Source: Leptogorgia sarmentosa (lineage: Eukaryota). From it: a DNA stretch of 64,000 nucleotides. Where the stretch lies: the NCBI GenBank assembly GCA_964658305.1, contig OZ210885.1, positions 4,898,001 through 4,962,000 of the forward strand, written 5' to 3'. The translations under genes were made by a program, and so were the position numbers. The notes under the pieces are model-generated. The model worked only from the letters and a program-made list of their open reading frames with translations, was not told the DNA's origin and searched no databases. Shown piece by piece: positions 1 through 64,000 of the stretch (positions are counted from its first letter, which is position 1; each line of letters opens with the position of its first letter).

Positions 1-911
1 AAATATATAGTACAATAACCATATATAACGCAGCGTCATCAGACATACTACTTATAAATATTCAATTTACTTTTAAATTAATAATAAAATTTATTATTAA
101 TTTGGTTGATTGGTTCTATATGTGCGATTATGTGAAACACACTGCTTCAAACTTTACGTCTTTCCCATACCTGAGAGAGAACTATCGTCCTCTGCAACTT
201 GGTGTTTACTTTCTGCCATTGTATCAACAAGGCATGGGGGCGTCACATTGTGCTTTGTCATTAGGAATGCATCAATATCATCAAAAAATTTCCGTTTTTT
301 CCCTGTACTGTTTCCTGTTCGTTGCGTTTTATCTTTTTCTTGTTTATACTTGTATCGTAGCTTCTTAATTTTATTTATAACCTCTTTCAGTGTGAAGCCT
401 TCGTATCCTTTCTTTTCAAGCTTATGCTACATTAAAAGTGATTTTAATATAAATCAAAATAATTTATACAAATACAATACCCTAATATAATTATGGCATT
501 GTCAAGCACAAACATCTTGTCACTTACCAGGAGTGTCTGATAAACCTTGCTAGTTTGTTTTGATGTTTTGCATGTGTCTAAAGAAATTTGGATGCTTTCT
601 TCCAACCACAAATGAATTAATGTTCGAGTAGCCTCGTCAGACCACACCTTGCCTCTGTTTGTCTTCGCCACCATCTTATTTTTTCACAACAAACACGCAT
701 GCGTAATTGTTTACAGGGCCGCGTGCCTTCTTCTAGGCGGTCCGAGACTACCTCCGTGCAACGTTCTCGGCCCGCCAAAAATGGTTGGCACGTGGACCTT
801 TAATTTTGTGTTTACACTACGAAAAACTAAGAGTGCCGTTCCTTCAAAAATAGGTACGCGTGCCAAAATTTAGCGTGCCGTTCCAAAAATGAATGTAGTG
901 TAAACGGGGCT
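1..911 (-). mobile_element. PIF/Harbinger DNA transposon, one end, with spliced Myb/SANT-like (trihelix) accessory gene (exons ~674-528 and ~426-110, frameshifted)
   Basis: The terminus reads AGCCCCGTTTACACTA on the minus strand (896-911), with an inverted GTTTACACTAC copy at ~810-820. The peptide WSDEATRTLIHLW...GFTLKEVINKIKKLRYKYK...KFFDDIDAFL matches Harbinger Myb-like proteins. GT-AG intron at ~527-427. Confidence 0.75.
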
Positions 912-1833
912 TCTGTTAATATTGATAAAACAGACTGTTATTTTCCACTCCAGGCATAAGAAAGTTTCTTATGATATACATCTCTCTCTCGATGACAAAT
1001 GTATTACTCGTAAATCAAAGGTTAAGTTTCTGGGGGTTTTTGTGGATGAGATTCTCACCTGGAAACCTCATATTAGTCATGTCTGTAAAAAGATCTCTAG
1101 GTCTATCGGCATAATCTATCGAGCCTGTTTTTATTTGTTAGCTGGTACTAAATTGTCATTGTACTACACGTTAATCTACCCATACCTTACCTATTGTAAC
1201 ACTGCTTGGTCCTCCACCTATGTTTCCAACTTAAGGTGCATATTTCTATTACAGAAACGAATTGTCAGAGTACTGACCAATTCTAATCACCGGGCACATA
1301 CTGCTCCACTATTTAGTAAGTTAAAAATACTTAATATATATCAGCTTAATTCCTTTTATATTGGTAAATTCATGTTTTCTTACCACAATCAGTTATTACC
1401 ACCCTCTTTTCTCAATCTGTTTATTACCAACAATGAAATCCATGATTACAACACCAGAAATGCGAGTTCATATCGAGCTCATGCATGTAGAACAAATGTA
1501 AAGCAGTTTACTATCCTATTTCAAGGACCCAAATTGTGGAATTCTCTCCCAGAGTCCGTCAAATGTGCACAGACGATAAATTGCTTCAGGAATAGAATTT
1601 TGAGATACTTGCTAGATACCTAATTTACGTGTTTTTCTGATTTATATTTTCTGCTACTACTGCTCCAAGGAGATATCCTATTTACAAGCCCTATGGTTTC
1701 TGGATGCCTCCTTGCCACTGATATCTATTTTATCGAGTATACATACTGACTACTTAAAACTATATCATTATCGTAAAATAACTTGTATATATCTGATATC
1801 TGTGTGGTGAATTAAATTATTATTATTATTATT
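912..1833 (+). mobile_element. CR1/L2-group LINE, 3' fragment (post-RT C-terminal region, 3' UTR, (ATT)n tail)
   Basis: ORF 922-1623 has KFLGVFVDEILTWKPHI, LQKRIVR, HDYNTR and GPKLWNSLP. (ATT)n at ~1817-1834. Confidence 0.85.
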
Positions 1834-3974
1834 ACCCATTGTCCTGAAGCTTCTGAAACAACTGTTTTAGACATCGATCATGATCGTCATTGTCGATGCC
1901 ACCAATATAAATATCATCACTGATGTTCTTCACACACAGTATACCACGGATTGCATCACTAACTCTCTTCTGAAACATTTCCGCTGCACAAGAAAGTCCA
2001 AAATTAAGGCGTTTATATCTAAACAATCCTATGTGGGTTGAGAAGGTTGTTAGTGGTTTAGAATCAGGATGAAGTGGAATCTGATGGTAGCCTTGATAAA
2101 AATCAATCTTGCTGAAAACCTTACAGCCATTGAGATCATGTACTACATCATCAATGGTGGGGATGATATGTCGTTCTTGGATAATAGCTTTATTTAGTGC
2201 TCTCATGTCAACACAAATTCGTATTTCACTGGGTTTATGCAGCTTTGGTACAACTACTATCGATGAAACCCAAGGAGTAGGGCCTTCGGCATGTTCTACT
2301 ATGCCTTCATTTTCAAGTTGCTCTATCTTCTTCTCCACTTGTTTTCTGACATGAAACGGAATGCGGCGACACGGTAAGGCTATTGGTTTAACAGTATTGT
2401 CTACATGTATACGTACTGGTTCCCCTTTGTAATGACCCATCCCATTGGTAAGGTTGGGAAAATCCTTAATAAACTCGGGTGCATTGGGTGATAACTTGGA
2501 TCAAGTTGATTAATAACACTGACTGCTTTGATCAGATTTAGTTTCTGGGACGTTGACCAGCTAAGAATAGAATTTGATGAACCCTTAGCCACATAAAATG
2601 TTTCCTCTGATGAACCCAATTTACTTGAAACTTCTGCTTCAAACTTGCCACACAGATTTAAGGGCTTTTCACTCATGTAAGGGTACACTTTGGTTTTGGT
2701 TTCCGATATTTGGGGTTTTCGTACAATACTATTGAAATCTTGTTCGCTCAGTATATTTACTGTTGCTCCTGAATCTGCCATTATTCTAATTGGAGTGTTC
2801 CCAATTTTTACTTCAAAGATAGGTTTACTAAGTTGGTTTACCTGTGCAGCAGTGGTAAATGTATATTCCTCGCTGTTATCACTGTCAGATTTCTCAACAC
2901 GACTTATTTCACTAGAATGGTTTTCTGCTGTTACAGTTTTAGCATGTTCTTTACCCACTGGTGGTTTGAATTTACTATGACAAACTTTAGAGAAATGATT
3001 CATTTTTCAACACTTGTGACATTTTTTCCCTTGGGCAGGACATTTTCCCCCGATGTGGATAATTACCGCCACACAATCCACCCCTCGTCTTGTGAGGCTC
3101 TCTCCTTTGGTTAGGATCTTTCTTAGATTTAGTAAACTTAGTACGATTGTGTTTACCTACTGCATTTGATTGCTGTTTTTCCATTTCACTAGTGTGTTCA
3201 TTAGCAGTCTCCATGGCTCGTGCAGTTTTGAGTACATTTTTTAGGGTAAGACTTTGTTCAATTGCTTTTCGTCTCAGTCTTAGTGATGAAGTGCCTTGAA
3301 TAATTTGGCGTTTTATTTCCAAATCAGCATCGGAAAATTCACATTTTCATGCAAGCAATTGTAAACAAGTATAAAATTCAGTAATGTTCTCACCTGACCT
3401 CTGCGTTTGTTGTCTAAATACATAAACGTGATGATCAATGCATTTCTGTGGCTCAAAATATTCTGCAAGAGCTTTGACCCAAATCTTGAAGACATCACTT
3501 CCTTTGGTTGGCTCGGGTACATTAAGCGTTTCAAATATGTCACAGGTTTCTTCTCCCACGTAATGCAACAATATAGCTTTCTGCTGAGAATCTTTGGCGA
3601 TATTCATAGCTTCGAACATGTTCTTCAATCTCTTGATATACTTTTCAAAACGCGTCGGAGCAGTTTCTCTCGGATGCAACTCAAAGTTTGGAAAGTTTAC
3701 TGATGTCGCCATTGATAAACTTTGAGTCTCACTTATAAAAGTAAAGTTTTAACATCCTCGTCGCCATTTGTGAGGTCTTTGATCATAAAAATCAACTTTT
3801 ATTTAGGAATCTATACAACAACTGCCGGAATATCATATTTACCATTCTTTTATACCCAGCAGTGCATTGTGGGCCTTGCTACTAATTATACATGCAAATT
3901 ACATAAATTAGCTTATAAACATTACACATACTTTTCCCCACTTTGTTCAAAATGAATTAATTCCTTATTTAACA
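1832..3974 (-). mobile_element. Gypsy LTR retrotransposon, 5' half (LTR, PBS, gag, protease, RT), frameshifted and truncated after RT
   Basis: Gag-like 3712-2987; protease ADSGAT (3003-2401); RT TPWVSSIVVVPK...RICVDMR...GYHQI...NISDDI (2440-1832). LTR TG...CA at 3974-3769. Confidence 0.9.
3755..3766 (-). promoter_or_regulatory. Primer-binding site of the Gypsy element
   Basis: TGGCGACGAGGA lies 2 nt inside the LTR-terminal CA and 43 nt upstream of the gag ATG. Confidence 0.8.
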
Positions 3975-5412
3975 ATAAATGTGGCCTTATTTCAAGCTGG
4001 ACAAATTTCTAACTTCCACAGTGAATGGGAAAAACTTACCAGTGACCCTGAAATTTTAGAAATGGTCCAGGGAACTAAAATTAAATTCAGTGGCAAATGC
4101 CCTGTGCAGCACCAGTCGCCACCTAACTCCCTACCCCATGCGGAGACTGAAAAAATTGAAGAAGCAATACACGCACCGCTAACAAAAAGGTAATTATCCC
4201 CAGATATATTGATCAAACTGAATTTATTTCTCCTATCTTTACCACCCCGAAAAAGGTGATCATTCCAAAATGGATAACATCCACACCGCTTTAAAGTTAA
4301 TCACTAAAGATTGTTGGCTAGCCTCTCTAGATCTGAAAGATGCTTATTATAGCATCCCAATTCATGTGGAGTCACAAAAATTTTAAAATTCTCCTATAAG
4401 GGAAAATTATTTCAGTTCACAGTTTTCCCAAATGGCCTCTCGTCTTGTCCCAGGAAATTCACAAAACTACTCAAGCCAGTCCTGGCCACCTTGTGGGTGA
4501 AGGGCCATTTAATAATGGTTTACATTGATGACTTGCTCTTAATTGGCCAGTCATACAAACAATGTGTGGATACAATTATTGCAACGTTAACCCTGTTCGA
4601 AAAACTGGGCTTTGTTATTCATCCATCAAGATGGATGAATAAAAGTAGCTTTCTGGCAAACATGTTAAACTAATGATTGACAATAGTACGACAGTCTTTG
4701 TCATTAACAACATGGGTACTAGCCATTATGACAGATTAAACACAATGGCTGTAGAGATTTGGGAATTTTGCATGTCACATAAGATACGGCTAACGGCAGC
4801 TCATTATTTGCCAGGTTCATCAAATGTAATTGCTGATACAGAGTCTAGACATGTTTACCGAGAAGGTGAATGGAGGTTAAACCCATCCTGCATTCAATCT
4901 GGAATAACTAAGTTCAAATTTATACCCGAAATTGATCTGTTTGCCTCAAGGCTCAACAAACAATTCACAAAGTAATGTTCCTACAGACCCGATCCAGAAG
5001 CAATGTATATTGATGCTTTTTCTGTTTCGTGGGAAAACCTAAAATTTTTCTGTTTTCCTCCTTTCAGTTGCATGAAAGTTTCAGGACTTTTAGTAATCCT
5101 AAACTGGCCAACACAGCCCTGGTACCCACTAATAGCACCCCTCTTAGTAGAGCCACCACTCATCTGTCATCCCCCGAAACGTCTTCTGCAACTACCTGCT
5201 GCTCCAGAGGAGCAACATCCCCTGGTAAAGAAATTAGAACTAAAAATATGTTGTGTGTCAGGGAACATCTTGAACAATTAGGTGTCCCACCAACTTCAGT
5301 CGATATAATTATGGCCTCTTGGAGAAAGGGGGCGAAGTCCCCATACCAAACACATCTGAAGAAGTGGAGCAAATTTTGTACAACCACTAATTGTGATTTT
5401 TTTGAGCCACCA
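3975..5412 (+). mobile_element. DIRS-type tyrosine-recombinase retrotransposon remnant (RT, RNase H, methyltransferase-like region, start of YR)
   Basis: AGQISNFHSEWEKLTSD, SLDLKDAYY, YIDDLL, DNSTTV..IN, LPGSSNVIAD, IDLFASRLN, CFPPF and IMASWRK..Y...KKW occur in DIRS order, with stops and deletions. Confidence 0.85.
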
Positions 5413-5990
5413 TCAAGATCTTAATTAGGATCCAAAGGTCCTAAGGTTGTAAGATCTTACTTAGAATCCTAAGATCCTGCCTAAAATCTTAATTAAGAAA
5501 AATTTGAACAGTTCAATAATTTTATACACAATATATTTTGTGTAAATGTACTTATATGGGTTATCAAGCAGCAATCTAAAATACACTTTTATGATTTATA
5601 TATTTTCAAAGTATTATTACCAAATCAACAAACAAGTATTTACAATTACGTCAGTAGATGTCCCTAGCCCTCAATACATCAATTTCAAAAAGTGATCTAT
5701 ATGTTATAAGAACTAACAAACAATTATATATTTTCTTGACTGCTTTACTAGATTTTAACAATTTCCTTTATGATTTACTCAAGATTTATTCAAGATCTTA
5801 ACAATTTCTTATGAGATTCACCCAAGATCTTAACAACTTCGCATAGGATTTACTCAAGATCTTGACAATTCCAATAAGATTCACTTTAGGATCCTAACAA
5901 TTCCCTGTAAGATTTACTCAAGATCTTGACAATTTCTTATAAGAAAACATCTTTCGGTGGTCCTAAAACATCTTAACTGCTGCATTTTTC
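5413..5990. repeat. Array of palindromic AAGATCTT/AGGATCCT motifs (subterminal-repeat-like), left
   Basis: Dense clusters at ~5413-5500 and ~5745-5990, e.g. GATTTACTCAAGATCTTGACAATT repeated. Confidence 0.75.
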
Positions 5991-6024
5991 AGATTTAACA
6001 TTGAAGCCATCTAAGACTGGTTTC

Positions 6025-8250
6025 TTAGTCATGTTGATAGCATTTTAAGACGGAAGACACAAATCCGTAACCATTGTTTTCCTTGGATTCGACGAGGACA
6101 ACCTTGGAAATAATGGAAGAACAGTTGATTAACTTCTGCTGGTTTGTCCGCCTAACCGCAGCAAAATGGCACCCAAGATAGTCAGACAAATGGAACTCTT
6201 TCATTACGGGATCGTTTCGTTCTTGTGGTCGTATGATTTCATTGCATATGTTATGCTGCAAATTACAGAAGAGACTGGTCACAGCAAAACCAACGTCGCC
6301 CTGTTTGACAAAAAAATCTACTTTTCCAAAATATTCCTGTTCATTTTCACGGATCTACAACTACGATTGTTAAAGGCTTCAGAGGCCCAATGAAACTTAC
6401 ATCATTTGAAAGTTCGACCATATCAGGAAGACGGTTGTACCTCAAAAGTTGTTCAGCAAAAGCCTCTTCAAATGGGAAAGCATCGATTCAAAAATAAATG
6501 CTGAGTGCAGGATCAAAGGACCATGTTCTCGAACTTGTTCTGGAAGATGGGTTAAGGAATGTGAGTTGAATGTTGCTTCCGAAATATCATATAATTCAGG
6601 CACCATCCTGGTGTAGCTTGAAAGCATTGCTTTAGCAATGTCAATTTCTTGATCAGTGATGCTATATTCACACAATAACTGCACACCGGTAACCAAAAGG
6701 GAATGGTGATAGAAAATTTCTGACGGTAGAATATCTTTTAGAACCGGAAGGCTTGCGTGAAGAAAAAAGTTTTGCTTTTCACTTGCTTTCCATCTCTTGA
6801 ATTTGTTTAGCGATCTAAATTTCCACTTGAAATCATGAGGTAACCCAATGCTGTGAAGACGGTCACTCAAACACTGAATATGCGGCTTTAGATTAACACC
6901 ACTTGGACACGATCCTGACAAACAGTTTGCCATGCGCCTGGTGAATTCACCTTCGAGAACTTGATGCATGTAATCAAACAACAGCATCTCTGGGATTTGT
7001 AAAATTGTATGCACAACTGAAGAACCTTTCACACCAAAAACTGTCTCTCCGGTTTCTGCTCCTAACTAAGCGTGAGTTAAAGTATCGCAATGATTTCGTC
7101 TGGGAAATGCTGTGGGTGTATAAGGATAAACACTTTGTTACCACGACCAGGCATCCTTTGACCTGGATGTAAGCAAGAGCAACAACCAAATTTTCCATTG
7201 TGCAGTATAAAATTAACCGATGGGGCTTTTGCTACCAAATCAGCAACTTGCCCACTCACCATCAGCTTGAAGTTTTTTCCAATCGCTCATCTGACAAAGT
7301 AAAACCTTTCGTAAGAATTTGACTTCTTCACAAAATTTTGCTTGAAACACTTCCATATTTGGTTTCACTTTTCTGTACCAAATACCAGACAACAGTATGT
7401 TCATGTACGAATCTCGTAAATTCAGTGGAAGCTCAACAACAAAACTCTGGATAGGCCAAATTGAAATGTTTTTGGACCGAAAAGCAGGTGCTCCGTCAAG
7501 ATGCCAGTAAATTGTAAAGGGAAAGAATCCACTTTGGTTTACCTCAGCAAATAGGTTTTGGTATACATTTCCATCAATTATATCCGTATAAATACCTGGG
7601 GTATGGGTATAGTTTTGGATAAATTCTTTTATGGAGTCCTAATGCTCTAAAATGGTAATATTTTATTATTAAACTAATATCATTGTATTGGCGAAGATAA
7701 TAAGTATACTAGTATAGTCTTCACTAACCTGTTAATAACCTCTTCAACTCAGGTAGAATATCACTTGTGTAAAATACGCTGGAATTTTCACCACTGGCAT
7801 ATCTTAGATTGTAGTTGCATATCCGATTTTCACACAAAAATTCCTTCGTGAGAAGCGTTTGCCAATTCGTGCAGGTGACGTATTTGGTGGATACATACTC
7901 CAACTCTCTTTCCGTTTCCTTTCAAAAAGGTAGCTTAATTTGGGTAGTTTGCTCCCTTTAGGTAAGCACAATTCCAACATCTTTAACATGCTGTCTAGTG
8001 CTATATTTGCAATGTTGTGCCTTTGCCTTAATGCCAATAGAATAGCATTAAATTCAGAAACAGACAATGAAGAGTCCTGAAACAGTGGTAGACCTTTCCG
8101 AAACACGCCCTCCTCATCCGAGATGCTACTTTCATCATTATCACTTAAGCCTAAAGATATGTCATCATTTGTATCTGAACATGAGTCTGGAATCTTGTCA
8201 TTGCTTCGTTGGTAACCTTCGGTCTCTGATTCACTGTTTTCAAAATCTAT
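6025..8250 (-). pseudogene. EnSpm/CACTA (CMC)-type transposase, frameshifted
   Basis: DLVAKA...HNGKFGCCSCLHPG, DYMHQVLEG, RWKASE, FNSHSLTHL, GPL...SAFIFES. These are the motifs of animal EnSpm-like transposases. Confidence 0.85.
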
Positions 8251-8341
8251 AAAATAGAACGTTTCTCTTTTATCTACATGCTTATTATAAGTAATAGCAT
8301 CGCTTGAGGGACATTAGTGATTAAATGGTCCCGTAACCCAA

Positions 8342-8550
8342 GCAATAATAGCATAGTTGACCGGGTTTTCTTTTGTTTTTACTGTGTCAATTACTAAGTG
8401 ATTTGTTGTTGTGTAGAATGTAATTACTTGCATGTTTGACCATCCATAACCGAGAGGGCGATTAGAACTAATCGCCCGCTACAGCGGGCAATTAGTTAGT
8501 AACTGACCCAGTAAAAACAAAAGAAACCTGGTCAACTATGCTATTACTGC
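8342..8550. mobile_element. ~210-bp non-autonomous inverted-repeat element (MITE-like)
   Basis: ~47-bp TIRs GCA(A/G)TAATAGCATAGTTGACC...ACTG(T/G)GTCA. A second, inverted copy lies at 32232-32726. Confidence 0.75.
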
Positions 8551-11435
8551 AATAAACTTCCTAAGTTCTATGCCGGAGTTAAGATAAAATGAAGGTAAAA
8601 TAAAGGTTCCTTCAGTGTAATTTAAACTGGAGTGGCAATTATATAATTCATACCATGAATGGGCGAATGAACAAAGTTGCCAGTTGGCTGTTCATCAATA
8701 TCACGACCATGATTAACATCTTCTGTATCATTTTCATAACTTCCTTCCACAAAATCAAAATCATGCTCTGCATCCTGATTCATCTGAGGAAAAGAACGCT
8801 CGTTGTTGCAGCTTTTCTTGAGAAATTTATTGCATAACACATCTTCTTCATCCGACTGATTAGAACCGTTTGACATGTTGGAGGAAGAACTAATCTCAGC
8901 GCTATCAGTATCACTGTTGCTGGTTCTGCTTTGTCTAATAAATGTAGCAGGTCCTAAAAAATGGTATTTGGAGTGAGTGATTATTTTATTTTACCAAATA
9001 ATTCTGGCCATCCTTTTCGGCAAAATTGTGCTTGGAATGGAATGAGTGCATATTACTTGATCATCATGCTTGCATATGCTGATATTACCTGCAGAAAAAC
9101 TTTTATTACCTTTTACAACGAGTATGGAATTAAGTTCGACAACATTTTTGGGTAGGCCAAACGAATTACATACAATTCGAATATATAAGGAAAAATTGAA
9201 ATAATTTTTCAATGGCATTTCGGAAATAATTAAGTTCGAGAAGTATAAATATGCTATTTGTGAAATAAATCAATTTCTTTGAAGAAAAAATTAAAATCCG
9301 CCCATAGTTGACGCCCATCCCACGGAGTAACCTCAATGCAGTTATGACGGCCCGCCTCCCTAACCATGCCACTTGCGCTAGCACACATATAGATGGCACC
9401 TTTATCTTTCCCCAGCCACAAGCTAATAATATATTGGTTCGTATTTATATGCGTCGCAACAGTCATCATTAGGGCATGTGGTACATGCTCAGGTACATAC
9501 CAAATACTGCGCATGGTTGAGTATTGAATAATGTTTACATCTTTTGAAAGGTAAAAACCTTTTCTGAGCTGAACCACAAATTAGTAGGATATCTAATCTG
9601 TGCCTGAACAGACCTGAACCCAATGCTATCACTGTTTTGAACGCTGTCGTTGTCCACAAAACTCAAAATATTGAAATTCCGGACGACGTTCTCGCCCCCC
9701 GGTTAAAACATAGTTAAAAGTTTTGTAATACCGCTTCCCTGTGACTAACTGGAGAAAATGACACATGCAGCTTAAGTGCTGTGCAATAGTTTAGGCTAAA
9801 TGACCGAAAAACAAAAGTATTGTTTGGTTCAATTCCTTGTATAATTTGGCTAAAACATAGCGACAAAGCAAACGAGCTGCTAAACGTAATAATTTATTTT
9901 ATTTTTTTCCGGTCCGTAACTCCCAGTCCGTAACCTAAATAGAGCTTTCTGATTGATTGCCGGAGGTCGGTATCCTACGGTACGGACCGCTCGCATGCAT
10001 TCTCGTAGATTTAATACAAATATAGTCAATGTTTTTGTTTTTTAAAACTGAATGAACGCTTATTAAAATATTCAAAACAAATTTAGGCGATAAAGAACAC
10101 ATGAAAGTTCATTTTATTATGCTAAGGGATATTTTAGGGGGTATTTACAACGACAAAAAAAAGTCTCTTCAGTATCAACAAAACAAAACAAAACATTGTC
10201 AGCGAAATATTTCGGTGTCTAAAGTGTATTAACCATGTTTCTATCGTGAAACGAACAGGAAAATAAATAATTTTAATAAGTTTGCCTTTTTGGTAGTAAT
10301 GTTGAGTGGAAAAGCGTCAATGTTGAAGCAAATGCGTGAATATTGAAGGGTTTTTTCTCACTTCGTCTTGGCTGTTTAGCAGCCATACTTGCGATAGAGT
10401 ACCAAAGGGGTGATTACAAATTGCGAGGCACGCGAGGCAGCCTGCGAGGCGTATATTTCCGGTTCTTATTTCCGGTTTGGTGCATGTGGCCTGAAGCTGA
10501 TTCTGACTGCTCTGAACCCGAAGCTTCGACTTTGTGCTACTATACTGTCATAGTCATAGTGTGTTCTTAATCAACTCAAGTTATATTTGATCACCAAGTA
10601 AGTTTTCATTTTTGTTTTAGTAAGTGTAATTCGTTTTTATCCACTCATTCACAACGAAATAATTTGTATTAATTTATGTATTATATGCAAAACAGATGGA
10701 AAACAGGCGGCTGCAGTGTTTGCTGCAAGCGAGGAAACTGGGATTCTGTCTATGCTTCGATCCATCGGGGGCAAAAAATCGATGCTTTTACGAATGCATA
10801 TCAACATACTTAAGCATCGACATTGTGGAGACGATACGTCTAATTGAAGATTACATGATGTCCCATCAGGTTGTCTTGGTCAGGAATAGCGTGAGTGTTT
10901 CTCCGGTCTTTTTTAATCAAATCAAACATTACCTTTGCATTTGAATATTTATTGAACTTCTTGTGTGAGATCATTGAAAGTTTTACTATAAATTCTAATA
11001 GTAGTAGGTAGATGGCAGTGGCACCGGCTACTACTGTTTTAACACTGCTAGACTGCGGACGTATTGCAGTTCGAAACGAGACCTGGAGTATGGTAGATGG
11101 GTAGTATAGCCTCAGCCCAGGTACCACCAAAAATACTGCACATAATCTGTAGTGTATGCAGTATGAAATGTAAATATTGTTTATACTACAAGGTTATATG
11201 CTGTGGTTTTATTTCCTTAGGGTGCTACTATGGAGGAACAGGATCTCATGTCTTTTTTATCAGATGCTGATTTCCCAGCACTGAAAGAACGACCCAAAAC
11301 ATGGAAGAAATGCATACTGGCATTAAGGAATGAAATGACAAACCATGTAGTTATCCGTTCAGCTGCATCTCTTTTTTCCATCAATATAAATGTCATTGAT
11401 TGGACAGGGGTAATCTACAATAACAGTATCAATTA

Positions 11436-11571
11436 CAACAACAACAACAACAACAACAGCAACAGCAACAACAACAACAACAACAACAACCAGTAATGAT
11501 GATAATAATAATAATAATAATAATAATATGATATTTTTTTAATATTTAATAATAATAATAATAATAATAAT
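11436..11571. repeat. (AAC)n followed by (AAT)n microsatellites
   Basis: Directly visible trinucleotide runs. Confidence 0.95.
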
Positions 11572-13519
11572 GAAAACTTTATTAATAGAACATTTATAGA
11601 TATATACAATTGTAAATCTCACTTCTTGAGGTAACCTACAATTGACTACTTGAATCACTTATACATGCATGGTTATAATCTTATATATGCAAAAATTGTT
11701 AATTATTTATAGAAATAGTTACTTCAAATGTTCATTAGTTCGGGATTTGTCCATTCTTTGTTTCTACAGCAAAATATGTAGTACGTTGATCGGATGGCAA
11801 TAGATATGATTCTTCTGATACAATATTGTTGGTGCGGTTTATCCAGTCCTAACTCATTTAGCATTTTTACGAATGTATGACATTCTTTGTCAAACACCCC
11901 TAGCGAACTGACAGAAAGATTTATGAACTTAACAGATGTAAAGTTTTGATCCAGTTCTGTAATTAGGTTTTTATATTTAGCTTTCTTGCGGTTAACATTG
12001 TTTGTGAGGTTTGATTCAAAGCCTACGGTAAGTTCAACAACGTAGAGGTGTTTGTCCGAAGTGGAGACAAGCAAATCAGGACGGTATTCATTTCCCGTAA
12101 TAGTCGAGGGGCTTTCGAATCCAGGAAGATCAACATTTAATTTGCATTCGTTTAAACTTTGAAAAGTTTTTGCAAGAAAGTTTAGTATGCAATCGTGTCT
12201 CCAAGTAAATCGTTCCAAATAGTGTTGACAACCGGCAGCAACGTGTAGAAGTGATTCAGGGTGTAAGCAGAACGAGCAGTCTGAACTTGATGAAATTCCC
12301 CATCTTGCAAGGTTTTTGCGGGTCGGAAGCGTGTTGTTGATATACCGGATAGTGAAGTTGAAAATGTTTTTGGGCAGTTTGGATTGGCAAGTTGACCAGA
12401 TTGTGTTTGCCTGTGGCAGGGAGTATCTTGATACACTGTTGAAAAATGAGCCTTGAGACGTTAGTTGAGTGGTTAGTTTATTTTCTTGACTGTCACGAAA
12501 TGACTTAATTACTTCCTTGGTGGAGCTGTACTGATCATGTTGGATATTAGTGTGGTTTTTGGTTGATTTCCAGAGGTGGGTTATAGATTCATTGGGAGAT
12601 GATTTCAAACTAGTTCGAATGGTTGTCTGACATTGTGTAAATTTAGTTGAAGGTGGAATTATGTTTAGGCCAAATTTGTTGCTGGTTAGGTAGACGTTAC
12701 TAAGTGTTCCAGAGATCGGAATCTCAAGCCATTTACGGATATATTGCACAAATATAGAGTCCAGGTTTTCTGAGATCCAGGTTTTAGAAACTGATGTAAT
12801 GGTAAGATGCCAGGAAAGTTTTGGTAAGATGTAGCGGCTGTAGAGTAGAATTTTGTTCTTCGGATGTAGTGGCTTTAGATCTATTTCTTTCATTTTATTT
12901 GTTAAGAGCGACATTAGTTCCAACTTATGTTCATTATCCGATATTTCATAATCAAAGTATCGTCCTAAATAGCAGAATGATTTTCCCATTTCAATGACAG
13001 GAATAAGGGAGTTTTTAATAATTAGTTTAGGAAGGTATTGGACGGATTTGGTAAGAGCTTTCTTGATGCCAAAGGTACAACATTTATCAACACGAATAGT
13101 CATGTCAGACCACTGACACCAAATTGCAAATCGGTTTAGTAAATATTGGTTTTCAGATTCTTGACCGGTGATTACGGCTGCGTCGTCTGCGAACTGGAAC
13201 CAGTGGATTGGGTTGAGAAGTTTATATGAGAAACCAAATTGCTGATATTTCTCGGATTTTATGTGTTGGATAAATGTGTTAAAACAAAGGTTAAATAGCA
13301 GTGGGCTGAGGCAGTCACCTTGTAAGACTCCGCGACCAACTTGTATAAATGGTGTGTTGAAATTTGATGTGATTACTGATGTTTTAAAGTTTGTGTAGAG
13401 GCTTTCAATGATAAGTTGAATTTCATCAGGTATGTGATGATAGTTAAGGACAGATTTAATTAGATTATGATGTACTTCACCGAATGCGTTCTTGAGGTCA
13501 AGGAGGGTTATAACTAGAG
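11572..13519 (-). mobile_element. 5'-truncated RLE-type non-LTR retrotransposon (HERO/R4-like); RT, CCHC finger and restriction-like endonuclease in one open frame
   Basis: LDLKNAFG, GVLQGDCLSP, FADD, CSFC...H....C, RHD, RPDL, VELTV..E. The frame is open to the stop at 11724. Flanked by (AAT)n on both sides. Confidence 0.85.
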
Positions 13520-13591
13520 AATAATAATAATTATAATAATAATAATAAGCATTTAATAATAATTTGTACACAATAATAATAATAATAATAA

Positions 13592-16500
13592 TACTACTTA
13601 ATATTTACATATGTATGTTCGTTAAATGATGGTTATAAGTACTATTAATGATTTAAAAAAAAAAATTTTAGTAATAAAATATTATAATAATAAAAAGAAA
13701 TGTCTATCCTAATGGCGCTCATTCGTAAAAATCAAAATAAATAGTAAAATCAATCAAAGTCCCTATCTAATGGCTCCCTCAGTTGCTTCAATTTCAATGT
13801 CAGAATTCTTTAAGTCCCATGAGACCCTCTTAACAGTTCGTGATCCACGAAGACAGATTAGCGCTGATCTCAAAAGAGCGAAGGAAGTTCTTGCACGAAT
13901 CCAAGAGATTGTCTTGGCGTAGTCTTCTCCTTTTTTAATAGAAATTAGCTCGGCTAGACGGCTATGAAACATCCGGCATTCCTTCCCCATTCCACCCGTG
14001 GTCGTAAATACTAGTGGTGTGAAAGTTCCTTGCTCGATATCAAGAACTCTGCTTGCATACTGCCGCTTCTTCTCATTCTCATGCATGTGATAGATTTGTT
14101 GCGGTTCCAGATCTCTATAGCTTTCAGCATTTGGGTGACAAACCCTGACGTCGAAAAAGGCTGATTGCTGAGGCTCCCAAAGTCCACGTGCATGTATATC
14201 CAGTCTGGCATCTCTCGCTGTGTTCGACCCTCTTGTCAACTGCTCACCTGATACATCTTGCAGCACTGGTTCAGTCACGACATCGTTACAAACCATATTT
14301 ATCAACTCCGCTTCCAGATCCCTCAATTCGTTATGTCTCTGAATGACAAACCCCCCTCTCTTACAAATCATGGCGTGATCGACGTTAAACAGTTCCCCGC
14401 ACACGCAGGTAGATGGAAGATCGTCAATTTGCCAGTCATAACGTAGTTTGACTCCGTCCTTAAACTGCCTTTTGTTAAGATTAAATCCTAACTCTTTAAG
14501 AGGCAGCACTGTTAGCCACATCGATGATCCTTTTTCGGCAGCCAATTCTAGTGCGCGTCGAGTCTTCTGAGGTGCGACTTCCTTTATTCCATTGACCTTG
14601 TTTTCATTATCCTTTGCTCTCTCTTCTCTTACCTCTTGCTGTGCTGACGCTATCAGGGAGGGATCTGGTAACTGATGTGCTTGGGACACAATCTGTGTAA
14701 CAAGAGGCGTGGTTACTTTGATTGATGACATGTACTCACGCTGTGCATCGTCACACGGGTTCCCTAGACCCAATCCTCCCAAGCGTACTGGTAACGATAG
14801 TATTTCCCTGTCCAACTGACTACACTGCCGATCTGCAAGAGCAGGGATAAGAATACGTGATATAGCGTTCTCTAATGGCTCAAGCAGATCCTGAATATCT
14901 GGAATGGTTCTGATAAAATACGTCCATCGATGTTTTAGGCCAAACGTATATGCTGCATAGCACGCTTGGGGCTGAACCGCGGCGAACTCGGCTAGTTTCG
15001 TTACTTCACTGATCCAGTTGGACACCTTATCACTTACATAGTCCTCCACATATTCTCGTGAACCAATCGCAGCTCCAAGATGTTTCTGCCCTTGTGTTGT
15101 TACATTCACAGCTGTCTCCTTGAACGCCTCCTTCACGGGATCCTCCTTGTCTGGCTTGGTGATAATCCAGCATTTCTTGGCGTTTGGGAAGTATGGCAAA
15201 TCCGGGCCTATCGTACTCAGAGTGTCCCACCACTTCTTGATATCCGAAACAGAGCCAGCTCCGCTTGCATCGTCTGCAAACCAGCATTGCTTGATTTCAC
15301 ATGCTTCCTGGAGACTAGTAATTAAAGGTTGCATACTTAAGGTGTATAGCCCCATTGCGAGAGGGTCGCCCTGTGTTGTTCCTTCAGCTGAGGGGATTTC
15401 CTGACCTCCGGTGATAAACAGGCGTGATGAAAGTCTATAGGTGTTGATTGCATAGACCGCGATGATCGGACATAGGACCCGGATATTATGCAGTGCCATC
15501 GCTCGGTTTAGTGAGTTGAATGCATTAGACGCATCAATTAACAGCACCGCATCGGTTTCGTCACTCTCAAATATAGTATGCATTGCATGTATGGCGGCTT
15601 CACTTCCAGCTTTCTGTCCCGCGCATAGCTGAAGAGACCCGCTAGCCTCTACAACATCATTCTTAACAACGTTCATTACACACTTTCCCATGATTCGCCG
15701 GATCACCTCGCCCACACCTATTGGCCTAACTGAACCTTCGCCTTTATCAAGTGGGATTAAGCGGCTTGCCACTACTGCTTCTATAGTACTTGGATCAATA
15801 AACTGTGTGCACAGAATCTTGGTCATAGTAGCTATCGCATCACATAAATTAGAAGATGATTTTTTGAAGGACTTGTTAGCCAGCATTCTTCTAAAACCGT
15901 TCGCATCGATGCCGGATGGCCCTCCGGATCCCTTGGTTCACAGCGCAGCTTGTCGGATCATGTCACCGTTAATCTCTGAAAACAGCGACTCTGGTATGGC
16001 ATCATCGATTGGCCCAAAAAGCAGGGAGCCTAATTTTGCTGGTTTTGGATCTGGATGTTTTTCTTTGAGTTGTGCCATTACGTCATCCGTCAAGCCTAGC
16101 ACACCACCACTAGATGTCTCACTCACAAAACGTAACGCTGCTTTGATCTGGCCTTCGAGAACAAGCTTTGCAAATATTTTAGATTTATTGGGCGGGTCTG
16201 ATATTTTCGACTTTCCGATGCGACCTTGAATAAGTCTTCCTTCGCGTAGCAGTTTATGAATTTCACCTTCTTTCCATAGGACAAGTCGCTTAGACAATGC
16301 CTCCACGTGATCTTTTGCCTTTGACTTGGGACCTGGTTTTTGGAGGCCCACGGCGAGAAGAACAAATGCAGCCTTCAGCGAGACATGTTGTTCATCCGAA
16401 CCATTATTCCAGCTATTTATGTGTACCGTCACTTGATCAATAAAGTCACGCCCTACTTTCCCGTAAGGTACAAGAAAAGCATTCTTTCTCCAATTGACAA

Positions 16501-17260
16501 TCTCGTTATAAGCGTTAACTATGTCTGACGCCGATATAATAGTTGTAGTTCCGTCACTTCTCTTTCCCCAATTGATCGTAGATGGTTTACGGACGGGGTC
16601 ATACGCTGGAAGGCATCCCGGGTAGCATTCATTTTCTTGATTGTTATCGTTTTCACTTGCATTGTCTAAGACCGCATTGTTCTTGGCTGCACCGCGCGCA
16701 TTGTCTTCATTTCGCTCTGTCTCCCCTGTTCCTCCTGGGATTTCGCTAACAGGACAGGTCATATGCAAATCTATGGTCGATGTTGCTTGAGTAGAATTAG
16801 CATAACTATAGCTCTCCGCTTCTTGAATATTATATGTATCGTTGTTTACAAACTCTGCATTTAAGCTCGCTGAATCCGTTCTAACTGCTCGAACATTTCT
16901 AGGTATATTATCTACACTAGATATAGATTCGGCACTATTCCCCGTCTGTTTATCTCCTATGACGTTTTGTGAACACTCGCCATGTAATTTTCTAAACTCT
17001 GATTCTAGCCTTGCAGCTTGATCACGCAAGTTTTGATTTGAGAATCCGTATTCCCCATATCCTTTAGCATCCCATAACTCTCTCATGATCTTAATATAGC
17101 CGCCTTTCTTTCTCCCATTTCTCTCAAGCGGCGGCTGTTCTGATTTTGTCAAAGCAATGGCCTCGCGCTTACAGCACAATAGATCCTCTTTCATCTGCGG
17201 TGTCCATGTCTTTTTCGGTTTGAGCTGCCTTCGTTCCGCCATGATGCTAATGGTACACAC
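13592..17260 (-). mobile_element. CRE-clade non-LTR retrotransposon, apparently full length; single ~1160-codon ORF (17242-13763) with one in-frame stop at 15938-15940
   Basis: [43 protein letters not shown]...RHN, ARLDI, FFDVRV, EKKRQY, FTPLVF. ORFs 17260-15938 and 15886-13763 are in the same frame. Confidence 0.9.
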
Positions 17261-17283
17261 TAATAATAATAATAATAATAAAC

Positions 17284-17319
<36 letters not shown>

Positions 17320-17322
17320 TAA
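17261..17322. repeat. (AAT)n microsatellite abutting the CRE 5' end
   Basis: Directly visible. Confidence 0.95.
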
Positions 17323-19627
17323 TAGCAGTAAGAATTTTGAGACAGTTCGTGGAATTCTAAAAGGAGGGTTTCCCAAGACTCCATGTAATGTGTAAGCAAT
17401 GGGCAGCTGAGTTTAGAGTGACCATAATTTGTTTTCAATGTATTTTAGCGATTAACAAAAACAACACCTTTTGATGGGAAAAGAGAATCCTGTTTTTCTT
17501 GCATACACTGGTTCACATTATATGCTGTTGACCAGACCATGCAAATTAGATGAAGAATGTATGAACACTCCAGACCAATCAGAATATCATTGTAATTATG
17601 CTTTAATATTGACACTTATTAGAAAATGTTGCAAATGTTTTTTGAATCAATTGCTACTAACAAATGTATGTTTATACTGTAAATATGGTAACAATCTTTG
17701 TAGTTGCTGAGAAGCATAAAGGTGCACAGCAATTTTTTATGTCTGGTCCAGAAGAGTATCAGCCTGGTGTGAGCATTTTCAAAGGAAGAAAAATACAGGT
17801 GTGACTCAAAACAAAACGAAAATGTATGCCTAGTAAACTTAGGGACATGCCAGATACTGCTTTACCAGATACTGGATAGAACCAGATTGTAGTCTCTCGG
17901 ATACTGGTTGAGAAAATAACTGGATACTGGTTCTATTAGTGACAGACATATTAAAATATAATGAAAAATAATATTAAAATGTGGCATATTGATATAGTTT
18001 TTTTTATCATGGCAATGAGGTTTAAGATTAGAATTGAGTATTATTATAAATGATATTTATTTACCCATTATTATAAAGTAATTAAAGCCATTAATTTGGG
18101 CTTAATTTTCAATAGGTAAGGAAGCTTCTATCCAGTGTACACTACTATGAGATCACTGAATTAAAGCACTAACCAGTAATGATAAGACCAGGACTGGTAA
18201 TACTTTACTGAATAGCATAATTCCACCAGATATTGGATCTGGCACATCCCTACGAGTAATGCAGACAGACTGTATGCAAAAATAGAGTGCAAAATAATGT
18301 ACTGCAGCCTGGTTACCATAATTATATACAGTAGTCATGCAAGCACAATAGGCACATGACACACTCCCGTGATAGTAAAAGTCATTTTTCGTTGTTATTT
18401 TAGCTGGACAAAGACCCCCCGTCTCCCATATGTATAAGCTCTGGTTCTGAACAAAGTGAATGTGTACGAGAGGAGAAAGTTCCACATGTTAACCAGGTAT
18501 TTGGGCCCTATTATTACTAGCACCTTTCCTTGTTATTTAATTTATGGATGTTCTGTCCATAATGTGTTTGCTGGTTATCATAAAGTAATCTACATCTGAC
18601 AGTATATAGGATTTTTTTCTGGAAGGCAGTTGTAATTCAGCATTAAATTTGGATGCCAATAGCTGGGTTTCATTAGGTTATGTGAGGAGTTGAGACAAAG
18701 GCAGATGGTGGTCAAATAATGAGATTCAAAAAATATTCTAATAAGATTCTTTTGTATATCTGACCATCATGTGCACTGATGACATTTGATTTTTTTAAAA
18801 GAATTCAGACACAAAGAATGGGCTTCCTCTCCATGTCAGTAGTAGTTCAGAAAATGACATAGCACTTAGAAAACCAAGTCAAAGAGAAAAAGAAGAAAAT
18901 CAGAGGTTTGTTTCAGCCTTACTTCAGTTAAATTGTATGCCCCTTCCCTAATTTCAACTGGATAGGGTTAGGAAATTGTATACAATGCTCTTGGGCAACA
19001 GATGATTCATTCTCAACCAGCATGTACTGAAAATAGTGCAGCTGTAATATGCTCCAAATTGCAATTTAAACTGAAAATTTGAATTATTTTATGTTCCAAG
19101 GATACAGTAGAAGAGTTAGTCCTATCCATGAGTGGTCTGAGTTCAAATGACAACTCCCCAATCAAAAAGAGAAGGGAGGAAACCTTAAAGGGTAATGGAA
19201 GTGAAAAGAAGCTGTTTTCTGATGATGAGTAAGTAAATGCTGTTAAATATGAAATAAAATTAATCAAATCTTATTGATTAAATATTACAGAGAAGACTTT
19301 TAGTAACAAAGACTGCAGTCTAGTACACTGTTTTAAATTGTGGTACAGTAATAGGCTGTGCTATACTATATATCACAGTTTGATACAAGTGATTGCCACA
19401 TTAAGTTTACAGAGTTCTAAATAATTGTATATATGTGATATATTGTGATGAATATTGTGAATGAGACTGTAAATATCAAGTCTGTTTAATGTACATTGTA
19501 ATAAAATGTACTGTGCTGCACGTCAGTTTCTAAATGTTTGGCAGTATGTGCTGCAGTTAGATGATTCTTTCCGAAATATCGTATATCAGGCCTGAATAAT
19601 ATATAATTATTTCCATTTCTTTATAGA

Positions 19628-22038
19628 GATGTCATTTTTCTCCATAAAGAGGGAAAACGGTCATATCTAAACCAAGATGCTATCGATAAATTGCCAACGT
19701 TATCAACAGCTAAGGTGCCTGCATTACCCAATGGCCCATCAAAATACAAGGTAGAATACAACCAAAAAGATCCTCTTGCCCCAGTGTCCGATAACTGGAA
19801 TTGGGGGCGTACCCAACCATGTAATAGAAAAGGATTTTGTAATGGAGGGAGACGGACTCTACAGATCTGCAAAGGCTCTCTTGAATGTTGTAATTCACAG
19901 TGTATATACAAAAAGATCCACCGAGAAACCAACAAAGTAGATTTTACGATGAGTAAGAAATGTATCCACTGCAAGGCGAATGCTTTACCCATAGAATGTT
20001 GTGCAAGAAAGTACGTTGAACATGATCGTTGCCATAAGGACATGACAGTGGTATATATCGGTACCCATAACTGCTCACCAAGGACTCAAGAGAAAAAGCC
20101 AGAAAAGGAAAAACTAGAAGATTATTTGAAAACTCGGCCTACAAGTACAACAAAGCAAATCCAAGTGGAGAAAATCAGGGAAGCAATGCTTAGTGGAAAA
20201 GGTGTGAAGGAAATTGAGGATGTTGCTGACGAGTACAGTACCTTAAATCTGTTATTAACGACGAAAAGTTGCCAGGCGGATCTGACCTGGAGGCAATACG
20301 TTTACTTAAGGATGACTTCTTAAAACGAAACCTTGATAACAACCTAATACTCGAAGTTGGTGATAACTACGTTATTTTGTCCTCTGAAGAAAAGTTGCGT
20401 CTTGCAGCATTAATAACGATTGGTGTAGTAAATGAACCTGTTAGTCTTGATGGTTGTGAAAGTATTGCAAAAGGTTTCACTGCAGTCGAAATGACAACTT
20501 ACTTTCCACTTCTTCGCCGCAATATGAAGCTTGTTACTTTATTTGCTCCTAAACCAGGGGAAAATTCTGAGAATGTTGCAAAAATGGTCGAAGTCTTTGA
20601 CAGTGCCGTCAACAAAATCCTTCCCGCAATTGCAGAGGAATATGGACTTGTTGCGTCTGAGTTTGCGAACAGAGGGTTAGATCCACCAGCGTATGTTGGA
20701 GACGAGGGAGGTGCACTCTGGAAAGGACTGTGTAAAGTAAAAGGTACTTGCGTTAAGAATAAGACAATTTCAGATGAATTTCATGTAAAACAGGACATAC
20801 GAAGACACTGCAAGTACTTTAAAACAAAAACGGACCAGAAAAAGTTTGAAACGATCATGAACGATGCACTGAACGCAGCAACATCGATCGAAGCGAAAGA
20901 AGCAGAAAATAAGCTGGAAAAACTTATACAAAGTCGATCAACTAACTTATCGAAAATGACGAACTTTAAGAAGTGGTGGTGGAGGCGCAGAATATGATGG
21001 CAAAAATGGTGCCGAGCCAGTTGCATAACAAACGCGTCATCCGCTGAAGTGGCAAACGCCACTTCTGTCTCTTGCTTGGGTTACAGAAAGCGACTTCTTG
21101 ATGTTATTACCACTGACTGTTCTGCCGCTGTATTGGAAGCTGCAGAGGTCAGACGACAAAAGAGTGGCCTGAAGACTGTTGGTAAAGGCCCAACTGCCGC
21201 AGACAGATCTGAAAAAGAGGGGAAAATGCTACATTTTGACAGGGAACGCTCAGCATCTGCAGTACAATTTGTGAATGAAAACGCAGAAAGGTACAAGTCG
21301 TTGTCCGATATTGAAGACGTCGAAGACGAATACCACGTAAACACTCGAGATACTCATAGAGCAGACAAATCGAAGAAAGGTTCACACCAACATTCACATC
21401 AAAGAGCTGAGATTCACACCAACAAGAGAAATTTACAATTTTTCAAGAAACGCGTTGAGGGCATCACAATGGATGTCGTGGAATATAACAGCAGCATGAC
21501 ACAATTTCACTTCAAATTACTTGATACTATGGGCTATTTACAGGACATAAAAATCTCGAAGGAATCTGTCACTTGTTCGTCCTCTTTTTGCACCAACAAA
21601 TGTCATCACGCCACATGGCTATTACACAACATTCTACATTTAGGGAAAGATGAACCTTTGCTTTATAAAAAGCGCTATTCTGCTGCTGAATGGGAAACTA
21701 TTTTGCAGTCCTTTCCAGAAAACGTGACTCTAGCGCAACTCCCGACACGTAAAGAGCAAAGCTACAGAGTTGAACACCGTAATTCGATAGTGGATGCGAA
21801 GTGTGCTGCATGTAAAGCTGTTCTACGTGATGGTGATCTTCAAGTCACAACAGACGGACCTTACAGAACGATAATGCGGCACTGGATAACGAGGACATTC
21901 TTTTTTTGTCCCAAACTACGATGCATTTCCGCTATGCCGCGTAATTCTTTTATTCAACCATACAATCCGTCTACGATGAGTCTTCAGTTTGACTCGAATT
22001 TAAGTCTCGAGCAAAAGCAACTGCTTGGTGTTTCATAG
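19628..22038 (+). pseudogene. MULE transposase main exon: GCM/WRKY-like zinc domain, DDE core, SWIM finger, PARP-type zinc finger; one frameshift (~20240) and one stop (20995-20997)
   Basis: WNWG...CKGSLEC...C..C...C.ARK...YIGTHNC; VSLDG / VGDEGG / DEFH / WWW / AEVAN; VTCSSSFCTNKCHH; YRVE...AKCAACK...GDL. Confidence 0.75.
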
Positions 22039-22963
22039 ATTGATCGACATGTCAATTAAGAAGGATCTACGACTATGGCATAACTAACTGACGTTAAGTT
22101 TTGAGAGCGAAAGCAATGTACTTATTAATTCCTTTTACATGAATAATTGATGTTCTTCTTGTTGCAATTTAGCGAACACTAATACTATACCTGGAGTTTC
22201 ATTTTGTTTGGTTTATATTGTTAACGGTTAAAAACAGTAAAAAAGAATTATACAATGTAGTAGTACATAATAGCGTATAGTAATTAGTATTAGTCCAACG
22301 AGTACATGAAATTTTGTATATTGCTACACACCAAGAATCGCACAAGTTGTAACAAGCGCGCTGGAAGCCACGTGCATGATGCGTTTACAAGCCTTGTTTC
22401 AGACTTGATAACACCTCCTTCTGCGGCTTGTGAGATTTGCGCATCATGCCTCGCACGCCTCGCATCATGCCTCGCATCGTGGCTCGCACGCCTCGCATCG
22501 TGGCTCGCATGCCTCGCTGCCTCGCACATTTGTAAAACTCGTACCAAAGTAAAACACACTGATCTCAAAATCTAGTTCACAACAATGGAATTTTAGACGA
22601 ATTTTATCATAACATCAAGGAAAAAAAAAAGTTATTTTCAGTTTGTGACACTTTTTAATTCTTATATAGAGAAGGACGTTGACACAGAAACAACCCGAGT
22701 TAAACAGTTGTTGGAAAAAAGAAGTGAGGTAAATAAAACCTGGACTATAACTCCGTCACCACAAGCATTTTATAACACCACAAACATTTTAGAAGTCGGT
22801 GGTGTGTATACAATTCATGCAGTTCAAATCAATCAGTTAATTGTGATTACATTAATTGTCACACAGTTTGTATACACATCAGGCAGTATTTCAAGGTTCC
22901 CGCCCTAATTCGCCTAAACTTCCAGCTGCGTAAGTCATAACCACAATGTAACTGTTTAATGTA

Positions 22964-23887
22964 GATACCACCTGGTAGAACTGAAGTGAAAGAACCAAAT
23001 CAATTTTTCACGCAACTGTTTAAAAGCCTGGACGGAATTCAGAGAACTTTAGACAACATTTTGGAGAAAAGTTCAGCGGAATCTTCCATGCATAATTACG
23101 TCTGTTCTACCCCACCAAACAAAAAAACAAAGAATGTTGTCGAGGATGTGGTGGTGGACAAAATATCTGCCAAGTCTTCAAGTCCAAAAGTAAAATCGCT
23201 TAACTGTCAATGAAAAATTGTAATGTCCATTTATGCTCTGATGAGTGTGAGCGCCAGGTATCGAGTACTCCAATATGTTCTTTTTCACTTGGTGTTTATA
23301 CTAGGTCCAAGAAGTTACAATTGACATCGAGGAGTATGCGAAAGATGAAGAATTTGTAAGATATCATATTTACAGTACAATACTTTAGTTATGTACTAAT
23401 CCTTAGACTTAGTTTAATGTCACAACATTGCGCATCTATTTTCAAAAGGTTCGCTAACAAACCAATGAAGCTTTTGATCGTTGGTTAACCGAACCGAGAG
23501 ATTCAAAAGGCAAGAAAAAAGTCCTGAGTCAGGAAAAAATAAATTTAATAAAGAGTAAGTTTTTGCAGTTTTTCTTTGGTTTTGCAGTCATTACTTAAAC
23601 GAGCATTAACCAAAAAGCAGATTGTTATAATTATGTACATTTTTGATGTTTTTAAAACGTGTTAATCTTTATGAGGCAAGCCCAACTGGAAAAATAAAAA
23701 ATGAATTTATTTTTTCACGGAGTGCTTGAGTGTTAAATACGAAGAAAAAATTCAGAGGAATTGGTCGGAAATACGCCAGAGCCTCAACCAAAAGTGTTTG
23801 GATAAAAAAAGCAATATTTAAAGAGAAGTCAATTAGACTTCAAGAAAAAGGAAGATACGGATGATGGTGATGAGAACGATGAGTGAG
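22964..23887 (+). pseudogene. Spliced BEN-like domain gene, probable accessory ORF of the EnSpm-type element
   Basis: Short exon-like segments encode KGKKKVLSQEKINLIK and CLSVKYEEKIQRNWSEIRQSLNQKC, resembling the C-terminal helices of BEN domains. Confidence 0.5.
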
Positions 23888-23994
23888 AATTAAAAACAAT
23901 ATATATAATTATTATTGTACAGTATAACTTGTTAAACAGCCATATTAATCCATTATTCAAATCAACATGAAAGCTTGTGTGTTGTGTCATTTTT

Positions 23995-24435
23995 CTTTCA
24001 GATTTTTAAGATCTTACAATTAAAACATTACATTTAAGATTTTATGATCCTTTAAGGATCCTTTAAGATTACTATAAGATATTAATAGGATCTTTCAGGA
24101 TAAATATAAAATTTTGTTAAGATCCTTTAAGATTTTTATAAAATCTTATTAGGATCCTTCAAGATTATTATAAGATCTTATTACGCCCATTAAAATTATT
24201 ATAAGATCCTATCCTTTAGGATATTATAATAAGATCCTTTAAGATTACAATAAGATCTTATTAAGATCATTTAAGACGTATATAAGATCTTATTAAAAGC
24301 TATTGATATTTATAAGATCTTATTAAAAGCCATTGATATTTATAAGATCTTATTATGATCCTTTAAGATTTATCCAAGATCTTACCAGGATCTTTTAAGG
24401 TTTTAATTATGTTCTTATTAAGATCCTATTAAAAC
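23995..24435. repeat. Array of palindromic AAGATCTT/AGGATCCT motifs, right
   Basis: Many imperfect copies of TAAGATCTTATTAGGATCCTTTAAGATT. Confidence 0.85.
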
Positions 24436-27060
24436 TTCTTGTGGAGAGTTGATTAGAGCCATTGACAACACTCTCAGGCAAATCATTCCATGCAGAGGAC
24501 CCCCGATATGAAAAAGATTTTTTCATGAAATTGGTCTTTGGTTTTCCTAAATGGAGTTTAGAGTCATTGCTTCTTAGTTGGTAGGTATCATAATGGTTAA
24601 ATTTAAACATTTCTGACATATAACCTGGTAGTTTGTTTTGGATGGCCTTAAATGTCATGATGATTTCTCTTTTCCTAAATATATTTTCGATTGGTTCCCA
24701 GCCTAATCGTGCGAAGATATCCATAGATCGAATCTCATAGCTTGATCCTGTGATCACTCGAGCAGCTCGCTTTTGCATTTTGTAGAGTTTATTACCATTG
24801 GTACAATTGTCACTCCACACGGTTGAACAATATGTGAAATTAGGCAAAACTAGGGAGTTAAACATTGTATTTAGCATCTCCATAGTTACAAAACTCTTCA
24901 CGCGTCTTAATAGTGCAATAGATTTAGATATTTTTTTACATTGTACATCAATATGTTCTCCCCATTTTAATTCTTCATCTAAAACAATGGCTAATACTTT
25001 CTTGTTTTTAACCTCTTTAATGTTATAGTTACCAATGGTTATATTGGGTTTTTCTGAAAATCGTTTCAGTTTTCTCTTTGATGCTATTAACATAAATTCT
25101 GTTTTTTCTGCGTTAAGTGTTAACTTGTTTGCTTCCAGCCAAGTATTAACATTACTCAGATCATTGTTTAGCTTATTTTGAATCTCTAAAAGCGAACTAC
25201 CAGAGGCTGAAATATTGGTATCGTCAGCGAACATTGAAGCCTTGGTTTCTTCCAGGCAATTTGGAAGATCATTAATATAAATTGAAAATAACAGCGGACC
25301 CAAATTGGAACCTTGTGGTACTCCGCATGTTACTTTATTCGGTTGTGAATCAATTCCTTGAATAGTGCACTTTTGGATTCTATTGCTTATGTATGATTTA
25401 AAAAGATTCAGAGCTACTCCAGCAATTCCATAAGTCTTCAGTTTTGATAATAAAATTTGGTGATCAACCGTATCAAACGCTTTTTTGAGATCAAGGAACA
25501 AGACACCATTCAATATTCCTTTATCCATGTTAAAAAGATACTGGTCTGTTACATGCAAAAGAGCTGTTTCTGTGGAATGGTATTTCCGAAAACCAGATTG
25601 TTGTTTAACAATTATATTGTTATCGTTTAAATAAAGAGCAAGTTGGTCAGAAATGAGCATTTCTAAAACTTTTGCAATTGCCGATATTACAGAAATTGGT
25701 CTATAATTTCCACATTCACTTTTATCTCCATCCTTAAATACCGGAGTTACCCTAGATTGTTTTAAATCGTCTGGGAATATACCAGTTGCCAGCACCAAAT
25801 TGATTATATAAAGCAGAGACTCATATATAGTGTATCCTGCAGCATTTAACAATTTGTTTCAGATTTTATCAAGTCCCACTGCTTTATTTGTTTTTATCCT
25901 ACTCAGAACATTAGTTAAATCCTCGACAGAGATTTGCTTAAACTCAAATTGGCTAGTACAAGGAGTAATGTATTGTAGATGATCGACATTGTTTGTTGGA
26001 ATTTTTTCAGCTAATTTAGGACCTATCTCGCAAAAGAATTTGTTGAACTCATTTGCAATGTTTTCGTTACCGGTAATAGTTTTCCCATTTACTTTAAGTT
26101 GGTTTACAGCTGTTCTTTTGGGTTTTCTATTAAGTAATTCATTTATGTACTTCCAACAGTCTTTACTATTTTTACTATTCTCCTGCTTTTTTTGATAGTA
26201 ATGAGTTTTAGAACTTCTAATTAGCTTCGTAACTTGGTTTTTGCATTTTTTGTAAGCCTCATGATATGTAGCTGAATTTAATTTCACTGCTTTTTTCTTA
26301 AGGTAGTCTCTATGATAACTTAGATATTTTATCTTATTGTTGAGCCATGGGCAACTTTCATTTCTTATTTTCCTATACGGTGCATGGATATCTGCAATTC
26401 GGTAAAATATTTCTTTCCACTCTTTTAATGCAGTATTCGGATCTGAATGAAACTCAAAATATTTAAACGCTTCTGATAAATCATGCTGGAACTCGCCAAT
26501 ATTAAAATTTTTAAATTGCCTTGTTTCAATAAACTACGGCTCCTGTTTGGGAATTCCTATTTTTCTACAAATATATACCAAGTTATGGTCACTGATGCCC
26601 AGTTCTATTACACCTGATTGAATAGTTTTAGTATCATCGATTTTCATAATTATAATGTCTATCAATGTTTTTGACTTAATAGTGGTTCTGGTAGGCATGT
26701 TGATATGCTGTTGTAACTGATAAATGTCTATTAGGTCCTGAAGCGTCCTAGTATTAAGATTATTGTTGCTACAGTATGTCTGTTTATCATATTGCAGTTG
26801 AAATCACCTGCTATAACTATCTCTTTATTCTCATTATCGATATTTTTAAGAAAAGTTTCAAAATCATTGAAAAATTGTGGTTTTGATCCAGGAGGGCGGT
26901 ACCAAGTAAAGATTAATAATGGTTTACTTAAAATGTTGTTTAGAAATGAATATAAACAATTCATCCTTATGTTTCATTAAACTAGCAATATTTAAATGTC
27001 CAATCTTAAAACCCTTAAGCTTGGGATAAGTCACTTCAGATTCGTTTAGGCTATTATTTA
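24407..27060 (-). mobile_element. CR1/L2-group LINE ORF2 (APE endonuclease remnant + RT), with stops and frameshifts
   Basis: WYRPP, GDFN, SDH, NYRPIS, DLKKAFDTVDH, GVPQGSNLGP, FADDT. Confidence 0.9.
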
Positions 27061-27479
27061 ATGTCATCTATACAGGGCATTTATATAGTCATCTATACCG
27101 TAAACATAGAAAATATAATAGGGTAGTTGTTTTACTCATCTAGTTTGACCTGCTAAAACCCATGTCAGGCATCTGCAACACTGATGACTTTTGCTTTAGC
27201 AAGCTCAGCTGGGATTTCCTCAACAGCTGGCATAAGATAGCTTTATCTTTTCAAAGGTTTAAGTCTTTTGGGTCAATACATAACTGTGCCTTTTTCTCCT
27301 TTCCAGACCTATTCATAACTCCACTACTGATTCAGTAGGCAAAGAACTGCCACTTGAAATTTTGCTAAAATATTTTCTCTTTTTATTTTGAATCATGTTT
27401 TTTGTTTTTATTTTCTCATTCGTTTTTTCTTTTTTAATAAAAAAACTGTTTGTGGCAGGAAACTACAATTTGGCTGTTT

Positions 27480-28505
27480 CCAGGCCATCACTTAACTTCA
27501 TTTTACAAATATGACAGACTGTTCAAAGATTGGCAGTGAGCGGAACTAATTTGTACTCACTGGAGAAGCAAACGTTTTTCTCGAGACATCTTATTCGCCT
27601 TTATCAGGCAAGAGTACAACACAATGGCTGCAATTCTGCACGGAAAACTCAATGATGGTGATTTTGATGCTGTCAATGACATTCCTAATCCTACACAATG
27701 TCACTGATATATGCAGTTTTTAGATCTTGCTGTTTATTACCACAAATTTATTCTGGGTTTTTCCTCAATCCTGCAGGGCCATTATTACAATTGGCGCAAA
27801 AGGTGACGTGTTATATTTGGACCAATGACCATTTTGAGATATCCTGATTTTGGCAAAGAATTTGTTTTGCAAATATGCATCTGATCATGGCACTGGGATG
27901 TTTTTGTCACAACTTGATGATTTAGGAACTGAGAAAGTTATTGCCTATGTGTCCAATGCACGTTCGCCTCCATAACAGAAATATTCAACAACCAAGAAAG
28001 GAGAATTTGCTGTTGTCTTTGGCACAGCTCACTTCCGCATATATCACTTAGGTCACCATTTCAAACTAACTACTGACCATAATGCTGCCTTACGCTGGCT
28101 ACACACTATGGACGCTAGAGGTCGTTTAGCACAATGGACTATGACGGGCGAGACTGACAGGAGTTTAATTTCTCAGTCACCCATCGTACTGGCCGCACTC
28201 GTAACAATGCCGGCCCACTGTCTCGCCCGGTGCCAACTAATTCATCAAATTCTATCAAAAACCATCTTCGTCTCAATACATGTCAAGCTATACAAGCGTT
28301 CGTCAAGCTAGAGAGCAGTAAACCCCTTATAGTTGATCCAGATGGTCAGTTATTGACTGCTCCTGCTCCTCATAGCTCTACTTGCCCTAAATTTCAAGAA
28401 GCCCATCACAAGATTAGCACAATAACATTAAATCCTACAATGAATCTCGGGGATAGCCAACAAACTGACCCACATCTGGCATATATTCTTGACATGAAAA
28501 AATTA
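27480..28505 (+). mobile_element. Degenerate Gypsy pol remnant (RNase H region)
   Basis: Across frameshifts: EKVIAY...YSTTK.E..AVVFG..HFR.Y..G.HFKL.TDH..LRWL..MDARGRLAQW. Confidence 0.7.
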
Positions 28506-29365
28506 CCTAAACCAAATTCACAAGTTTTATCATGTTCATGTTTAAATTAGATGATGCTAATTTAGATATTTCAAGACTGTCTTTTAAAGGCTCTATTTTC
28601 ATCACACCGCTTTCATCCTGTAAATTATTCACTTGTTCAGGAGTATCGTTTATACAATATTTTTTTAGATGGTTTAGATCATTTGTCAGGTTGAATGTTT
28701 TATTCAAAAATTTTGCTTGGAGAAATTTCACTTCAGCCTCAATTTTACTCAGTTAAGTGAGTTTGTCATTAATAAATTCACATTCAGTGCTACACAATAT
28801 TTGCTTTAGCATGATCACCATTATTTGATGCATCGATATCAAGTGGTATCAATCGATATGGTTGCCACTTTACACATTGATTTATGCTGCTCTGTCATAT
28901 AATTTACCTCATTTGGACTGCCATTAGCTGTGATCCATTTACTTTTAAACTGAGGACAAATCAATTCACCAGGATCTCGTGGTGAATGATCTAAGAAGAA
29001 GAAGGTGAATGATCTAAGAAGAAGAAGAAGAATGATCTATCTAGAAGTTTGTCAATTCCTTAAGGACTGTTCACAGGAGAGATTTAGCTGGTGATTTCCA
29101 GTGCGATTTTCTCCTTTTGACGGATGTTAAAGAGTAAGCCAATCAGGAATGTTCTGTTCATGTTGAGGAAGTATGCACTCATGTAATATGAAAATAGTCA
29201 CGAAATGAAATTGTACAGATAATAATAAATCAAGACATATTGTGTTCCTTTTAAAATGTCTAAAATGTACATGCAGAAAGAGTTTCTTACTTGTAAACAT
29301 TTCTGCTATAGTAACTGAGACCAGAACGTTTTTCATCATATTGGCAAAAATACACTTTGAACTCT

Positions 29366-30373
29366 ATGGCATTGCAATACAACTATCCCTTACACTCGCT
29401 TAATACCTTCGGTATATCTTCTTATGCTGAATGTTTTGCAACTTTTCAATCCATAGATGAATTACAACAATTATTAGTGCGAGCCAAGTACCCTATTGTG
29501 ATTTTGGGTGGTGGTAGTAATATACTATTGACTCAAGATGTAAAAGGTACTGTTTTGAAAAATGAAATAAATGGTATTTCAATTGTTGAAGAAGATCATA
29601 AAAGCATAACAGTTAAAGTAGGAGGTGGTGTTGTATGGCAAGATTTAGTGATGTGGAGCATAGAAAATAATTTTGGTGGCATTGAAAACTTATCGCTTAT
29701 TCCTGGTAGTGTGGGTGCAGCAGCTGTGCAAAATATTGGGGCTTATGGAATAGAAATAACATCTGTTTTTAAGGAATTAGAAGCTGTAAATATCGCAACT
29801 AACAGCATAAAAAATTTCAGTAAAGCAGACTGCGAGTTTGGTTATCGTAACTCTATCTTTAAAAGCAAATTGAAAGGGCAATATGTGATCTGCAATGTAA
29901 CTTTCCAACTAAATAAGATACACGAATTCAACACCACTTATCCTTGTATTGAAGAGGAGTTAAAAGCTATGGGTGTTGAGCCTAGTTTACAAAATATTAG
30001 CCAAGCTGTAATTAATATAAGACAATGCAAATTACCTGATCCGAAGGAGATTGGTAATAGTGGTAGTTTCTTCAAAAATCCTACTGTTCCCAATGAACAA
30101 TTTGAAACTTTAAAAACCAAATTCCCCAACATGGTGGGCTACTCCAGTGGCAAAGGCGAAACAAAAGTAGCTGCTGGATGGCTAATCGAACAAGCAGGTT
30201 GGAAAGGTTATCATAATAATAAAGCTGCTGGAGTACATAAAAAACATGCTTTGGTACTAGTTAATTATGGTAATGCTAAAGGTGAGGATATTCTGAATTT
30301 ATCAAAAGAAATACAAGAATCTGTATTGAAAAAATTTGGTATTGATTTACAATCTGAGGTGAATATAATTTAA
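29366..30373 (+). CDS. murB: UDP-N-acetylenolpyruvoylglucosamine reductase (MurB), type I, Bacteroidota-like; intact, intronless, 335 aa
   Basis: LNTFGI, ILGGGSNILL (FAD binding), GIENLSLIPGSVGA..VQNIGAYG, CEFGYRNSIFK (catalytic Arg), KLPDP..IGNSGSFFKNP (catalytic Ser), AAGWLIE, ALVLVN, C-terminal EVNII (catalytic Glu). First ATG at 29366. Confidence 0.96.
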   Translation: MALQYNYPLHSLNTFGISSYAECFATFQSIDELQQLLVRAKYPIVILGGGSNILLTQDVKGTVLKNEINGISIVEEDHKSITVKVGGGVVWQDLVMWSIENNFGGIENLSLIPGSVGAAAVQNIGAYGIEITSVFKELEAVNIATNSIKNFSKADCEFGYRNSIFKSKLKGQYVICNVTFQLNKIHEFNTTYPCIEEELKAMGVEPSLQNISQAVINIRQCKLPDPKEIGNSGSFFKNPTVPNEQFETLKTKFPNMVGYSSGKGETKVAAGWLIEQAGWKGYHNNKAAGVHKKHALVLVNYGNAKGEDILNLSKEIQESVLKKFGIDLQSEVNII

Positions 30374-30876
30374 CAACTATGAATATAAATTTAGTTGTCA
30401 ACAATTGAAAAAGTTTTATCATATCAAAACTTTAGAAAAATAGCATTAAAATCTCTATATAAATTATTATCTTGCAGTGTTATATTTTTACTTGGCTTGG
30501 ATTCCACCACATCCACAGCAAAATGGTCTGCAAATATATGGCACTGGCCAGTACACCGACAACAGAGCAATCCTAACCTCAGCCTTGTAGCTTCAGTGTA
30601 GCTTCACAAATGAATCTACTAGGGGTAGACCTTGTGCCTTTGAATAAATTGAACTTGAAGATGAAAATTTGACAACACAATTACAACACTTTAATGAACA
30701 GATAACAGGATACATATACAGGTCTGTGTAGGCTTGATATTAGATTTCTTGAGCTTCGTTTGGGCCTACAGGGGTGATGGCTCTTTTGATCGCGTGAGGG
30801 TTTCGTAGCCGTTTTTATACTAGAGACGCATAATGTGTCTGGACGAACTTGGGCAAGAAGTTATTATTCGTATTGG

Positions 30877-31045
30877 TAATAGTATGGTTTCGAGTGCAAT
30901 TTGGAAAACATGCACGAGTGAGTTTTTCAAAGACATTCAAAATTGCACAAGTCCGAAGGACGAGTGCAATTTGAATGTCTTTGAAAAATTCACGAGTGTA
31001 TGTTTTTCCAAATTGAACAATTAATAATATACATGAAAAAAATTC
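30877..31045. repeat. Crypton-type terminal palindrome plus 24-bp terminal motif
   Basis: Long imperfect hairpin centred on AATTGCACAAGTCCGAAGGACGAGTGCAATT. 31022-31045 is the exact reverse complement of 36588-36611. Confidence 0.7.
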
Positions 31046-31079
31046 AAAGGGGCTTTTATATTCATTTGTTCCTATGCAG

Positions 31080-31965
31080 TTACAGCGATCGGCATGCGCA
31101 ATTATCCAGGCAACTGGTCATGTAAGTAACAACCTTTAAGCCACATACTGAATATTATGTTCTAGACTGTTAGGTGCAACGGGATTGTGTCTATTAATTA
31201 ATGGTATATGCTAAACCACTGTAATAAAAATGTCTCATGGTTTTCATGGCCAAATGCATATTGTACTTGATCATCAACTGCAGCATTCATGGTTTTTCAG
31301 TGAGCTTGAGTTATGTTCCTGGAGGTTATACATCTCAAATTTTGTATAGGGTGAATTGCTGAAACAACTTAAACGAAGGCTCGGCAATGTAAGGCCAGTC
31401 AAGAAGCCTAGAGGGAGAAAGAGAGTAAATGTGGGGAATATTAATGATGATGATGGATCAAAGAGAACAAAAGCAGACGTGGCTGTACCAGCAGATCTCG
31501 GAGGTGCAGGTACAAGAAGAAGAATCCCTGTAACTAGTTGTAACTGCCCTCCGCTCACCAACACAGTTTCGTTGCACACACAGCTTTATTCAGTTATTCT
31601 GATAGCCACGGAATGGTATACTAATGAGCTTTTTAGCGTTCACTGACAATTCGCTTTTAAAGTTCCAGATTATTGGGATGACATGGCAGAGGATGTATTG
31701 AAAATAAAGTTAACTCAAAGGAGTGAAGAATATAAGAAAGTGGAAAATGCATTCAAAGCGTCTGCCTCAAATAGAATCATCTGCATTGAAAGAATACAGA
31801 ACAAAGTTCTGTATAAATTATTCAATGTCAAAAGCAAAGCCATGGAGGAAAAATATGGCAGCGATTTTCCCGGAAAGGAACTGTGGCTATTCCATGGTAC
31901 CTCGTGTGATAATGTTGAGAAAATTAATGCTGGTGGATTGAACAGAAGCTTTGCAGGAAAAAATG
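31080..31965 (+). CDS. Partial spliced gene for a PARP-family mono-ADP-ribosyltransferase (exons 31080-31121 tentative, 31350-31509, 31663-31965)
   Basis: AG/GT boundaries with compatible phases (0, 1). The last exon encodes VPDYWDDM...SEEYKKV..AF...IERIQN...LFHGT...INAGGLNRSFAGKN, the N-terminal half of a PARP10/14/15-like catalytic domain. I did not find the next exon. Confidence 0.8.
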
Positions 31966-32231
31966 GTGATTAATTTAGAATTAGAATTTATTAACATAAT
32001 TTTCAATTAAAAAGAGTTAAGCTAAATTTGAATTAAAGTAGAATGAATAAATAAGTGTACATGCATGATAGTCTGCAGCAAAGAGTAACTGATTCACTAC
32101 CGGATTTCAATTACATCAATCATACAGTATTATATTTGAATTTTTATTTAGGATACAAACATTAGAATTAATTTAAGATGAAATTTCGAAACTCGAAAGT
32201 GTATGTTAATGTCCAGCTGTATGTATTAGTA

Positions 32232-32726
32232 CAGTAATAGCGTAGTTGACCGGGTTTCTTTTGTTTCTACTGGGTCAATGGACCAATTGCATAATAAACA
32301 AAATTTTTAAAAGTATCGAAATAGTACAATTTATAACAATAGCGTGAAAGAGCGTCCCAAAATTAATAAAATGGCAAAGTTTGGGTGTGAAATGTTGTAA
32401 AATACGGAAAATATAACCGTGCGAAATTGGCAAATTTGTATACTTTTGTATTACGTGCGAAATGAAGTAACTAATTTAGTTAGCAATTCACGCACCTAAT
32501 ACAAAAGTATACAAATTTTCCCTACTTTGCACGGTTATATATTCCGTATTTTACAACATTTCGCACCCAAACTAATTCATTGTTATGAATTGTACTATTT
32601 CGATTTTTTTAAAATTTTTGTCTATTATGCAATTGGTCCATTACTAAGTTCTAATACTTAGTTCTAATCGCCCGCTCGGTTATGGATGGTCAAACATGCA
32701 AGTAATTACATTCTACACAACAACAA
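32232..32726. mobile_element. Second (inverted, truncated) copy of the 8342-8550 MITE family, interrupted by another MITE
   Basis: CAGTAATAGCGTAGTTGACC... and CGGTTATGGATGGTCAAACATGCAAGTAATTACATTCTACACAACAACAA match the reverse complement of 8403-8550. Confidence 0.8.
32280..32639. mobile_element. 360-bp near-fully palindromic MITE, GGACC...GGTCC, with AT target duplication (ISL2EU-like)
   Basis: The arms are reverse complements over most of their length. AT lies on both sides. The empty site TCAATTACT is seen in the paralogous MITE at ~8387-8395. Confidence 0.8.
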
Positions 32727-35250
32727 TGATTTTACCATAGTTAGGAAAGACAGACCAACTCGAAGAGGAGGAGGTGTGGCCGTATATATAAGAGAATCAC
32801 TTCCTTTTAAAATTCGTTCAGATTTTTATAACCCGGAATATGAATGTCTGTGGATTACTCTTCGACCAAAATGGCTTCCACGAAAAATTTCAAAACTTGC
32901 ACTTGCGTGTGTATATTTGCCACCGTCGATGAATACCGAAGCAGTCGAAAGTTTTTATGAATATTGCTGTTATTGTTATGATTCTCTTATTAGCGAGAGC
33001 CCAAATACATCAATTATTATTACTGGGGATTTTAATCCCGTAAGTAATGGATTTCAGGAAAGAGTCCTTAAAAATCATTGTAAGTTAAAACAAGTAATCA
33101 AAACACCAACTAGAGGTAAAGCAATTCTAGACCTAATCCTGACCAATGCACATTCGTTTTATGAAACACCAGTATCTATGGCACCGATTGGCTGTTCAGA
33201 CCATAGCGCTATTATGTGGAATGCGAAAGAACAAGTTCAAGGTAAAAATGAGATAAAAAAGATTACAGTGAGACCCATTAAAGAAACGAGGTTGCGCTTG
33301 TTTGAAGAATGTATCGGTCTAGAGACATGGTCAGCGGTTTATGAGGCCCCGTGTATTAACACCAAAGTGAACGCCTTGTTATCGATTACTATTGCAATGA
33401 TTGATAACTGTTTTCCAACAAAAATTGTCAAGGTCCATAAAGATGACAAACCTTTTATGACTGGGAGGATTAAACAAATGATATCGAACAGAAATAAAAT
33501 GTACCAACATGGGAGAATGGAAGAATACAGATCGCTTCTTAACAAAATTACCTTAGAAATTCGAAAAGTGAAACAGAAATATTACAGTGAAAAAATCAAA
33601 CCTGCTCATTGTTCCAATTCAAAGCAATGGTGGAAAAATATAAAAAACATTACTGGACAGGGTAAACAGGAATTTATTCTAAATAGCCCACAGACTGATA
33701 CTCCACTAAACTCAAGAGACACAGCTAATTTGATGAACGAATATTTTACTAGTCTTACTAGTGATTACCCGGAAGTACACGATAGCTGGTTTAATGTTGG
33801 AATGGAAGAACAATCACCGAATATAACCGCAGACAGCATAGCAGATAAGTTAAGTAAACTTGCCCCGAATAAAGCAAGTGGTCCGTTCGATCCGAATGTA
33901 AAGATAATAAAAACATTTGCAAGATACTTCGCTGAGCCGTTAAGTTACATCTTTAACGAATCATTTACATGTAGAGTATTCCCAGAAATTTGGAAAATTT
34001 CGAGGGTGTGTGGGATTCCTAAAAGTAAACCTTGTTCCAGCGTAGACCTCTTAAGACCTATTTCATTAACGAGTACACTATCTAAGATACAAGAATCATA
34101 TGTTAACGACTGGATTTATGAGGATGTTTATCATAAAATCAGTAGCAGTCAATTTGGCGGTCTGCCTGGAACATCCACAATACATGCGTTGATTTATTTG
34201 TTACATAAATGGCATATGGCAATGGAAAGCCCCCAAAGAATTGTACGTATTACGTTTCTTGATTTCCGAAAGGCATTTGACTTGATCAATCATAATGTGC
34301 TGCTTGAAAATTTTATGCAAATCGGCGTTCGTCTGGTTGTGGTTGGTTGGTTTGCATCATATCTTTATAACAGATCACAAGTAACATCTTTCCATGGAGA
34401 ACAGTCTGATTGTAGAACAATCAAGGGAGGCGTTCCACAAGGGAGTAAGTTGGGTCCTATTGCGTTTATAATAAAAATAAACCAATTACCAATGTCTATT
34501 ATACCCAATAACCAAGATCAAACATGTAATGCCGTAGAAGACCAGGACGTAGCGATGTTTATGGATGACACAACATTATCGGAAGTAATCAATGTCAGTG
34601 ACCATTCAGGTGGTATCTCTATTGGTAATACTCAAATGAACGTTGACAAGGTGGTACAGTTTGCAAAGGACGAAGGAATGGAACTTAATTATAAAAAGTG
34701 TATGGAAATGATTATTGATTTTAGGAAGAATATATCCCCTATACCCCCAATTTATGTTGGTGGTCATAATGTTTCCCGAACGAAGTCATATAAGTTACTG
34801 GGAATATGGTTAGATTGTGATCTTAAATGGAATACTAATACCGAATATATTATAAAGAAAGCGACCAAGCGTCTGTATTTACTAAAGATGTTGAAGAGTT
34901 ATGGTGCCCCGATGGATGATTTGTTAGCATTTTACTGTTCAGTAATTCGTCCTATTCTAGAATATGGTGGAGAGATTTGGAACGGAGGTTTAACCCAAGA
35001 GCAGAAAAAGAGCATTGAACGAATTCAAAAACGAGTGCTTAGAATAATATACCCAAACTTAGACTACGATCAAGCATTAACTGAGACAAAATTGCAAACT
35101 TTGGAAGAACGTAGAGACGAATTATGTGTATGTTTAATCACAAAAATGCTGGAACCAAACCACAAACTTCATAGCCTCTTAGCAAAGAAATTAAAAGACA
35201 TTAGGCAAAAAGAAACAAGAACTAGCAATCAGAAGTTATATAATTTCCCT
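32727..35250 (+). mobile_element. CR1-group LINE ORF2 (APE + RT), open frame of ~840 codons but clipped at both ends
   Basis: RKDR...GGGV, VYLPP, GDFN, LDLILTN, SDH, LRPISLT, DFRKAFD, GVPQGSKLGP, FMDDTT. Confidence 0.9.
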
Positions 35251-36611
35251 TTTCAAATGCCGTTTGAGTGGATTGATCACAGGTGAGGTATTGTGATTGT
35301 AAACGTTGAATGCGATTGAGAAATTGACATCTGGGAAAACTTTGTACTGGAAACAGACATGGTGGCCGATGCTTTTCCTCCTTTCCCTCTTCTCGAAATA
35401 GCCCACGGAAGACTTCACTGCTCGACTTCGTCCGCTTCGTCATAGTCGTCTAAAGACTGTATGTTTCGATGACCTGTAACTTTGGCAATGGCATACCTCT
35501 CTAGATTGGATTTCTTGTTAACCACTGTTTTACGAGCACTGTGGTTGGAAAATCTTTTCTCGCTTGTTTCAAGAGTTGTTCCAGCGATAATGCATTTCAT
35601 CATTCAGTTGATCTTATTGACTCCTATGGGCTGAACTTTGTACCAAGTTGTACCACTTTGCTGCATAGTTGAAGGTCGTCGACGTATGAATTCTCGAAAT
35701 AGTGCTACGGGACATCTTTCACCACCAGTTTGAAACATTTTTGGCTGAAAGGATCTTGATTTAGCATTCAGTCCTGCCTGCCTGGTCTTTGTTGGCCCTT
35801 CTGGGTACTCGACGAATTCAAGACCGTCGTCTCCTTTGAGAATACGAAAGTCATCTAGCCTCTTTCCATGATGATCTTGTCTACCCCGCAGCCCAAAATG
35901 CTGCGTGTTTGAAGCCACCACATCGTTTGAATCAATGCGTCTGGGCTTTCTTGACCAAATTTACCGGTTTTTCAAAGAATTTCTTCTTCAGCCGAAACTT
36001 GCCTTGCCTTGTTGGGCCGCTTCCCCAGACCAGCTTTACGAAGTTGTTTGGCTTTTCCTTCAAGCACTTGTTTGGACGAGGAAAATTCGCTGTCTCTTAT
36101 GATAGATAGGTCGTAACCCTTGTCCTTCAAGTGCCTATCAAGTGCCGTCAGCATAACCTTCAAGCTATCCGGCTCATAGTCATAAAAGCACTCAAGTAAA
36201 ATATTCAGCTCCTCCGGCGGAATGTCATGAATTTCTTGCTCAATTTCTTTCTCAGCGCACCATTTTCTCCATACACTTTGCCAGAAAAGGATACTTTTTG
36301 TTGTATTTTCCTTTTTCCGAGCTGTTTTTCAACTCCTCTATTAAGCTGTCTGTTGCGAAAGAAAATCTTCTGCCCGGAGCGGCAGCCATTTTTTTCACAA
36401 TAATTCACATTTTGTTATTGTCCGCCAGAAACGGCTTAATCTGATTGGCTAGCTTTGAAATTTGAGCCAATCTGAAAGCATAAACATCTAAAGAAATTTG
36501 CACTGAATTTTCTTTTTTGGTGCTGAATTTGCTATTTTGGCACTGTATTTCTTTAAAATTGCACTGCTCTTGGCCAATGAAAATCGAGAATTTTTTTCAT
36601 GTATATTATTA
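35251..36611 (-). mobile_element. Crypton DNA transposon, tyrosine recombinase (DUF3504-like) pseudogene and one terminus
   Basis: YEPDSLKVML.ALDRHL, KAKQLRKAGLGKRPN, HFGLRGRQDH, KTRQAG, RCPV, NHSARKT, VTGHRNIQSLDDY, i.e. the R-H-R-H-Y catalytic set. Confidence 0.88.
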
Positions 36612-36723
36612 GTCTGGTTTCAGGGTTGCAAGACTTTCAGGATCAAAATAAGCCAAACATGTGTTTTAAATAAAAAAAAAGCCAAACTCCAAAATTTAGC
36701 TGGGAGACCGGGGCGAGTAATAA

Positions 36724-36787
36724 CAATCTTGTACCCAGGGCCCCAGGCTCGCCCATATTGCGATAAATTGCTCTGGGGACGAGATTG
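36724..36787. mobile_element. 64-bp mini-element with AcademH-like termini
   Basis: CAATCTTGTACCCAGGGC ... GCTCTGGGGACGAGATTG. Flanks GAGTAATAA / CAGTAACAA are 7/9 identical. Confidence 0.65.
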
Positions 36788-36929
36788 CAGTAACAACTCA
36801 ATATTCCAACTGAGAGTTTGTTTGTATTTGAAATTATTTATTTAGTTGTACACTTTCATGCAGCATTTAAAATAGTTAATTAGATATCTGGGTTAATATG
36901 TCAATGAATATAAATATAGGATAAGATAT

Positions 36930-38373
36930 GAAAGACACTGTCACTTCAGTTCATTCCTACTCGATCGGTTCAGAAGAGATCTTCTTCATCTTGATCTATG
37001 ACTCTGTAGAGTTGTGAGTTATAGAGGTTTTCCTTAGCATTCTGACTGTACAAGTTTTTCGAAAGTACATATGGGTTCGGATTCTAACGATGGCTTCGAG
37101 CATTGGTGAACTCATTCTGTTCCGTGACTTTGTCTTGATCCCTGTGGCATAGGAAAAGACCTGTTCCACCGCTGCGTTGCTTGTTGGGGTAGTGAGGCAG
37201 GCTAGGGCATATGTGGCAAGGTCACCAAAAGTTCTGCTTCCAGTCAGGTTGTGATACTCCTGTACCCCGGACCAAAAACTGACAGCATCAGGTGGAATTC
37301 CGTCCTAGAAAACGCGACTCTCTTGCCAGTTAACGTACTGGATGTTTCGGTACTGGTTGTCGATCTCTTCAAATTTCTCGCATATAAGGTGCTGCATTGG
37401 CAGGCTGTTCAAAGGAACACACGTAACCTGGCTTAACACACGAAATGGATGCAAGTAGGATAAGCCTAAAAATATCCTTTGTTTTTGAACTTTTTCGGCT
37501 GCCTCTAGAAGCAGTGAATGGCACCTGCCATAGGCTTCACGAACTCTCCTTAATGTCGTTTCGTCTTTGCTCGTTCTATGGATTTGAGCATCTGCTTCGA
37601 AAACAAATTTTGCACCCTAGTCAACTCTGTCAGTTGGCAAGGGAACCCCGGACGAATTGTACACACGGCCTCGCAAACTATTGTAGAAGAGGTCGAGCTC
37701 TTTAACCGCCTCGTTATCTTCCGCATCAGTAGCTTGGAAATACCCATTCACTCTCTCGAACTCAGACACGACAGGTGACAAGAAGTGAAAGTATAGGTAG
37801 TTGATCGGATCGTGAAGCATCTCTTTGATCAGCCGTGCCTTGAAACAAACACTTCTCCTTCACATTCGGCAAGGGAAAAGTAGGTTTTCAGTATATCCCA
37901 GTTTGACAGTATATTGAAAATTATTATTCCCCGCACTAACCACCTCGTTAAATTACACTTCTGGAACGGAAGAGGAATTGTGGAACTTTCGACACTGCAG
38001 CCTTCAAAAGTTTCAAAGAGTAACTTGAACCGTTTTCAGCTCTGCTGAATGATCCATGACCCATTCAACTTGTACAATCTAACTAACTATTTTACATAAA
38101 ATGCGCGAGGGTTTATATAGTTATGAGAAACTACTTTTAGAACATTAGGTAATTCATAAATGATGTCATTTGCTTATCTATAGCTAAAGCGTGAATCAAC
38201 AATGAGTCAGTGAGGTTGAGTGTTTGGAATGTCTGGTAATTACATCAGCAGGAGTTATATTACATTGCTAGGAGAACGTGATGACGCACTACAATATAAT
38301 TGTCATTCACTATTCGCAAAAATCAAATTTGCGTTCGCAAATTGCGAATAGCGAGCCACTAATTCGAACCCTG
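36930..38373 (-). mobile_element. hAT transposon remnant (C-terminal transposase/dimerisation region, internal deletion, one CAGGG terminus)
   Basis: YLYFHFLSPVVSEFERVNGYFQ; LACLTTPTSNAAVEQVFS...KTKSRNRM. Terminus CAGGGTTCGAATTAG at 38373 with TTCGCAAA/TTGCGAA subterminal motifs. Confidence 0.75.
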
Positions 38374-38549
38374 CACCTGGAAATGGCAGGTGTGTTAGGC
38401 TATAATTGTCAGCATATGGAAATCCTTATATAGTCATATTATTTACAAATTGTGCGACCTCATGTTTGTTGCTTTTTTACCCAGAGGTTTTATAGTTTTT
38501 CAAAATGTAAAAGTAAAAATTATGTGGAAATGTGTTGTTCGGAATCCGA

Positions 38550-38945
38550 CCGAATGATCTGAATATCAGGTCAACTGGTGGTATCACATGGCTTTTTTTA
38601 ATTTACTGGACTATCCTGGAACATCCCCATATGCAGAATCAAAGTTGGATACCACATGTTGACTTGGGATCCTAACTTAGAAATGCAGGTATCCATGGTG
38701 GATACTAAAAAAATTCTAATCTCGAATCCTGCTAGGATGCCAAAGGAGTTTTTGACAACCCTACGTGGATGTGACAGTCAGTAATTGAAAATTCTCTTCT
38801 GCTTCTCCAAATTTTGAAAAGGAAAATGGGAAGGCATCATCCCCAACAATACGATGGGATATCTTTGTTGATATCTCTGGTCCTTGAGGTACACCACCTT
38901 TTAGTTCAAAACGCTTAGATTTATGGCACCTTAGATGAATTGCGA
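38550..38945 (-). pseudogene. Degenerate Harbinger transposase fragment
   Basis: The minus strand gives IVGDDAFP ... KRIFNY*LSHPRRVVKNSFGILA. Confidence 0.7.
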
Positions 38946-38974
38946 ACGGTTAGAAAGATAAGAGGCAAACCATT

Positions 38975-39220
38975 TTAGTACTTGACTCCAAGATTACTAG
39001 TACAGTAACAGGCTGACGATTCATATTCATTACAATATCATGCTTAACACATAATAAGGCCATCTCCACATTATGGCACTTGCGATAGGCTGATTGCACT
39101 TTTGGATAGATTTGGTAAAAGTGCAGGTAATTATTTGTCTGCTTAAAGACAGCACGTTCCACTAAATTAGATGTGAATGTCAAATTACTAATTGGGCAAA
39201 GATTCTCAAATGGCATTTTT
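38975..39220 (-). pseudogene. L2/CR1 LINE RT fragment
   Basis: PISNLTFTSNLVERAV...QSAYRKCHNVEMALL.V..DI. Confidence 0.75.
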
Positions 39221-41805
39221 TGAGCAAAATTTTTCACTTGATTTTGATATTAAATCTTTGAATTTAATTCCTATTTCAGACGTCAAAGGAACCAAATTGT
39301 GACATGGGCTCAGTTGATTTTGAGACAGAAGAATGGCTTACTTCAAGAGCACATGAATGTGCTCAAACTTCTGGATGAAAAATTTCCAAGTATCATTAGC
39401 TGCCAGCACAACAGATTCCTTTGATAGGTACTATTTTGAGAAATAGCACAATTCATGACAAATATTGTCTGATTTCACTACACTCTTTCCAGTCAAGTCA
39501 CTATCCAAATTTTTTTGTAAAAGCGGTGGGGGCACAATAAAAAAAGGGCACCTGCACCATAGTTATATTCTTTTTCACGTGTTGACTTGTGCAGCACAAA
39601 TGCTGACAGTCAAATGCTGGCAAAAATTCAGCTGGTTAAATTTGTATAGGTCCTACAAATGGGATGGCAGTCATTGAACTTGGCAAAGATGGTGCAGTGT
39701 GAGAAGTTGTGGAAGTAGATGGCTCAGTAGGATCAGGATCACTGAATTTTGCCTCAGAATCAGATGAACAGGTTGGACATTGGAGACGTTTCAGTAGTTC
39801 AGTTTCACAACAATATCAACTTTGACGTTCCAGGATCAGAGTCCATGTCGGGCTCAACAACAACTTCGTTAGTTGGGGCGCTATTATTATTTTCGCCTCT
39901 TTTTAGCAGTTCCTTCAAGCTCCTTCTCTTTTTCTCGTTATCGCCTAGCAGGTGTAGGCATGATGATGTTGAGTGGTTAGAGTAGACTTCCTGATTAAAT
40001 TTATGTAAATTTGGTAGTATCATTAGTGATTTGTCAACAGTTTTGTAAGAGCAATGTTGTTATTTTGTCAACGGTGACATCTCTGCAAAAATATACTACA
40101 AACTGATAATTTGGTTTTGCACAAAATGGAAAATACTTTAATTGGCGTAGAATGAGTGTATAAAGTTCAGAATCTTTCACTTTCAATTGCATTGGATTGT
40201 TTATTTGCTTTTCAAAAAATTACAACTTCAATAACATTACTAGGCAATTCAACAGCAGCTAGATTCCAATCTGTCTGTTTGTAATTCAATTCTATCGGAA
40301 TTGTGCTGTCAAATTTTTCATAGTGATTTTTGTTGGGGGACAGCTGAGGGGCTCCCAGTCACTTGACACCCCCAGTTAACCCACAGTTACACTACTGCAC
40401 ATGTGGCTGCAGGCCAATAAACGTGAGAACAATGGGCCAGAACATTTTCAGAATTATGTGCACAACATAAATCCTATTTTTAATTCATTTTACTTTTTTT
40501 AAATTGTTTTTTTTTGAGTATTTCAAACTCTTTCCAATTCAAATTTGGTATTATGACTTTGTTTTCTTTTGAAAACAATGGGCCACATATTCGTCAAACA
40601 TCACTGAAATGTTGTGGTATGCCCCACAGGGATTATAGAAGTGATGTTAGAAGAATCTATGTCTTCTTCACACACGCTGACCATCAACAATGTAGTTGAA
40701 GTTCAAAATACAATCTATAAGCGAAAACAACTGATGAATAATGCGAAAACTTGCATAAATTGGTGGGGAGTTGGATGATTCAGTTAATATTCAACCTCAC
40801 ATTTACCGAAGTAAACAGCGTAATTTATATATTCAATCACATCTGGAACAGACTTCAAATGTACATTGTCTAAACTGCCGGAATTCAATGTACAGTCGAA
40901 CCTCTCCTTGCAGACACCTCTTGTAAGCGGAGACCTCTCGTAAGCGGACGTGGACACCAAAACAAAATCCCAAATGACATTATAACCTCCTGTAAGCGGA
41001 GAGTTTGCATCCTGCTTCCATTGACATACTTTTTATCAGATTATGTCCGGTGGCTAAATATAAACATCTGTTTGTTATTGATAAAAAGAACATGTTGTAC
41101 ACTCAGGACGTTAAAAATCGATTGTCATCTGATGAAAAATTTAAGTAATGACAGGGCTAATGGGAATAATAGGATATTTATTTAAGAATTTTTAAGTTAG
41201 ACCTTATGTCAATAAAACACCAAGAAAAGTAAAAAGAGTAGTTTAACACTAACACTAAATTATTGGTGATTGCATATGCGATGGTCCATAGTTTAACTGT
41301 GTCTTGTGCGTCGGTGCTGCAATCTGCATAATGATGTTCATTATTTATCAGTTAACAAACTGTAGCCTGCTTTGTTTATTTTCCCTTGCAACCAACTTGA
41401 GGGGAAGTGGTCACCACAGAATGTGTAAACACACGGAATCTCAAGCCCATAACCAACCTCGTACCCAGGCTCTTACCTCCGCTACCCGCCCGGCTTCGGA
41501 AAGACCCTGGTATTGGTTGGTCATGTGCTTCCCAGAATGTGGGAAGTAACAAAAATATTTCATTTGGGAAGGGTGGGTGCGAGTAGTTTTTGTGGCATTG
41601 CATATAATATTGAAATTAATTAAGGTTTCTAGCTAAAAATTGGCTAAAAATGGGGAAGATTTGTGGTTCTTTCCCGCTGCATTTATGGACAGCTAATAAA
41701 CTATTTCTATCGGGTTACAATGCGAATGGTGTCGCATTACGGAGTCAATCAGTTTTGTGTTTCATTTCCCGTCAACATGTGCTCTGGTTCGGCTGACATT
41801 GCACA

Positions 41806-44800
41806 TGGCTTCGAAGGAAACACCGAAAAAAGCTTACGGATCCAAGACAACTATAGATCCCAAATCCTGTCTTCTCTGTCGAAGTATTGGTGATTCGAGT
41901 CATCGGACAAATATTTTCAAATCTGGGAATCGGGAGTTGCTAAAGATTGACGAGCATTTGTATGGCCATGCTTTGCGCAAAGATACAAGATTGCCTTCGC
42001 TTGTGAACCTATGGACTTTCGTACCGTGATTTCTAAAATGCAGCAAGAATTTCAGGAAAGCCATACAGGAGAAGTTCGGGTGAAACGATGCATAGAGATT
42101 TCTCCTTCGATTCAAAAACCTTCGAAAGCGCAATCGGTCAGGGCAGCTGTCACTGTCTCCGAACACTCTTCTAGTTCTACCAGAACTCGTCTGGATTTTG
42201 GTTCAACCGCATCTATTGTTAGTGTGGATTTATCGGCAGCCATCGGAGGTCTCCATGTTCAGGTTAGTCTGTTGATTATTGATCTCCTTTAATCCGGTTG
42301 CGTCTTGGCGCAAAACATTCTGATTATTCCCTTGTCAAGGATCATTATGATGTGCAAGCCTTAAATACACGAACTTCACAAACTGATAAAATATTAAAAC
42401 ATAACAATGTTTGACAGTTCGTAGGTTCAGGTGTAGTGACTGTAGAGTTAAAAATGCTTGATAGTGATTATTATTGTGTACATATAAATATAATGCTACA
42501 AAATATGTTTGGTGTGGTGAATATTGACTGTGTGCAGACAAAGTTATGCACAGTTTCACACTGTCTTTACAATTTATGTGCAAAACAAGTTTTACTTTTA
42601 TTACTTAGAGTACCAAAACCCTAAAGCAAAGTGCGGAAAAAGAAGGCAACCTGCTTGAAGTAGCAAACCATGAGCTCATAGAGATTGCAAGACAGGGTAA
42701 ACCATCTGTACTGAGAAATAGGTCTTATGGTGGCTTGTGCGAAGACAATTGGATGGATGAAGTAAGGAAAGAGCTCATGACCAGGTGCCCCACTGTTGCA
42801 AACATCCTGTCAACTTTACTTGATTGCCACATTACACAACCCGGGAAGAGACTTCCACCAATGTGCTTGTTGTATGGGGTTATCATGTTTATACGCTGCC
42901 AATATTTGAGCCGAATTCAACGAATCAACACTGTACTCTTGATAGAAGGCAAAGCATCTGCTAATGTAAGTTTTATGTATGTAGAAAATTAAAACTCTAT
43001 CATCAGAGTAAAATAGTGTAGCATTAGGCAGCATAGGAAAGCAAATGCCAGGGTTCACTTAGCGGAGTCTAATTGGGTTTATTTGTTTTTTAAGTTGGTG
43101 AACCACATGAACAAATATGGTATTTGCTTGAGTCATTCCAATAAGTACCCTGTGCTTGATGACATTGGCAATCATTTTTTGGATCATGCTGTTGAGCTGG
43201 TCAAAGCTGGAAATAAATTTGTCTATGTTGTGGATAACATAGACTGGGAAGAAAGGGTGCACGACATGAGATCCAGCCATCAGAACAAAAGTGTTCATGC
43301 AGTCGCCACCAGTGTGGTCTTCACAAGAGTTCCAAGTAACAAGTTGCCTGATGAAGGTCCACAAAATGATGTGAAAACTTGTGACTTTAAAGGACTAGTT
43401 GATATGGACAGCGAAGCAATGAGCAAGATTAAAGATCGTTACAAAATCCTTGTAGCCAAAATTCTCCTGGAGAAGTTTGCAGTATTTTCCGATGTAAGAT
43501 CACTGTTATCTGTCACAACAGAATGTGAATATGCTGATTTGACAAGTGAAAAGTCAGAGATAGTCACTCTTCCCGTTTTGATGAAGGATGAAAAAAAAAT
43601 ACAGTGATTGTGTGGATGTCCTTGACCAGTTGGAACAGTGGACTGATGAAATTTATCAAGCTAGTGGACTTTGCAACAAGGACACAGTGTTATCTACTCC
43701 CCCACCTTTAACTGGAACCCACTTGCATCCTGATCAACCAAGTTCCCATGTTCCACCAGTTGTGTTCGATAATGATCCTTTGAAAGGCATAAAGATTCCC
43801 TGCTTTGGTGATGAATTGACCAGAGTAAGGTTTGCTGGTGCAAGAGACTTGCGTGCTGGTTGCCATAATGCGAAACAACGCCTTGACCACCTGTACCCTT
43901 ATAGAATTGTCGGTTGGCACACAAAAAGGAGTTTCTTAAAGGTACTTAACTCAAGCTGTGGTGAAAGTGGGTGGTGTGTTCAGGAATAGTGTTACCATTA
44001 CTGTAACTTTGTATGCCATTATGTAAATGTAATCTTGTTTATGTTTTTTCTAGTCTATGTTTAAAAGGCTTTACAAGAGTTCAGGTAGAGAAAAAGGTAC
44101 CGTGAGATACTTCAGAGAAGCTCTCAATAGATGCAATGTTACTCTTGACGTTAAACATTATGAAGATTGCGAGCAACTGTTCATGAGTATTGGTCGTTGC
44201 TACCTTGTTGAAGCTCTTCTCGACTTTTTTGGCATAGAGAACATCGATGCAACACCAGTAAGAAACAACGAATTTCTTTCCCGTAGTGTGAGTTGCGAAG
44301 AAAAAAAGATTGCCCTGGAAGAAATGTTAGCAAGTTTTGTTGCAGAATACCTTATACCTGAAACATTGGATTTGGATAGTAACGAAGATGAAGGCAGAGA
44401 CGGTGTTAATAATTATTCGCCCAATCTATTGAGGTCATACATGATTTTGCTGGATTACAAAGATGCAGTATCAAGTGGAAATGGAGAACATTTGGCATTG
44501 ATTCATAAACAAATGATCCCATATTTCTTCTCTGTTTCTTATAATGCTTATGCCATCGAGATGTTAGTAAGTACCATGCAGAATGAGGTTGCTTTATCAC
44601 CTGCAGAAGCTCATCACTGCAAATGGGCAGCATTGGCAAATTGGAAGGGTGGAAAGAACAAGAACATTGAAATTGACCTTCTGCAAGAAAATCGGAATAG
44701 AGATCTGAAAGGGTTAATTAAATCGATGGGAGGAAATAAAACAGAAAAGGCTATCAATAGAGCAAGTAAAGCTGCTGGAGGAGTGAGGAAGATTGTTGAC

Positions 44801-45112
44801 ACATTTGAACAAGAAGTGTCAATCAGAAGAAAATCTTCATCACATTCTCACAAATCCAGCATTGAAGATGAAAAAATGATCAGTCGTGACCTATCAACAC
44901 TGAAGCCATTCACAATGATTTCGGGGAGAGCACATGCATCATTTTTGGATGTTTCGTCTGATCCTCTTCACCATTTGGATGAAGAAATGTTTTCAGCATG
45001 GTTGGAGAGGCATCAGAAAAACCTGTCACTGCATTTTCCCACAGTCGAATTTCAAGCTTCTGAATCTGATGAGGACATAGCCTGTGCTAATGAGGACATT
45101 GAAGATGAGTAG
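41806..45112 (+). pseudogene. Academ transposase (DUF6589-like), 4 exons (~41806-42262, 42611-42965, ~43098-43941, ~44054-45112), with small frameshifts
   Basis: VVDNIDW...HDMR..HQNKSVH, GDELTRVRF..A, GWH, YAIE, NWKGG..KNIEIDLLQE..NR..K. GT-AG introns. Confidence 0.85.
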
Positions 45113-45503
45113 TTTCAGTATATGCTACTCGCAGTAAGAACAAAACCAACTTACACTGCTTGTGTATGGGTCAATTCTAACCCTTAACTCATGTTCTAAT
45201 CCTAAGTATAGTAATGGTTCCAGTCTGTAAATATTGTCTCATACTTTAAATTTTTGAGAAATCTTATAAACATTTTCCAAAGTCAAACAGTTTTTAATAC
45301 ATGTAATTTTTCAATCTTGTTCTATTATAACAGTGTTCTAATAGTAATATGAATAGTAGTATGAATAGTGTAATATTTAATTAGTAACATGTAGTAACAA
45401 TAACAAATAATAGTAGTAATTTACTACCAAATAATATAAGGTAAATAGAATGGTAATAATTTGACCATTCTCTTTTAAGGACATCAAAAATATTTAAATA
45501 ATC

Positions 45504-47069
45504 TTACTTGTTGCAAGTAGTACAATCACAGTGCAACAAACAGAAACTACAGCAAGTATGTCCTGGAACAATTGGTTGTAAATATTTTTCTTCAGTATCC
45601 ATGGCCACCAACAAAAATCTTCTAAGACATCTGTCATCCAATTTGCAGAATGTTCTCATGATATCGTCCATGCCAACTTTATTCTTAGCAATATCCCTAT
45701 TACTATAATAAAGAAGAGCAGATGCTGGTTTCCCATCGCGTCCCGCACGACCAGTTTCCTGTGAATAGGCCTGAATCTTGTAAGGTGGGGTGATGTGAAC
45801 AACATGCCAAATGCCCTTGATATCAACACCCATTCCCAATGCGACAGTTGCAAATATGACTCGAATCACACTTTGCTCTGCGCATAGCTGCTTCATGATT
45901 TCATCTTTCATATCATCTGTTTGTCGAGAGTGAAATTGCCCAAACAAACGATTATGGGGGATTGGTGGTGATCCCTCAGGAAAATCGACTGTGACCCAGA
46001 ACTGATTCAAACAGTTTGTATGCAAAACCACACCATTTTAGTGGTAGGTATACAATTGTCAAGGGGTAGTTTATATGTTCTTCAAGCAAACGGTCTGCCA
46101 TAGGAGATAAAATTGCTGTTAAGGAGTCAATGTCCTGACCAGTTCGTTTCTGCTTATAATAGGTGATGTTTTGACGATCAGGATTACCAATGATTTCAGC
46201 ACAGTTTCTCAGGCCCAATGAAGTTTTAATTGCCTCCCTATCACTTCTACTTGCAGTAGCTGTCATTGCCAATATGGGTGAATTTGAAAATGTTGCAGAA
46301 ACAACAGCCAAATTCCCATAATCAATTCGGAAGTCTTGACCCCTATAATGGTTTAATAGAAAATATGGATGTCAGCTTTCATTACCACTATTGTAGATTA
46401 ATATAAATGCGAATAATTTGGGGGTATTTTATATGTTTAAGTATTAAATATCTAAGGCAGTTATCAGACTTACCATTCTAAAATACAATGAGCTTCGTCA
46501 ATCACTACAGCACAAACATTATCTTGATATGGCTTTGACTGCATCATTTTCCGGCCATATTTACTCGAGACTAGGAACTCAGGATGTGCAAACACGATGT
46601 TATATTGCCCCTTTTCCAATTTCTCTTTGTCACTGAACTGGAAGTTGCAAGCAACATGAGTATCTTCCTGTTCATCCTCAGGATCACTCGAAATCGAATC
46701 CTGATCACCAGCTTCTCTCGTCGATGTAGAACATTTCATACCAACTGCAGCAGCTTCAATCCCCAGTGAATTCAGGCGATTAATGTGATCCTTGATAAGT
46801 GCGTTTAAAGGGGATACCACGATTACAATTGAAGTAATTTTGCTTATAGAAAAGCCATTCTTTCTCGCACATAACAGCGCTGGTAGTAGAAAGAATATCA
46901 ATGACTTCCCATATCCAGTTGGCAACACCGCAAGAGTATCCCGCTGAAGAAAAATACTTTCCAAGCAAATAACTTGTTTGGGCTTGAAAATAATTTGGTT
47001 GAAAAAACTACTCCGAACAGCAAACTCTAAACACGACAAGAACGACCAGCACTTCGAATTTTTCAACAT
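45504..47069 (-). pseudogene. RecQ-like SF2 helicase of AcademH, 2 exons, frameshift near 45980
   Basis: LPTGYGKS, VSPLNALI, DEAHC..EW|G.DFR, MTAT, ATVALGMGVD, QETGRAGRDG, C-terminal CCxxC zinc site. Confidence 0.92.
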
Positions 47070-47733
47070 GGCTATAATGAATTATGAATATCTCGCGCGT
47101 GAGTCAAGTGTCAAATTATCCTACCCGGGCACGGGAAAAAATTGTCACATGAACCACGTGACCAACCAATGCCAGGGTCTTTCCGAAGCGGGACGGGTAG
47201 CAGAGGTAAGAGCCTGGGTACGAGGTTGGCCCATAACCTGCCCCATGGTTTATCTGTTTTCCTTTTCTTGTAACTTTGCCGGAATTAGAAGTGCGTTTTA
47301 GAAACTTGCTTACGCATGGTGCCATATTTTTCGGGCTGTTACCGATGACAATTACAGTTTCATCACAAGTGTTGGGATGACTTGTAGATACCCAAGGTTT
47401 ATTTTCTTTCGCCGGAATAACAATGGCCACAGCATCAGCATCCTTTTTATTTTCTGGTTCCCATTCCTCGCCCGTTTTTGGTCCCCAAATATCCATGTAC
47501 TCATGGTAGCCATATATGAATGATTCTACTTTACAAGTCTCCTTAATAGCTAACATTAGACTGTTACCATACAAAATCGTAAAAGGAGACAACTGGTGAT
47601 GGAATTCTTATCATGTTTTATCTGATTAAAATGTGAGAGATAAGATTGTCACCGACATTTTTAGTTGATATGAACACTTTGGCTACATCCGATATTTTAA
47701 TATTTAGGCCATAGTCAAATGCAAAATTTGAGC

Positions 47734-49591
47734 ATGGCTTGCAAAATTTGCGTGACAAATACATCCTATGTGTGTATCAATTGTCAGGAACCGGTTTGAA
47801 ACAAAACATTGTCTTGCTCCCATTTTGCCTCAGAAACTGTAAAGGGATGGAAAGCAGGTTCACAAGTGGCTTTTTGTCAAGAATGTTATGAAAAATATGA
47901 CAAGAAAGTATCTGCTAAGGAACAGCCAAATGTCTATCAACAAAGATATAACAAGAACACAAGTAAACACGCTGATATTAGCTGCTCCAAACCTTGCACT
48001 TGCCTGAATCTTGATGAGAAAGCTGAAGTTATCAAGTACCATGAAGAGCACCCCGGTTTAGGCGTAAGGAGAATTGCGCAGAAATTCGGTTGTGGGCTAA
48101 CTCAAGTATCCAAGATTATTAAGAACAAAGAATTAATCCTTAATGAGATACAATCCGTTGAAAATCAGACCATTCGAAAGAGAAAAAATGCACAGAAATT
48201 CTCAGAGATAAATGACTATTCGTGGGCATGGTATAATCTCTGTAGAGAATCCAATGTTCCTGTGAGTGGGCCCATGCTGCAAGAAGAAGCAAAACTCATG
48301 GCTGAAAGACTTGGCGATAGTGCCTTTCAGGGTTCAAATGGATGGTTAGAAAAGTGGAAAAGAAGGTACAACATTAAAGAGATGAGGCTCGCTGGGGAAG
48401 ATGGCGATGTGGACGAAACCACACTTGAAAGCTGGCAAGAACGCGCTAAAGAGCTATCAAAGGGATATGCACCTGAAGATGTTTGGAATATGGATGAGAC
48501 TGCACAGTTCTGGAAAGCCCTGCCAGATAAAAAAAGATGTCGAGGCGGCCAAAAGGCGAAGCAAAGATGCACGTGGGCATTTTTTGTAAACGCAGCTGGT
48601 GGAAAAGAAACCAATTGTAATTGGCAAGGCTCAAAACCCACGTCGTTTCAAGCATTTGAAAGATAAATCACAACCCCACAAATGCCGTTATTATGCAAAC
48701 AAGAAGGCATGGATGAAGACTGAAATCATGGTGAAAGTGTTAGAGACATTAAATACGTGAGTGAGAAAGCAAGGCTGTTCAATCGTTCTATTCCTCGATA
48801 ATGCGCCATGTAATCCTTCTGATCTCAAGGATAAGTTTTCTAACATTAACATTGTTTTCCTGCCAAAAAATACAACATCTAAAACGCAGCCTCTTGATGC
48901 TGGAATTATTAAAGTATGGAAAGTGAAGACTAGAAGAAAGCTGTTACGATATGTGTGTAGTAAAGTGGGTCAAGAAACGGCGAGTGAGATCGTAAAATCA
49001 GGCGATTCAATGGGGCAAGCAAGCATGGGATGAAATTCCACCTGAAACTATCAAGAAGTGCTTTGCCAAAGTTGGATTGTATCCAGAAGATATAAATGAT
49101 GACAACGACGATGACCCATTTGAAGGTGAAGGGATGATGAATTTAGAGCAACTTTGTTTGAAAATCTCAAGGGAATGTTCTGCGACACGATACATTGATG
49201 CAGATGATTATGTACCATATTGCGCAGAATTAATTGTTCTGGAGATCCCAACTTGGGTGAGGAGATTAGAAGTGAACTTTTGAGTGGAACTGATGGGCCA
49301 AGTGAGAAGTTAGATAAAACGTGTGCTCTGGTTGACCTCAGCGAAGACACAGATGAAGACACAGACGAAGAAGGAGAAGACGACGAAGAATTCAATGCAC
49401 CATTGAAAGAACCAGAGATCAAAACAGCTGCGAATGCCCTTAAAGTTGCCGAGGATCTTCTTGACTTTGTAACTTTTATAGGAAATGAGGATCTTTCCCA
49501 AGCCTTGTTGCATGTCAGTGACATTTTAACAGATGTCCGCTTGGCAGGACAAAAGCAAACGCACATTACAAACTTCTTTAAACCATGTTAG
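47734..49591 (+). pseudogene. pogo/Tigger transposase (N-terminal Cys-rich finger, psq/CENP-B HTHs, DDE_1 domain), with stops and frameshifts
   Basis: IAQKFGCGLTQVSKI, PVSGPMLQEEA, GSNGWLEKWK, WNMDET, KAWM, LFLDNAPC, FLPKNTTS.TQPLDAGII, terminal QTHITNFF. Confidence 0.92.
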
Positions 49592-51049
49592 GATATGTAT
49601 ATTTGAAACTGAATAGTAATCAGAAATGACTGTGTATTCTTTAAATTCCTAAATTACTAAATAGCTAGCATGCTTTACTTGGTTACATGATAAAGACATT
49701 GACAATTTGTTTCGTTCATTTAAGTTTGTACATACTTTAGAGTTTGATGAAATGTCATATAATATATACTATATCGCAATACGGTTAAATATTAACTTAA
49801 TATTAATGGACCTCTCCTAAGCGGACACCTCCCATAAGCGGACACCATGACTAGGTCCCGAAGGTGTCTGCTTATGGGAGGTTCGACTGTAATGCCATTG
49901 ATAGTAATGGCGAAAACAAAGATCATGAGACAGCAACTACAACATGGGAAAAATGGAAATGTCTCACCCAAAAAAGCTAATATATTCTTTCTAGTTATTA
50001 TTTCTCTGATAGATGCGTTGAAGCCTGAAGGTAACCAACTGACTTAAAACATTTGCACTAAACCACACTAAAACCACCTCAACGATGCAATGTAATATGC
50101 CATAATGTGCATACCAACAAGAGCACTTGCTTATTGAATTATGGGATACCTCCACACCTACCCCCCTCTGGAAAAATTCAAACCCTGGATCACCAACCAC
50201 CCACCAATATAAACCCTGTCCCTGTAAGAATTACTTATTATAAAATGAGACAAAATAAATGTCGTTAGAAATCTGATAAAAATTAAGCTGAAATTAAGGC
50301 AGTGTTGCTATTCTTTATAAAATTGATTGGACAATATTAGATATACTTTCCAGTGAAAACTTTGAGTGCATATCATGCTAGGTGATAAAAGACAACACAG
50401 AATAAATTACTATCTTATGTCCACCAAATCCAGTTTATTAAGAATCAGAATTGTCAAGAAATCTTGATTTCAGGCCTTTCAGCAAAAGTAATTGTCGCAG
50501 GGACATCAAACAACTTTACCAAAAAGTCTTCTGCCTCCCGAATAATCTACTACAATTAGGCTCAAAACCAAAGAGTTAACCTGTAGTCTTCAAGGGATTA
50601 ATATGATCACATTATAATATGGTGATTGCTGTTAATCTGCAAATTCCAGCGAAACCAAGGGCACACAACTGGAGTCCAATCTACAAGTACACTCACTCAC
50701 TCCTGTCATGTCACCACTGGTTAAACGTGTATCGGTGTATGGAATCAAATAAATAAGCAAATTAAGAAGGCGATCATCTCCAGATGTACAATAGCAAATA
50801 ACAAACTAATTAGAGAATGTCAAATTAAATCCCTCAAACAAAATAATAATAAAAAGTACAGACAGGGATTGCAAGACCAATGGAAAATAATAAATAGAAT
50901 GACCGGACGAAATACCACAACTACCAACATTTGCTCAGTGATCGATCCACTCTGACAACCACTATGAAACACCAAAACAAATACTAATACCAGAAGGTAC
51001 TTGACCCTGTATGGTTGAGGTTCATGTGGTAGAGAATTTTCTATGAAAA

Positions 51050-51330
51050 AGAATGGCACCGGGTCCTGACGGCATACCTTAGTTGATATGGAGGGATTAC
51101 ATCTCATACAACACAGCATGCACCATTAATATGCAAACTAGCTAATATCACCCCTGCACCTAAAGAAACTCCCATAACAGAATGTTCTCAACTTAGACCT
51201 ATATCATTAACTAATATAATAAGGATGGTAGAAATGATTGTTTTTAAGCAAGAAATTTCCTCACAAAGTTGTTAATTGATAAAAACCAACATGCTTTCAA
51301 ACAAGGCACAAGCACTGTAACTAATCCTGA
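51050..51330 (+). pseudogene. LINE RT fragment
   Basis: APGPDGIP ... ANITP.PK...CSQLRPISLTNI ... NQHAFKQGTST. Confidence 0.65.
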
Positions 51331-54300
51331 CCCATGTCGGTTGCTCATATATTGAGGAAGGACCAGAAGTTTCCAGAAATAATGAGTGTGTACAACAATT
51401 CCATTACAGAATGTCCAAATACATGCAAAAGCCTTTGAAAACAACTGGTTTATGGTTTATTTGGTTGCTGTGAACAACCAAACAACCAATATTGGAATGT
51501 TGGAAGGGTAAAATCTAGCATAAATTTGCAGAGTATTGAATTTGGTCATCAATTTAGTCATCTTTCTTTAACCATACCGGTACTTTGACAACTGAGGATT
51601 GTTGCCTTCCAGTAAATAACTAAATGTGCTATAATAGCATTGGATATCTGCAATATATTTTAAAACAATAATGTGCTCATACTGTGAAATCAGAGCATCC
51701 CAAGTGTGCACTTGACTAGTAGCTTTAACTTGCGGGTCGATAGTTTAGTTTAGTAGTCCTATTTCAGGTTAGGTATTGTGTTGGAAAACTCAGTGAATGA
51801 TAGAGTACAATAAAGAATATATTAATTTGCCATAATCGAAGAAATATTTTTAAAAAACCGCAGACAGTGTTTACTAAAGGCAGAAATAACATTCAAAGGC
51901 AATTATTTAGGCCTTCACGATTCAAATCGCTAAAAAATATGAATAGGATATTTATAGGCACGCCACAGGCGACTTCTACGGTAAATATACAATTGATATC
52001 AAATAGTACTAAAATGAAAGTCGTCGATATTTGATTAAAAATACAAATTTTATTGAAACGAATTACAATTTCATGTGTTTCTTTGTTTTTGAATTGAAAT
52101 TAGACATTTTTCTCATGGAAAACGACACTATTTATAGATTCGGTTTTTGTTTAAAATTACGACATAATTTGCATTCCGCCATATTGGATTTTTAGTTCTT
52201 CTCCGTCAGAAGACTCAGAACAATAGAACAGTTGTTTTCCTAGTCTTTAGAACATGGAGGTTGTTCGAAGGCTTGTAGTGTAAACAGCTGTTAAAAATCG
52301 ATTTTCTTGAGTCTGTCTTTTTTTTTATTATTGAATGACTTAACTAAAAGTAGCTACTATCATAAATTAAGTATGTTGATAGTTTTTAGGACCTAAAATT
52401 TGTTTTAATTCAAGTTAGCAATGCGTGTACGTTGGTGCGTGAATTTTTGTGTATATGTATATTTTAGGTATATGCATTGCGATATTTATTTACCTTAAGA
52501 TTGCGAGAAATTCGTTGCATTCGCGTCTCAACTACCTAATATAATTTAGTTATTGTTCATTCTTAGTTTATTTCCTGAAATTTCTATTTTGTTGTAATAA
52601 ATCGATATCAAAGGGTTACAATATTTTTTTGCATTGGAAACAAGACGCTCTCATAACTGATACAGAAATTAAGGGTTTCAAACGACATTTTCGAGATAAC
52701 CCTCTGTCATCTACAGATTTGTTTTCAAATTTTGTTACAAGACAGCTAATTTGTAATGCAAATATTATATTCATTTGTATTTATCATTGTATTTGCTGTG
52801 CAATACTTTTTTAATAAGGCTTGTCAATTGGTTTGTGGAAGTCATTTGTTTCTGGTGTTTTGTTCTGGTGTTGAATTGTTTTGTTTGCTTTGGTTATTCT
52901 TACCAGCCTGGAATACATGGACTAGGCGTTTGTGTTTGGGTACATTTTGTGATGTGGTAATAGGTGCAGTATTTGATGCGACGGTGTGATTGGTGTATGT
53001 ATTTGTTTGAGTGTGTTTGGACAAATGTCAGTGTGTGTTCACATGTAGATTGTTATTTGTGTGCAATAGCAAACAAACAAATCCCATATAAAATGAACTG
53101 TCCATTTACATGGAATACACCAGGCTATTTCATATTATATCACATGGTGTTATAATGGCATCACTACTAACCCACTTTTTTCTTTGGATGAAATGTTTAG
53201 AAGTAATTGACAGACGACGAAAAATATAGAAATTTGAAATCTTGAGCTTGCAATGATATATATAGATGCTAACATCACATATTCGGGTATAAACAAGCGC
53301 TGTAATAAACAATGTTGTTAACCTGCTTTATAAGCAAAGATTCTAACATTGTTGATTTCGAAATTATCTTTGAATATTTTTTGAGATCTAAATGTTAGGG
53401 CAAGTGGTGCTTGCCTGCGCTTGCTGGACCGCACGCCACTGTCACTACTACATTAGTTTTTTTAGTGTGTCTAGTTATGCAGTGAGGAGTGTTAGTTACG
53501 TGGTGAAGAGACGAAGAGACTGTAGTTTGTAAACCTTGCATGGTTTGTAGTTGGCAGCCAAATATATTACTTGTGGGAATGTTACCCACTGTGATTGATC
53601 ATTTAACAAATTCAGAATAATTTCCACAGGCGAATGGCAAAGGAAATTTTTAGCTTTTGCAAGCTGGAAAAACGTGGATTATTTTTATGGTTAGGAATGT
53701 TTGTTATGTAGCTTTGAACAATCATGTAGCTCTCAAACTTATCCACCAAAAGTGATATCTCATTGAGACATTTGATATTCCTTGGAAGCCAAATCTCTTT
53801 CTGTGAAGATAGAACTCTGTGTTTTGAATATGAACTTGAACTTCCTTCTGGATAGGAAATTTCTATATTTTCAGGGGGCTCGCCGCCTGAAATTCTTGGT
53901 TTTTGAATTCATGTCGTAATATTGGTTTTATACATAGTTGATTCGTGTAAATTCAACATGCTATATACCATTTTAAAGCTTATGAGATGGTTAAAACAAA
54001 TAACATACTTAGAAATTGCTGATGACTATATGTATTTGAAAAAAGCTTTCAAACATGATAACATGCATTTTATGGTAATAGTGAAGTATCTCTAATTGTT
54101 CTCTCACATAATGACATGAAAACTGCTTGTACTGCTAAAATATCATACACCCTTAGCTCACTTTACATATTCTTGGTGCTATTCCTGATGATTTAAGCTA
54201 GTGGTACATCTTCATCATAAGTGTCTGAATCATTGTTCAGTACTAATTGAGCAAGAGGACAATAACTTCTAATGAACAACGCAGCAAGTTGGTGTTGATA

Positions 54301-57300
54301 TTGAGTTATATGAACATGGACCCAGTCAAACTTACAAGGAACTGTATTCAGCATAGTGAATAGTAAGGAACTCTGACCACAATGCCCAATGTCAAAAATA
54401 TCATCAGTCTTGTTGCTGCCGCAGCGAGTGAGACCGAAGCAAGCGAGCAAGGCAGCAGATCCTAATTTTGTTACGTGAATCGAAATCAAAATTTTCTGTT
54501 GGCGCATTGCATGACGGTACCAGTATATTTAAGATGTTCGACCCGCATTTGCAGGACTTCTCTCAACTGTAAATTCTTACCATGCTGCAACATGGTCTCG
54601 CTATCCTTTCTTTTCCTTTGTGCAACACGGTCTCGCTATCATTTCTTTTCGGTCGACAGGTTTGAAATATTGTATTTCTCAGTTGACAGGTTTTAGATTT
54701 CTTGGTCGGCCGGTTTTGAATTTTGCGATGCCTCTCAATTGCAATTTATTAATTGTTTTTCACTAAGAACATGCATTATTGATTATACCAGCTTTGTTTT
54801 GTGGAATGCATGGTCATGCATGGATTTCATGTCATGCATGTGTTTCATTTCCGGTTGTTATCTCCATAGATAATTCCGTTGGAGATTATAAAAATTAATC
54901 CTCTTATTACAAATTACTTTTAAAGTACTTGGAAGGATTTTATATACTTCAAATGCTGAATGATTTTGACTTTCTAGTTTTGTACCTTGCACTACCATTA
55001 CAAGTCGCAATGTGCATGCTGCTAAAAATCATCAGTACTATTTGATGTTATTGAAGGACAGTAAAACACTAGTACACTAGTGACATTGGATTTTCAACTC
55101 ACTGTTGCTGATATGTACGCTGCGTTTTATATGAATAACCGCTCAATTAGAAAGCATTGAATAAGAATTTGACGAAATTCTGCATCTCAAAAATTTAAAT
55201 GAGGACGAAATAGACTCAGATCTATTGAAATGAAATATGCGAAGACGCATACATTTTAGTTAGAACAGCATAACCGTATTTTACTGTCAATCTATAGTAT
55301 AGCGGTTTTAAAATTCATGCTAATTGTAATTTTCACTTTTGCTAAAATTATAAAAGTTTTCTTTTCAACTTATTCGTACGCTAATACACTTTTGTCGCCA
55401 AGTAATCCGATCAAGCTAGCTGCATATAATTTTATAAGTTGGCATGTGTTATAACTTAAGATAACAAGATTGTATGAATTACGTTTTTCTCTTTTACGAT
55501 ACCTCACTATATAACACGTGATATACACATACATACACAGATCTTCAAATAACTCTTGTTGTTAACCACGTAACACAAACGTAATAACTCTGTTATTACA
55601 CCTCTGATGAACTACAACACAAACATGACAGTGTTGTTGCAAACACTTCTTTCGTTTTATAGGATGAGTTGGTAGGTAACCATTGTAAGACTTCAACAGG
55701 AACAGTGTAATGTATATAGCTACGGTTTTTATCGTAACTGTTACTGTTTAGATATTAGACAATATTGCAATAATAAATATATACATTACACTTAACTTTC
55801 ACCAACTAACTCATTCTGTAAAATTGTCATAATAATTCATTGTGGGATTTGTGTTGCCTGTCGTTTATCCCATACGTTGTCCTTAATTCTATTCGTAGCA
55901 TGTGGAATTTTTTCTTTTGTGCTTTCACCCATCGTTGGAATAGGTTGTTGTTGAGAATGTTGGCACTCAGTGTTTCGTCGGTTTTTGTTGTGCTAGTGTT
56001 TTTGTTGGTTGTTTGATGCTTTTCAGCCCTTTATTGTTTGTATTAGTGTGTGTTTGGTGATGTTGTTGGGCGATTTGTGTTTCATCCTAGTGTTTGTATT
56101 CCGTAATCTTTTCAGTTTTCTTTTGTATTTACTAGTGATCTTGTTGTGGTTGTGTATTTTAAACAAAGTGTTCTGTTTTGTCTATTATTTTCTGTGCTGT
56201 GTTTTCATTGCATTTCATTTTAACTTGGTCTGTCCTGTGTTGTAGTTTGTGTCTTTAATCATGTGTTGGTGGTAGTCGATTGTGATCAGGGAAATTCGTG
56301 ACTGATGCAAGGAGAAAACCTTCACCGAAATAGGGGGTCCAGGGGGAAATGCCCCCGGAAAATTTTTTAATTTGGACCTCGCAAATGCCATTTCCTGCGT
56401 TCTGAGCAAACCTTTTGTGCAGAAGCTCGCATTTCAAACTGTGTAAAATAAAGGCGCATTTAGCGAAAAAAATAATGTGGATACAATTTCTTGTCAACAA
56501 TAGGATGACGCTAATATATGTCGAAACACTTCACGTTACAAATACTATAGCATGTAAACAATGTTATTTCCCACACGGTGGCTTCGCATTCATTGGCAGC
56601 TTGTCCCATTACTGAATAAATCATGTCTAAATACGTTCGTATAACCATGACCAAACAAAAATATCTTGCCTAAATAAGTAGAATCCCTCAATCACGATAC
56701 TATTGTGCAGATATTTTTGAATATCTCTGATCGAAGGTTAATATAAACCACCACTATTGACGTGCCAATATTGCAAATCCTTTAGGAATATTATTATCAT
56801 TGCAGGCATAATATATGCTCATATCTACACACGACTTAACCTGAGTTGACCAGTGAAATATAACAATGTTCAATGAAATCGAAACCTAAAATGATATATT
56901 TTAGATATACACACTACCTCACAGGCTGGCGAGATCGACTTTCTTCGACGCTCAGACACCATAGTATAGTATAGTTAGACTATAGTATTATCACAGGTTA
57001 GTGATTAATCTGTGGGATTATATTCCGACAATTTTCATGCAAGACGCAATGCTATTGGTTTGCATCAGTCAGAAGTCTCTTCTCATTGGCTTGAATCAGT
57101 CAGTTTGAATTCACTGTTGCAAGTGAACGGTTCCCGCATCAGCATGCATCATTTGACAAGTATAGCGCGCTCAGCGAGCACTGAGGCCTGTGGGCGTGCA
57201 TAATGAAGTGTTTTTCTGAGGGTACTTCAAGTAATTCACATAAAGGGCATTGAAGTTTTAAACTGGGCGAAGATAATGCGTAATTTATCGCTTCGAATGA

Positions 57301-57379
57301 CCACAAAACAATATTAGGCTTTATTTTGTCACGTTCATTCTTGTTTGTCAATGTTGTGACAAAGTGAATAAAAATTTAA

Positions 57380-57900
57380 TATATTCGAATTAACGCTTTT
57401 CAGTCAGAATTTGACTGTTGCTCAAGCATCTGTTGCATCAGTCGGCATCTGTTAGAATGCTCTCCCAGCGCTCTCCAAATTGCTTATGTAGGTCGAAAGT
57501 GCATTTGTGGTTGAGTTTCAGTCCAGTCCTGATGGTAGTGTATTTGTGCTCTATTAGTTGATCCACTTTAGTTTCATGTTTGTTAAGTTTGAGTGTGTAT
57601 ATAATTCGAAATGATGTTAGTAGGTTTGGAGGTACGTCTATGAAGGTAGTTTCGTCCTATTATCGGTGAAGGGGGTTGCTAGTTGGGTGCAGGGTGTGGT
57701 TAGTGGTTTGTTGGGTGTTAATATTGGGAGTAATGTTATTGTTTTCTCTAAGGGGTGTGGGTATTGTTTTCTTCTAAGGGGTGTGGGGGTTGTTAGTGCT
57801 GTCATCGTCTTCCATGTTGGGTTGATCAGTAATGTTGGTGGTGCTGGTTATATTTAATTTTTTCTCATGGTTGTGTTCTGCGTTGTGAAATATGTTCATG
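57380..57900 (-). mobile_element. Possible Penelope-like element N-terminal remnant
   Basis: A/C-rich minus strand; peptide TGLKLNHKCTF.....RWESIL.DA resembles Penelope N-terminal regions. No RT or GIY-YIG seen. Confidence 0.3.
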
Positions 57901-58490
57901 TCGTGTTCGTCCAAAAGAAGGCTGTCGTCAATGTCAACATTGTCTCATATACCCATTCATTTCGCATACTATTTACACATATTTACTTACCATTGTCTTT
58001 CAGCATGCCCAGTTACCACACACACACAACAATGCAAAAACATGCACATAGACTTTGAGGAAATTGGGAGTGATTTGTCACTGTCAAGATTTGCATCTTC
58101 TGTTCATGCAACAAATTCCATTGAGCTCCAAGGCCATGTGTCAGATTCCTTAAACGAGGTTTTGTTCTCAGGAGAATTATATTTTTGGACACCCTTTTTT
58201 TCCTATGTTTCCATCAGTGTGTTGAGTGCGCTTTTGTGTTCATAACCTCTTAGGAGGCATACTAAAATGAGAAACCTAAGAGAGTAGCTTGCAAAGGTGA
58301 AACTAAATATACCCAAAATTTTGCAATGACTTGAGGTGGCTCCCTACAGTTACTACCTTGTAGCACGCTTTTTGCGTTATGGTCCGTCATTTCTTCATTT
58401 TATAAGGCATTGTCACGAAACTTGCCAGTAACATAGCCCCAATAATGGGGATTGCAAAAAAGTAATGGAGAATCAATTATTTTTGAGGTC

Positions 58491-59300
58491 TTACTGTTCA
58501 GTAGTTTTTTGTTTTTTGGCAGCAGTGTCTTCTTGTTGGGCTACTTCTTGCATAGAATCGTCACAACAGTGTACCACATGCTGGATTATTTTCCGATGTA
58601 CATCCACTCGGACATGATATTGAGTTGTTAAAAGAAATAGCATATCTTCAGGATCTGGATTGTCCTTCAGATCATGCCAGTTGAACAAATGCAAAATTGG
58701 CTAATCAAGAAATTAGAGTTAAAGCAAGAAATTATATTCTTGAAAGAAATGTTAACACATTAGATTTTTACCAAGATATCTACATAACATATAATTACCT
58801 GTGTGAAAGCTGTGAACCACTGCTGCCTTGGTTCTGTAAAAAGAAGCATGCAGCGTGCATCCTTGCTGCAATTTTGTTTCAAACTTGCTTTAGCAATTTT
58901 GTTTCAAACTTGCTTTACATTTCGCACATACAATGACCATTTGTTGGAATTGGAAGTCATCAGGATTGTGGTTGCAGTTTATGCCTTTAGGGAAAGTGGT
59001 ATATTTTTTCAGCGCTTTCACACGCATGTATGAGGAGATAACTTTGCTTGGTTCAGGTAACACTGCTTCGCTTACTTCAATTGGTTCGCTGATGATGGCG
59101 AAGGTCATTTCGGGCAATGCATTGCCACTGATCGTTCCGTTCCATTTGGGGAGACTTAGATTTTGGATGCTGATGACATTGCCAATGTTCACATTTGTGC
59201 TGGTTGCTTGATCATTCCAAAGAGCAATACTGATTGATGCAGTGGTATCTGAAAGTAATGTTTCTTTTCTTCTTGGATGGATAATGTGAACCCCTCCATA
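58491..59300 (-). pseudogene. RPA-like OB-fold/Zn-ribbon protein fragment
   Basis: Across a frameshift: SDTTASISIALWND...GNVISIQNL...WNG, then NC(N)H...VCAKC. Confidence 0.5.
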
Positions 59301-59334
59301 TCTTCTTTCTTTTTTTTATAAATAAAAATAATAA

Positions 59335-59885
59335 CTCCTTTATGAGCAACGAGGTGTTGGAACAGGCCCTTCCTGGTAATATCATGCACTACTACGGGTA
59401 GCTGAAGGTCTCTAAGTGGAGATTCTACACATATCTCATATGCTTGGGATTTTCCTACTCCTGGCTCGCTCAAACATACCGTGAAAAGGTTACAAGGTTT
59501 GCTGTACCTATTTCGTATCCTGAGTTTGGTGTTGGGCCCCATTAATGTTGACACCACTGGAAAAGCTCCAATCAATGTTATCACAGACACTTTTTAGAGT
59601 CGTAGTATAGGCATATTATAATACCGATCAATTAGAAAAGGTATGCGCTCCTGTAAGTATAAGACACAGCTTATTTTAACTATATATACTATTCGCTAAT
59701 ATTTATTTGTCATGCCTAACACTAAAACTTACAAGCAGAAACGCCTTTCGTTGTTCTGCAAAGAAGTCGATCACTGCAAATCTCGTTGCTTATTACACAA
59801 GGCGTTTCAAGTTCCGTTTCATCCTGGTTGATGTAATGAGCTTCCACATTTAAAAGCATGTGAAGAACACAAGCAAGTCTGATAT
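59335..59885 (-). pseudogene. DUF3987/YfjI-like P-loop NTPase fragments
   Basis: NLFTVCLSEPGVGKSQA (Walker A), D.T.KGL.QHL, and a separate exon RLACVLH. Confidence 0.55.
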
Positions 59886-60346
59886 AGAAAAGAAGAAAAG
59901 CAAAATACAATTAATGCAAAAAGAATACATTCAACATTTAACTTTCAGTATATGTTATGTATATCATATATATATATATATATATAATCGAACACGAAAC
60001 CCGAAGCAGTGAGAAAAACAAGTATGATCAGATTTTGTACATCGTGCACCATGCACTCATCGTGAGAGAAAGTGTGGTGCGAGCCTGATGATTTTTTTTT
60101 ATCTTTTCACATGTTGTCACTTGTCTGTGCACATGCTAGCTTTCTCCCACTGGTCATTCATCATCTTGGATAATTTGTTGGAATGGTCGACCTATAATTT
60201 TTTTGCATCGCTCGAAAAGACATGTGCACGCCCCTCTTCATGAATATCGCAGATGGATTTGTATATTTCTAAAAAATGGAATAGAATAGAATAATTATAT
60301 AATTTATATATATTTAGCCTTAAATACGGAATTGATGATTGGTCAT

Positions 60347-60985
60347 CTAACCACTCATACCCGTAGTTTTACTTTTGGGGAAACAATAATGCTTGTCAGG
60401 CCTGAAAACATTTTTGATAAGATCATAAATATCAGTTCTGCCCATACTTCTAACTTTGTATTTAAATAAAGCCACATCAAAATATGATTCTGGCTTTTGG
60501 GGAGTTTCCCCATTAATTGTTCCAGCAGTGACTATATTGTTGTCTTCAGTGTTAACTGAAGGTGCTAGGTTTATCAAAATCTAATTTACTAAGTTGTGTA
60601 AGAGACGGTGATTCATTAGTATTATATGGCAAACCAAGATGGGAGGCTTTCTGTGTAGCACTAACAAACTGAGTATATCACCAGTTCTGGAAACATTCTT
60701 AGAAATAAATTTTTGTCTCTTGCCCAATGTAGACAAAGGAGCAGGAGGTTTTCACTTCTGCTGATGTGGATGGAAAAGAAGAGGAACAAAATGATTAGGC
60801 CGAAAAGTTTCCCCACTCTTAATAATACCTTCATAGCAAAATAAAATGTGAAGATCATACATTAATTGCATTCCTTCGAGTGAGTGTGGCTTTACCATAC
60901 AGTTAAACAAAGTCTTACATCTAAACTTGCCACAATCAGGGTAATATGTGAATATATTTCTATTCAAGGCTGAAGAAAGCATCCT
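60347..60985 (-). pseudogene. Vertnin-like (OTU-like) region followed by the pre-zinc-finger segment of a hAT transposase
   Basis: LSSAL.RNIFTYYP...LFN...P...LHILF...FRPNHFVPL, then FDVA...YDLIKNVFRPDKHYCFPK. Confidence 0.55.
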
Positions 60986-61299
60986 ATTTACATCGGTTTT
61001 ACCTGCACTCTTGAGGTCTGGAAGTCTGTCTGGCAGCTACTTTCGAGTAAAGGATAAGAATGAGTGGCTGGGCTGGGTTGGGACATGAAATCACCCAAAA
61101 GTAGCCTATATACGGAGCGGTGTGCAGGTAAGACAGGGAGTATCACTACAAAAGTCTGTGTGCAATTGTCTTACTCCATCTTTATCAAAATGACAATTAT
61201 ACTAGTGCTGTGCGCTCTCTTATATTGCTAGGTAAGACCGCTGAAAATAGTATCCTATTTACAACGGTCTTACCTGCACTCTTGAGGTCTGCAAGTCTG
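60981..61299. repeat. ~48-bp direct repeat pair with internal inverted GGTAAGAC/GTCTTACC motifs
   Basis: ATCCTATTTACA.CGGT.TTACCTGCACTCTTGAGGTCTG.AAGTCTG at ~60981 and ~61252; GTGCAGGTAAGAC at ~61123; hairpin at ~61231-61274. Confidence 0.7.
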
Positions 61300-62699
61300 G
61301 TGGCTACACATAGTTTTAAGAATCTTCCGAATGAAACCGTGTAGCCCTAAATCAAATCCAAAACTCAAACCTCGAATTGCCACACCCCGAGAAAACCCAA
61401 ACCTCAGTATAAGACACAGAAGAAATATAATTGAATGTAGAAAACCAGTTACAATAACTGAGTATCTTATGAACAGAGTATAACTGAGAAAGTGTAGGAT
61501 TAAAGCAAAAATGTATGTTGCTCGACAATAGCTGAGTCTAGTATTGCCAGTTCTCTCCTCTCACTCCTTAATGGATAGCAAATATTTTCCAATTATCTAC
61601 AAAATACAAAACCGTTAATGCCCTCTCAAATCTTATCTTGTCGCATAATATCTTGCCATCATTTTGCCTGCTCAATATCCTGCAGGACTCTCTTTCCAAA
61701 ATCATCTCAGCCAATTCAGTAAAATCTCTGCTGCTACTTTCACATCCATCTTTACACATATGCAGTTGCACACTGACATGTGCGGTCGTATGCTGACAGA
61801 TAACATTTTTGCTTATGTTTTCCAACCAACATCCGTAGTCTTCCGTTTTCATCTTTGCACAGTGTTCGTATGCCATTCCGACGTGGTTGCCGCATGTTTC
61901 CAACCACCCCAACTTCCTAAAAAATACGCAATTTAAAATATCCAATTCTGTCATGATTTATCAGATGATTGTATCTGATCTCTCAAAACTCACTTTTCAG
62001 TGTCTAATAAAATAGAACCCATGTATCTGTGGTACAATCATACTCACTAAACCGCCAGGAAATGGAGATGTACACCCCATTGAGAGTCGCTTTAAAATAA
62101 ATTCTTTTTCTTTCCATTCATATTGGTGGAAAAGAGTATTTCCCATGACTCCCGATTTCGTTCCTAACCACCATCCAAAAATGATTCTACAAAAGGCAAC
62201 AAATACGATTTTGTGGGTCAATATTGCTTATCGTTTGTAAATCAGAGATACATATCATTGCCAAGTTAATTAACAGTGGATGTTGATAGAAGTTGATGTA
62301 TGATGGCATGGGTATAACATACCTCCACTACTGACTACTTGCTAAGATGTTTGTACTGTAGTTTTTTGCTAAGTACGAACAACTACAATAGTGTTTTTAA
62401 CTTATCCGACCATCCTTGTAAGTATTAACAATCCTGCAAAACTGCAGAACAGTAACTAATCTCAGAATTGTTTGTAAAATGTTAGTAAGAAATATCTACC
62501 TGTAGAAGGTCATCCTGGTTGAATGTGTCTATACCACAGCACCAGCGTTTAGGAACTTTTTCCTTTTCGACGAAAACAGCGCAGTGCATGTTGTAACGTT
62601 TTTGGTTGCAAATTTGATGTGATTATGGCAGTTGCACCTTTACTCCGCGATACAAAGTCATTGCAAATCTATTTGTTTATCATATCTTTAGGTAAATGT

Positions 62700-63450
62700 C
62701 CCCAATGTAAATGTCTTCACTCCCAGCTTACTCCATTGCCAAGAACTGACAGATCTTTTTTGCTGACTTGTTCAGAAGTAATTTTTGCTGTCCTGTACTT
62801 AATAGTTTTAATTGGCAACTGTTGTTCATCGACATCACTACTGTTTCGTTATAATTGACAATTCTATAAAAGCTTTGTATGGCATCATTAAAAGCTGTAT
62901 AACATGATAGTTTACCTTCAACATTTATCACTCGTTCGCATACTAACTTTGTTTTGATTGAACTTGCTAATATAGTTATTTTGCAATGTGGGCATTTAAC
63001 TGTTGTTTTTTCCCACCAATTTCTGCCTTCTCAAGGACAGTATTGCATGAAATGCAACAATCGCTCCTCTTGATATCCACACCAGTGCATACTCCTGTTA
63101 TCAAATTACTTTTCAGTTCAAGTCATCGAGATTTTGAACTTTACAATTTTCTATATGCTAACTTTTACCTGTTTTGATTTTATCAATTGCATTTTCCCAC
63201 AAGTTTAATGCAATGGTGTTGCATCAGCTACAAATGCATCAACCTTGTATTTTGTCTGATTTCCATGAATGATTGTTTGCTTCTCTTCCTTGATCACGAC
63301 TTTTACCTTTATATCAACAGTTTCGTAAAGATCTGCTGCTAAAACTTGATTTACTGTAGGAAGCCTTTCACTCATCTCACTATTGAAGCCAAAAACCACC
63401 TTTGTTGGAATAACTTTTGACTTTTTCAATATATTGCATTGGTCAACATG
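62700..63450 (-). pseudogene. Second RPA-like OB-fold/Zn-ribbon protein fragment
   Basis: ETVDIKVKVV...KVDAFVADAT, ITGVCTGVDIKR..CC.SC, YTAFNDAI. Frameshifted. Confidence 0.55.
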
Positions 63451-64000
63451 GGCAAATTTTCACCAATTTTACCTTGATTACTAAATGCTTTAGTACACTA
63501 AAACAGGCAATAAGCTGTGCTTTTGATAAGCAGTTTATTTTCAATATTTACAAATATATTTAGAGTGTATTTCTATTTACAAATTTCAACACTATATAGT
63601 ATATATACGATAAAGTTTTGGTTAACAAAATGCCAAAAGAGTGCTTGATACTTTATAGATAGAGCAAATAGTATAGTTTTGTCTCAAAAAGGTGGCACTA
63701 CAGCCTGTTTCATTTCACATTTTGATAGGACAATGGCATAATTCATATGCGCATAATTATTCTATACCTTTATCGAGAATGTCCAAAATATCTTTATCGA
63801 AGAGTGCTCTTCGTAATTAGCACACACCCCTTCACCTTCAAGCCGTCCAAACCAAAAAAAAATTTCTGCTTACCAGCACGTTTTCCTGGTTAATTTAAGC
63901 AAACTTTAGGAAACAAATTGAAATTGGAACTCGTATAGATAATTCCCATATCGCTTGAAATAATTCTTGATGGTTACAACGCAACCGAGTCCGCGTTTTT

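Follow-up and report, generated by a model that had tools for sequence, protein, structure and literature searches.

An intact bacterial murB gene, carried on a segment of bacterial DNA, is integrated into the nuclear genome of an octocoral, Leptogorgia sarmentosa. The transfer is real and apparently unreported, and there is good sequence evidence that the gene was retained while its former bacterial neighbours decayed. The donor is assigned by similarity (70–73% identity) to a small-genome family of Flavobacteriales. The gene was analysed within a 64-kb stretch of DNA, referred to below as the window, and the features around it are collected in Table 1.

Table 1. Features of the bacterial insert and its host surroundings (window coordinates).
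Feature	Position	Strand	Basis
Gypsy-type RT_RNaseH remnant	27976–28308		Pfam
High-copy host repeat left of the insert	29093–29135		Contig depth summed for X1: 76,760 at its bin, ~100 in flanks
Ten initial codons of the donor's divergent gene for a GT4 glycosyltransferase, truncated at the left host junction	29310–29339	−	blastn/tblastn to family loci; Pfam on bacterial gene
Remnant of divergent intergenic region, ~34 bp deleted	29340–29365		Comparison with 18 family loci
Intact murB ORF, type I MurB, 335 aa	29366–30373	+	ORF translation, family profiles, Pfam, structure model
AT-rich spacer, 127 nt; no convincing bacterial match	30374–30500		Alignment to family loci
First 16 nt of donor tRNA-Leu(TAG) gene and upstream promoter region; remainder of tRNA lost	30501–30539	−	37/39 nt identical to family locus L069; tRNA calls in family loci
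Frameshifted flavin-reductase gene scrap, from codon ~27; right end approximate (30593–30627)	30537–30620	+	Local alignment; Pfam Flavin_Reduct on bacterial gene
Multi-copy host repeat right of the insert, AATAAA at 30643	30640–30726		Contig depth
Single orphan PARP14-like catalytic exon, AG/GT ends	31663–31965	+	Pfam, homologue mapping

Integration in the animal genome

Assembled contigs were mapped from four runs (X1, X3, X5 and X6) belonging to two studies and two organism labels, X6 bearing the second label. Fifteen runs were listed, none of them catalogued as RNA, of which 10 carry part of the stretch and six carry at least half of its words; runs X7–X10 (share 0.10–0.21) were excluded. 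Contigs of all four runs cover murB. The left junction (~29310) is bridged by contigs of X1, X3 and X5 and the right one (~30620) by contigs of X1, X3 and X6, so that each junction is bridged in three of the four runs. A single X1 contig (29101–30769) connects the high-copy host repeat, by way of murB, with the host repeat that follows. The depth of the X1 contigs was 84–91 over murB and 84–100 over the unique flanks, depth here not being copy number. These results bear out the integration proposed in the initial annotation.

Relative to the window, the alleles recovered show SNPs and a 16-nt indel. This indel lies directly 3′ of the murB stop codon and separates the alleles, with a length of 16 nt in runs X1 and X3 and of 14 nt as listed in X6. 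Three further murB alleles are known as proteins, on short JGI/ENA contigs, and nonsynonymous alleles segregate (Q57R, T145N, C194G and K293T). A chimeric assembly or contaminant DNA is highly improbable: the mapped contigs derive from short reads and none spans the whole 6 kb, those of X5 and X6 leave parts of the ORF uncovered, and the window may itself derive from one of the two studies, but independent assemblies from two studies and two organism labels link murB to host repeats at identical places, the alleles differ, and the bacterial neighbour genes are broken in a way seen in none of the 20 matching family genomes.

The gene had been placed initially between a decayed Gypsy remnant and spliced PARP exons. 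The Gypsy-type RT_RNaseH remnant was recovered, whereas only a single PARP exon was found: mapping of five homologues of 954–1606 aa (the gene encodes ~1600 aa) gave no other PARP exon in the 64 kb. The best named relatives of this exon are octocoral proteins from Dendronephthya, Xenia and Paramuricea (57–62%), which points to an octocoral as the likely host. A position of murB inside a PARP gene was rejected, only one exon having been found, and as a single orphan exon this neighbour is no sign of an active host gene. Contigs of the PARP exon show 15–19 differences at about three times the flank depth, which suggests several dispersed copies.

The neighbourhood is transposon debris, and neither a host gene nor a clear promoter was found in it by the Pfam scan of ORFs and the signal search. 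Among 45 further ORFs in the window, 13 gave Pfam matches, to reverse transcriptase, aspartyl protease, transposase, helicase, OB or DUF families. An open LINE-type ORF of 872 aa with endonuclease-like and reverse transcriptase regions occupies positions 32668–35286, and additional long reverse transcriptase frames are found at 11724–13604 and 13763–15937. Pieces of a DUF6589 ORF lie opposite broken DEAD/Helicase_C pieces at 42609–47081, apparently as a single transposon-like unit. Three successive open frames (238, 255 and 346 aa) that contain Cys/His-rich motifs and are unmatched in Pfam were observed at 19607–22038, and broken frames with DUF3987 and OB-fold matches at 58890–59593 and 62728–63030 (minus strand). 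Palindromic high-copy host repeats are present at 30900–31011 (42-nt arms) and 32277–32642 (nested arms of 64, 60 and 46 nt), with depths of 200–450 times those of the flanks. A tandem 23-nt repeat at 28981–29056 is one unit short in the X1 and X3 contigs.

Anatomy and origin of the insert

Comparison with donor-family loci showed that the bacterial segment exceeds the ORF and extends over about 1.3 kb (~29310–30620). The initial annotation had described murB as standing alone, with no other bacterial ORF, operon or RNA gene in the window. No further bacterial ORF was in fact detected by Pfam or by a tblastx comparison between the window and 109 bacterial loci, which gave four short matches outside the insert, and no RNA gene was found in the window by ARAGORN or by Rfam at the gathering score; weak Rfam matches at 30895–31018 were rejected, being a palindromic host repeat instead. 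The description has nevertheless to be amended, as decayed scraps of two neighbour genes and of a tRNA-Leu gene flank murB, with the order and orientation of the donor retained.

On the left side, the conserved intergenic core up to the murB start codon measures 21 nt, compared with 52–57 nt in all 18 family loci, and the resulting deletion of ~34 bp evidently took most of the bacterial promoter region of murB. For this intergenic remnant, TAnnTTTG was taken by us to be the promoter motif. On the right side, a deletion of ~178 bp joins the tRNA promoter to the flavin-reductase scrap, leaving 39 nt where nine loci from eight genomes have 215–218. The flavin-reductase scrap, which has two frameshifting deletions, was recognized by local alignment (49–64 against shuffle maxima of 39–47, in nine of nine loci). 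Judging from this content, the insert is of genomic and not of mRNA origin, since a retrocopied mRNA would lack the divergent gene start and the convergent tRNA promoter. Within the donor family, the stretch from murB to tRNA-Leu varies by genome from a few dozen bases to about 4 kb, in the manner of an insertion hotspot beside the tRNA (loci L060–L077 and L110–L119).

The closest non-self protein showed 73% identity among 8000 full-length proteins scored, and no orthologue above 72% was present among the 120 matches listed of 1779 short proteins; these searches covered lengths up to 587 aa. When metagenome and genome contigs were scanned with the single protein, the relatives returned were all at 30–56%, and an ESM Atlas search returned bacterial MurB clusters only. 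Those neighbours that have names bear the labels Flavobacteriales, Flavobacteriia or Bacteroidota, and some come from Tara. Among 401 genomes of the order, the best matches fell in one family with genomes of 0.9–2.1 Mb (up to 71% protein and 74% DNA identity). In a quick tree of 53 rows, computed without a clade test and with animal MurBs left out, the coral gene falls inside a clade (27 rows, SH-aLRT 99) that belongs to one Flavobacteriales family. The Bacteroidota origin suggested at first was thus confirmed and narrowed to this family, which has Tara-labelled members and looks free-living in type. The GC content of murB (34%) is within the family range of 30–40%, and its branch length in the quick tree is 0.33, compared with 0.28–0.47 for single-lineage relatives. 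A viral vector was considered and rejected, with no relatives among viral contigs (one pattern match, not confirmed).

The murB product and selection on the gene

The reading frame is free of stop codons, as initially noted, and intronless. The product scored 420.9 bits with NCBIfam PRK00046 (MurB; cut-off 277) and 230.5 bits with TIGR00179 (cut-off 144.5), and Pfam identified FAD_binding_4 and MurB_C domains. The start Met corresponds to that of the bacterial orthologues, relative to which no N-terminal extension was found. The FAD-binding and catalytic motifs first reported are present: all nine catalytic and NADP-contact residues known from Pseudomonas aeruginosa (PMC3689657, in the available text) are kept, namely Y127, R161, Y192, K222, S234, N238, Y259, K267 and E331, Y192 being that of the Tyr loop. 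The AlphaFold model (pLDDT 89) superimposes on 4jay with a TM of 0.90. In fold, FAD motif, Tyr loop and named contacts the protein therefore resembles type I MurB (EC 1.3.1.98; E. coli 1MBB/2MBR, P. aeruginosa 4JAY). It differs in an extra residue near 286, encoded by one in-frame codon absent from all 106 bacterial sequences read, in Pro120Ala, Gly193Pro and Gln294His, and in that its gene lies in an animal nucleus without its promoter. Position 294 was mapped through the 1mbb alignment to E. coli Gln288, a substrate-diphosphate contact; among 141 distant MurBs it is Gln in 106 and His in 33.

The flanks and the ORF have fared differently. In the flanks, six of 66 family-invariant sites are changed, compared with 0–1 in leave-one-out bacteria; one of these changes is shared with a more remote member of the family, and CpG transitions account for two. 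Five fixed indels and one polymorphic indel were counted in the flanks, against the one in-frame codon in the 1008-bp ORF (P 0.0007–0.025 by length). With neutral clocks set from the flanks (6/66, 5/66 and 3/63 sites), the probability of an intact frame with no unseen change was 1e-6 to 3e-3 under all settings tried, a statistic on which the choice of the locus for being intact has a bearing.

The product differs at eight of 148 clade-conserved columns, the bacterial mean being 2.1 and the maximum 6 (101 comparators; the count excludes P0098, which has 17 deviations and a garbled C-terminus, and D286K, an alignment effect of the insertion). Constraint on murB is evidently loosened, since these changes exceed the bacterial mean and maximum. 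All eight are to residues found in 5–56 of the 141 distant MurBs, a set in which 58% of single-base changes made at random would have no counterpart. None of 20,000 simulations of this substitution filter reached the observed score, and P was 0.0023 without the three mildest changes. Clustering of the conserved-column changes near ligand residues was not significant (P 0.12–0.14).

Other measures were less informative. Branch dN/dS was 0.047 vs. 0.062 (P 0.41), with saturation (dS about 2) making the bacterial and host phases inseparable. The X1 and window alleles differ by two nonsynonymous and three synonymous changes (P 0.064, not significant). Most alleles encode Gly194, and the window allele carries Cys194, a residue unseen in the 141 distant MurBs. 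The CpG o/e of murB is 0.39, the second lowest of 21 orthologous genes, one bacterium being lower.

The contrast of indels and sites between flanks and ORF, together with the substitution filter, is in agreement with the selection suggested in the initial annotation. We consider it likely that murB has been under purifying selection, and infer from the same contrast that this probably acted after its transfer into the animal. The post-transfer timing is open to doubt because the transfer might be recent and the decay of the flanks might have taken place before it, in a degenerating symbiont.

Possible roles and relation to known transfers

In the sequence of events proposed here, a ~1.3-kb fragment of a Flavobacteriales chromosome would have entered the nuclear genome of the octocoral host, where murB was kept and its neighbours decayed. 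The gene would be transcribed from host signals, because its bacterial promoter region is deleted. The candidate signals nearby are weak and consist of a splice acceptor AG at 29310–29311, on the left junction, and the AATAAA of the right-hand repeat. There is no ATG between this acceptor and the murB start; its pyrimidine tract is moderate, outside the eight most pyrimidine-rich of 48 upstream AGs. The product is expected to be cytosolic because it has no added N-terminus.

MurB acts by a ping-pong mechanism in which NADPH reduces FAD and FADH2 then reduces the enolpyruvyl group at the same site (PMC3689657, in the available text). The reading that we favour, tentatively and in the knowledge that it may well be wrong, is that the coral-kept murB encodes a predicted cytosolic NADPH/FAD reductase performing one repurposed reduction step. 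To our knowledge, animals have no MurA and hence no normal MurB substrate, and a single repurposed reduction is favoured because a lone murB without MurA has no obvious substrate. Electrons from the NADPH-to-FAD half-reaction would then pass to a different activated double bond, to a quinone or to oxygen; enolpyruvyl-UDP-GlcNAc released by bacteria would be an alternative acceptor. The identity of the acceptor is the least sure part of the proposal, and no paper on an oxidase activity of MurB was found in the literature. The altered sites include the Tyr loop (191 and 193) and H294, which replaces a Gln touching the sugar nucleotide and not NADP. Since the NADP contacts are all kept while the changes fall on the Tyr loop and this Gln, they weakly hint at a functional shift; H294 is no proof of a new substrate, because His is natural at this position in distant MurBs.

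That murB was kept for its original reaction is rather unlikely, although it is the chief alternative. The coral would make UDP-MurNAc either with a murA elsewhere in its genome or from substrate supplied by a murB-less bacterial partner, in the manner of mealybugs. All catalytic residues and the entire substrate channel are kept, and all changes are compatible with MurB. No second mur gene was found in the 64-kb window by the Pfam ORF scan or tblastx, the product has no targeting extension, and the donor family appears free-living. We also know of no organelle-like bacterial endosymbiont of octocorals, which counts against this reading. In the mealybug Planococcus citri, murA–F and ddlB are host-acquired transfers (PMC5664097), and the mosaic pathway works, with MurF localized in the symbiont (PMC6838666); against this precedent stands the caution, in the available text of the latter, that gene presence does not predict function. 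Unlikely, too, is a domesticated peptidoglycan-synthesis enzyme with which the octocoral would produce UDP-N-acetylmuramate, by itself or together with a bacterium.

A low probability is likewise given to murB being a non-functional passenger, either because the flanks had decayed earlier in a degenerating symbiont in which murB was still essential and the transfer was recent, or because a neutral insert kept its ORF by luck. The event appears lineage-restricted, as alleles differ by ~0.5% and searches of full-length and short proteins gave no orthologue above 73%. The segregating nonsynonymous alleles and the pure transposon landscape without a host gene would also suit a passenger, and selection on the ORF could entirely predate the transfer. 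However, the branch length and GC content reported above, both within the ranges of the family, give no sign of symbiont-type erosion, and a living bacterium would have had to lose the murB promoter region and tRNA-Leu. Two of the flank changes are of the CpG type, and CpG transitions are expected in methylated animal DNA. Neutral survival has a probability of at most 3e-3 under the flank-based age.

Retention of murB for a non-catalytic task in innate immunity, the binding or sensing of muramyl or nucleotide-sugar ligands, is very unlikely: it would make MurA unnecessary and would suit the intact substrate channel, but a pure binder would not need the proton donor, FAD motif and NADP-specific contacts that are all kept, and the locus shows no signalling domain or fusion (forms up to 587 aa).

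Among the closest precedents, the P. citri genome resembles that of the coral in carrying bacterial mur genes, including murB, in an animal nucleus (PMC5664097, PMC6838666). According to the available text of these reports, the mealybug has a whole set (murA–F, ddlB) that complements a nested endosymbiont, with function shown, while in the coral one gene is seen and is known from sequence; it comes, moreover, from a marine donor of apparently free-living type and lies in a cnidarian without a known symbiont of this kind. The insert described in Montipora capitata (PMC6385260, in the available text) is likewise lineage-specific, intronless bacterial genomic DNA with animal flanks and even coverage, but it is ~4 kb long, proteobacterial and recent, with four genes, all weakly expressed. 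The murB insert is in a more aged condition: three neighbours have been destroyed and a single gene has survived.

Catalogues of horizontal transfer in corals list 41 events (PMC4878875) and 126 events, 20 of them octocoral-only (bioRxiv 10.64898/2026.05.06.723128). As far as their available text goes, the coral murB resembles these bacteria-to-anthozoan transfers, which often involve single-step enzymes of stress or detoxification. The terms murB, peptidoglycan and UDP-N-acetyl are absent from the main texts of both and from three supplements of the former; Table S6 of the latter may include murB. Literature searches turned up no mention of a coral or other cnidarian murB.

In mealybugs, the described case of host-encoded mur genes, these serve an endosymbiont of the nested kind. 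Were a cnidarian to keep murB, a gene from the middle of the pathway, then either muramate synthesis would be divided between coral and bacterium, or MurB would have another use, of a single step, in animal cells. If the UDP-N-acetylmuramate reading were true, this would be a host-symbiont mosaic cell-wall pathway outside insects. The locus is in addition a readable record of domestication, in which the donor gene order persists as scraps and thereby provides an internal neutral clock beside the spared gene.
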